64,000 nucleotides of DNA from Ascidiella aspersa (lineage: Eukaryota), in NCBI GenBank assembly GCA_963924565.1, contig OZ004612.1, positions 23,560,001 to 23,624,000 on the forward strand, given 5' to 3'. Under the pieces are notes generated by a model, which made no database searches, was not told where the DNA came from, and was given only the letters and a program-made list of their open reading frames with translations. Positions 1-64,000 of the stretch are shown piece after piece. The position numbers were made by a program, and so were the translations under genes. The stretch's first letter is position 1; the number at the start of each line of letters is the position of its first letter.

Positions 1-3000
1 GCCTGAAGTTCTTGTTCAGAAAGGTGTAGAGAAATGGATTTAGGGCCGAGTTGGCGTAAAGCAGCAAAGTCGAAACCGTTCGAAGCGTCACGCAGCCGCC
101 ACTCTATAGATGTAACAGATTTTGGGGCTCAACCGTAGATAAACATAGAACACACAAAACTATTAACTTAGTGCAACTCTTCTTGCCCTCTGAGTCGGCG
201 TAGGTCAGTCGGTAGTAGAACAATGGTCGAGGTTGTAGGTTCAAGCAAATGGTCGCGGTCGGGAGTTTAAATCTCACCAGTGACGTACGTTTTAGCGGAC
301 AATGCCTTATTTGCCAAGCTTGCCAATATATCCTTATTGACAAGCCGATTTTGCTACTCACCCTAACTTGACGATGCGATGTTTTATTTTATGATACCAA
401 ATTTGCAAATTTGAGAATTCAATAGTCGTATACCAAGGCTTTTAACCAAACTAGCCACAAGAACAAGATTTTAATAGTGACTTTGCCAAATTACACTTTT
501 GAATTCTTGTTTTGATTTGAATGTTCAAATATTTTCCGGAAATAGTTCAAAAAAATATATACCTCATAGCCAGAGCGCGTTTAGCCTATAAATAATAAGC
601 AATTTTTGACAGCTAAACAAGCGACATTTTGAATGAAAATTCCCAAACATTAATGTAGTTTTCTTGTACAACCCCTCATAACCCCTCTTAGTGATGTGTT
701 TAAGTTTGGTGATGTCAAATGGACAATATTCCATCAGATATAGGCTATACCCTTACATTTTTTTTAGCTGTCCTAATAAAAAAAAACTACTTCAACAGTT
801 TAGCCCACGGCCAGAAACAACATTCCCTAATGCGGTACAAAGTTACATTTTGTGTTTGGCTTGCGTGCCGTTGTTGACAGGGCTGCGGAGTACGACTCAG
901 GACTCGAGTAAAACCACGTAAAAGTACCCGAGTCCCGGCGTGGGAATGCGCAGTACCAAAACTTAAAACGATAAGGCCGCCACCTGTAAATTTTAAAGGT
1001 AATAGCACATATGGTGTACATGCTGTAGAGTCAGGGTTGAACCCGGGACTCGACGAAATCGCACATTTAGACGGAATCGGACTCGGGACTCGGTAGTCGG
1101 ACTCGCCTTTTATTTTATTGGCCAGATTCGGGCTCGGGAGTTGGACTCCGGGTATTTTTAGCCGACTCCGCAGACCTATAGTCGCTGGCAATACTGGTGG
1201 TTATATAGATGCCTATATAGCAAGGATTAACGCCAAACTTTTGTTTACCCAAGGGCCGAGTATTTTGTACCGTACCTGAAGGTGAAGTCCCCAGATAGTA
1301 TCCAAGTTCTTAACGTGGTAGGGCAGAAGCAGAAGAAAGAAACTGCTGACCAAAGCGCCGCACATCATCGTAACCCTCTTGCTTTGCTTCAGCTGTTTCG
1401 ATGCCTTTTGTTCGTCGCTTTTGGACGCGTGTTTTTGGGGGTTCCTATTGCTGGAAATTCGTCTTATGATCAGACCGTAGCATAAAATCATAATCTGCAG
1501 GAAAAATTTGGAGCCTGGTGTAACAGTTTAAAATGTACTGGTGAATAAATCAGTGGCGTTTCTATACAGTGATATCGTGTATACCAGGGGTGGGCAAACT
1601 GCGGCTCATCGGCATGTTTTTTGTCGCTCTTCTAGTCGAATCTTAAAAATCCCAAAAAATTCTATAAGCTACCGAGAGTACCGTTTATGAACGTTTCTCT
1701 CTTTCTGTTTTCTTTATTTGGGCCAGCATTTCATTTACGCCGTAACGCTAGACATAGAATCCGAAGAGTTAGTTAACAAAAGACTGCTATTGATAAACAT
1801 TGTGCGTGTTATTTTATCATTACCGTTATTATTATTGTGTTAATTATTACCGTTTTGTTATATTACAACTCTGTTATTATTGCTGAACTTGCATTATTTA
1901 CCCTGTTTTATTGAAATAATTTTGTGGCTCTCTGTTACTTGTATTTTCTGCAAATGGCTCTTCCATTGAATACATTTGCCCACCCCTGGTGTATACCTTT
2001 TGATTAAAAGAATGCACACTCACCGAGAACGGAATCAAATGCATCACGACGAAAGACGTTATGAGGAATGCCTTATACGAGAGTGGATACTGGTCAGCAC
2101 AGGAAACGGTGTCTTGTTGGTCGTTTAGTGCATCCCAATAACTGGAACTTTTAAACAACTTACCATCACGAGAAAGGCAGTAAATAGTTTAAGTCATTCA
2201 ACTTACTTGTCATAATAGTCGGTAATATTGCTGTCATAATTGTATACCTCGTCGGTAGTATTGCTGTCATAAATTTCGCTAGCGATATAGGTTGGTTGTT
2301 CATCGGAAGTATAAGGAAAGTTGTAGCTGAATTAAAAATTTAAATGGTTGTAACTTTTTGTTGTTGTTATATTTACCAAACCCTTTCTTTCGAAATTCAC
2401 CTGAGTTTCTTTTTCAAACCTTCTCTGAAAACAAATTTTAAATGTAAGCCTGCAATTAGACGAAGAAACAGCGTTTGTGTACTGAATAGTCATTAGAAGT
2501 CATTAGAAACGACCAAAACAACTGAAGGCTAAGCGGTGGTCTTCGAACATTTTTATAGATTATCGCAAATTTAAAACATAAAAAATATTCGCACCACACT
2601 TTTATCTTTAAGCTTGATAATCGTCGTAAATATAAGACAAGGCAAAGTAAATAGATTAATGTTGTAATTTTTTTGAAGGATAGTGTGTAATCAAGTCTTG
2701 TGTGTTTGTCATACAAATATTATTTTCCCAAATTAAAAATATGATTTCGCCCCACTTAAAAACTGTTTAGAGCGATCCTAGGCGAAATACGGCCCGTCAA
2801 GCATTTTAATCTGGCCCGCTGTTTATTTTCCCTAAAACATTTTTTATTTAATCCGCCAATTTGACAACGTTTGCTTTTCTATTCCCGCGAACTTTTCTAA
2901 GAAGACGTTTACTATGATCGTATACATACCTGAATCTTACTGGGGTTGGATACAGACATGCCGCCCCAATCTCTTTTTTCTCTGTTTTACCCAAGGCTGC

Positions 3001-6000
3001 GGAGGCGAAGGCGGAGTCGGACTCGGGACTCGAGTAAGAGGATACGAAAAACTACCCGAGTCCCGAGTTTGACGTGCGCGTGCGCATTTTCAAATTTTAT
3101 AACTGTAAATTGTAAAGGTGCAATACCATATACGCTAATTTTTAATTCCTTTTTCGTGTTTCGCCCGATTTATGCTGTCTTGGCAATATTCCCTTTGAAT
3201 CGTAAATAGCACACCTGCAACTCAAAACAAGTTAAATGCATTGTACTTTTAAATGTGCTTCAAGCCAACGTTTTAGGTGTTTTTTGTCAAACTCTGCTGT
3301 TGGGTCAATGGCCAACACAACTAGATAAATTCCAATATATCGAGCATGCGCGTATTTGTTTTTGCGCTTGATGCGTCAAATTCGTGTGCTCACTGAGTTA
3401 AATCTAAATTAATGTTTTCGCGATTTGCTCGACGCCCTGCCGACTTTCTTTAATTTAGATTTCAGTTGCATAATGGCGCTCACCTCGCTACGAAATAGTG
3501 GGTTTTTTAAGCAATGTTGTTTAGCGTCCCATTCTCGCTTAAGTCGTGTCATTTTTCAAAATGTGTTTCAAACAAACATCAATCAGGAATAACCTTTGAT
3601 TCTAACAAGCTTGGCAAAACTATATTTACTTTTTTCCTAAAAACATAACATTTTATAATGGTGTTTATTTGAAACTTATTGACCCGGTCCCCCATAACAC
3701 TTCCTTTTTTTCATGTGGCCCTCTATAAAAAGTGCCACGGCGCACAGTTTGGTAATATAATTATTAAATTAAATGCTAAAGCTATACGTCAATTTTCCAA
3801 AACGAAAGAGTCAAGGCGTTCTTACATGCATTGAGAGAACTCTGACAAAGTGCTGTACAACATAATCGGGATGCAGAAGAAGATACCGCTCGTCCATATT
3901 GCAACCGCGACCCAAACCGAGGTGCTTTTACCTCTAAGGCGCTGAAGAGTATTCGAAAAGGGCCAACACACAGCAATGTAGCGGTCCAGGCTCATGACCT
4001 ACTCGCAAACAAGCATTTGGTTAAGCTCCATATAATTGTTGTACAATGAATTAAGTCAATGACTTGACTTAAATGCACTTAAGTAACTGTTTTCAAATGA
4101 CTTGACTTGACTTAAGTCATTTGGAGTTTAGACAAGTGACTTGACAAATGACTTAAGTTGAAATTAAGTGTTTTCATTTACCATTTTGTTGTAAAATTGA
4201 GCTATTTATCGGAAGTTTTACACATAAAACGATTAGATTGCAATAGCAATGCAGCGTTCAATTGCAAGTTTAAGTAATGAGACAGTTTTCTTTTAAGACA
4301 TGTTTTATGATTTAAATTGTCTTCAATACAAGTATGACCTAAGCTAGTGGTCGGCAAATTTTTTGTCGGGTCCAACAAGCTCTTTCAAGAACTATAAAAT
4401 GCCCACTACGTAAAATGACGTCACAAAGTTATGTCATAAAACACTTTATTCTAAAAAATAGTTTATAGGTCTAGTCTCATTCAATAAAAATTACCCTTTG
4501 TTAAAGTCACACGGCGCAATTAAGATTCGATAGTATGCATAGCGTCTTTGGCCGATGTAATAAAGTAGATAGTTTTTTTTTTTGGGGGGGGGGGGGGTTA
4601 TTGCACGGTGACCCTATATAATGCAAGGATGAGCAAAAATAATAAATAAACTCTTAGCCACACCATTTTTAAACAGTACAGTGAATGCAATGACAAAACT
4701 GCAATGACAAGAATGCAATGCAAAAAAAATATAAAAATAGCCCGCGGCCCACTAAAACTTGCTCAAAGACCCACATTCGGCTTCAGCATTGGAACTAATA
4801 ACAGTTTTGTGTCAGTTGACATACAAAATATAGAGTTACTCATACCGCAAGGAACATCACAGAGGAGAAAAGGTTCAGGTGTTGCAGTGTCTCAACTGTT
4901 TTACAAGAGGAACTCGAGGAAATCCAACGACGATTGATTTTATTGGAAATTTGAAACGGAATCGTAGACAGGAATAAGGTATCAGCAACAGCCAAGTTCA
5001 AAATGTACCTATGCAAGATTGGAAAGCATATCTTCCACTTCAATGTACTTTGTAAACAAAATTAGTAATCGTTTTTACCTGCTTGGGGTCGGCAAACTTT
5101 TCAGCACGTTTTCGACGGGCCGTACTTAAAAAATTACCAATCATTTGTTTGTTAAAGCGTATGTGTTATAAACAGTATGATATAATAACTTTCAATCGGG
5201 CTTTTATAAACCACTTTACGTAAATAAAAAAAGTTTCATTAACATTTAAGAAAACTATAAGACGAGGCTTTGGCGCGAAGCGTAAAAAACGCGTTTAAAA
5301 AACAAAAACGTGTAAGGTTAATTGGCCCTCAGATTTTCTTAATTGGCCCTCATGTTTGTTTTAATAACCATTTTGTAAATCCGTTAAAGTTTTTTATTTT
5401 TATTTCGCTGACATTGCATATTTGAAAATATTAATGTTGCGAGGATCCATCGTCACAAAGAAAAGGTTGTAACACAAACACTTACGGGAAACCCCTTGAA
5501 TTTAATGATTTATCTGTTTTGTTTGTGTTATTTGATGGATTAGGGCCGCTATATTCTCGATGTCATGTCATAAAAAGCACGATAATATACATTTAAATAG
5601 ATTACGTTGGTGTAATCCATTTAAAACTTTTGGCGTCATTACAATTTGGCGCCATTTCTCCAGTATTTGCAGACTGTCGTCATTGTACGTTAGGGCAAGA
5701 TGCGCTTTTCAACGTGACCACTCCTTTGTGTGATTTAGCCTGCATCAGGTTGGCCGTTCTGAGTCTACAACAGAGGTCAGCAACCACGGCCCGCCAATGT
5801 AATTCATCCGGCCCGCCGCTTCATTGACAAACTATAGGCACGAGTCCATTTCAAATATATTTTGACTATTTTAACTATGTAAGTGCGAAACCTTTTCGCG
5901 AATGATCTTTGAACTTCCGGTTCGTTTACGTTTTAAGGCTGTCTATTGAACTAGATCAGCGCTTCTTTATCGCTGCGCTGTGGAAGGCTGTCAAGTGCGT

Positions 6001-6897
6001 CGCGGACAAACAGAAAACGTATTCAAAAATATTGGGCATATCATTTTAATTATTTTTGGCGACGTAACAAAAACTTGCAAAGAAATTTAAAAGAAATGCC
6101 AGAATACCAAAAAAAATTGCGCTTGCTTCGCTCGCCAGGTGCGCCCGGACACAAAATCAACACTGAATAAATATCAAGGTTATCGCGTTTTCTCAAAGTA
6201 CTTTTATTACACCTTTCATTAGAAGTACGGATGACGACGTGTGAACTCAAATTTTAAACAAAAAAACGCTTTTTTTCACGTTTGCGCTAAACTACCTTCT
6301 TAAATGTAATTAAACACGTTTTTAAGTGCCAAAACAGATCCGAGGCCCGCCTGATTAAAAGTTGCTCCAACATTTTATTAACACAATTCTTGCTAGCATT
6401 TTGTGCGGCATGAAGAGACCCTTCTGAATTTGGTTTTGGCCGCTACTAGAAAAAGGTGCCGACCCCTGGTCGACCGTTAAGGTTTTCAAATTTAAGAAAC
6501 ACATTAATAGGGCTATATTGACTAAAAATAACTCTTCGACTAACTGTTTACTCTTACCAGTTGGTAGTGTTCCTTTTAACTTCTCTCAACATCAACATAA
6601 CGACAATAACGATGGCATTTCCGACTAGGCCAATTGCACATATTGAACCGGCGACAGCAACCGTTAACCACGAATCCGAAAAAGTTGCAACTGAAAATAA
6701 AAAACTAAATCGTCCACGTTGAATTTTGCTAGTCAAGCCAATTTTCTTGGTAAGCAAATTTAAAGTTTTTGGTTGCACCTGGTTATTGGTAAATGTTTAA
6801 CAAATTTATATTAAAAAAACTCCGTTTATGTTTTACCTTGGAATTCGCCCGAACCGCTGTAATCAAGCCCAGATGATCCTTCTTGGACAGACGACAT
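1..6897 (-). CDS. Class A (rhodopsin-like) peptide GPCR, somatostatin/opioid/galanin-receptor-like; 3' end lies outside the window
   Basis: Exons (minus): 6897-6837 (ATG), 6690-6558, 5008-4846, 3998-3826, 2326-2207, 2147-2024, 1494-1276, 103-<1. All introns are GT-AG and phases join. Motifs: TM1 IGLVGN, TM2 YILNLAVAD, TM3 Cys then VMSLDRYIAVC, TM4 W, TM5 IP..IMILCY, TM6 FFLLLLPYH, TM7 YANSALNPFLY, helix 8 NFR. Confidence 0.9.
878..1178. mobile_element. MITE, CAGGGCTGCGGAG/GACTCGG family (related copies at ~2992-3130, ~24646-24745, ~45330-45729)
   Basis: Imperfect TIR cagggctgcggag / ctccgcagaccta and internal gactcggg/gagtcgga repeats. Homologous internal sequence is shared with the other copies. 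No clear TSD. Confidence 0.7.
1585..1988. mobile_element. hAT (Buster/Charlie-like) MITE
   Basis: TIR caggggtgggcaaa / tttgcccacccctg with exact 8-bp TSD GTGTATAC. Confidence 0.9.
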
Positions 6898-7212
6898 TGC
6901 GTGTTTTTAGAAATATCGAAGAAAATATCGACTTTTCAACGCTTTATAGCACAGTTTTCATTTGATTTTATGTAAATTAATTTCCGTTAATAGTGTTCGA
7001 TTTCCTTTTGTGCAAATTCGCCATCCGACCTGGAGTGACGTAAAGTCAATAGAGGTTTATTCTTGTCGCGTTTTTTACCTTATCTCCAGCGTTGTTAGTT
7101 CCTTGAATTTCAAGTAACTGGAATCCAAAACGGACAAAGCTGCAAAAATTTGCCGCCTGTTGGCGATATATGGTAATTCGGAAAACGTGTCGATAGGAAA
7201 CAGTGTGTTGTT

Positions 7213-8431
7213 CACTTAAGGTCCGTCCCCTATGGGTAAACAAAAACGTCCGACTCAAGACAGAAACGTTTTATTTAAAGCCACTTATCAATGCGGGAGT
7301 TTTTGACCACAATGATCTACTAAACGACTTGGGACACTATATGACCTATGACCAACTGGCAGTTAAGTACAAATTCCACCCAAACAATATAGATTTTAAA
7401 ACCTTTAGTAAAATGATCGCTGCTCTCCCACCCGAGTGGGACCACTCCACGGTAGGCTCCCCAGCCGATGCTAAGCTAATCACCACTTTAAGGCAAACAT
7501 TTTCAGGTACATAACTCATCAAAAGCTTTATACAATGAGATCAAAACATACACTACTGATCGTCCGCATAAAGAACAACGCAAGTGGGAACGGGATTTAA
7601 ATCTTGTACCGAACACAACTTCTTGGAAATACGCTACAGACAGGTTATATGAAAACACTCGTAAAGCCACAATTGAACTAAACTGCGATCCTTTCAAATT
7701 AAACTTAATCTTCGTGCGATTGTGACCAATGATGCGCTATTCTCTTTTGATATTACTGAAACCAACCGGTGTGTTTTTTGCAACTTAAATGTTAAAACAA
7801 TTTCTCATGTGTTTTTCCATTGCGAACATGTTGCAAAGTTTTGGGAAGAAGTCACTGGTTGGATTTCATCAAAACTTTTTATATCCCTTCAAACCACTCC
7901 AGTAATTGTTCTATTTGGTACTGTAAATGAAAATGATTTGCTAAACTGTGTACTGATTTGCGCTTGCTTTGTGATTTATCGTTGTAAATACGCCAAACTT
8001 GGCCTTCTTTAATGATGTTTAAGAACATGGTAAAAACAGTGAAAAAATCAGAATACCACATTGCGCTAGGAAATAAAAATCTTGGTGATTTTCTATGGGG
8101 CGCCGTTTGGAAAAAAACAAATACGCTTCTACGGACAACTTTTTTGTCCGATTTAGCTTAAATCGGACTGTAAATTTGTCCGATTTAAATTAAATCAGAC
8201 AAAATTTAAATCGGACAAATTTACAGTCCGATTTAAGCTAAATCGGACAAAAAAGTTGTCCGTAGAAGCGTATTTGTTTTTTTCCAAACGGCGCCCCATA
8301 ATTTTCAAGTTAAATGGGCCAGTCTTTAAACGTACACCTGTCGCTTCTTCTTAAGTGCTATCACTCTTTTATCTCTCGTGCGTCTTTTTCTTCCGCCGTG
8401 TAACTTACTCCAAAAAAAAGTCCCAAAAAAA
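7213..8431 (+). mobile_element. 5'-truncated, decayed non-LTR retrotransposon (L1/Tx1-like ORF2 C-terminus with CCHC zinc finger)
   Basis: Frameshifted ORF pieces: PLWVNKNV, RCVFCNLNVKTISHVFFHCEHVAKFW and the end LGDFQVKWASL*. A-rich 3' tail. 16-bp TSD GAAACAGTGTGTTGTT at 7197-7212 and 8432-8447. Confidence 0.88.
8094..8300. mobile_element. Foldback/palindromic MITE inserted into the LINE ORF
   Basis: Near-perfect ~95-bp inverted arms (tatggggcgccgtttgg... / ...ccaaacggcgccccata) with a 6-bp TSD ATTTTC. Removing the element restores the LINE codons GGT GAT TTT CAA GTT AAA TGG. Confidence 0.9.
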
Positions 8432-10167
8432 GAAACAGTGTGTTGTTACAATAGTTCGGCCTGGTCGCCCCGAATCCCATCGTTGACTATTAACATTGCT
8501 GTTACATGAGAGTCATATTTAAAATTGCGTTCAGATCTACGTTAGCTTCGCCAAAAACTCGTTCTGTATCATGACATTATATTTAAAACAGCGCTAAATA
8601 TAGAGTTGTTTTAACTCACCAATACAACAAAGTTGACTAATTATTATTCAACAAATCCTTTATCTTAAGTTTGTATGTTTCTTATAGTTAGCAATGTAAT
8701 TTTAATGCGGAAAAATAGGCGGTATAAAATCGATCATATTAACATGCCCTTTCCCCACCGCCCCAAGAAGTACCTATACTGGATTGTAGTTGATTGTTTC
8801 ATATAAACTTTCAAGAAGCGTATATAGCTGTTAATAATATAGATAACCTTACAAAACATCATTAGTTCGATAACCACGCACACCTATTAACGCTTTTAGA
8901 GTGTTGCATTTAACTCGTATATAGTATGGTTAAAATGATAAGTTCAGTGGAGTATGGAGATGTTTCCAATAAACGCCAATATTGATCCTAGATTTCATAC
9001 AACTACAGTGTTCTTGGCCGTATACTTATGATCTACGAATTAACTCAGTAGCAAATACCAACAACCATGGGTAAAAAACTCTCAGTGTTTTTCTATAGAT
9101 GCATTTTGCCAGTTAGAAAAAAAGGGCCAAGCCCTGAACCAACAAGATGTGCTGACTAACTGGCCAAAGTGCATAAAGTTGGTAAAGTTGCAGCACTGAC
9201 TATTTTAAACGAAAACAAACACAGGAACTCGGCCAATCGAGGTAAAATAATGGACAAAAAAAACAATTGCCAGCTCAGCGCTCTTTCGCGCTCAATTCAA
9301 ACAATAGGGCCTATAGTTGCTTTTCAACAATGCGACCGCAACGTAATTAATTAAAGGCCGAGCAAATTGTTCGCTGGGGAATTTGGATAAGCGACGACTT
9401 CCCCATATTGTTGCCGAGAGTGAGGCTGCATTATTACCCCGGTTGGGTTTCAAAACTTTCCACAATCAATATTGCCTCATGGGCGCAAAAGACTGATTGT
9501 CGGTCGCGGGCCGGTTTTTGGATACCTGAAAGGAACCTTGGCGATAATGGCAAGAAGATTTTGTTTTGTTTTTTAATTTGTTCACAAGTGAAAGGCGGTG
9601 ATATAATAAAAATCGCAATTTTTTTTTCGAAATAAAAAGCGAACAAAATATCCACATGAAAACAATAATACAACGGCAGTTTAGAAATAGAAAATGTGCT
9701 GCAACACAGGGACTTCAAATGCAGCGTTTAGAAAACACCAAAACGCCTTGTAGTGATACAGTATTTGCAGTGACGTAAAAACATGATATTACGCACAAGA
9801 AAATCCGTGCCTAAATGTTTGAAATTTTGTTGTAGAGAAAAATTAGTACAGTTTGGGTTCAGAGACTATAGAGTTACTAATAAAAATTATAAGACGTGCT
9901 TGTTTACAACTATCGGGACATTATGGTACAAGCCAACTATAATCTTGACTGCGTTTTACGAACAAAAGACCAATTGAGTTTTTTTACACCTTTAAGTCGA
10001 TCGATTTGCTTTTCCGGTACAATACTGTTTATGTTTTTACACAATATTAACGATAAAAAAATATACAGCGTGTGTCTGACTTGAATACGATAAACCAGGT
10101 AGGCTAACATCAGCAAGAATATTTCCGCAAAATAAAAAAGTGGATTCGGTTAAAATACAAATTTCCG

Positions 10168-13100
10168 CTAGACGCTGCTCGTGGGTATAACATGACCTGT
10201 GAAAAAAGAAAAGGTTTAAAAGCTAATCTTAACTGTGTAAGCCAATGCAGAGTTCATTAAGATCACACACGGCACTTCGAATATTAGTGTAACACGCGTA
10301 AAACAAGATTCCGTGTAATTATCTATATTACACTTTTCTCGGACAAAGAAAATGCGAGGTTTCGCTGGCTAAGGTTTGACAAGTAACAGGTACTTCATTT
10401 TTCTTAAGATACATGCGAACGTTTCATAAAAGACGCGCTCCAAACTGTTGCGGCGAATGTCAAGTGAATATGCAATTACCTTCATTTCGTTTCAGGCGAG
10501 AGCGATCGACAATGGAAAAGTAAGGGTTGAAAGCAGCATTGATGTAAGCCAGGAAAAACGTGTAGTCGTGTGAGCGTTCGTAGAAGATGCCCTTAAAAAG
10601 TTGCGAAGCATTAACGCTTTTCACAAAACGTAGAACTGTATACAGTACATTTATTTAGTTCGCAAATAATCAGGCTATATTATACCTAACCAGTGCTGTC
10701 AAGCAAGTATCTTAAAACTTTCAAGGGCCAGTTAATATGTAATAAGAAATCTTTTTTTTTTTTTCTGCAAACAAAAAAATCCAAATCTTCCTTAGTTTCC
10801 TACATTAGGTTTATTTGATGTACCGACACAAACAAAGTAGTACACTCTACTCCTAGGCTTAAGTGAGGTGTAGGCTATCCGGACGTAATAATTGTTTCTT
10901 TGGGCTACCATTAACACATAATCCGAAAATCAATTGAACATAAGTTCCTTTGGCAATAAGGTTTGCTTAAGGTATACGTTGGTTGGCTCTGAGAATATAT
11001 ATCAAGATTCTGGAAACTCCAAGAAAGTAAATTCGCAGATGTTGTGTTATTTTGAGTAAACAGTTTACACTGTTAACTGATTAACTGCACGATACTTGAA
11101 GGTTGCCAAAAAAGCAAAAAACAATGCGCAGGAAAAGCGAAAAGTTCTATTTTTAAAAGCACGACGGGAAAATGGCGGGCGCAACTGATGAATAAAAGAG
11201 TGCGAAGCGCTTTGGGCACAACAAGACTATTCATTAAAAATCCTTAATGAGTCAAACGCGGAAGGCGGCGCTTGCTGGGCAATTTGTTAAAGCGTTCCAA
11301 GTTTTCTGCGCATCGAAACTGCTGCAGTGACGATTGCAGCAAGCGGACGACTCCCTAAGTAATTCTGTTTAACGAACACGTAACAGCAAGTATAGGAAAC
11401 ACACAGTTGCTTTCCAGAATGAATTGCTCATTAAGGCAACCGCAGTTTGTGCTGTGCTTTGCAAACAAGGGTTTCGGAATATTTCAACGAACTGAGCGGG
11501 AATTTTCAGTTTCCCCCGTAAACGTACTAAGGATTTTTTAAAGCGTATTTTTCTTTTTATTGAAGTGGTGGCGTAATAATTACTATAGATCAACTAGTTG
11601 ACGTTCACCAATGAATCTGCGAACCACTTTTTGAGAATCTCTAAATACCGACACAACTAATAGTTTTTATTTTAGATTGGTCGCAAAAAGCTCAGACTTT
11701 TCTCTTGTTTGGTAAAATACTACGAATTAGGCGTTTGTGTTGCCCGTAATCAAGCACTTAATTATTAGGTTTGCGGTAATTAAACAAAATGTAAGGAATT
11801 ATAATATTTACTTACAATTGCCTCATTTGTTTTACGCAAGTATAGAATAGCCTAGCCCTATTTGTTTGCCTAGGCCAGGGTGGTTCAAGGTTGAGAGCAT
11901 TGCGGGCCACATAAAGCCGAGAATTAATCTCGCGGGCCACAAATGGTCCGCGGGCCTAGGTTTGGCCCACCCTGGCCTAGGCTATAAGGCGTTTCAATCA
12001 TACAGAAAAAGAAGATATTTTTTGCTATACTTTGTAGGTCAACTTTTAGTTTGCTTGAAGCCAGCTGTATTGCATATAAAAATACTAATTCAGATTTAAA
12101 ATCGAAATGCAAATAACGTAGCAAAATTAGAATCAAACTAGACGTGCTTTTTGTTTCGTTTTTTTTGGCTTTTTGTTTTCAACGCCAAAAAATGCGCATA
12201 GCAGTACTTTGTAATAACAAGTCGGAGTGGCCTCAAAACAGTTCACGAACTGTCACGGAAATCAGCACAACTATAGGCAAAAATAGCATACCTTCTGGTA
12301 GGCGTTGCGAAACTCTATCAGTTGAAAGACATGGAATGCGGAAAAGCAGATGAGCGCCCAGCCTGCAAGGCAAGCCGCAAAACGACCACTTCTTCCTTCT
12401 GACAACTGATCGTCAGATCGATCTCGAACTGAGAGCCCTTTGGCCATTTTCTTGTTTCCAGTACGAGTACGGCACAGTTTAAGACACTTCGCCGAGCAGC
12501 ATAAGGCAATCACCTGGGAAAAACAAGAAGATTACTTAAGAAAGGCATGTTTGTTCATCGAAAATGTGTGATCCCCGATGGTTTTTATTGTGCCAACAAT
12601 CACTAGCCTGAATAAATTTTCTGGTTACAATGTAACTTCGTTTTTGTAGTAATTAGAAAATGTATATGTGACTATTTAGGCTATCGCACACAAATGTGTA
12701 CGTATATAAACCTTGCATAAATTTAGCCCAACGACAAATTAATAAATATTATCCCCATCAATGTTATCCACCATAACATTGAGCCGGAGCCGTATTCAGT
12801 GCCATGGACCCTTAAACTGCTCTTCCAATCGAAATTGCCCCCAGTATGTTTTTAGTTAAGTTAGAAGCACAGAAACCACGTGGAAAGTTAGCGCGAGTAT
12901 AAAAAGCATTTTACAGAACTGTCATTTTACAATTTACAACCAGACGTTTGGGCTTCTGCTGGGCTGAAATTATAATTTTGTAAAAGGTTAAATCATGTCA
13001 AATTTTTAATTACGCCCATTGTGTGATACCTGTGATTTTTGGCAGGTATTTTATGGACCATCGATCTAATTAATCATTTTCTTGCGGAACCTCTGACGTT

Positions 13101-16100
13101 CCTCCAATAAACACTTTATTGAGTTCCGATGAACACCGGTACAAATTCACTGGCTTAAATTTAACCAGTAAATCAAACCTCTACAGTACACTCACCATGA
13201 AACATCCAATGAACGATCCGACCGACAAAAGGACGTAAGTCAGTGCCGCCATCCGCTGCGAAACCATCTTTTGACAGACGACGATCAAGCAGACGATCAC
13301 AAGTCCAGCTATCCAAGTTGCGGAAGAAACGACGTATTCGGAGACACCGCATCGCAAGTATTTCCAGGTTCCTGTTACAATTGCCTGCATACAGATTCAA
13401 TTTAGTGAATTATTTGAATTTTGTTGCTACATTTAAACAATAGCAGAATACTCTTGCAAAGCTATAATAATTCGGGTCAGACAGTTTTTTATAGCTTGGG
13501 TTAAGGTGATTTCCATTATCACATATTCGGTGCAACATTTAAACCAAATGGTAAAAAACGGAACCTATACGCAGGGCCGGATTAAGGGTACTGTAGGCCT
13601 AAGGCTATTTACCAGGGAAGGGCCTAATTTTGGAATCAAAGCTACAAAAAGTAGTAAAAATACATACATGAAATTGAAATTATTTATTGCAAAATAACAC
13701 AAACATAATATAAGAACATGTAATAAATATAATTAAGTGTCAACTCATAGTATAGGGTGAGATGTGGGACCAGTGGGTCACTTTTGACGTTTTTGCATCT
13801 GCAGGTTTTATTTGTGTCGTAAAATAGGATTTAGAGGTCGTAAAGTGAAGTTTAATCTACCCTTCAACATACCACAGTATTTAACTCTAAATTTAAGAAG
13901 ATAAAAAGTGTTTTTTTGGACTCCGCCGAGGTATTTTTTGTATTGGACTCTGTTATGTCACTACATACTCCGAGATGATTCCTAGATTTCTATTTTAATA
14001 ATGCGTTAAATTATTTGCCAAATACGATGTGCATAACCTAGCTGAATATTTGCCTAACAGTTGACCTTGACTAACCCCGTGGCATACCTTGCGCGTTTCA
14101 CGATGGAATGATCTTTTGCAAGTTCTTTAAGGAAATTGGAAATTTATGCACCAGGCATTAGAAGTTAGTTGCTTGCCCACCAGCATTTGACGGAAAAGAT
14201 TAGGCGAATGTTATCGTCAAGTAATTGGCTGCCCGAAAAAACGCTGACGCCGCACTACACGTCTACATATATAAAGCAGCACAGTAATTCGTTCGCCACA
14301 GCGACAGGCCTTGGTCTGGCGCAAACGCTAGCGTCGACCAGTTCACACTTGAAGGGTTGTCAGCGTTAAGCAAATTTCCTTGCTCCGAGCCGAAAGCGTC
14401 AAATGTGAACAGTTCCAACTTCCGCAACCGAAATTTTAAAACATTAACGCCAGACGCGTCTAGTATGAACGAACCTTATGAATGATATCATAGACATTCA
14501 AACCTCTAACAAAATCACTATCTCTGCTCGAAAAGGACCCCAGCCATAAGACCGAAATAAGAATAACATGAACGTCGCAATAAAACACACTTCTGAATAA
14601 GACCAAAATAGGACCAATAACTAATAGTCGTAGTACCGTCTAAATTGAAAATTGAAGTCTAAAACCCGGCAGAATGAGACCTAAATGGCCAGAATCAGGC
14701 CTAAACAACATCACTAACTCCCCTAATCATTTTAGCCCCTACCCATTTTCTAAACCCCACCCACCGATAACCCCAAACAGCGCCAAAAATCCAATGCAAA
14801 AACAGCGGCGCTCTAAAGGCCGGTCAAACTAAGGCGTCCAAACGTCGACACCCAAACGGCCCATGCCAAACCTAACACAGTGGCCGATCGAGACATACCC
14901 TTTACCTGCAGTTTCAGGCATTTTTTTTGCCATTTAGGCAATATTGCGATGAAAACGTATTTTGACAGATTTAGGTCTTATTCAAACGATTTTGATTTTA
15001 TTCTGTACTGGGCGGTAACTTGCGTATTTAGCTTATTATGTCATTGGTCTTAATGCTATGAGTTCATAGATTTTTCTGCTTTAGGTATTGTTGCTTTTTA
15101 AGTTTTATTGTGTGTTCCCTTTAAAAGTGATAGCACAGAACGTTACATAGTTCCTAACTCGTTTGCAGCATCGATGAAACGATAAGGCACATGTTGACTC
15201 GACTCAGTCATTCGTTTTTAAGCAAAAACCGTACTGTACCGGTACTGGATCTGTAGCACTATCAGCCTTACAAAAATTTAACCTTAAAAAATTGAGGGCC
15301 GAGTTTTTCCAGGGCCTAAGGCTATAGACTTATTAGCCTATTGGTTAGTCCGGCCCTGCCTATACGAATAGGATATCCCACGTATTTGCCATTTGTATCT
15401 GGGATAGGGGCATCATTTGCGATTTGATGTAGAGCAAATCAAAGGTAAATATATCAAAAGAAGTAGATTTATAACTGGAAACAACTAAACTTGTTGACGT
15501 CTAAGCAAAATTCGGCCTAATAGCCACGTAAAAAAACCTTTGGACTTTATTGAATCGCGATTTTTACATATAGTTATTCCTACAAGTCAGCGAGACCAGT
15601 TATAGCCAAAACATGTAATAAATCGCAAACTTTGACGTCCTACCGTCACGAAAACAACAGTGCAGAGATGGTCGATGAACAGCACAACGTCCTGAGCCAA
15701 ACAGGCGTTTTGCGAGGGCGCTACGTCACCGCTGGTCCACAAAGTGTCGAAGAGGAACAGTGGAAATGTCAGCAGGAACAACCCGTTGACTACAGCCAGG
15801 CTAAATGCGTACCTGTAATTGAAACAAAGCTTTGTCGGTTATATTTAGGACTTACTTGACTATTTGTGAATTAATCGTGGAAGAATATTTGTTTGAAACA
15901 ACCGGTGGGCACTTTAATTAACACCGGGTGACTTTAATCATCACCACGTAATAACTTAGCTAACAATATATCTAAAGGTAGGGGTGAAGTCGAATATTTT
16001 CATCAACAAAACGCATAATATACAATTTCAGAGATGACGTTATAAAGTTACGTCATAACAGCACGTCTAAAACAAATAGGCTAACTCTACGAAACCTGGG

Positions 16101-18319
16101 GTTATCGTTCGGGCTCGTGCAAAAATATGAAACTAAAATCTTAGTGTAAATACAGCCAAGGAGATGGCGGAATGGCCCAGTGAAAATAGGACATGTCTTG
16201 GTGACAAAAATAACATTGCTTTAATAATTATTTTACAGGTTCACCGTTTCGTCTTACGCTCACCACTGACTCAGTTGTCAACACGTAAACTCTAAGAAAA
16301 GATTAAGTTTTTAACAAAAATATTTCGGTTGTTGATTTATAGGGATTAATTTCGCTTTGTTATTCTACAATTTTGGGTTCAACGTTGCAGAATGTGTGGC
16401 GTACATTCAGGGAGGGACTAAGGTTTTCATGGACCTGGGGCTGTATGCTAGTCAGAGGCCTATTGGACTATTTACATTCTGTTTATTATTCCTACCACAA
16501 TTACTTAAAATAACATTGATTTATTCTCTTATGAACCAGATTCAATTAATATGTTTTATAGCTTTAGAATTTAGACAAGGCAAAGCTTGTCTTCGCATAG
16601 TATAGCTTCATGTTGTGAAGTAACAAACACGCACTGACGTCACAAGCTTATGGTCGAAAATATAAAAATAACATGATGAATATTTACTCTAACTACAGAA
16701 ACTATCTGGTATCAGAGGTGATATTGGATTACAACTTGACAGTTTTTTTTCAAAAAGATAACTTAAGTTGTTGCGGTGGGCCTATTTTTTTGGTGGGCCT
16801 GGGGCTGCAGCCCCCTCAGCCCCCGCCTTAATCCGCCCCTGCGTACATTACTAACTAAACGAAATATGGCATACCCTCGTCGTTTGCTAAACGAAGCGGT
16901 GGCTATATTTCCAACAAGGCCGATCAGAAGTAGGAGGATCGAAACTGATGTTGTGATCCAGTTGATTTGCAACTGTTGGGGTTTAAGAGTTACGTGTGTT
17001 GCAGTTGTTTCTACGACTGTAGATGTTGTTGTTGTTGTTGTTGTTTGGATGTCTGTTCCGTTCATCGGTTCACCTATAATGCGATAATTTAAACAGATGG
17101 TTTGGGTGACCGATTTTGGGTTTTGTTTAGATCGCAATAAAATGCAAACGCATACATCCGCTTAAGAAAGAAAAACCCACGCACACAATCCTGTACCATT
17201 TGCATTTCATCTCATTTTGCTAACAAATTTGATTCTGTTTCGGAAATATTAAAAAAACGGATTAATTTTAAAATCTGTAGAAATGTCTATATTGATACAA
17301 TGTTTGACTGGCGCCGATTCCATCGAGGTATTAAATGATAAAAATGCAATAATAATAGTTGGGTGTTAATCAGCGTTCCATATATCTGTTAAGGGTAAAT
17401 ATTCGATTATTATGGGACATTCTAAAAGGTATTAAGTGTACAATACCCATTCAAACCTTGTTTGCGTTGTTGAACATTGTCTTTCAAGCATGTCATTAAG
17501 AGATTTATAGGCTACTGTCTTTTCAAACATGTAATTAAAATCTAAAGGTTTGAAAATAAACGTTTAAATCCTGTATTTTTCATTTTGTTGGCATAAGCTC
17601 TATTCAGTTACAACTTATATGCAACTGAACATCGTTTCTCGGTTTCTTTTCATTGAGGCACATTTACGACATTAAAAAAACAAGTTATAAGGTTGTATGT
17701 AAAACGCGATTTTGTCAGTTGAAAACGGTGTTAATCTTATAGGCCGGGTTAATACTTTCATGTAAGGCACCAAATTCCGTCACAACGCTTCGAAATTTAA
17801 AGGCTTGAAAGCATGCGGAAGTAATAAGGCGTCCATTCAAGACCGCTCTCTCGAATATTGGAGTAATTTATGACTTCTTGCCGCACGCCAGTACTGCAAT
17901 AATATATCCAAGACCGCAAATGCCATAGCCTAGATGTGATGAAGGTTTCACCTTGTTGGAAAATGCCACGAACTACAGTTTTGCGACACATAAGTGTAAT
18001 GTGCGGTATTTCACCTATTCCACTATTTGCGCTTAACACAATAATGCCAATGCGTAATGCCTCAAAAGAGCTCTATTACAAGCTTCAATTATCACCTATC
18101 AGTTTTACAGCTAAAAATGAAACAACAACATAATATAAAACTACCAATTTTGTGAATTCTACATCAAACTCTAAAACGCAACATCTTATCGCGAAAGGAT
18201 CAAACCGATTAATATACATGGAAAGGCTTACTTGTCACATTTGAAGGTACATCTTGGTCCAAAGGATCGACGAAATCCAATGGATTGATGTCGGCAAAAT
18301 TGTAGTAAAAGTAACTCAT
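10168..18319 (-). CDS. Divergent/atypical class A GPCR (~335 aa), tandem paralog of the neighbouring peptide receptor
   Basis: Exons (minus): 18319-18232 (ATG), 17073-16875, 15812-15644, 13384-13196, 12513-12292, 10591-10480, 10196-10168 (TAG); 1008 nt, all GT-AG, phases consistent. Seven hydrophobic segments, including TM1 IGLVGN, TM2 YAFSLAVVN, TM3 Cys, TM4 W and TM7 LAYINAAFNPYF. Confidence 0.82.
11876..11974. mobile_element. Short hAT MITE
   Basis: Termini cagggtgg / ccaccctg with exact 8-bp TSD GCCTAGGC. Confidence 0.8.
13572..15358. mobile_element. Non-autonomous hAT element (1.8 kb, probably with nested insertions) in a GPCR intron
   Basis: TIR cagggccggattaa / ttagtccggccctg, subterminal ggcctaaggcta repeats and exact 8-bp TSD CCTATACG. 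Confidence 0.85.
16408..16841. mobile_element. hAT MITE
   Basis: Imperfect TIR cagggagggactaagg / ccttaatccgcccctg with exact 8-bp TSD CGTACATT. Confidence 0.85.
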
Positions 18320-18532
18320 CGCGGCTTTTTGTTTCGATCTACTGTGTCAGTTAACATAAGCTTCCACCAAACGCCTGTTTTTAAAGGGCCGTCAAAAGGA
18401 CATGGTTAGTTGGTTACACATAGTGAGTCAAGCCATGCCGCTCAGCATTCTGGCAACAAACTCACCCCTTTGCTACGAGACACATGCATAACACGTAAAC
18501 AAATTCGCGTCTGTCTGCACTGAAATATTTCA

Positions 18533-18843
18533 ACAACAGAGACCGCAATTCGGACTCGTAATTTTTTCAATCCCAAAGCGGAGGGCTTAACAACTGATTT
18601 GGTTCGAGCTGCGTTTATCTGCGTTAGCGCACGTCTGTGTGTCAACCGCTGCTTTACATCTTTTTCCGATTTTACGACTGTTTCCAACAATAAAGACTCG
18701 CTGAAGATTCGGACTCCCAATTTTTACCAATCCAAAAGCGGAGGGCTAAACAACTGTCTTATAGTTCGAACTGCGTTTATCTGCGTTAGCGCACGTCTGT
18801 GTGCTAACCGCTGCTTTCCTTTTTATTGATTTTACGACTGTTC
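18533..18843. repeat. Tandem duplication of a ~155-bp unit
   Basis: Two adjacent copies (~18533-18685 and ~18686-18843) share attcggactc...aaagcggagggct.aacaactg...gttcga.ctgcgtttatctgcgttagcgcacgtctgtgtg...gattttacgactgtt. Confidence 0.85.
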
Positions 18844-19136
18844 TTCCCTGTTCGCGTTTGCTTGGCCGATGTTTTTTATTGGCTTGTAATCAAGGCTTGC
18901 CTGTCCGCCAACGCAGCAAAATAGCCCGCTGCTGTACTGCGCAGTGCGACTCTTTCGGTTGCAGGTCGAGCCGACCACACAAAGGGCGTTTGGCATCGCG
19001 ACCCTTTGCCGAACGGAAAAAGGGGGCTGCAGCGCCAACTGAAAGTATGTCACTTGGAGGAAATTGCTCGAGCTTGGATCAAAGCTCGACCATTGCAGCA
19101 GAATTAAACTTTGCACCGCAGCAACTCACTCATGAC

Positions 19137-20573
19137 TAGAAGGGGATTATTTGTTGACCTAAAAATGAGTCATTTTGACCTAAAAAAATTAAAATTTTAA
19201 CAAATTTTATATTTTTCGATAAAATTTTAACCTATTAGAAATAAGTTGATTTAAACCAGGGGTCGGCAACCTTTTTGGCACTGCGGACCGGTTTAAAACT
19301 AAAATTTCGTCGCGGACCGGCCTTAAAAAACAACAAATGTTTAGGAAAGGAAATTTGTTACAACTTTCAATGCGAACTTTATGCTTGTTTTGCCGCAAAG
19401 AGATGGTCGCATCTACGAATCATTAAACTTACTGAAACCCACAGGCGGCATAAGGGCAGTCAAACAATTTAATTGAACCCAGCCCGTGGCTCATTTTAAT
19501 AAAACTTTTGGGCCTTTACGTTTTTTCTTAAATTACACTTGTATATCATTATTACCAATTCCTATATTCTTACCAGCTTGTCAAAATAAGGATATTTAAA
19601 GCATTCTTTCAAAAGAAGTCACACTTTTGTATAACATAGTCTATAATAATGTATGATTCCATTTCTGACCAGGCCCTACACGCCACTTTCAATAGTTAGC
19701 CTATGTAATATACAAACGAAAAAAAATGGCTATATGAAAAAGTAGAATGGCTTTTTTGACAACAAAATCATTTTTTACCGTGGTTGATGTCAGAAAAATC
19801 ATTAGGCTTTTTGGCCTTTTCGTCATTTTTAGAGTCCAAAACTATAGAGGCTAAAATTAATTAATAAACATACGTTTTTTTGAAACCTTTTCTGCCTAAA
19901 TATCAAAATAGTAAATTATTTCATTATGGGACATAGGCTAGTTTATAAACATGGCTTACATGAAAATCTATTGCACTTTAAGGGGAGTACGCTTAAAATT
20001 AAAACACATGACATTTTAGCCAATTTTTTGGTATATTGTAAGTACTAGAAGTTAGATTTTGTAACAAAAATATGCATTTTGGATTGAATTATTTTTGGAC
20101 TTTTTATCAGGTTTTTACGTACAGTTCGTGTTTAAACAAAAGTTTAATTTGACAACCCTGTTACGGACCGGTAGCCAACTCCTTGCGGACCGGCGTTTGC
20201 CGACCACTGATTTAAACAACATTGATTTAAACAACAAGTACTGCAGTATATTTTTGCGTCGTCAACCGCTTGTTTTAGATGTTTTACTGACTACCGGACG
20301 AACAAAAATCAGGTATTTTTTCTGGAATATGCAAAACTCATGTAAATGCTTATACTTAACATTTTTGTTATTTTAAAAAGACTAACAACTATAAAAATGC
20401 CCAAGAAAAACAAGACGCTGGTTATTTTAGAAAAAAAAAATAATTGCAGACTACAGTTTTTTAAAAACGATTTTTGTTATTTTTAATCGATTTTGATTTG
20501 AAATACGTTTGATTTAACGTGAAAATTTTACCAAATTTTTACTTTTTTGCCAAGTCAAATAATAATCGCCCTA
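19137..20573. mobile_element. hAT-like MITE (TAGGG terminus, ttttgac/gtcaaaa repeats) carrying a nested element; a related partial copy follows at ~20650-21071
   Basis: Termini tagaaggggattat / ataatcgcccta with TSD CTCATGAC/ATCATGAC (7/8 match). Confidence 0.65.
19257..20209. mobile_element. hAT (Buster-like) MITE nested in the previous element
   Basis: TIR caggggtcggcaa / ttgccgaccactg, subterminal gcggaccgg repeats and exact 8-bp TSD ATTTAAAC. Confidence 0.88.
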
Positions 20574-21314
20574 ATCATGACTCACCAAATAGATTTCCTA
20601 AAGTAAACACTACCAAGTCAAAAATTTATCTTGGGCCCTTACTTCATTTATGATTGATTTTGACTTGTCAAAAAAAGTCAAAATTTTGTCAAAATTTACA
20701 CGTTAGGTCAAAATTTGTCAAATTTTTTTAAGTCGAAATCGAATAAAATTGCACATAAATCGCTTACAAAATTAAAAAAAAAACTAAAGTCAGCTTTTTG
20801 AAATTGTTCGTTCGGTTATTTTGAAATTTATCTTTCATTTTATCAAAAAAAAAAATAGTTTTGATATAAGTTCAAAGTCATTTTAACCGTATTATTAGAG
20901 CAATATACAGTATAAAAAAGCGTGATTAACGACGCCTAGATTATTTAAAACAATGTATTTCTGACAAGTCAAAATTTTGTCAAAATAAATTATTTTCAGG
21001 TCAAAATTTGTCGAAATTTTAATTTTTCAGGTCAAAATTTCCCATTTTTTGGTCAAAAAATATTCGCCCTATTGATCATCTACTAGAATTATATGGCCCA
21101 AGTACGATATTATTTCGTTGTTCCTGCTTATATATGGGGCGTGCATGTTTCAAATGTTACATGGGCCCATATATGCGCCACACTTAAAACTTCTTAGCCA
21201 ACTTGATTCCTGTGTGATCAAGTGTGGTTCTTGTAATATTCTAACACTTATCTCACAAACTTCCACACTTTGCTACAAAAATCACTTTAGCTCGGTTGGC
21301 TTATAAGCCTATAC

Positions 21315-21472
21315 CAGTGTTTCTCTAACCTTTTGATATTAGTATTAATAAGTTTGAATCTAATTAATATGAGCCATGCATGTCATCGTTTTTTACCAAA
21401 ATTTGAGATTTGGGGAAAAAACATGTGAGAACTACTGTAGTCGGCGACCCACTATTGGGTTGAACAACACTG
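21315..21472. mobile_element. hAT MITE
   Basis: Termini cagtgtt / aacactg with TSD GCCTATAC/GCCTTTAC. Confidence 0.7.
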
Positions 21473-22212
21473 GCCTTTACAGACAGAGAAAATATGAACT
21501 TCATATTAACGACGGTTTTATCTATTCGTAACCTACTTCAGCTGGTTCTCAAACTTTCATAGCTGTGTAGCACTGATAATGACTTTTTATAGTCGTTGCG
21601 TGACACCGAACTTTAAACTGTAGCGTTTCGCTCAAAATGACTTATGTTTGTCATAATTTATTTAAAAATTAAACCCCGGCGTTAGTCCCAGATTCTAGAT
21701 TATGGGCCGGTTTATTGTGGTCAAGAAGGGCGGCCAATAAAAGAAAGGTAGGGCGGCCAAAATAACATAACACTTTCACTTTTTTTCACGAAAGACCTTA
21801 AATATGCTCGCTCACCTGCTATACGCGTTCCACATTGATAAACACTGACCTCAAAGGGGCCTGGAACTCTCGCAAAAGTCCCCGGAAACCGTGTGTAACG
21901 CATCGTAATAACGTCATCCATATTTAAGAAGCGTTTGTATGACGTGCATGTGCTATTAAACTAACTGTCAGACCCTCGCCATTACCTTTGCAGTGAACGT
22001 AACGGTTTACTTGAAATTTTGATGATCCTATATCGCTCTAAAACGTTTGCATGTGGGAAATACAGAAAAATAAAAATTAGCCGAGATAATTAGAAATAGG
22101 TATAAGTTTACCATACGTCGTGATTTTAGGCGCGATATTCCCTGTCACGGCTTCCAGATTAATAACCAAAATGTCCCGCTTTTTAGTCAGCCAACATTTT
22201 TATACATTATAC

Positions 22213-22399
22213 CAGTGGTTCCCACACTTTTTTAGCTCGCGGCACACTTAAAATATCTTAAATATTTCGCGGCACACTTTTAACAGAACAACAATAGAGT
22301 CACATTCGCCCTTTCCAAAATTACAAAAAGTTTCGCGGCACACTTGACAATCTCTCGAGGCACACTGATGTGCCGCTGCACACAGTTTGGGAATCACTG
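22213..22399. mobile_element. hAT MITE (gcggcacac repeats)
   Basis: TIR cagtggttccca / tgggaatcactg, four tcgcggcacact-like internal repeats and a degenerate TSD CATTATAC/CATTACAA. Confidence 0.75.
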
Positions 22400-23396
22400 C
22401 ATTACAAGGATATAAGTTTGTCGTGATTTCATCAAGTTAGCAAAACAGTCCAAAGTGTTACCTGATGTGCGTTCAATAACCTTTAAATGTAATTGTTACG
22501 TCCCTATGGCGTGTAATTGGTCCAGAGGTTGGGTTGATTGCTTATGCATTAGTTAATTATCAGTATTCTATAATATTCTACGGTGGGGGGGAGGTGTTGT
22601 GCAAAAATTCAAAACAATATTATACTATACTAATTGTAAAATAAAAAGAGTTCATTCCGTTGTAGATATTGTTGCTTTACGTCTTATTGTGCGTTTTTAT
22701 GGTAGTCTATTCAGGAGGAGGTATTCTTTTATGCAGTGTAAATTTAATCATAACCGGGATATAAGATGTCTATTGAACAATGTGCCGAAACAAATAAATT
22801 TAACAAAGATGAATTTTCACGACCGAACTGATTGACTTGTAAATTTGTCACAAAAAACACAAAACGTTTAGTCCTATGTTAAATTGCACAGTGCACATTC
22901 GCGCGAGAACTCAACTGTTAACAAATGGCCCTCTTTAAGTTACATTTTGGTGACATCACGCTAAGAAGTCTTTTTGTGACGTCATACTTGAATGAACACA
23001 GAAAATCCTATATCTAGTGACTGTTTGTTATCGTCCAGATATTAAGCCAAACAAATATGGTCGCCCTAGACCTAGCACAATACGGAAACTAAAGCCAATT
23101 AGTTTAAACGTAACTTACAAAAACTACTACAGGCTATAGGTGTATTGTAGCGCTTCCAACGTGTAGAATTGTAGGTTGTGCCCTACAGATGTAGGTCGCT
23201 GTATTATGATACATGACAATATTTTACTCACGTGTGAAGTAAGTAAATATTATACTGACATGTGAAGGTGATCGAAAAGAAAAATGTGTTTGTGATTTAT
23301 TTTGGGTTGCTGGTGTTCTATCACGTTAATTTATTTGAATAAAACGCAATTCAAAATTTTGACCGTAACAACAAATAATTAGCATGAAGCAGAAAG

Positions 23397-23920
23397 CAGA
23401 CTTGGACAACTAGATAATTCTAGTTTTCTAATTCATTGAATTAGAGCAAAATGCGTCTAATTCTAATTCTAATCTAATTTATGAATTGCCTGTGTGCTCT
23501 AATTCTATAGTTCTAATCTAGTTCGGATTTTTCCAAAGCTGCTACTTTGTCCAACGGCATTTTTAGTGACTCGGTTAAAACACAGAATTTCAATTAAAAC
23601 TCTTTAGTTGGAACGACTTGTATGTAATTTTTACAGTCTAAAAAGCAAAAAGGCCTAAAAATTAGCACACACATATTTACCATTCACATTCTTATAAGAA
23701 TACTTTGCGATTAAATTAAATTGGTTGTATGTGATTCTAGTTCAAATTCTAGTTGAAATTTGTTTTTTTAGGAATTCGGTAATTCTAATTCTAATCTAAT
23801 TTGAAAAAAATTAAAATAATCTAATTCTAATTCTAATCTAATTTAGAAAAACTAAAATGCTCTAATTTTAATTCTAATCTAATTTTAAAGAGCTAAAATA
23901 AATCTAGTTGTGTAAGTCTG
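23397..23920. mobile_element. MITE with TCTAAT internal repeats
   Basis: TIR cagactt..acaactagat / atctagttgt..aagtctg with exact 8-bp TSD GCAGAAAG. Confidence 0.85.
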
Positions 23921-25255
23921 GCAGAAAGCCTATTCATATATATAGAAATCGATTATCATGTAAATTTTCCGAGGTTTAAAAAGCAATAAAAATTAATAAC
24001 AGCACATGTATCTATAAATGACAAAACTGAAATTACCCTTATTTTTGTTTCTCAATTTTGTTTTACTTTTGAGAATGTTCATAGGCCTATCTCTCCTAAG
24101 ACACCAATAACAATCGGCCATCATAGTAATGTTCCCTCAGCTTGGTGTAGTAAATACCTCCATGTAACTAACTGATATCTGTTAATAAATAAAAGCCTAT
24201 TGTAATGCAATAATTGACTTTTTGTTTCCGCTTACATACTTTTGCTCTCTCCTGGAGAACGCCTTGCTCCCGTCCAGGCCAAAACTGTCATATTTATGGT
24301 CTCTTTTTCATTGATAGGCTACTCAGCGAGCATTTAAATGCAATAAACTAAACAAACAAACAGAGTTGAAATGCGGCAACCGCACCTTTTCTCCAGATTA
24401 ATATGTATTTTTTTCATGATGAAAACGCTCAGCTTGCTCTCCACTTTAATTTAAGGAAAGTAATTTAAATGGCTGTACACAATCAGGTGATTTAGTATTA
24501 ACAAAACACCTGGCTAAAGCAATCAAACCTTTTTTTATTTTGAATCATTGTTTTGATATATTCCTTGTCTTTCATTAGTTTTCTTATTTTGGTCCATCTA
24601 TTAGACAAAAATCGTACTTGAATTATACACAAAGAGTTGTCTCGACAGGCTTACCAATAGTCGGACTCGGGACTCAACGGATTCAGTTTTTTTTTTTGCT
24701 GGAGTCGGACTCAGGACTCGAGTATGACTATGTAAAACTACCCGAGAAAGGAAGTTTTCAGGTTTATTATGATAAAATTTGCTTGACTAAAATAAATTTG
24801 GTTACCGCCAGTAGTTAACCAACTTTTTTCGGACAAAATCATCTTCAAAGTAGAAATCGATGTACCATTTGATAGCAAATCTCCCCTCGGTCTAATATTA
24901 TCGCAATTCCCTAATTGAAAGTTTTTAAATCGTTCAAGTCACAGTTTTTGAAATATGTATATAGCTTGTGTTGTGACACAGCTTCCATTGCAATAAAGTT
25001 TTGCTATGTAAATGTAATTCGCTATATAATCGCAACATCACGAACTTATTAAGTAAGATGAAATACAAGTTTAGGCCTGTTTGGTTCATGTTTCTTAAGT
25101 TATATATTTTTCTAAAATGCGGCGTTTTATTGAGAGGATTCACATTTTTATTTAGGTGATTTAACAATGTCGGTATGATAGTAAATTAGATTAATTACAA
25201 CAATAGGTACTTATATAAATATTTACACCATATTGCTATCTAATCAAAATAAATA

Positions 25256-28200
25256 TCACTTCCAACGTGGTCTATTGGACAATTTAGCATTAGGACACAT
25301 TCCTTGTATAATGTATAAGTTGTCCACGTCAACGATTCCTTTCGAGTGTACACCCTTCGTTGCAACAATGCGAATCTGAAAAACAGGTTTAAGTGGTTAT
25401 TGGGCTAATATTTCTCCTTTGCAACAAATCTCTACAAAACCTAGAACGTAAATGACATAACTTGGAAATAGTGGGCTGTGATAAAATTTCTGCTAAGGAC
25501 CCTTTCGTTTCGAATGCAAACATTTATTCAAGCCACAAAAGAATAAATCGCCAGCAAAAAAATAGTAAAAATGATAAGCTTCATCATTTTTACCTAAAAT
25601 TTGTACCAATTCTTTGAACAAGGGTGGATCTTTTAGAATTTTGTTTGATAGGTCTTTGAATTTTTTTAAAAACGACGTCACAAAGTTACGTCATGTTTAA
25701 TGTAACCCGTAGAAACCTTTTGTTTCTTGTCGAACTCGTGTCCAAATCAGTGTCCAATTTTAACTTCAAAATCCTTCGAAGGAGATTACGCGAAGCTCGA
25801 ACATTTTAAACTCATTTTAATTAAACTGGCAAAACATTTAATCTTTAGTAGGAGAATGAATTAAATTTATCGTTTTTATTAAGGCTGCCAAACCGTTTAA
25901 ATAAGGTATATAATGACGATGTTGTGTTTATATTTTAAAACAGTAAATATTTTGCGGCAAATTTGTACTAAAAGATTACTCGCAAAGCGCTTTAGAAGAT
26001 AAAAGGCAAATAAGCTTCCAGTAAAGCGCAAAACTATTTGCCTTAAGTACGCAAAATGGCCCAAAAATATAGTATGGATGAGACCATGTCATCCATGGTT
26101 GTTAAAATAAATTACCCATAATTGCAGTGGCGTAGCTAGCCGAAAATTTTTTGGGGGGCCAAAAAGTTTGGACTTTTTTGTTTAGCTTTTGTCACTGTAT
26201 TAACTTCCGTAACGAACACAATAACAATGCTAGCAAACCGTTTCGAGCAGCAACTGACCGAGTGTTAAACGCAATACCCAAAGCCATTAAAAGAGAAAAA
26301 ACTGTCTAAAAGTAGTAAAACTACATTAATATAGCAAACGTAATATTAACTACATAGTTTGTGACGTAACAATGCATAACAATTAAAGGTGCTGTATATC
26401 TATGATCGAATGTTGTGGTACTACTCATGAATGCTAAAAAAAAAATTATTAGGAATATTTTTTTATAAATTTTGGGGGGGCCATGGCCCCCCAGGCCCTA
26501 CCCTGGCTACGCCTATGCATAGTTGGTAGTTCGTGCTTAAAACAACGTCGTATAATTTAGAGATACCATTCCGGTCACTTAAAACATCCTAAAAAAAACT
26601 ATGCTTACCATTACCACCGACTTGCTGTCGACCTGCACGTATTTGTGCTTCCACGTTTTCTGCTGCCTCCTCATTTCAGCCAGAGGCCTAAAGTCGGCGA
26701 GCACGGTCAGCCTGTCGCCAGCCACTGGGATCCGGTAGGACAAATGCACGCAAAAGCAGCCCCTTAACTCGTGTCTTGTGTGGAGGCTGACCTTGTCGCC
26801 AGCGTGGAATCCATAGCAGCCCATTCGCATGTGATAATTTCCTGCGATTCCGGAAAAAAAAGGTGTAACAGAGAGCCAACAGCAAACCCTAAGACCGAAT
26901 TATAATCGAGGTGCTCTCGTTACTATGTTTTCAATCCTACATTGACGTTTATAAAATCCATTGCAAATTGTTTTAATCGTGCTGTTGTTTCTCGCGTTTT
27001 TTCTATTATTTTTTCCTTTATACTATGAGCGTTGGCGTCAATTCACCTTGTAGAAGGCGAGGTGAACATAGGTTGCGAATAGGTGGAGAAGAAATATAAT
27101 TGCCAGTCGAGCTGTTTTCATTAATATTATGCTTAGTAACAACAGTTTATTTATTTATGGGGTTAGTTTAGCTGCATAGTTTTATTTGGCCTTGAAGCAA
27201 TTTTGGTTAGACCCCTGGTTTAAGACCTACGGTCAGAGAAGGTATTTGCTTTGTGCATCGTTTGAAAAGAACATGTAATATTACATTTTGAAGAACATTA
27301 TTATTTATGACATGCATTTGTGCGGTGAAGGCGTGATTTTACGATTTTTAAAGATTTTTTTATAGAGATTTTAAAAGACAAATTTGTTTACCAGGCAAAT
27401 GTCAGAATTCATAAAATGATTTGGTTACCATCGTTATTGAGGTACAGTTCACCTTTCACTGTTTATCCAAATAATATGCTTTCATTCAAAACGATGTCGT
27501 AAAAAAATCCTAAAGACGAATATAGGTTTTATAGACAAAAAAGCAAAATACCATACGTAATGGTTTTTCTGTGTTTTTCTGTGAAATTGTATCCACCTTT
27601 ATTTAGGAAACATATATATCCACGGTAAATATCTAATTCATGTCATCCTCATTTCTTTTTTTAAATACGTTGTTCAATGGCATTCTTCCCAAGATTAACC
27701 ATCAAACCCGTATAATAATAAGCTGAGTACAATTTACCGTATGTCTTTTGATAGACCGATCCCTCGATCACCCTTCTCCATTTAGGATGTCGTCGGTAGC
27801 TCCTCTTTTTTCGGTATCCTCCAAGTCCTCCCCAACGACCCGTGTTCATCCAACCGTTCGTGCTAGTCGAACCGAACGACAGTCGATACCCTGCATTTTT
27901 TTAGTTGTATATATACCAGTGGAACTGGAGAGCTGCACCGATTGCAGCGTAAGTACATGTTTGACCTTGACTTTATCTTAAACCCTTTTGTTTTGCTGTT
28001 TAAGGAGGCGCGCAATGGGACGTTGCATAATGCCAGATGATGTGCAAAACTATATCACCACAAGTAATAGGCAATTGGCAGCATTTGCAACAGTTTACAT
28101 CACAGTCAAGTCAAAACAACTCAGTTACAATTTAAATCATTTGTAAACAAAATAGCAAGACAACTTCCAGTCCAAGACAACCAAGTCAAAAATATTTTAG

Positions 28201-31200
28201 CATTGTCAGTGCAAGCTTAATTTATGTCATCAACATCTTTATAAAATGTTTAACTATACTGTAATTCAGTATTTCCCAACCTTTTTCAGTTTGCGAACCC
28301 CCTTTTTTATTGTGCGACCCACAATGAGATATGACTAAACGAATAAAAAACAAATTAATGAGGAAATAAGATTAGCATTTACATAAAACCTGTATCTTTA
28401 CTGACATTTAGAAAATGCTTCGCGACCCATCAGAAATAGCTTCGCGACCCACCATTGGATCGCGACCCACTGGTTGGGAAGCACTGCTGTAATTGGATAA
28501 CCTACTATTCTGAGCAATAGTTTGAATAGCATAATATGCAAACCTATATCATACAGCAAACAAACTGTTACCTTGCAAAAAACTCAATTTTACCGAAAAA
28601 CTCTTTAGTGAAAAAACACTCAACTTTTTGCCATAATATTTCAGTTATATATTTTTCAAGATATTTTAGTTTTCATTGACGCAGCACTATATTTGCAATG
28701 AGCCTATTTCTGGCTTTTTTTTTTTTTGCTTTATTTTTGCATGAAAAAACACGTCTTTTTCTGATAATTATCCATATTTTCTGTGAAATATTCAAACATA
28801 ATTTTTGTTATGTAAAACAACTGAGAATGACCATTTTTTTAAGAAAACGAAACTGTTCGATGTTTATTGGTTTAATTTTTGTTAGGGGTTCCAATTGATT
28901 CCAGTCTAATGAGGCTATGTTTATGCGTGCTGCGCATAAATTTTGGAATGCAATGGGATAGCGTTGTCGTGCCAGATTTCCAAAGTGCGATCGTTTGCAA
29001 GACTTGTTTTTAAGCGGCCTCGTTAAGTAAATTAGGTTCGTGTGCAAGTTTTGTCACGTGGCAATCAGCGTTGCATTGGCTATTAGCTGAAGAAAGCGTA
29101 TTGTCAGCACGTGTCAGTTTTCCTAAACGGCCATAGCGACGGTACGTTACGCATTTGATTACGCGCCAAATCGTGCACTGACGCACTTTTCGTTATGCAA
29201 CGCAAAAAGTCCTTTGCCTGATGCGGTGGTTTCCAAAGTTTTGTGATTCGTTGTTTTTTGGAGAACAGCTTTCCACGCGTAGTCCGAGCTTATCGAAAAT
29301 ATGTATAGAGATTAGGATATTATCGTTAGTCGTTTCTTTTTTTCTATATTATCGTACGTTATTTTTGGCTCGTAAAATAGTAAACGAAAAGAAGCTTGAG
29401 TGAAATTTAAATGATTTTAACCTCATTAGATTCGTCTAAGGCAGGTCTCCAACCTATGGGTCGCGAACCCATATGGGGTCACGAAAGGCCTTTTATAACG
29501 CCGCAATCTCTAAAAAATTCCTGCTGTTTGAATGGTTTCATTGCGTTAGAGGTTTAAAAGAACGCAATGAGTATATCAAAAATGTTAAAACAAATTAACA
29601 ATTCGTGTTTCACGCGTTGGCGTTATAAACATATGCTAATTTTTACTTCTGATTTGGTAACACATGTTTAGCCAAATTTATCAGAAGCATATTAATTATT
29701 ATCAATCGCTCGTGTAATTCACTGTCAGCATTATTTAAATAAGGTTTGGTTAATTAGGGTTGGTTAATAAACAGCTTGGAGACCACTCGTCGAAAGCCTA
29801 AGGTCTCACAAAGGGGCATCCTAAAACCTCCGTTTAATTCCCTCTATCGACTTATACTGGAGATAAATGGGACATAAAGTTAAGTAAGATTCAAAAATAT
29901 AAAGGTATCCATGAGACTAAACAATTACTAGTAAAAACTCTTACTGTAAAGTGGCACCCTTGTGTAGTCGGAATACTTGCACGAGCCCACAACTTTATTG
30001 ACGGGTCTGTCAATGGGATAAGGTCGTTTGATCCCGACTACCCCAGGCGAAAATTGTATTGCAGTTGTCCTTGGTGTTGCTCTTGTGGTTACCAAAACAT
30101 TTCTGTTTGTTTCCGCTAAGGTTGTTGGCAAAGTTGCCTTTATTGTACTGGATCTTGGTTGTTGTGTAGTTTTTTCTGAAGTTGTTGGGAGAGTAGCTTC
30201 TTCTGTAGTTGTTAAATCTGTTTCTGTTGTAGTTGCTACATATGGTTGTTCTGTAGCGGCTAAAATTCCTTCTTCTGTAAATGCTACATATGGTGTTTCA
30301 GTAGTCGTTGACATTTTTTCTGTAGTTGCTACGTATGGAAATTCTGTAGTCGATGTAATTTTTTCTGTAGTTGTTACATACGGTAATTCTGTGGTCGTTA
30401 AAGTAATTTTCTCTGTAATTGCTACGTATGGCACTTCTCTGGTCGTCACGAATGGTTCTCTAGTGGTTGTTGCAATGGTTTCTTCAATGTTTGTTGCAAG
30501 AGTGTTTGCTATATTTGGTGCTATTCGCTCCCCTGGAGCCGTTGTTGATGTTGCTGGCAATAACGCAAGTGGACAAACAATGGTCGTTTTGATATCTGTT
30601 TCGAAGATGGCGAATGATGTAACCGCTGATGCCCTAAAGAGAATGGATCTTACTTCCACTATTTGCTTATGTTAGTATATAGTTACTATTTATATGTGTT
30701 TTATTATTTGGCTGTAAAATTAACATACACACTTGCAATACACTAGCCATACCATAAAGCAGGGGTGTCCAACTCAAACATGCCGACGTGCCAATTTTTA
30801 TCTTATAACTTCTTCCCGTGCCAAAATTTAGCAACTTTTTTTTTTCTAATGTTAAATGCGGTTTTATACAAAAAATAAAAACAGTATAGTGTTATAATAT
30901 CAGAAGTAATTGTTTGTTGTCGTAATTTGCTGGGATTGTTTTGTATTGTGAATAAACAATGACAATTGGCTGTATAACAAATTTAGCTTTTTCGGCAATT
31001 GGCGAAATAACAAATTAAGTATTTTTGGTGGGCTAGCGTGCTATTTTTTATTAGGTCGCGTGCCACATTTGGCACGCGTGTCTCATATTGGACACCCCTG
31101 CCATAAAGCATACATACTACATATCAGCCTTCTATGACGTATTCTGGATTGCATGTAATTAGAAAAGCTTTGTTTATACAAGCAAAGGAATGTAGAAACG

Positions 31201-32318
31201 ATTGATACAAAAATTATTTTACTTAGCCTTTAACAACTTCAATGTATGCACTGAACTATAACTCAGACAAGAATATGGCACTAAATTTTGTTTTCGGGGC
31301 ACATAATTCCCAGGTTGTTTTACAATGTCAAGTCGACGAGGTTCCTTTTCTAACAGACGCTTAACAATGTCAGAAATCGCACTTACATAACTGTCAGATT
31401 TTCGCTGCAAGGCCCTGGCGGCGACTTCCACCTAGCAGTCACCGTTCTTCGTGCTACTTTGCCGTTTGAGTGCGTAAAAGCGCTGTCGGTTTTGCTGAAG
31501 CAATCTATCAGCTTGTAATTGGGCGGGGGATCCACAAAATTGCCAACCGTTGATCCACTGCTGTCACGAACTTGGATAAAGATGCCTTTGATTTCCTCGA
31601 CTCCAGCCACCGTGACTGCGATATTAGCGAACATGTTAAATTTGTGTCCAGAATTCCAAAAGTTGTTCGGGATGGTTAAATTCAAAAATCAAAAGTCTGT
31701 CATAACCGACGATATTTTGAAAATTAATGCTGTATTTGTGTCACAAGAAGTACACCGGTGAAATGAGCACGGTTGTGCAAAAGCTTGTGACAATTTCAAT
31801 ACAATTTGTAAAAAAACAAATTTGCCACCTGATTTCCAGACTTAGAAATGGAAAATTAAGGCTATCAACAAAGATTAAGGCTATCATAAAAGAGAATAAA
31901 AAAGTACGCATTGACACTAAACACTCAATAAATTATATATATTTTTTTCGTTAACATAAATAATTTTAAAACAATTGAAACTATTATTTTAACATTGTGT
32001 GGGCTATTTCGGAACATTTACGAAAATAACAAAAATTTGCCTTGATTGAAACCAATTAAAAAAATTAATTTCAACACGGTTAAACACTTTTCGGCTGGTT
32101 GCTCACGATTTTACACTTTGCTAAAGAAAATATTACTTACTTAGGTATAGGTCGTTCATTGGGGCCACCGCGATAGAGAACCCCAGCTTTTGCGGTTTGT
32201 GGCCCTCCTCTATGTGTCCCGAAGGTTCCATCGATCGGCAGGCGGCTAGCGGGGCACCGGTTCTGTAGGCCGACGCTGCTTTTACGGCGATCACAAGTAA
32301 CAGGCCGGCAACCAGCAT
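25256..32318 (-). CDS. Secreted protein (~533 aa): signal peptide, Reeler domain, Thr-rich mucin-like repeats and a C-terminal MAM-like domain
   Basis: Exons (minus): 32318-32141 (MLVAGLLLVIAVKAASA-YRTGAPLAACRSMEPSGH), 31615-31387 (KGIFIQVR...GNF...KLIDC...AFTHS...TARWKSP), 30633-29945, 27890-27738, 26841-26609 (GNYH...CFCVHLSY...LTV...W), 25375-25256 (IRIVATKG...GIVDVDNLYIIQGMC...TGA). Phases join over 1602 nt. The donor at 29945 is the least certain site. Confidence 0.8.
26125..26517. mobile_element. hAT MITE (CAGTGGCGTAGC family)
   Basis: TIR cagtggcgtagc / gctacgcctatg with TSD CATAATTG/CATAGTTG. Confidence 0.8.
28267..28486. mobile_element. hAT MITE (cgcgaccc repeats)
   Basis: TIR cagtatttcccaacc / ggttgggaagcactg with exact 8-bp TSD CTGTAATT. 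Confidence 0.88.
30200..30480 (-). repeat. Coding minisatellite encoding mucin-like TTE-x-PYV-x-TT repeats
   Basis: About five degenerate 16-17 aa units (PYVAITEK, PYVTTTEK, PYVATTEK, PYVAFTEE, PYVATTTE). Confidence 0.85.
30760..31100. mobile_element. hAT (Buster-like) MITE
   Basis: TIR caggggtgtccaa / ttggacacccctg with exact 8-bp TSD CCATAAAG. Confidence 0.9.
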
Positions 32319-32674
32319 TTTGAGCAACAAGGAGATTTGCAGCAGTGTATAGATTAAACCTAAAACAATTACTTAGTTAGACTTTTATAGTTGCTACCGC
32401 CGTTAACATTTGGTTGCAAGAGCTTTTTGTCGACCTTTAAGTTGCCAAGTCTTGTTATCAACATTTTAGTTGCCAAGTCTTTTTATTGTATAGTCTTTTG
32501 ACCCTTTACGTTGGAACGAGTACACAGAACATTTCTGGTTGTCTGTTGCGGCACGTATTTCTGAAGCTAAAATGTTTTTGCAATAAGGTTTGACTGTTTT
32601 ACTAAACAAGTTGTTTCGTAACCCTCACACTATGCAGCAAAACAATATATCACAATACTGTCAGTTATCTAATG

Positions 32675-32905
32675 CAGTGCTTCTTAAACTTTTTTAGTTT
32701 TGTGTACCCCTCGTATCTATCTTCAGATTTTATTCACCCTTGTCTCATGATATGATAAAACTATCCCGTCTATATACAACAGCACTAAATGACTAGGTTG
32801 TTTCACCAGCTATCATCCATTTTTGACGGTTTACCCTTATTCACCGCTGCAAAAAAGTAGGCTATTCACCCCGGGGTGAACCATTCACCTGATTAAGAAA
32901 CACTG
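32675..32905. mobile_element. hAT MITE
   Basis: TIR cagtgcttcttaa / ttaagaaacactg with exact 8-bp TSD ATCTAATG. Confidence 0.88.
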
Positions 32906-33410
32906 ATCTAATGGATTCAAGTATTGTAATATTGTCTGTTAGCTATAATGGATTCAAGTGCATGACTTCCTGCATAACATTTTAAGTACGAATAATTGAG
33001 TAATCTTAATTGTACCACAAGTTTTGCGTCAGATTTTGCAATTTCTCAAAGCACAGAATAGTTGCCGCGGCAAACATTTGGAAATCACTGCCCTACAGAG
33101 TGTTGGCCCCAATTTGTGAATGCATTGGCTTAAGCTATTTATTTTTGGTACGTCTACATGCAGAAAAATGTTATTTCGTTAATTACGTTCCACACGTAAT
33201 AGACTAAGAAGATCGAGCATAAAACCATGTACAAACATAACGCAGCACGTATTTGATAAGGTGCACAGCTATCACAAATACGGTGTAAAAACCGACGAAA
33301 ACACACAGTCAATTTTCACTATTTTTAACAAACATAGGCGTTAATATTTTCCCTATACCTTTATTTTATGACCAGGTGGCGAAATATCCAAAAGTTATTG
33401 CAAACATGCT

Positions 33411-34383
33411 TAGGGATGTTCAAAGTAGAATATCGAATCCTTGGATTCAAATCCAGATGGGATTCGAATCCAATTCTGCCGTTTATTTCGGGTAATTGGA
33501 ACTGATATAATTTTATGTTTTACCGCCGATCGTTGCGCCTAATTGTACAAACGCGTGTGGTAAGTTGGCCTGTCGCCGCGGTGACCAATTTATAGTGCTT
33601 GCTTTAAACGTAACCTGGTAGTGCAGTGTCAGCGTTATTTCGGGCGACCAATTACTGCGTCTCGCGATAACGTTCGTCTAATAATTAAGCGTCAATCAAG
33701 CGTTATTGGGCGAGCGACTAACGAGTAATGTCTGGTGTGAAGTTCGCAATTTCCCTAAATGCGTTAAGTTGCAAAAGTAATATTACGTTGTAAAACGTGC
33801 TGGCCGTGCACAAAATGCGCTTTAGGGTTACTTAAGGTCAACTTTAGGCTAATATTCAGCTAGATTATGCAGTTATGCACAGCGTAATTGTCAAGAATTC
33901 GTTATGTCAATAGTAACTTTGTATTCTTTGCAGTACATTATTTGACTGCATAACAGATCATGTTAGTCAAAAAAGAAGCACTAAAACCCAACAATGCTTT
34001 AAAAAACAGGATCGAATTGCTTAAGACTTCTGTGTGCAGTGTTTCATTGTACTCACTATTGGCAAAAATATAAGTTTTGGCAACAACCTGGACAGTTGAT
34101 ATAATACAGTTTACAGAACTGCTTCAAATGACAGTTGTTCAGAATGTTAAACATATGGGAGATTTTTTTATTATAATGTACACATGTTAGCAAATTGTTT
34201 GGGCGATTTATTGCTGTGATTGTAGGCCCTGTGGGGTAGATTAAGATTAATCCCTTCCCCAAACAAAACCAAGGTTAGATAATTTAATAAAAATATACTA
34301 GGATTCGCTATTCTGGATTCGTTATTCTAGATTCGAAACCTATTATTCTAGAATACCTTGGGATTCTACTTTGAACATCCCTA
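33411..34383. mobile_element. ~970-bp non-autonomous hAT-like element, copy 1 of 3
   Basis: 21-bp TIR tagggatgttcaaagtagaat with exact 8-bp TSD AACATGCT. Highly similar to 44212-45171 and 55526-55887. Confidence 0.93.
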
Positions 34384-36302
34384 AACATGCTATAACTTTT
34401 TATCACAAACTATATAATTTACAGGTATCAATAGACGATAGCAATTACACGATGCCTGTAACTAGAAGCATTATTTTCAATAATTTGTGATAACAAATTT
34501 TAGGAGATAGTGGATAAACCTAAATTAGTTAGATAACAATTTAAAATTGGTTCCGGCACGATTTAACAAAATGTGCTATTATTTTCCATTTCCATAACGT
34601 TTTCTGTAATACAATTTTAATTCGTCATAACAGAGCTTGTCAAACACCGATCACATAATGAAAGTGTCGCAAAATGTTGCTTATATATTTCGTTCATTTC
34701 TTTAAAAATTCTCACAAAATCTTGTTCTTGTACAACAAAAAAAACCTTGATTTAAAAGGATTTTTACAAGCTATACAGATTATAACTATATGTCACAGCA
34801 CAAATGAAAGCTATACACTACACTGAAAGAGTGGTTCCATTACGAAATAAATATGCGATTTTTTTTTATTTTTAACCTTTAGCCCATAATTTGAAAGAAG
34901 TTTGAGTATGATGACTTTGCGCTATTTCAACTTCGGCACGATACCTCATGTGCATATATGCGGACAAGACGTGATTTGAAATGAACTTCGTGCTATAGAA
35001 ATTGGAGTCGTACGTCAGTCACAGCTAAAAAAAGTCGAATTCGCAAAAATCAGACCCTAACTGGAATTTTGTAACGCAATTCCAGGAATATTACAGCAAA
35101 TAAAAACGTAATACTTTCTGCAAATAGAGATACTTTAATGATATTTGTTCAATTCACGATTTTATGTTGATAGGCCCATCCTAAAGAAGGTCAAACTGAT
35201 CTAATTGCTAATTCTCAATTTTATTGACTTTTTGTCAGTAAACCTTGCAGTGAATTGCAGAGTCCACGGACAATACCAATAAAACTTCGATTTTGTGTAA
35301 GCATCAGTAATCGATGCCAACCGACGCAAAAAAATATGCTGACATGCCTATTTCTAATTTTTATTTACTTTTACAAGACTTTTCATGAGTTTTTTTTTAG
35401 TTTCAATACAGTTGGCCTGGAAGATTTCAGTTGTAGTTTGTTCAGACTAAACGTTTGGGCCCAATCCAAATTTTGTTATTTTTTGGCCAACAAACAACTA
35501 GCAAAAAATACGGTACGCTAAAATCTGCAAAAGCGATCTGCTCGTGCTGATTTAAAACGAAAAATGACATGTGATCAAACTTTAATCAAAGTTCGCCAAC
35601 CATAGAAAATGTTAAACTTTTACTGCGTCCTAGAAGTGCTGTTGTTCGAGTGTTGATTTGACGCTAATGGACCACACCACCTGATTGAGGTCGTTTCAGC
35701 CTGTTGCGAATAGTAAAAATTTTAAATAATTTGTTATTAGAACATGTATAGTCGAGGGGGCAAGACGTCTCCTCCCCACAAACTGTATTTTTTGTTTATT
35801 TTCACTACGTAAATAAAAAAAATCGCGTTTTGTGCGAATCTGGATTGCGTTTCGTAGGTCATCTCGGACTATTTTGATCAATTTGTTTTAGCCCAAAGGT
35901 GTCAATTTGTACAATTAAGTTAAACGATATAAAGGCTTTCTTTATCGCTTCGCGCTAATCGATAACATCTTTGTAATATAGCGTTGTGTTAAAAGTGACA
36001 CTAGCCTACCAACCTAAATCTTCAACAAATGAACGAACTTTTCCAAAGATTACTTCTTGATGACGTCGCGTTTTGACGTAAGTTCATGGCGTCGCGTTTT
36101 GACGTGATTTTGTTACGTGATCTTTAAAAAAACGTCATGGTACGCCCAACCAAATATCTTAGATCCACGCCTGTCTGCCACCATAGTTTTGTAAACAAAT
36201 TTGACATTCGACACAAATTCTATTCTTTTTTTTTGATTAGATACACTTGTAGCCGTAGGTAAAGCTAAGATTGCATTTTGATCACAAAGTTACGTTGTAA
36301 CG

Positions 36303-36593
36303 CAGTGGTTCTTAAACTTATTGAGACACGCTCCCCTTTTACAATTTTAACAAAACTCGCGCCCCACCTTGTTTCAAAATAATAAACATAAAGCAGAACA
36401 GCAATCTCTTTCCAGGTAAGTTGCATTAATGCGAATGATGTAACTGTTTTTTTGATACCAAATGTTTAATTTGAGGATTAGAAGCAAGGAAATATCACTT
36501 CGCCTTAATGTTTAGTCATAATTCACACAGAGTTTGTCAATTTCTGGCGCCCCCCTTGTGAACCTCACACGCCCTCCAATTTAAGAACCACTG
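36303..36593. mobile_element. hAT MITE
   Basis: TIR cagtggttcttaaa / tttaagaaccactg with TSD TTGTAACG/TTATAACG. Confidence 0.82.
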
Positions 36594-37633
36594 TTATAAC
36601 GGGACCGGGACGTAATCATACTAGTAGCCTATAGCCTTTTCGAGTTCGTGTGCATAGGCTATGTGTAATTCAAATCAAGTCCAAACAAAACCTAGATATG
36701 ATGGCGGCTAAGCGTTTGTACGATGACGAAACAAATTATTTTTAGGCCCTCATGGTTTTAAAATTGAAAACATTTTTATATAAATATTCGACGCACTGGA
36801 CTAAGAAAAATGCAAATTGCTCTTATACGTAATGACAACTATTAAAATAAACTATGAAATACAACAAAATTATCATTAAAAAAATGCCAGTTTCCCGTTG
36901 TGTTCACATACGATTTAGTAATCAGATTAGAAAGACGATTTAGGTCTGCATATTAAGAACCGAACACAGAAGAACGGTTGCAAACAAAATGTGTATAGAT
37001 GTCTCGCAAAACATGCCGTTTAAAACTAGCGGTTACACTATTAATCCTATAGTAAGCTTACAAAACGAAAGCAATCGCACCAACAATACAGTATTTTTAA
37101 GTGTATAATATATGTCTTGCTTAATTAGGTAGAAACAAAGAGATTGTAGAAATAATTTGTTAATAGAGTACAGACGATGACCGCGGTTTCTCAGGCGTGG
37201 CATCCTGACAGCCAATAGGACGTCTTCAACCAGTCAGTGGATCATTACCCTTGTAAACAAAAACAATGAAGGCAGTTTAGCGCCGTGAGTTTTGTGAGAC
37301 ATAAACCTCAAAAAATCATTTTTGTAGGACCGATATAGGTATGCGATATTCCTAGATGATGTTTCTGTTGCTGCTGCATTAGCGTACACAGGTAGGACAA
37401 GTATAATTGTGCGAAAAATTAAGCAGGGAGTTTAGAGCTGATTACGTAACGTTGTTTTCATCTAGTTTGAATTCTGTGTCAAGTTCATATCCGAAATTTG
37501 ACCAATATATGTTAACACCCAGAAAATCTAAAAAAAATGAGTTGTGGTAAAATCCAAGCCCAGGTGTTCAAAATAACGTTCTTGTTGCACATTTATAAAT
37601 TTAGTCGGATGCACAATGCACACTACAAAAAAC

Positions 37634-37907
37634 GGCGCTCTTTCACTATTGTACGTAAAAATTAATAAAAAAATTTTTTTTTTCAAATGCCGCATACCAC
37701 AACACATATTGTTTGGGTTAAGGTGCAGGTTAGCGTTTGGGTGAGGGTGGGTCAAGTTATTATTAATAATAAACATAATATTACTTGACCCACCCTCACC
37801 CAAACGCTAACCTGCACCCTAACCCAAACAATATGCGTTGTGGTATGCGGTATTGTTATTTTTTTTTTTTTTGCATAACTTTTCACGTACAATAGTGAAA
37901 GAGCGCC
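37634..37907. mobile_element. Palindromic MITE, Merlin-like (GG termini, 8-bp TSD)
   Basis: ~135-bp imperfect inverted arms ggcgctctttcactattgtacgt... / ...acgtacaatagtgaaagagcgcc with exact TSD CAAAAAAC. Confidence 0.85.
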
Positions 37908-39042
37908 CAAAAAACACCACAAAATGAATATTTTGTTTTCCAATGCATTCCGTTTTTTTTTGCTTGGCTTTGATTATGTTTTTGTCTTCTATCAGCGTCA
38001 TTTAACACCTTCTGTTCTGAAAAAATTAAAACAAGCTGCCAATTGACCCTTTAAATCTTGTGATTGTTCATTGTGAAATTTACAGCTTGATTATAATTGT
38101 GGAATATGTGAAAAGTATGACAAGTGTAACACTATGTTTTCTTAAACAGACCACAAAAACATCTCTCCTACATTTAGCAAATCAACCGATTTTGCACTTT
38201 TCAATCTTTGGTACCCCAGGTTGGAAAGTTATGCTTAGGGTAAATCCCCACGCAGTTTACCGCTCAGCTGCGGTCATAGCCTCGCATTTCATGTAAAACC
38301 AACGTAAAATGCGGTCAGCCACGAAAAATTGCGTCGTGCTAACGGTTTTCAGTCATAGTTCTCCATTTATAGCCGTGCGAATTTTACAAATAGCGTTATT
38401 ACAGCCGCACAAATTTGGGCAGAAATGTTATTACAGCCGTGCAATTTTATGCTGCAAAATCGTCTCCCCCGCGCAAAATCACAAGTTTCCAATCTGGTTG
38501 GTACCCAGATTTATTACATTTATATAAGAACTTCCAAACTGGCATATTGCCTCAGCCCAAAACTATGCATTAACATATTTGATAAACTCTCAGTACAACT
38601 CAAAAAGCTAGTCTGTGTATTACACATTTGTTTTATGTGAAAACAATACCCTTTGTCAAAATGCCCAACGCACTACAACCTCATATTGTATGTAACATTC
38701 AGAAAACTTTTTGTTATTTTTAAATAGTCTTTTCTATGGAGAGAAATTATAACTGAAAAACTGTTACATGGTGGTTTTGTAAGCTTTGTATAACACCCAA
38801 ATTGAAGAACAATTTCCAACACTTTGTATAACATTTTCATCACAAATGTATAAACGATGCTCCTTCTTACTGTCGTATTCGGGTCAAAAAGTTGCAAGAT
38901 CACATGTCCTTAACATTTTATCTACGTAATATGTTAAAAAAGTTTTAAGTCCATTGTCATGAATGAGGTATGCTGATTAATTTTTTTAAACATGTATAGT
39001 GTGACCCTTGATGCTTTTAGTGGACAATTCAATATAACCATA

Positions 39043-39200
39043 GGCACTGGTCTAGAATTCTACCACAGCATTACAAATTATTATTGAAGCAATGTACAAT
39101 ATTTGGGTTAGTATTATTATTTAGCAATATTGCTTAACCTATCCAAACGCTAACCCTAACCCAAATAATGTGGGTTGTGGTAGGATTCTAGACCAGCTCC
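39043..39200. mobile_element. Merlin-like MITE (degenerate relative at ~53929-54123)
   Basis: TIR ggcactggtctagaattctaccaca / tgtggtaggattctagaccagctcc with TSD TAACCATA/TAACCATG. Shares an internal ccaaacgctaacc...ctaacccaaa motif with the 37634 element. Confidence 0.75.
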
Positions 39201-39360
39201 TAACCATGATTATATTTCTTTCCGGTTTTCTCAAGTCTTGATTTGTATGGTGCAGGCCAACCCAAAATTATAAATTTTAATAAGTTCATTAATATTTCTA
39301 GGTGTCTTAATGTCTTAATTGTATGTTTCTGCTAAACAACCACTGGTTAAAATTTTCAAA

Positions 39361-42300
39361 ATGGCCTCCTGTCCAAATTCAACATTTCCGATTGGCAGCG
39401 GCAATGGATCAATACCAGCACCAATGACACATTCTGTTCCCGGCAATGTCAAGCTCAGTTTAACCGTCTTCTACCTTGCCATGTATTTTGGCTTGTTCAT
39501 TGGAGTTTACATTCAGCTTTGGCTTATCCTTTTGTACAACTACAAAAGGTTTAGCTTTCAAACAGTCTTTCTTTTTCTGTGTGCATTTTGGAGCGCACTC
39601 CGGGCGACTCTTTTCTCATTTTATTTCAACGATACTATCATTGCAAACGAGCTACCGGTATTTGCAAATTGGTTGTTGTACTGCTTCCCGGTTTGTTTGC
39701 AGTTCTTCACATTGTGTTTGCTCAACTTGTATTTTGCTCAGGTTTGTTGAATTGTGTTACACTTACATAACATTCCTATATAATTATATATGATTGCCTT
39801 GCAAACAGCAAAAACAAAACCCATTTTAATTGTTTTAATGCTACTTAACTGTAACAACAACTAGCTGTTTATCCAAATAGAACCACAAAGGGTATAAAAA
39901 GAATCTTTAGTACTATAGTTATGCTAAAATGCATCGTCAGTTCTAGTTAAACCTGCAAATATATTAGAATAAATGACTAGCAGTGTTGGAATGGGCCTTT
40001 TTCCCAATACAAACATTAATAATAATAATAATAACATTAGCATTTTATCAACATTAGCTATTTATATTATAATTGTTACTTTCATGCTTAACATACATAG
40101 TTGTTTTTAAAAGAAAGCACATTTACCCATAACTTTTATGAATAGTTGTTACCGAACACAATTCTATACTGCTATAATTTATTTAGGTGATGTTCAAAGC
40201 AAAGCCGAAGTATGCTGCCAACCCAAACAATTATATGTAAGTTTATGTTGTATTATTTTTATTTCTTCTACCTTTTTACCAGGATACAAAGCATTTAAAA
40301 GTCTTTTAATGTTCAATGAGCTATGAACAGTAAATTCAATCGAATAGGAGGTAATAGTTTTTTGTGAATAAAATAATGGCTAATGCATTTATAAAAGCAA
40401 CATAGAAACTAACTAAAATTCACTTCAAAACTGAATTGACTTTGGCTTGCTGATTAAACTGTTGATTCTTAGATTGGTAGATTACATTGCTGTTTGGCAG
40501 CAACGAATATGTTCTAGTAACTAGTTATGGCAACTCGTTAAATGTGAAAAATAAACAGAGCTTCTATATAAGAAAATTGTTCTGCAATGCTTGGGACCTT
40601 AATAGCGCATCAGTCTTCGTTTTATAAATACTGAAAGTGTCTGCTATTATTAAGTGTAACCCAACCCTTAGGCTGGTAAAGAATCGTTGCAAGATTATTA
40701 TTTTGTTAATTTGTAAAAACTGCAAGTTTTCCATGTGGTTATTGGTACACTGAGTCAATTACGTTTAGTAAAGCCATTTAGCTTAATAAAATATACCACC
40801 ATCTGGCATAAGTTCTCAACTATACTAGGGCTATCCCAACTGAGCCAAGCAAACTCAGTGGTAATATGGCAGAATGCTGGCGACTTTGGGTTTATGTTTG
40901 CCGAAGAATCAGACAGACAATCGATGGTTATAAAAATTTTGTTTAAAGTTTGATTTTACACCTGGACAAGTTATAAACATCGCAGTGGTTGTTTGTAGAA
41001 GTACTCAATCTTATAAAATTTATAGCAAAAATTGAAAAATTTCATACTAGAATTTGCGGAATTACTTTCTATTCTGAAAAAAGTTACTTAAGTGACACAT
41101 TGTTTAGTGGGAAAAATGTAGTGCTAGTGAATAGTGATGTATTGTTTTCTGGTCCAATAGTTAACTACATGGCTATTTTAGTAATGGTGGCCCTGTGAAC
41201 TGCAAATTGTTTTATCTTTGAATTAAAAACAGTACATGTTGTCTTTTATCCACTTGTGTGTTATTTTCTTCTCAGAGATGGTGTACTTTGTAAATATGTT
41301 ATTTCTTTATTGTTTATCTACTTGGGTTAGTAGGTGTCATTCATTATTTTTATTGTCAAGTAGGAAGTAATTAAATATTCCACCTACGTCCTACACACAT
41401 TTTATAAATGTAAATGCTCACATTACAATAAATCGTTTCAATATGCTTTATAAACACATGCTCCTAAAGTTGCTTGCTAATCTGGAAATCTTGTTTATTC
41501 CTTATTTCAACGCAAGAAATATATCTGATTATTGATTTTTATATTTGCCAATATTTCACTTCTGGTGATATATCAGTATTTGTAAATGTTGGCCAGTGTT
41601 TTACTATGAAAATAATATGCTATCTAGTTGTTCATAAAAACAAACAACTTTTCTATTTGTATGCCAAAAAAATATTTAACCTTAATGTCAAGTTACCATG
41701 CACAATAGGAGTTTAAATAATATATTGGTAGTTAAAAGGGAATGGTATTTTCAAAAAAAAAAAAAAAAAAAAAAAATCAGGTATAGGTATCAGTCCAAAA
41801 AATTGATATAGTTTGTCTGTACTATATAAAGATTTCTCACATGTTTATATAAAATCAATTTAAAAAATACAAAATCATTGTTTTTATTTTACCTAGCTAT
41901 CCTCTACGAGCGTTTTGTATAACTTCTATCATCATATTTTTGGGAATGAACATTAGTTGTGCAATGATTGTTGAGCTGGTAAGTGTAATTATTGCTTATT
42001 TAAAACCTTAATACTGGCTTATAAGCTTAATGCGCTAATGCAAGGATTAGAAATATACAAATAATAAGGTAATTCCCAAACAAGAAGATGTCTGGTTGGC
42101 GACATTTCTTCGACAACTAGTGATACAACAAACAGTTTTCTTGTCCACCTATGTCTTTTAACAAGGAAAACAAATTTAACTACTAAACTCTTTTTCTCTC
42201 TTCATGTTATTCCAAATTCATAATGTCTATTTGCTTAATATTGCACTGCAATTGAGAAAATACAACCCAATGTTCTATCATACCATCAAACAAGCTCTTC

Positions 42301-45300
42301 AGGTTTTAATTTTAACAGAATCATATTTATTATTTTATAGGAAAAAGAAAGACCAAATGTAAATCTTGTGCGAGGAATTGTTGTTGCCAGAGTGCTGATA
42401 AACGACATGCTATTTGTGATCTGTGCAACATCACTTGCCTACTGTATTTTCAAAATATCAAAAACTACTTCTGCAAATGTTTTGCTGGAATCAAAGGTAA
42501 ATACCACATTGCAAACCCTGGTTTTGCACGGTACATAATACATTTATTTTAAGTTGACTCAGTAACTAGAATTTTAAGTTAGTGAGTAGGACCTTGATTG
42601 TCAAACTCTTTTACCTTGCGGCATACTTTTCACAAAACAAAGTATATATTTTTGCAATGGAAGGGCAATACCTAAATGCCGTAATATTCCCATTTTTTTT
42701 ATTAAGCAAAGTTTTAAAAACCACCAAATGTTATGGGACAAATTTGACAAAGCGTCAAAAGTTTAAGATATAAGCATGACTTTTTTAGTATGCATTTCGT
42801 CCAAAATGTTTTAGCAGTGCTGTAATTAAACCAGGTAATTTGTTTTGAAAAAAAACAGTGACAAAATAACTTTTTTATAAGCTGTCTTGAAAGTGTAAAT
42901 ATGGCAACAATGCTTCTATAGGTTCAATTATTACAAGTGGTTCATGCTTTTGTTTTTAATTTAACAATTTATTTTATTCAGGGAACTACAGTTTGTCAAG
43001 CTGTTTCCGTTGGCATTCTCATAGTGTTGCTCTACACCTCAAGGGCGATATACAACCTGCTTGCAATCAGTCCTCTCAGATGCGAACAGTTGTCGTCCTT
43101 TAACTTTAACTGGTACAATGTATCAGACCAGGTGAGTGCCATAGACTGCTAAGAAAATTGCTCGACCTTCATCGCGTACAAATTCGATTTGAGCATTAGC
43201 ATCTTCAGAAGTTCGAGATTTAAAAATTTTTTATGAAATTTAAGCAAAAAAAATTTTCAGTTTGTGTAGATTAACAACTACTGGGAATATATTTATCCAT
43301 AATTTAGCAAAATAGTTTAATTAAATAAATAATTCTACTGCTGATTGCTGTAAAATGTAAATTCCATCTTAATTTCTTGCTTGAAGGCTGATTTGGTGAA
43401 CTTAAGTGATGATATGAACTACGTTATATTTGGAATTGTCTTATTTATTTGGGAGCTTCTACCTACTGGACTTACAATTTTCTTCTTTCGGGTAAAGAAA
43501 AGCGCTCAATCAGTGGTAAGTGTGAGTGTGACTGCTATAACTAAATACATTATTGTTTTCAGAAAAGCTTTTTTGTATATTTAAACAGATAATCTTGACA
43601 ATTTTATCTTAATGTGTTGAAAGTTTTGTAAAATAGAAATAGAATTTCATTCAAACCTTAATATGGAGGTACTTTTTTGTGTATGTATATTGTATAACTA
43701 TACTGATTTACTTTTTTTTTTCTAAAAAATTTTTATTTTTTATTTTTATATTTATGTCACATTGTAATGGCACAACCTTCTTTAATAACCATTTTTACAA
43801 AAACCTATATTGTATAGTAAAATTGTTTAACAGCTTCAATTATAAAAACATAACATAATATCAATTCTTGCGAAACATAGCTATTTAACATGTTCAATAA
43901 CTCCTTATTTATAGTGCAACTGATGTTTTACAGCAAACCGCTATTAATGCAATCACGCCAAATGGTTACAGCACCAGAGTGTACTTCTTTGACAATCCCC
44001 ATCGCTATGATAGTGATGAAGATGCTTCATCGAGCAGAACTAACTCAAAGTAGGTTTTTAAAAAAGCTTAAATACAATTATGAAACTCAAAAATCAAAAC
44101 GAATATCAAAAGAAAGTATGAAACGATTCTGAGTTGTTTTATTAGGAAAAATATTACTTCCTGTCTAAAAAAGAATATATGAATTGTAAGAATATATGAA
44201 TTGGTAACGATTAGGGATGCTCAAAGTAGAATATCGAATCCTTGAATTCGAATCCAGATGAGATTCGAATCCAATTCTGCCATTTATTTCGGGTAATTGG
44301 AACCGATATAATTTAATGTTTTACCGCGGATTGTTTCGCTTAATTGCACAAACGCTTGTGGTAAGTTGGCCTGTCGCTGCGGTGACCAATTTATAGTCCT
44401 TGGTTTAAATGTAACCTCGTAGTGCAGTGTCAGCGTTTTTTCGGGCGTCTCGCGATAACGTTCGTCTAATAATTAAGTGTCAATCAAGCGTTATTGGGCG
44501 AGCGGCTAACGTGTAATGTCAGGTGTGGAGTTCGCAATTTCCCTAAATGTGTTACGTTGCAAAAGTAACATAGCGTTGCAAAACGTGCTGGCCGTCCACA
44601 AAATGCGCTATGGGGTTACTTCAGGTCAACTTTAGGCCAATATTCAGGGAAGTTATGCAGTTATGCACAACGTAATTGTCAAGAATTCGTTATGTCAATA
44701 ATAACTTTGTATTCTTTGCAGTACATCATTTGACTGCATAACAGATCATGTTAGTCAAAAAAGAAGCAATAAGACTTAACAATGCTTTCAAAATCAGGAC
44801 CGAATTGCTTAAGACTTCTGTGTGGAGTGTTGCATTTTCTCACTATTGGCAAAAATATAAGTTTTGGACACAACCTGGACAGTTGACATATTACAGTTTA
44901 CAGAACGGCTTCAGATGCCAGTTGTTAAGAATGTTAAACATATGAGAGAGTTTTTTAATTATAATGTACACATGTTAAAAAATTGTTTGGGAAATTTATT
45001 GCTGTGATTGTGGGCCTTGTAGGGTAGATTAAGATTAATCCCTTCCCCAAACAAAATCGAGGTTAAATAATTTAATAAAAATATACTAGGATTCGCTATT
45101 CTGGATTCGTTATTCTAGATTCGAAACCTATTATTCTAGAATACCTTGGGATTCTACTTTGAACATCCCTAGTAACGATTAACTTACAATTGCCAACCCG
45201 AAACACTAGTAGCTAACAAATCAAACAGTTGGGAGTGACTGTAAACTTCGGAAAACACAAACTGTTCGACATATTTGAGGTACTTATCATAAAACAATTA

Positions 45301-45936
45301 CCAAATTCAAGCAAAATGTTTGCATGACGCAGGGCTGACAGTCAGACTCGGCGCAGTGGATTTGTGTCGGACTCAGGACTTGTGTAAGACCTCACAAAAC
45401 TACCAGAGTCCCGAGTCCGGCATGCGCATACACAATTGCACAGTCCAATTTTAAAACTGATGTTGCCACCAACTGTAAATTGTAAAGGCCGAATAGCATA
45501 TGGTGGATATTTTCCAATAACACATTGTGAATGGATGAATTGTATGCCGTCCCTATGATGAGATTGCTGAAAATCCACCTTAATTAAGTTTCGTAAATGG
45601 GTGAAATAAAGGCTGTAGCCAGTCGGACTCTTAACTTGACAAATTCGCACATTTGGCCGGAGTTGGACTCAGGTTTACTTTATTGGTTGAAGTTAGACGT
45701 TATTTTTAACCGACGACTAAACAGACCTGGCGAGACATAACATAAAGTTTTATTTAACTTATCTAGTAGAATTGGGGAATTTGTACTTGTTATACCTGTA
45801 TTTGATGCATTCTTGTTTTAGTTTCCTTCACACCAATCCTCAGCACTTTTCTGCCGTCAGCAATTCGCGAAGAAGTCCAAGGCCATCGGTGTCGCCAGGA
45901 CGACGAGTCACTCACTCTACGCCACCAGCAGAATAA
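39361..45936 (+). CDS. GPR137: Integral membrane protein GPR137/GPR137B (lysosomal 7TM, TM7SF1 family), ~392 aa
   Basis: Exons: 39361-39741, 40187-40236, 41897-41978, 42341-42496, 42982-43131, 43387-43515, 43934-44049, 45822-45936; GT-AG and phases consistent. Family signatures: QLWLILLYNYKRFSFQTVFLFLC, WLLYCFPVCLQFFTLCLLNLYFAQV, RVLINDMLF, YTSRAIYNL, WYNVSDQADL, WELLPT, YFFDNPHRYDSDED. Confidence 0.95.
44212..45171. mobile_element. ~960-bp non-autonomous hAT-like element, copy 2 (in the last GPR137 intron)
   Basis: Same TIR as 33411-34383 with exact 8-bp TSD GTAACGAT. Confidence 0.93.
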
Positions 45937-47466
45937 AAACTATTCTCAGACCCGATGTCTCACATAGTACTTACTACTTATTATTTTCTACCATGTTATA
46001 AAATGTGCAATATCGCACTGAATCAGCGTTCCATTTTTTGATACTGCATAAAATTGAAACATAATTGTTTTGTGGAAATTGCTTGCCAAACTATTGATTA
46101 TTATTTCTTGGCAGAAATTATTCAGCATTGATTTTATAGTGTTTATTACATCGCAACATTCACCTCTATGATTCAGAGTCTCCGATTCCACAGACCTGTT
46201 TTACATTCGTCTTCGTATCTAAACTGGCTGGTTGTAAACCACTTAATGTGGCTGGACAATTTTCTACCCCATGCTTTTCCACCTTCATGATTTACAGTGG
46301 CTTTATTAAATCCAAACTTGCTAGTGCCATGCACACAACAGACTCAGGACATGAATTGGCTGACTCGAGTATTAAACCAGACAAATAAACCTGGCTCGTT
46401 GAATGCTACTCAACAGCACTGAATTCAGTGGCATTAAAATTGTATTATTCTGCCAAAAGGGAATATTAGATTGTTCATTGAATTCTATAAATATACTATT
46501 TGAAGTTTTGACTTCTTTAGTGGAAACTAAAATGCAAAAATTTATATATATTACATCAGTCCATAACAAGCAGTCATAGGGTATTGGAATACTTCCGAAT
46601 CAGGAACTTCATACAAAGTTACCTTGCAATTACTTTTTTGTGTAAAAATGTTCATTGTTGCAAATTGTTACTGTTCGTTATTAAACAGCATGTTATATAC
46701 TGTGATATGTTTAAAAATGAAATCCAATACATATAATTGTATCATTAATGTGTTTAATTTGTGGTATTTCGAGGGACCATATAAAATGTCACTTTTTCGT
46801 AAAAAAGTTTAAACAAAACAAAAGTGTGTAACATATGATCTGCACCTCTGTTAAGATTAGTCACTGTCAGTGTATAACGTTGTTCTGGCTTGCATTTTGA
46901 CTTATTGTGATGCAAATTTCATTTAAAGAAATTCTACTGGCATCCTTTGTAGTTAAATTAAAATTTGCATAGGTACTATCTATTATAAGGATTGGCCATA
47001 TAATGCTTTTTGTAATTGCTTTGATGCTACTTATAAATTGTGCATTTTAAGGAAGTGCATCAACATTTAAATTTGGCTCGCCATTTGAAACTGTTGCACA
47101 TGCCTCCTGCAAACAGTGGATTTTTATTTTAAACAAAAAACATAACAGGTAGAAAAGTAAGGAACATAGATGAATAATGTTTCATAAATTTGGAGATTGG
47201 TCCAACAAATACACAGTGATGACGTTTTTAAAACTTATAAAAAAATCGTTTGAAGGTAGGAACAGCCGTATAAAATTTGCATAGTTTAACCTTTTTGGGA
47301 ATATGCTGTTAGTTTTGCAATATAAATAAATTGTTCTCCTAAATACAGCAATGTAATTGGCAAGGTAAAGCTAACGATAACAATACAGATTATTTAAAAA
47401 AGTAACAACATTGCAAGTTGTGATTGCTGCATTTAGAATTAACAAACAAAATAAAATGAATAAACT

Positions 47467-50142
47467 CTACAGTGACAATAGTAGGTTCAGAAAAAATTGA
47501 ATTTTCATTTGGTTTACAGCAGTTCCGAAATGTGTTCCATCTATGCTCCATACACCAGTTGTCAAGTTACGAAAATCAAGAGTCCTTATGTTGTTTGTTT
47601 TACAATATTCATTTATATCTGTCACAAACTGATCAATATCTTGATCATCTCCGTGATATTTTATGTATTCTGGCGGCTTGAATATTCCTGACTTGAGTGT
47701 ATGTACCCAGATTAACTGAGAAAAGTAATATTCCAAGTTAATAAACATAACTGAAAAAAAGTTTGATGTAAAACCTAAAACCTGTTTGTGTTTTTATAGA
47801 ATTGCTCATTGTATATATATTAACATTTCTCAAAGTGCATATTGTCTGCAAATAATTAATTCCTATGCCGCCTATGTAGTTTGAACAGAGAATTTTAACT
47901 TCATACATATGATCACTGTGGATTAAAATGTGCAAAAAAATAATCTAGGCAAATTTCAATCGTTTACCTTTGGCCAGGAATGATCCTTTAACTCTTTAAT
48001 TGCTGGTTGCAAGTAAGATTTAATAACAAGTTTTGAATTGTAGCTGTCATGGATGCCAATGCCCACCAACAAATAAGATCCATCAATGTCTAAGTAGGCT
48101 TTCAATAGTAGTTGCAGTTCTGTACCAAATTTGGCCAACCAATACATTTCCAAATACACTTTCAAGTCTAATTGACCATTGCAAATTCCAGGTTTTGGAA
48201 GATTCTTGCTAGATGTAGCCAGGCCATATGTCAGACAGTTGTTATCCATTATCTGCAATAGACAGTGAGTATTTTTAAATAAATCTAAATCTGTAGAACG
48301 TCATAAAGGCATGCTTTCTAGGAATTCAGACTTTCAGAGATTTTAGTATTTTCCACATATTTATTTTGGTGAAAAGAATCCATATTTCCATTTAATCTAT
48401 CATAATAATTGACTTGCAAAACTTCACTTACTTGCATGTGACCAGCACAAAGTTTGCGAATTGAGGGCGGTACACATGTTTGTAAACTGCCATTGAGATA
48501 GTTATCTGTGAGCATTTGTAAAAACACTGAATACATGTTCCGCATCAAAGAGTTGCCGACAAAGCCAACAGACCTCACGTGTTTGGCAGCAAGAAGTTGG
48601 CAGGCACTTGATTGGTCAAATTTAACATATGAACATCTGCAGAGCATTTCAATTCAGGTAACAAGAGAAGTATTTACAACTAATAACAGGCCTTTACAAA
48701 ACAGCAGTATAAGGAGACAACTTGCATATATGTACTGATATTGTAACAAGTGATTATTATGGTGAGTAGACAACACAAAAAGTAAACAGATTGCTGTGAG
48801 TTCACAAATATTTAAGTATATATCATTTCAAATTTAAGACATTTTTAAGTTAATAGAGAGTTACCTTGAATCTAATGGTTTCCACTCTGATAGTTCAGCA
48901 TGCACATAACTTGCGAGGTTAATGCCGCTGTTTGGCAAACAAATATCTGCGGAAACGCATTTTCCTTTCAATGCACTTGTGCAACATGGAGAAAGGCCAT
49001 TTGGATTACACCAGGCTGACTGGTAAGTTTTCACCAAATTGCATACTGAGGATTCTGCAGGTACTTCAAACCCACATTGCATGTCATCTCGCACATATTT
49101 GCTGTTATACCCTTAAAAGAAAGTTAAAAATCTAATACACTGAAACAAAAACAAAAAAAGGTAGTCCTATGTTTAAATAGCAAAATATATAGAGTCAGTA
49201 AATTGTAGTATAGAAAAAAAGAATAACGCTCAACTAAAATTTAGGGGGAGGTTTATGCAGCCATTACTTTTTTGTATCCTTTCCTGTAAGCATTTCAATA
49301 CAGCTTTAGAATTTGCCTTTGTCGTAGACATACAAAACTCCAGATTGCTTATGATTTGCCATTAAAATTACCAATACTTACCTAACACATTAACTCTATA
49401 GTTCTGCAAAAAAGAATCCATTTCACGTCTTTGACCAGATCGAATATGCATCTTTTCTATCCATATTCCTGCTGTCAAATTAGTCAGAATATTTTCACAG
49501 GACAGTTTCTTAATTTCATCGCTCGTAGAGAACAGGAACTCTTTGTAAAAAGAACATGCTTGTTTTGGGGTTTCTTTAAAATATACATAATACCCATTTA
49601 CCATGGTTTACAGTTTTACACAAAAAGTTACTTAAACAAAGTTATGTAAATTGGAGGTTTCTTCACAGTAAAATATTAAACCAAGTCTTGTAGGAGGAAA
49701 AGGTCTAATGTATGCATTTTCATTTTAAGTTTAAAACAAACATTGATATAATAAATGCCCTAAACCACTTACATCCACATAACCAAAATGTTTTATATAA
49801 CCAGTTATTTATTACTTTGAAATCAATGATCTATATTAGTAATAAAAGGCTTAAGATAAATCAGTTGGAACTTACCCATGCACCATGCATGACATGAATT
49901 CTAAATTCTCCCCACAAGTAAAGTATATATAATACATACAATAATATCAATGTTACAATACCACTTTTTTTAGGAAGACTTTTAAAGCAAGTTCTTTCTT
50001 CTTCTACGACAAGAGCTTGAACCGGGATGTTTACACATGTGACATGCAACCAGTGAACAATGATTTTTGTGAATAGAAACAAGGTAACACATACTGTTGG
50101 TATGATTACAAATTTGTATCGCTTTGCACGATAGAAGAACAT
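47467..50142 (-). CDS. Type II membrane protein (~452 aa) with a Cys-rich hevein-like module and an SGNH/PC-esterase-type (TBL/NXPE/CASD1-like) domain; putative O-acyltransferase/esterase
   Basis: Exons (minus): 50142-49962 (MFFYRAKRYK plus TM), 49573-49382, 49111-48865 (CG...CNPNGLSPCCTS...GKC...W.P..C), 48636-48432 (VGFVGNSLMRNMY), 48252-47968 (LVGIGIHD), 47715-47467 (SIDGTHF...TAG). Phases join over 1359 nt. A 5' UTR intron is likely at 50242-50320. Confidence 0.78.
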
Positions 50143-50789
50143 TGTGTAAAATCCTTCTTCATTACCATTTGATAAAAGAAAACATCTGTATAAATTGAAA
50201 ATACCCTTATTATTAGCATATAATTCTGTTAGGGGGCTTAACTGCAAATAATATGTAATCCTATTTATTGCATATAAATATTTTCAAGGTTTAAACATTT
50301 TTTTTGAAAAAATATTTTACCTTCCCCGTTTATTGCTTGTTGATCTATTTAAATATAAATTTAGTTTATTTTTATTTATCGGAAACATTAACAAACGGTT
50401 AGATTTTTCGGTAGGCCTGCTGTCATTTCAAGAAATGAACCAAAATTATTCAATAAATTCCGGACTATATTAAACTTTCAACTTGAATGTTTTTATTGTT
50501 TAACATTTGTATACCTCGAATTAAAATTTTGTTCTCTTCCCTGTTTTAAAGTAAAACCGATATCAAAATTTGTTGTTTTTGACGCTTAGCTTCTGCAGCA
50601 ACGGGTTGACTTGAAACGGTTGGTTGACCCAACACACTTGAAAATTGTCCGACCATGACGTTATCCAAAGCATTTAAAATTTAATCTAAATGCTGATCTG
50701 TGCTCTATAAAAGGTTATATAACTGAACGCATGGAAACAAGGTAAGCGGGGCTGGACATCGGTTTCTTGCCTTGAGTCGGATTAAGGTG

Positions 50790-51181
50790 TAGAGGTTTGG
50801 ACTTTTGAACTACGACCCAGCAGCTCTGTTATTTCGGTGAACAGCTTGTCTGGTTGGATCGCCCATTCATTCTGGCCGGCTGTGACGTCGAATGTCCGAA
50901 TTTCCTTCGTCGCCAAATCGTACTGTTATGAAATATAATTAACGCCATCGCATTTTATACCAAAAATCAGCAGTCCCTACAGTTCAATTTCGGAGTCCAG
51001 ATCGCGTACGTTACACGGAGGTTAAGTATCATACGTATATCGTAATTACCTGTAAGTACTGTTTGTCGTTTGTTTATTTGCAATAAATATTCTTTTATTG
51101 TGGCTGCGCCCCACAAAGGCGACTCGAGGCTGTGAGTCCAGTCCCGCAGTAGCAAGTTTGGAACCGACATGACCGTATCCT
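50790..51181 (-). other. Possible exons of a small unidentified gene
   Basis: Two GC-richer blocks with acceptor tgtacag (~51181), donor ACAG|gtaatt (~51050) and acceptor ttcataacag (~50922). More than one frame is open and no family is recognised. Confidence 0.3.
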
Positions 51182-51814
51182 GTACATCGTAATGTAAAAA
51201 TAATAACCCACGTTATGCGGGTGGTAAGTTTTAGGTCTATGACATCCAGTGACGTGCGGTGACGCTACTAGATGGTGAGGCACTAATTTTTTCAAGCCAC
51301 GCTTTTCTTTAACAATCACAAAAACGGTATCGTACTAATAAAGATAAAAAAATTAGCGGCATGCTTTCACGTTTATTACAAAAATGAAAACAAGAAACAG
51401 GGAAAGTATAAAAGGCGATTTTTTTAAAGCACAGCCACTGGTAGCGTAGCCAGCCAAAAATTTAGGGAGGTGGGGTCTGGGCAAAAGCGATTTTGAACGC
51501 TTGGTATGAATAACGCAAAATAAATTGGAAACAATAACGCTTTAGGTATAGAAGTGTAAAATTTGCGGGAGAAGGAGTATGGACTACAGGAATCCATTAA
51601 AGCACCCAAAAACATGCACTGTGTAGGCCTACTGTACTTTAGCAAATAATATAAATTATGTGATAAACATCTCTTTAATATACGTTTTGCTTTGCCAGAT
51701 GTTGGCAGGTGAAGCACTGCCTCACCTGCCTCCCCTGACCACACGTCCCTGATGACATCCCCCGTAAATGGATTGCTGTACGGTACACTACAGTGTACAC
51801 CCACCCTATTTAAC

Positions 51815-52399
51815 TTTTCCGGTTCAGGTTCGATTCGGGTTCAGGGATTTTTTTGGAATCCGGTTCAGTTCTGGTTTCGGTTCAAAGGAATTTAAAAGTT
51901 CTGGTTCAGGTCCGGTTCAAGCATCGCTATTTCAAAACCGGTTCGTAAAGTTCCGGTTCAGATACAATATAATTTGCGTTAAATCTCAGAATGTGGGTCG
52001 ACAAATATAGAGGTTAATCTTTGAATTGTAGGCCTAAGTCATTTAATCTAAGTTACGTGACTTATTAAAAAAACAGCAACTGAATATTGAAATATCTAAA
52101 AAAAAACAATGAACGATTTTTTTTATTTATTATTCATGTTTTTTTCATAACATTTCGAACATGGCGTAACTTGACTCTGTAAAATAGAAGTTGTGACGTC
52201 ATACAGGAGCGAATCGCTTTTGTTTACAGGTTCGGGTTCGGGTTCGGTTAAGGTTCAGGTACTTTCAAACTATTCGGTTCAGTTCCGGTTCGGTTCCTTA
52301 AAATCTTATAACAAACGGTTCAGGTTCCGTTACGGTTCGAAAAAAATTGACCTAAATCCGGTTCATAAAGCTCCGGTACGGTTCTGGTTCGACTCCCTG
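51815..52399. mobile_element. MITE with GGTTC(A/G) repeat arms, left end truncated
   Basis: Two clusters of ggttc repeats ending in ttcgactccctg, a hAT-like terminus. Confidence 0.65.
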
Positions 52400-54610
52400 G
52401 GTAAAGGTCTCTTTCTCACTAATTTATTAGAATTATTACGAAAACTTTTTCTGTCATTTTGCATAACGTAACAATCGTTCGTTATTTTAGTAGCTTGAAC
52501 CAGTTTAGTAGGACTTTTGCCGTAATTCGATTTTTTTCAAGAATTTATTGATAAGGATCATTGTGACATCAAATGCACAAAGCCGGGCCGTGGCCCAACT
52601 ATTTTTTCTGGCTATTTAAACTATTGTAACGTACATATAGAAATTGTTTGCGCTTTCATTTGGATTTAGGATAAGTCGATCTTTTAGCTCAACATATATA
52701 TTTAGCCTAAAAGGCCCCATGCCGTTCCCACAATGACATTCATTAAATTTTGGCAAATATCAGATGGTTCTCAAGGAAACTAAATTAAACGTATAGCATT
52801 CACGTTGCACGTCTTTTTAATTTTATAAATGCGTCACATTTTAATGAAAGTTTATGGTGTGGGCTAACTTGTGGCCTCATATTTCGACGTAGCCTATATA
52901 ACTTTGTCGGATCAACCTTATTTCATAAAAAAATGCTGGTATCTGTCAAACTGGTGCACAAACCTGGAAACAAAATCTAGAATTACAACGATTTGCTCCA
53001 AGCGCAAAAACATCTATTAAAACATAATTTTCGCTCGTCTTTGGCAACCATTACAGCTTACAAACATATACAGTTTTTATGTTAAAAATTACAAACAATG
53101 CATTAACATGACAAAGGGACGGACATTCATTGCTTAGCAACGAAAGGTTTCATAAGTGGTTAAAAATGGAATTTAAATAGACTGAAATTAAAGCGTTGAA
53201 ATGCTATGAAGAGTTAATGCGGTAAAAAATGAAAGAAGTAGGAATTTTAAAGTTGCCTTTAGTTATTTTAGCGTGTGTTTTGCACGACGGAATCGGAATA
53301 CTGAAAATAAGAAGTCGTACGAAGACAAAGCAGTACAATGTTTAGTACCAAGGCTTTGTTAAGTAATCGGAATAAGGTAAAATATCATGTATTACTAGAA
53401 AATTCGAAAACGCTATCAAACTGTAGCGAACGTTAAGTGTATTTACGTTTTGGTATGTTGTATGGGTGACTATCAGGGGGTCCGTAAAAGACAACTCTTT
53501 TTTGCAGTAAATTCAACTCAAAATAGCAAAATTAATTAAAGCTAGTTCACCAATTTGAATAAACTTTAAGTGACATTTGTTATTACAATCATTTTATTAA
53601 GAGGGTTTGCATGTGATCTGTTTACTCTCATATTATTTATAGTACGGTTCGTGGTGAAAAAAATGTATCTCAGGCAAATAATTTAAAAAAGGTTCTCACT
53701 GTTCGAGCAAAATTAGTTAGATCAAATATGGCTGCCATATCGTAACCACAGGGTAAAACTTTTTTTTTTCACGCGGCATGTCGTTTTATGAACGTTTGTT
53801 ACATTAATAAATATTGTTTTATATAACTTTACGGTTTAATTGTACGCCCTAGCTTTAATATTGGTTTACGGCAAAGTAATAATACTATTGTAACAGATTT
53901 AATATCAATTATCGGAAATATAAAAATCGGCGCTGGTCTAGAATCCTACCATATATTCGTCCGTTCATATTGCTAACTTTATTTGGGTTGGGGTTACAGT
54001 TAGCGTTTGGGTGGGTCAAGTATTATTAATATTTCTGTTGTTACATATTTATGGGTTCCTTGCAATTTTAACTTCGACGCCTCATTGTTCATTACTGTAA
54101 AATTAATGTGGTAAGATTCTGCCAAAAATGTAAATAAAACATAGTGCTGTAAATGTGATGACTTAAGTTACCTTCACTTAAGTCACCGTTTATGACAAGT
54201 ACTTGATTTGGGCAACGGATGACCAAAACTTTCCACTCAGGCAAATTAAAAAAATGGCATTATTACAGCCGCGCAAAATCCAAAATATGGTGGAGTGTGC
54301 TATATTCCTGATCCTCAGGTGTGCATAAAACCTTGAAAGCACAAATTTAGCGCTATACGTGAGATCACGACATGAAACGCAGATTGGGTAAAACATACCT
54401 GAGCATGTCAGGGAAGAGCCACTTCATATTTTAAAGAAACTTGTGTGCTTGACTTTATTCCATAATTTAGAGCGGCCAGGATTTGTGCAAAACAAATTTA
54501 GCGTGAAATCTTGCGCTAAAATTTTCTTATACATTCTGTGTAGGCTAGCATATTTTATGCTAAATGATGTCTTGATGGAGGGTTTTGGCCAGGTATTTAA
54601 TGCAAAATAT

Positions 54611-55312
54611 TAGGGTTGGCAAGCCGGTCAATTGACCGGTCAAATACGGTCAATTGACCGCACTTTATTTAACTGGTCAAATACTCATATTGGATTCAAA
54701 TGTTGTAAATTTTTGTTTTTGTGATTTGAGTTTTTAATAAACTTGATTGTAACTTTTAGAATTCAAATATAAAATGGCAGGGTTTACCTGATGCAAACAC
54801 ATGTTCTGTGCTAATAACAAGTGTTTGTAATAGCCAAGTAGATTTATTTTGTTTAGAATAAATCCAGGTATATGATGAATCACATTTGTCATAAAAGGAA
54901 ATACCAGTCGGGACCTAGAAATTTAGGAGAACCAAATCGCTTGTCTCCAGTGGACCCTGGTGATGATTTAGAAAATTCAGATAGTCGCAAAAGTATTTTT
55001 TAGTGATGCATTTACTTGTTGTTAAATTTCGTTAATGAACTTGTTGGCTTAACTGGTTTTGCTTTGTAAGATGGACATGGTTTTGCAAAAATTCTTATTA
55101 ATTGTCATAAAATTATTGTATTTTGTTTATAAACCACTGTACTTGAGCCAAAACGTTCACATATTTATTTAAAGTTAAAATCAAGGTTTATTTTGAACTT
55201 CAATTGCATTTTGATAGTGTGTATAGTATTTGACCAATATTTGACCTATTTGACGAGTATTTGACCGGTCAATTGACCGGATCTTATTTGACCGGTCAAA
55301 TGCCCAACCCTA
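54611..55312. mobile_element. hAT-like MITE (TAGGGTTGG terminus, ttgaccggtcaa palindromic repeats)
   Basis: Termini tagggttgg / ccaacccta with exact 8-bp TSD CAAAATAT. Confidence 0.88.
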
Positions 55313-55525
55313 CAAAATATATTTTGAGAAGAGACTGGAATACAATCGGGCTTATTGCATAAGATCTTGATTGCATAGCAACGCAACTAAAAACTTGGTG
55401 CTGCACAGCCTTAATCTAGATTGGAAAATTTGGATATTTCGTGTGGCGAGTTTTGAAAGTTAAATAAATTATGCAACTGAATTCAGAAAAAAGCTTAAAA
55501 TTGATAACATGCTAAACCTCAAGTT

Positions 55526-55887
55526 TAGGGATGTTCAAAGTAGAATATCAAATCCTTGGAGTCGAATCCAATTCTGCCGTTTATTTCGGGTAATTGGAAC
55601 CGATATAATTTAATGTTTTACCGCCGATTGTTGCGCCTAATTGTACAAACGCGTGTGGTAAGTTGGCCTGTCACTGCGGCGACCAATTTACAGGGCTTGC
55701 TTTAAATGTAGCCTGGTAGTGCAGTGTCAGCGTTTTTTCGGGCGGCCAATTACCACGTCTCGCAATAACTTTCGTCTAATAATTAAGTGTCAATCAAGCA
55801 TTATTGGGCGAGACTAACATGTAAATGTCTGGTGTGGAGTTCGCAATTGCCCTAAATGCGTAAAGTTGCAAAAGTAATATTACGTTT
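55526..55887. mobile_element. Truncated copy 3 of the 33411/44212 element (left ~360 bp)
   Basis: Begins tagggatgttcaaagtagaat and aligns to copy 1 up to aaaagtaatattacgtt. Confidence 0.88.
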
Positions 55888-56826
55888 TAAATGTAAAAAA
55901 ATGCTTCATAATAGATTAGAAACAAGTAGTTTTTATTTCTGTTTATACGTTTGTAAAGAAAATTTTTTTGTGACTTAAACAACTATATACATAAGGGACT
56001 TACTAAAGTACAAACTGGGGCCTGGGGTAGTACATGTATGCTTTTTTTACTCCCAACAATGTTACATAGATAAGCTGTTTTTGGACAAACTTGTGATGCA
56101 GTGCAAAACCAGATTAAAAATCGCGAAACAATTCTTTGGTTAAATGGGAGAATTTTTTAATATATATTGCTTGAAATAATGATATTAATAATCAAATTTA
56201 ATAGGAATTGGTTACCGAGTTTAGAGTCACACAGTCTGAATAGATTTGCTTAAAACAGAGACAGAATCATAGCAAAACAAGGGCAAATTTGCACGGAGCC
56301 GAAATTTTTTTGCGTTTACTTAATTAAAATAGCCAAAAATATAGTTTAAGCCTTAGATGGAACAGCACGGCCTAGCTCCCTAGTACATCCTCTTCAGGCT
56401 CATGCGAATGTCATATACCTGCCTATTTAACAAGAATGGCGACTGAAACAACATGCTTCGCACTTCCGTAAATGTTTTAAAAATGACACACAACAATATT
56501 AATTCCTGCCAACTGTAGTGCGTAATGTTTCTACATATTCTGCATTTCAAAAATATATGTGAATAAGTAGGTGTAGAAACAACATTTTTTTAAGGATAAA
56601 TGGATCATTTAAAAAAAATTAAAATTTTTTTTGTTTTGAGTAATTTTTTTGCACCAATTTCTTCGGTTTTCTGGCTCATTCTTCGGCCGACATACTGTTT
56701 TTAGAATTTAAATTAAAGCTATAGCTTTTTTTTAAGTAATGTTTTGATAAGTCAGGGGTTCACATTTCAATTTTAAAACTTGTTTTATTTTATGCAGATT
56801 TGTCACTGATATAAACACACAAAAAA

Positions 56827-59800
56827 ATGGCAGATGCATCTGCCAGATCACTGCAATATGAGTACAAGGCAAACTCCAATCTTGTCCTGCAAGCTGACAG
56901 GTCGTTGATTGACAGACGGCCCAGAAATGAACCTTCTGGGGAGGTTCTTTCCCTACAGGGCAAACTGAGCGGAATTGCAATGGGTGACAAAGCTCAAAGA
57001 ACAAAGCCGCCACAAATGGAGGAGAAAAAATCAAAGCGACGTAAGCGAGATGAGGATGAAAAAGGCCAAGGAAACTTGAAAGGAAGAACTCTGCTATCGG
57101 AGGGTGTGGATGAAATGGTGGGAATTGTGTATAAACCCAAGACAAAGGAAACCAGAGAAACCTATGAGATTTTACTCAGCTTTATTCAAGCTGCCATTGG
57201 TGACCAGCCGAGAGACATCCTATGCGGTGCAGCTGACGAGGTAATTTCAGTACTAAAAAATGAGAAACACAGAGACAAAGAAAGAAGGAAGGAAGTCCAA
57301 TCTTTGCTTGGTCCCCTGGAGGACACAAGGTATCATGTCTTGGTCAACTTGGGACGGAAAATTTCCGACTTTGGTATTGACAAAGACGCACAGACCGCTG
57401 ATGACAACATTGATGAAACATACGGCGTTAATGTTCAGTTTGAATCGGATGAAGAAGCTGGGGAGGAAGATATGTACGGAGAAATCCGTGAAGGATCAGA
57501 TGTTGAAGAAGATGAAGAGGAGGGAGTTGAGGCAGATGCAAGCATGGTGGTGTCCGGGAACCTGACTAACCAAGCTGGCGACATTAATATCAGCAAACAC
57601 AAGGATTTGCATCCACGCGATATCGATGCCTTTTGGCTACAGAGAAACCTCAGCAAAGTCTATGACGACGCCATAGTTTCCCAAAGGAAAGCTGAAGAGG
57701 TTTTAGAGATCTTGAAAAGTGCTCCAGATGACCTCAACTGTGAAAATCAACTTGTGCTGCTGCTAGGCTACAACCAGTTTGACTTCATCAAAATTGTTCG
57801 CCAACACCGCGAAATGATCCTATACTGCACCATGTTGGCAGGCGCGCAGAGCGAAGCTGCAAAGCAGCAAATAGAAGAAAAAATGAAATCCAATCCATCT
57901 CTATTAAACATTTTAAAGCAGCTTTACGACACCGAAAAAGATGATATTATCAAAGAGGAACAGGAAAGAAGGGAAAGACTACGAAAAAGCAAAGTCGATG
58001 CTGACTTAGAAGCGATGGATGTTGATCACTCAAAATCTGAAGATGCATTTCAACCAAGCCACGCTGCAGTCGACTTGGAAGACTTGGAGTTCGGCCAGGG
58101 TTCACATTTTATGGCAAACAAAAAGTGTCAGTTACCTGATGGCTCCTACAGAAAACAGTGGAAGGGATATGAAGAGGTCCATGTACCAGCATTGAAACAA
58201 AAGCCGTTTGACGATGGAGAGAAGTTAGTTGGTATTGAATCATTGCCCAAATATGCACAGGCAGCTTTTTCGGGTTTTAAATCTTTGAATCGTGTCCAAA
58301 GTAAGTTGTCCAAAACCTGTTTAGAAAGTGATGAAAATGTTCTGCTGTGTGCTCCAACTGGTGCTGGAAAAACAAATGTGGCATTGCTATGCATGCTAAA
58401 GGAAATCGGCAAGCATATAACCACAGATGGCACAATCAAACTGGACAGCTTCAAAATAATCTACATTGCCCCAATGAAATCACTTGTCCAAGAAATGGTG
58501 GGTAGTTTTGGAAAACGATTAGCCAGCTATGGCATTAAAGTCGCTGAGTTGACTGGGGATCATCAGTTGTGTAAAGAAGAAATTAACGCAACTCAGATTA
58601 TCATCTGCACTCCAGAAAAATGGGATATCATTACGCGGAAAGGTGGAGAGAGAACTTACACCCAACTTGTCCGCTTGATTATCATGGATGAAATTCACAT
58701 GCTGCATGACAGTCGTGGTCCAGTTTTAGAGGCTATTGTTGCTAGAACCATCCGATCGATTGAAACCACACAAGAAGATGTCAGGCTTGTTGGTTTATCT
58801 GCAACGCTGCCAAACTACGAAGATGTTGCCACTTTTCTTCGAGTTGACCCAGCAAAGGGCTTGTTTTACTTTGACAATAGTTTTCGACCAGTTCCCTTGG
58901 AGCAGCAGTATATTGGAATTACAGAGAAAAAAGCACTCAAAAGATTTCAAGTGATGAATGAAATTGTGTACGAGAAAGTTGTTGAAAATGCTGGCAAAAA
59001 TCAAGTTCTTGTTTTTGTGCATTCTCGCAAGGAAACCGGCAAAACAGCCAGAGCAATCCGCGACATGTGTCTGGAAAACGACACTCTCGGAAATTTTCTT
59101 AGGGAAGGTTCCGCCTCCACTGAGGTTTTAAGGACAGAAGCAGAACAGGTGAAAAATCTTGAACTGAAAGACCTTCTTCCATACGGCTTTGCAATCCATC
59201 ATGCTGGAATGACAAGAGTCGACAGAACACTGGTGGAGGACCTGTTTGCAGATAAGCACATCCAAGTTCTTGTGTCAACCTCCACCCTCGCTTGGGGTGT
59301 TAATTTACCAGCACACACAGTAATCATAAAAGGCACGCAAGTGTACAGCCCAGAGAAGGGTAGGTGGGTCGAATTGGGAGCCTTAGATGTACTCCAGATG
59401 ATGGGAAGGGCTGGTCGTCCTCAGTATGACACAAAGGGTGAAGGTGTGTTGATTACTGCCCATAGTGAGCTGCAATATTACCTGTCTTTGCTCAACCAAC
59501 AGCTGCCAGTAGAAAGCCAAATGATATCAAAACTTCCTGATGCCATCAATGCTGAAATTGTGCTTGGTAACATTCAAAGCATTAAAGATGCAGTAAACTG
59601 GCTGGGCTACACTTACCTGTATATTCGTGCCCTGCGGCATCCCTCTCTGTACGGTGTTGAATCACTACAGGATGATGCACTGCTTCAGCAGAGAAGAATC
59701 GACCTTTCTCATTCTGCTGTCAGCATGCTAGCCAAAAACAATCTGGCAAAGTACGATCGGAAAACTGGTCAAATCCAAGTCACTGACCTGGGGCGCATTG

Positions 59801-62800
59801 CCAGTCATTATTACTGCTCAAATGAAAGCATGGCAACTTACAATCAGCTGTTAAAGCCAACCCTAAGTGAGATTGAGCTGTTCCGAGTTTTTTCACTGTC
59901 ATCTGAATTTAAATACATCACAGTGAGGGAGGAAGAAAAGCTTGAACTGAACAAGCTTCTTGAAAAAGTTCCAATACCTGTCAAAGAAAGCATTGAGGAA
60001 TCTTCAGCCAAGGTCAACGTCCTACTTCAGGCCTACATTTCAAATTTGAAGTTAGAAGGATTTGCGCTTATGGCAGATATGGTATATGTAACTCAGAGTG
60101 CTGGAAGGCTGATGAGAGCTATTTTTGAAATTGTACTCTTCAGGGGCTGGGCTCAGCTGGCAGACAAATGCCTTTCTTTGTGCAAGATGATACAGTGCAG
60201 AATGTGGCAATCCATGACACCACTTCGCCAGTTCAAAAGAGTCCCCGAAGAAGTTGTAAAGAAGATTGAAAAGAAGAACTTTCCATGGGAGCGCTTTTAC
60301 GATCTTGGCCACAATGAAATCGGTGAATTGATTCGCATGCCTAAGATGGGCAAGACCTTACACAAATTGGTCCATCAATTCCCCAAAATGGAGCTCTCTG
60401 TTCATGTTCAGCCTATCACCCGCTCTACACTTCGCGTTGAATTGACAATCACACCAGACTTTCAATGGGATGAGAAAGTTCATGGACATTCGCAGGCTTT
60501 TTATATTCTAGTAGAAGACGTGGACAGCGAAGTAATCTTACATCATGAGTACTTCCTTTTAAAATCTAAGTACTCAACCGACGAGCATGTTGTAAACTTT
60601 TTTGTTCCTGTCTTTGAACCACTACCACCACAGTACTTTATACGAATCATATCTGACCGCTGGATATCGTCCGAGACTCAGCTACCTGTATCTTTTAGGC
60701 ATCTGGTTTTGCCTGAAAAATATCCGCCACCAACAGAGCTGCTAGACTTGCAACCACTTCCTGTGACAGCCTTAAGAAATCCAGAGTTCGAAGCTCTCTA
60801 TGAGAACAGTTTCCCCTGTTTCAACCCTATTCAAACCCAGGTTTTCAATGCAATTTACAACGGTGATGAAAACGTTTTTGTAGGTGCCCCAACTGGAAGT
60901 GGCAAAACCATCTGTGCTGAATTTGCCCTTTTCAGGGCATTTACTAAAGATCCTGATTCCCGTTGTGTTTATGTGACACCTGTAGAAGCAATTGCCAGCA
61001 TCGTATACAAGGATTGGCGGGAGAAGTTTGAGGTGCGCCTGGGAAAGCGTGTTGCCCTACTTACCGGCGAAACCAGCACCGATCTGAGGCTAATATCGAG
61101 AGCCTCGATTATTATTGCCACATCAGAGAGATGGGATGTTATTTCACGAAGATGGAAGCAGAGGCGCAATGTTCACAGCGTGTCACTATTCATTGTCGAT
61201 GAAATCCATTTAATTGGAGGCGAAAGTGGTCCTGAACTGGAGGTAGTATGCTCCAGAATGCGCTACATCGCATCACAACTGGAGAAGCAGATCAGGATAA
61301 TTGCACTCGGCTCGTCTCTAGCCAATGCCCGGGATGTTGCCCAATGGTTGGGCTGCTCTGCTATGCACACCTTCAATTTCCATCCGAATGTGAGACCTGT
61401 TCCACTTGAACTCCACATTCAGGGCTTCAACATCACACACACTCAGTCACGATTGCTTAGCATGGCCAAGCCGGTGTACAATGCCATTACAAAGCACTCT
61501 CCAAAGCGTGCTGTCATTGTGTTTGTGCCATCGCGCAAACAGAGCAAACTGACTGCTGTCGACGTCCTCACATATGCAGCTGCTGATGGTGCACCTCAGC
61601 GCTTCCTGCATTGTAACGAATCTGAACTGGGCGCTTACTTAGAGCATGTCAAGGATGCCACTCTTAGGGAAACACTGTCAAATGGTGTTGCATACCTTCA
61701 CGATGGTACTACGCAAATTGAGAAGACGGTAATTGAGCAGCTATTTTCCTCTGGTGCTGTCCAAGTCCTTGTTGCATCACGGAGCCTGTGTTGGGCTCTT
61801 AGCCTTGCCGCTCATCTTGTGATTGTGATGGATACCCAGTACTACAATGGTAAAATCCATGCCTATGTTGACTATCCTGTTACTGATGTGCTGCAAATGA
61901 TCGGAAGAGCCAACAGACCACTGAAGGATGATGAAGGTAAATGTGTTGTGATGTGCCAGACTTCCAAAAAAGACTTTTTCAAGAAGTTTGTCTATGAGCC
62001 TTTGCCAGTTGAATCACATTTAGACCACTGCCTTCACGACCATTTCAATGCAGAAATTGTTACCAAGATCATTGAAAACAAACAGGATGCTGTTGATTAT
62101 CTTACATGGACATTTTTGTACAGAAGAATGAGCCAAAATCCAAACTACTACAACTTGCAGGGAGTATCCCATCGCCATCTTTCCGACAGTCTTTCGGAGC
62201 TAGTGGAAAACACCCTGGCTGACCTGGAGCAATCCAAATGCATTTCAATCGAAGATGAAATGGACATCACACCTTTAAATCTGGCCATGATTGCTGCCTA
62301 CTACTATATCAACTACACCACCATTGAGCTGTTCAGCATGTCTCTTAATGCAAAGACAAAGATCCGTGGTCTGATCGAGATCATAAGCAATGCTGCAGAG
62401 TACGAGGGCATTTCAATTCGACGCCACGAAGACAACACTTTAAGGCAGCTGCTGCCCAAAATCCAATACAAGCCACAGAACATTCGCTTCACCGACCCAC
62501 ACATCAAGACAAACCTTCTTCTACAGGCACATTTATCCAGACTTCAGCTCCCAGCAGAACTGCAATCTGACACTGAACACATTCTAAGCAAGGCGGTTCG
62601 ACTTATTCAGGCTTGCGTTGACGTTCTGTCGTCCAATGGATGGCTGTCACCTGCCCTAGCTGCTATGGAACTTGCCCAGATGGTGACACAAGCTATGTGG
62701 AGCAGAGATTCCTACCTTAAACAGTTGCCGCATTTTGATGCTGACCTGATCAAGAAGTGCACAGACAAGGTGAGTAAATTAATGCTTTACTTTTATATTT

Positions 62801-63907
62801 AAAAAAGAACAAAAAAAAACAGATATTATGTTATGAGCAGAATTTTTAATAACAAGGTTGTTAGTTTCCCAAAGTATCTATAATTAACAAACTAAAAAAA
62901 ACTGTTATGTTTTTTAAATCATGCGCAACTCAAATGATAAGCTGCAATTAAACATGCTTCTGATTTAAATACATTAAATTTGTATAAAATCTTTACATTG
63001 AATTTTGAAAGTTTTAGAAACATACATAATAATTTTATATGACAGGAAATTGAAAGCGTCTTCGATATCCTTGAAATGGAAGACACTGATCGCGAGGAGC
63101 TTTTGAAAATGGGAGAATCACAAATGGCTGATGTTGCAAGGTTGGACTATAGTTTGTTTTTTACTGTAAAACATGCCTGATACAGTTAACTTATGGAATA
63201 TGCTTTGTTAACTTATAGGATATACATTGATATTCTGTGGATTTTTTTTACCTGTATTTTACTCATACTGAATATCTAAAGTTATATCAAATATATTATA
63301 AACCTATTTACATAGTAAAGATCTAAAAAAAATAAGCTGTTCAACCCAGTCGAATATACTCTGTTATTTACATTAAAAAAAATTAAATGCATGCAAAATT
63401 ATTAAAAATATCTTTAATTAAAAAAAGTGATTCCAGGTCGTTTAGCTTTACTGAACGATCGAAAACTACCCATAAATTACGTTATTCAACCTCAAAATTT
63501 GCTCCCACCTCAGGTTCTGCAACAGATACCCCAACATTGAGCTTTCCTACGAAGTACAGGAACCCGACAACCTTCACGCCGGCAAGGCAGTGGTGGTCCA
63601 CGTCGCCCTGGAACGGGAGGACGAAGTGGCCGGACCTGTGATTGCCCCCTACTTCCCCCAAAAGCGAGAAGAAGGCTGGTGGGTGGTGGTCGGCGACCCC
63701 AAAACGAACAGCCTGATTTCCATCAAGCGCCTTACCCTCCAGCAAAAAGCCAAGGTCAAGTTGGACTTCATTCCACCTTTTGCCGGCTCCCATTCCTACA
63801 CGCTTTACTTTATGAGCGACGCTTACATGGGCTGCGACCAGGAGTACAAACTCACAATTAACGTTCGCGAGTCGGAGGGCGAAAGCAGCGCGAGCGATTC
63901 CGACTGA
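56827..63907 (+). CDS. SNRNP200: U5 snRNP 200 kDa helicase (Brr2), ~2143 aa
   Basis: Exons 56827-62769, 63046-63140, 63514-63907 (TGA). N-terminus [16 protein letters not shown], two Ski2-like helicase cassettes ([12 protein letters not shown] and [12 protein letters not shown]), Sec63 units and C-terminus [14 protein letters not shown]. Confidence 0.99.
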
Positions 63908-64000
63908 TGATTGTGTTACGCCAGTGTATTGTGTTTTTTTTTTCAATTTTTGATAAGTTTGAGGAGCAAGGCAGAGTCTGGACCTTTGTTTTCAAAATTT

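Follow-up and report, generated by a model that had tools for sequence, protein, structure and literature searches.

G-protein-uncoupled receptors are known mainly from the vertebrate chemokine and complement systems. The complement receptor C5aR2 differs from C5aR1 in DRY, ICL3, and NPxxY, uses sulfated N-terminal tyrosines, and has been reported to act as a decoy and in heterodimers (PMC5494583). In vertebrate decoys the divergence is mostly intracellular (PMC3405870). Among ascidian receptors, Ci-GnRHR4 neither binds a ligand nor signals and as a heterodimer retunes its paralogs R1 and R2; GPR50-MT1 is a further heterodimer precedent (PMC3744054). Ascidians commonly carry divergent orphan rhodopsins; in Ciona, 23 'Other Rhodopsins' have been described (PMC2396169).

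Within the window analysed, a 64,000-nucleotide stretch of Ascidiella aspersa DNA, we studied a predicted chain of seven exons on the minus strand (18319-10168) that encodes a divergent relative of the class A GPCRs (Table 1). In agreement with the initial annotation, the reading frame is clean (1008 nt; 335 amino acids plus stop) and all six introns have GT-AG borders. The LAVVN, CFSAFH, and NPYFS motifs, the 8-residue TM4-TM5 link, and the sequons (residues 27 and 34) that it listed are likewise all present. Of the eight AGs lying between 10720 and 10500, only the exon 6 acceptor at 10591 gives an open frame in phase 0; use of the AG at 10635 leads to a stop. Exon 3 is the best-conserved exon (E 6.6e-5 among 960 ORFs), and exon 4 alone covers a region that the neighbouring gene divides among three exons, with two introns in ECL2. 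A search for a hidden DRY or ECL2 exon found nothing family-like among the 960 ORFs of 9500-30000, and two ORFs in intron 3 considered as missing exons (14263-14475 and ~14900) both lie in repeat DNA. The S-S-V end of the tail matches the class I PDZ-ligand consensus.

Table 1. Features of the divergent receptor gene and its cluster (positions in the window unless given in Mb of the contig).
Feature	Position	Strand	Content
Exon 1	18319-18232	(-)	start codon, acidic/Tyr N-terminus, first N-glycosylation sequon; minus-sense RNA in bin 17894-18500
Exon 2	17073-16875	(-)	Thr-rich stalk, second sequon, TM1 with G1.49/N1.50; TM1 end/ICL1 short by 9 residues
Exon 3	15812-15644	(-)	TM2 (D2.50N, P2.58 kept), ECL1 Trp, C3.25, TM3 to 3.44 (N3.35D)
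Exon 4	13384-13196	(-)	TM3 end without DRY, ICL2 region short by 11 residues, TM4 (W4.50), 8-residue ECL2, first half of TM5
Exon 5	12513-12292	(-)	TM5 end (Y5.58C), basic ICL3, TM6 (F6.44A, W6.48F, P6.50A; F6.51-H6.52-V6.53 kept)
Exon 6	10591-10480	(-)	ECL3, TM7 (N7.45, N7.49, P7.50 kept; Y7.53S), start of C-tail
Exon 7, coding part	10196-10168	(-)	final residues, TAG stop; tail end S-S-V
Likely 3' UTR	9560-10167	(-)	ATTAAA at 9577; 3' end approximate; minus-sense RNA, single-copy bins 9256-10489
Gene E (adjacent canonical paralog)	1-6690, continues past window start	(-)	DRY, NPxxY, D2.50, large two-exon ECL2
Four further paralogs	23.480-23.552 Mb		beyond window start, same cluster as gene E

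The gene is the sixth of a tandem cluster and stands at the end of the row; the five others are canonical. These paralogs are ascidian somatostatin/opioid-like receptors with a huge ECL2, and across TM2-TM3 they are 72-85% identical to 16 database proteins, 13 of which are named from Ciona, Phallusia or Clavelina. In tunicates the family has been called 'putative C3a/C5aR', with R2-R4 in Ciona and R1 in Botryllus (PMC7565592), and protein P0008 (XP_018672649) is Ciona R2 of that study. We rejected the cluster as the Ciona C3a receptor: in the alignment of PMC7565592, the experimentally characterised receptor (R1, CAI84650.1) is another sequence and stands far apart. Since CAI84650.1 is so distant and the best solved relatives of the family are opioid/somatostatin receptors (60/60 among the matches listed), a C3a ligand is not established for the family. 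Among the nine deorphanised Ciona receptors of PMC6475428, none showed the family signature in the sequence compared from Dataset S3, which was truncated for 8/9.

The divergent receptor shows only 21-25% identity with its paralogs. Its homology to class A receptors is nevertheless beyond chance: it scored 20.6 bits against a profile of the five paralogs, compared to maxima of 13.0 and 9.4 for 500 shuffled and 500 locally shuffled sequences. Using phmmer, it matched 16/16 family proteins with E 1.9e-10 to 1.7e-4, values that apply to a small database. Target and family have five intron positions of equal phase in common and match at P2.58, INW, LFLLT, FHV, and LAY. Homology, intron positions, and cluster location show that the gene descends from the ascidian large-ECL2 SSTR/opioid-like family, in which the tree gave it no resolved place. 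Hydropathy analysis revealed six Kyte-Doolittle peaks above 1.5, with a TM7 mean of 1.03 (family range 0.49-1.18), and the hydrophobicity of all seven helices is within the family range or above. The intracellular loops and tail are basic and the N-terminus is acidic, which at sequence level corresponds to seven segments with the N-terminus outside. Together with the N-terminal sequons, these hydropathy and positive-inside patterns suggest a 7TM fold and delivery to the cell surface. In a single-sequence model, the exon-4 peptide alone (pTM 0.43) formed one continuous helix and no TM4-TM5 hairpin, a weak indication that does not bear out the predicted topology; the single-sequence fold of protein P0011 had a pLDDT of 51.

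To compare activation switches, we scored D2.50, DRY, P5.50, Y5.58, F6.44, W6.48, P6.50, and NPxxY. The divergent receptor keeps 2/12 positions (N7.49, P7.50) versus 10-12/12 in 15 relatives, and so lacks the motifs of canonical G-protein-coupled class A receptors and shows altered motifs of the kind seen in atypical/decoy receptors. Other class A exons of the same genome keep D2.50 (7/7 TM2 exons) and D-R (5/5 seen). It had been proposed that the motifs were lost together. The losses are present, but they do not exceed the overall divergence of the gene (2/12 kept at switches versus 31/103 in the background, p=0.50), so that concerted loss lacks statistical support. The proposed change of SLDRY to VTGTW stands in part: GTW is present and DRY absent, but the pairing holds in only one of two alignment registers, because 11 residues are missing and the seven that remain align at least equally well with the post-DRY segment. 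Of the claimed loss of CWxP and the TM6 proline, W6.48F and P6.50A were found, but C6.47 is present and the neighbour itself reads LLLP; P6.50 is L or T in 4/15 canonical relatives, in which W6.48 is also already variable. The change of LAVAD to LAVVN does remove D2.50, but it is accompanied by N3.35D, which had been overlooked. With the D2.50N/N3.35D pair, the polar network of the sodium site would still contain one acid, and without its TM5/TM6 prolines the bundle would be rigid and resemble an inactive state.

Loops and tail are also trimmed. Compared with seven full-length relatives, the 1.50-2.50 spacing is 20 instead of 29, the 3.50-4.50 spacing 18 instead of 29, and the 4.50-5.50 spacing 37 instead of 108-266, with TM4 and TM5 in one exon; the tail after P7.50 has 23 residues instead of 81-127. 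This corresponds to deletion of 9 residues at TM1/ICL1, 11 at TM3-end/ICL2, almost the entire ECL2, including the large acidic loop of the parent family, and most of the C-tail. The TM1/ICL1 and ICL2 deletions and the short C-tail were overlooked in the initial annotation. The TM3 end and ICL2 form a main G-alpha contact surface. The loss of DRY, Y5.58, Y7.53, most of ICL2, and the large ECL2 predicts a receptor that does not activate G proteins, a prediction strengthened by the ICL1/ICL2 deletions, and judged from its sequence the receptor is probably uncoupled.

A somewhat unlikely alternative is that the receptor has acquired a new function and continues to signal through G proteins, in a non-canonical or constitutive manner, with a new ligand and a wide-open pocket. 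R6.32 is retained, and ICL3, of normal length, carries 11 basic residues. The equid herpesvirus ORF74 signals with DTW (PMC3405870), melanocortin receptors couple to G proteins with a 3-residue ECL2, and MrgD, whose ECL2 has 8 residues and which lacks W6.48, couples to Gi (PMC9287403). Ciona YFV receptors, in whose sequences as given no DRY or NPxxY is visible, show nanomolar Ca2+ responses to peptides as Galpha16 fusions (PMC6475428). MrgD, however, keeps R3.50 and Y7.53, whereas the divergent receptor jointly lacks R3.50, Y5.58, and Y7.53, plus the 11 residues of TM3-end/ICL2.

We then considered the possibility of decay, i.e., a long-relaxed duplicate that recently lost its function or whose product misfolds, in effect an incipient pseudogene that is still transcribed. 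The branch length of 4.55 (0.03-1.27 in relatives) and the lack of a Pfam 7tm_1 match for 5/5 single exons scanned are consistent with this reading, as is the failure of single-exon searches to find an ortholog; such searches have low power, and an empty result does not show absence. With exon 5, none of 13 candidates from a 5.8-billion set was an ortholog; exon 4 gave two tandem-repeat artefacts among 1.84 billion representatives. In the ESM Atlas exon 4 had no match and exon 3 only generic ones (an unnamed cluster at 0.91; 7tm_1 fragments <0.9). A metagenome scan gave no ortholog among the matches listed and one match to the opposite strand of a bacterial gene, and searches of the own genome with exons 2-6 returned the gene itself and two chance matches. 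Neutral simulations argue against decay: 0/1000 stayed stop-free at 40% or 25% identity and only 117/1000 at 90%, so any death of the gene must be recent. Every length change keeps the frame and the five intron phases, and contigs from a second DNA sample spanning exons 2, 3, 5, and 6 show no gaps. Codon-position identity to paralog D is 0.50/0.63/0.36 (118 codons). In one RNA run, single-copy bins with exons received reads on the expected strand, and two single-copy bins within introns received none. Depth was ~1.3x at exon 3 versus ~10x at exon 6 (if exon-confined), and given the low exon 3 depth the seven-exon chain as a full-length transcript stays predicted. The gene thus shows neither stops or frameshifts nor neutral decay, and the simulations, profile homology, and strand-specific RNA support the view that it is maintained, which makes decay very unlikely. 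This RNA run did not show co-expression with the adjacent paralog, as two single-copy exon bins of the neighbour had zero reads.

A decoy or scavenger role had also been proposed. In this reading, the family ligand, a peptide or anaphylatoxin-type molecule, would be bound by an open pocket and by the N-terminus, which would be acidic, glycosylated, and carry Tyr, and the uncoupled receptor would serve as a decoy or present the ligand in the manner of ACKR1 or C5aR2. The N-terminus retains its acidic/Tyr character and two sequons, reminiscent of C5aR2. Its composition is Thr-rich (14 Thr, compared to 6 Asp and 3 Tyr, in 66 residues), and acidic/Tyr N-termini also occur in the canonical relatives P0009 and P0016. 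In the pocket, F3.33, F6.51, H6.52, and Y7.43 are identical and E3.29D and E2.63D conservative, whereas K2.60, H6.55, and K/R6.58 of paralog D are altered. Conserved columns are kept at similar rates in the extracellular (13/52) and intracellular (20/63) halves (p=0.54; a single-sequence test cruder than the published test of intracellular bias), which does not support a decoy, since pocket-side residues are not preferentially kept and the intracellular bias of vertebrate decoys is missing. In favour of a decoy, the canonical paralogs E and B keep the intracellular half better (p=0.008 and 0.021), an excess absent here. ECL2, called the ligand-binding loop of the parent family by analogy to C3aR (PMC7565592), is deleted, the 20-residue C-tail offers only 4 Ser/Thr for arrestin recruitment, and no family ligand was found in the literature searched. 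On balance, a decoy function appears rather improbable.

As a tentative reading, we favour a G-protein-uncoupled membrane modulator of the canonical paralogs. A duplicate of a somatostatin/opioid-like cluster gene, transcribed, highly diverged, and with seven hydrophobic segments retained, may act as heteromer partner and alter signalling or trafficking of its paralogs. We prefer this modulator to a decoy because ECL2 is missing and conservation is not higher in the extracellular than in the intracellular half. Ci-GnRHR4 is an ascidian precedent for such a role (PMC3744054), and C5aR2 beside C5aR1 is another precedent (PMC5494583). A more specific and unlikely version would be a pseudo-receptor that arose independently in an invertebrate chordate and is to GPCRs what a pseudokinase is to kinases; it would be trimmed on both faces (ICL1, ICL2, ECL2, C-tail), bind neither agonist nor G protein, and only regulate its siblings. 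Loss of the TM5/TM6 prolines would lock its bundle inactive and the reciprocal D2.50N/N3.35D swap at the sodium site would hold it together.

If the gene is maintained and uncoupled, its separate origin from an ascidian opioid/somatostatin-related cluster would indicate that duplication followed by uncoupling is a general route. Its five canonical siblings next to it make the gene a natural system in which to ask which functions remain to a 7TM bundle once the switches are lost, and whether the sodium site survives when its acid moves from position 2.50 to 3.35. No paper on an atypical or DRY-less tunicate GPCR was found in the openly accessible literature.

Compared with the ascidian large-ECL2 family ('somatostatin receptor type 2-like'), the receptor shares five intron positions and core residues but has neither the large ECL2 nor DRY, Y5.58, Y7.53, or the long C-tail. 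A Halocynthia roretzi 'R' protein (S88.g02174.01; PMC7565592, Fig. S2) belongs to the same broad family and also has no DRY and an altered NPxxY in the printed alignment, but it has a large ECL2, full ICL1, and CWxP and, compared by eye, does not resemble the Ascidiella receptor. Ciona GnRHR4, GPR50, and GPR88 resemble it as lineage-specific orphan paralogs kept beside signalling paralogs, and in the mode of action proposed here (PMC3744054, PMC7012601), but belong to other receptor families, and GPR88 couples to Gi/o. ACKR1/DARC, ACKR2, and CCRL2 share degraded DRY, Y5.58, CWxP, and NPxxY sites and long branches (PMC3405870), whereas the ascidian gene is outside the chemokine-receptor lineage, shows no intracellular divergence bias, and has only putative ligand binding. 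Human C5aR2/C5L2 likewise adjoins a signalling paralog in tandem and has altered DRY/NPxxY and an acidic Tyr N-terminus. However, C5aR2 has a separate origin, binds C5a, and keeps similar ligand-binding regions, unlike the ascidian receptor with its low paralog identity and its loss of ECL2 and parts of ICL1/ICL2. The gene is a candidate for an invertebrate parallel to the vertebrate atypical receptors.

The diverged receptor gene (hereafter the target) is the last member of a tandem cluster that also holds five canonical receptors, paralogs A to E; the window corresponds to G000:C6:23560001-23624000, G000:C6 being the contig in the source assembly. The target CDS comprises 1008 nt (335 residues plus TAG) with GT-AG boundaries at all six introns. 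Among eight candidate AGs, only the exon 6 acceptor used here is open in phase 0; the AG at 10635 was rejected because it results in an in-frame stop. Pfam 7tm_1 matched none of five target exons but all four exons of the neighbouring paralog E, three of them above the curated cut-off. Judged from sequence, homology of the target to its paralogs is nevertheless real, since its score of 20.6 bits against a five-paralog profile exceeds the maxima from 500 shuffles (13.0) and 500 ten-residue local shuffles (9.4). Identity to the paralogs is 21-25%, and five intron positions and phases are common to target and paralogs (N-terminal, ICL1, mid-TM3, mid-TM5, and ECL3). The two ECL2 introns of neighbour E are absent from the target, and its last-intron phase differs from that of paralog D.

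Coordinates of the target exons, cluster receptors and other features (window positions unless a contig or Mb is given)
Feature	Position	Strand	Remarks
Target exon 1	18319-18232	-	
Target exon 2	17073-16875	-	
Target exon 3	15812-15644	-	
Target exon 4	13384-13196	-	
Target exon 5	12513-12292	-	
Target exon 6	10591-10480	-	
Target exon 7	10196-10168	-	
Canonical cluster receptor	23.480 Mb	+	
Canonical cluster receptors	23.50, 23.52, 23.55, 23.56 Mb	-	
Paralogs B and C (loci L013-L016)	G000:C6:23499283-23506757 and 23515498-23522974		99% identical in protein; very recent tandem duplication or assembly duplicate
Neighbour E, first coding exon	likely near 6890-6830	-	by-eye reading
Further family member L031	G000:C4:1334166-1337324		beyond cluster; canonical TM2 motifs
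Further family member L032	G000:C5:402421-405579		beyond cluster; canonical TM2 motifs
Repeat of 162-bp unit	18548-18842		1.8 copies, 86% match; ~230 bp upstream of target start codon; possible promoter duplication
MITE-like inverted repeat	8094-8300		perfect, 98 bp, 11-nt spacer; joint skipping 8088-8302 in contigs of both DNA runs
Reeler-domain gene	29928-32372	-	Thr-rich mucin-like exon
Multi-exon membrane-protein gene	39319-44132	+	presumably GPR137/TM7SF1-like; no Pfam match for first exon; useful synteny marker
SNRNP200/Brr2 helicase	56815-63907	+	nearly whole coding in one 1995-codon open frame

Ballesteros-Weinstein numbering was set via anchors on 15 relatives, i.e., four of the five paralogs and 11 database proteins, leaving out paralog C (99% identical to B), the database protein P0010, which did not fit the anchors, and four models that were incomplete or redundant; the TM5 register of the target depends on the common intron position. 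All motifs quoted in the initial annotation, which had described an intact receptor devoid of DRY, NPxxY, D2.50, CWxP, and ECL2, were found in the sequence. The target retains G1.46, G1.49, N1.50, L2.46, A2.47, P2.58, C3.25, F3.33, F3.42, W4.50, H6.52, N7.45, N7.49, and P7.50 but lacks D2.50, D3.49, R3.50, Y3.51, P5.50, Y5.58, F6.44, W6.48, P6.50, and Y7.53. Thus, two of 12 switch positions are present, compared with 10-12 in the relatives (the 5.50 miss of paralog A is a register artefact of sequence joining). No Asp or Arg occupies 3.49-3.50, although substitution and deletion are indistinguishable there. The annotation had missed a trimming visible in the x.50 spacings: compared with seven full-length relatives, 1.50-2.50 measures 20 vs 29, 3.50-4.50 18 vs 29, 4.50-5.50 37 vs 108-266, and the tail 23 vs 81-127. 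Because one exon holds both TM4 and TM5, no extra ECL2 exon can be spliced in, and a family-profile search of 960 ORFs for a hidden exon found none. D2.50N is paired with N3.35D; according to PMC6037435, both positions coordinate sodium in simulations of CXCR4 and in the structure of the delta-opioid receptor, so the pair may be a compensatory swap. All seven helices lie in or above the family range of hydropathy, and the charge pattern is consistent with N-out topology. Weakly against this topology, the exon 4 fragment, modelled alone, is predicted as one helix. The protein ends in S-S-V, which we take to be a class I PDZ-ligand consensus and which is suggestive only.

Switch loss does not exceed background (2/12 switch positions kept vs 31/103 conserved columns, p=0.50), and it is fairer to say that the target's switches have lost the surplus of conservation seen at these positions in relatives. 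For comparison, the counts for neighbour E are 11/12 vs 67/111 (p=0.054); elsewhere in the genome, class A exons carry D2.50 in 7/7 and D-R in 5/5 cases seen. The missing TM6 Pro/CWxP is less distinctive, as P6.50 is L or T in 4/15 canonical relatives and W6.48 is absent from the neighbour. The target has probably lost G-protein coupling, because R3.50, Y5.58, and Y7.53 are all missing along with most of ICL2. Their joint absence also makes non-canonical signalling doubtful, even though signalling without single motifs is documented for ORF74, which uses DTW (PMC3405870), MrgD and melanocortin receptors, with tiny ECL2s (PMC9287403; PMC10390531), and Ciona YFV receptors (PMC6475428), which by our own reading of the sequences in that source lack DRY/NPxxY. 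Equally doubtful is a decoy binding through its acidic Tyr N-terminus, as used by C5aR2 (PMC5494583): vertebrate decoys are reported to diverge chiefly on the intracellular side (PMC3405870), a bias the target does not share (conserved columns kept: extracellular 13/52 vs intracellular 20/63, p=0.54). The intracellular excess of conservation in E and B is gone in the target. As the family's large ECL2 has disappeared as well, we tentatively favour a membrane partner that would change signalling or trafficking of co-expressed paralogs, as described for Ciona GnRHR4 and GPR50 (PMC3744054) and GPR88 (PMC7012601). The decoy and non-canonical signalling readings, rated alike, are only slightly less likely. 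Any other role seems very unlikely.

That the gene has been maintained, as initially proposed, is supported for most of its history. When neutral substitution was simulated on the CDS, 117, 21, 1, 0, and 0 of 1000 runs stayed free of stops at 90, 80, 60, 40, and 25% identity. Over 118 helix codons, the fraction of nucleotides shared with paralog D is 0.50/0.63/0.36 at the first, second, and third codon positions, with positions 1 and 2 inflated because registers were picked on conserved anchors. Together, these data show that selection acted across most of the target's history, not necessarily at present. Recent decay is considered unlikely. In RNA run X3, sampled at ~6% of reads, depth was 2.27, 5.61, 1.71, and 1.87 in single-copy bins of the 3' UTR, exons 7 and 6, and exon 1. 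First mates there were on the + strand only, which in most stranded libraries indicates minus-strand RNA. No reads fell in single-copy intron bins 11107-11723 and 17277-17893, intergenic bin 8639-9255, or two single-copy exon bins of neighbour E. Exon-confined depth was ~10x for exon 6, 2.6x for exon 5, and 1.3x for exon 3; splice junctions were crowded out by repeats. DNA run X1 is identical and may be the assembly's source; contigs of run X2 over exons 2, 3, 5, and 6 are free of gaps and carry 1-4 differences. The target branch measures 4.55 substitutions per site vs 0.03-1.27 in relatives and floats in the tree, and the ortholog search, conducted with single exons as queries, found none.

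A TM2-TM3 profile search recovered 16 proteins 72-85% identical to paralog D, 13 of which carry names from Ciona, Phallusia, or Clavelina. Among the matches listed, all 60 best solved relatives of the Phallusia protein are opioid and somatostatin receptors. One profile match, XP_018672649, is 'Ciona R2' in the putative C3a/C5aR set of PMC7565592, whose Botryllus member is reported to be expressed in morula immunocytes. That source's alignment also shows R1, the Ciona C3aR studied by experiment, to be clearly distinct in sequence, so the cluster's ligand is not assignable from it. The printed supplement alignment of the same source already contains a Halocynthia family member without DRY. Family ECL2s are very long, variable, rich in Thr/Ser/Gly/acidic residues, and encoded on separate exons (paralog D, L011:6508-7807; database proteins P0004, P0013, and P0017), with 4.50-5.50 spacing reaching 266. 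Neighbour E, on the minus strand at window positions 1-6690, evolves fast (branch 1.27; 39-44% identical to other paralogs) and carries W6.48L and a changed pocket side with DRY and NPxxY intact.

No publication describing such a gene came up in our literature search on atypical or DRY-less tunicate GPCRs; in Ciona, divergent orphan rhodopsins are described as common (PMC2396169). The target is a descendant of the ascidian somatostatin/opioid-like family with large ECL2s, yet itself lacks a large ECL2 and fails the canonical switch test. If our reading holds, it would work like C5aR2, ACKR1, or Ci-GnRHR4, while belonging to none of their families.
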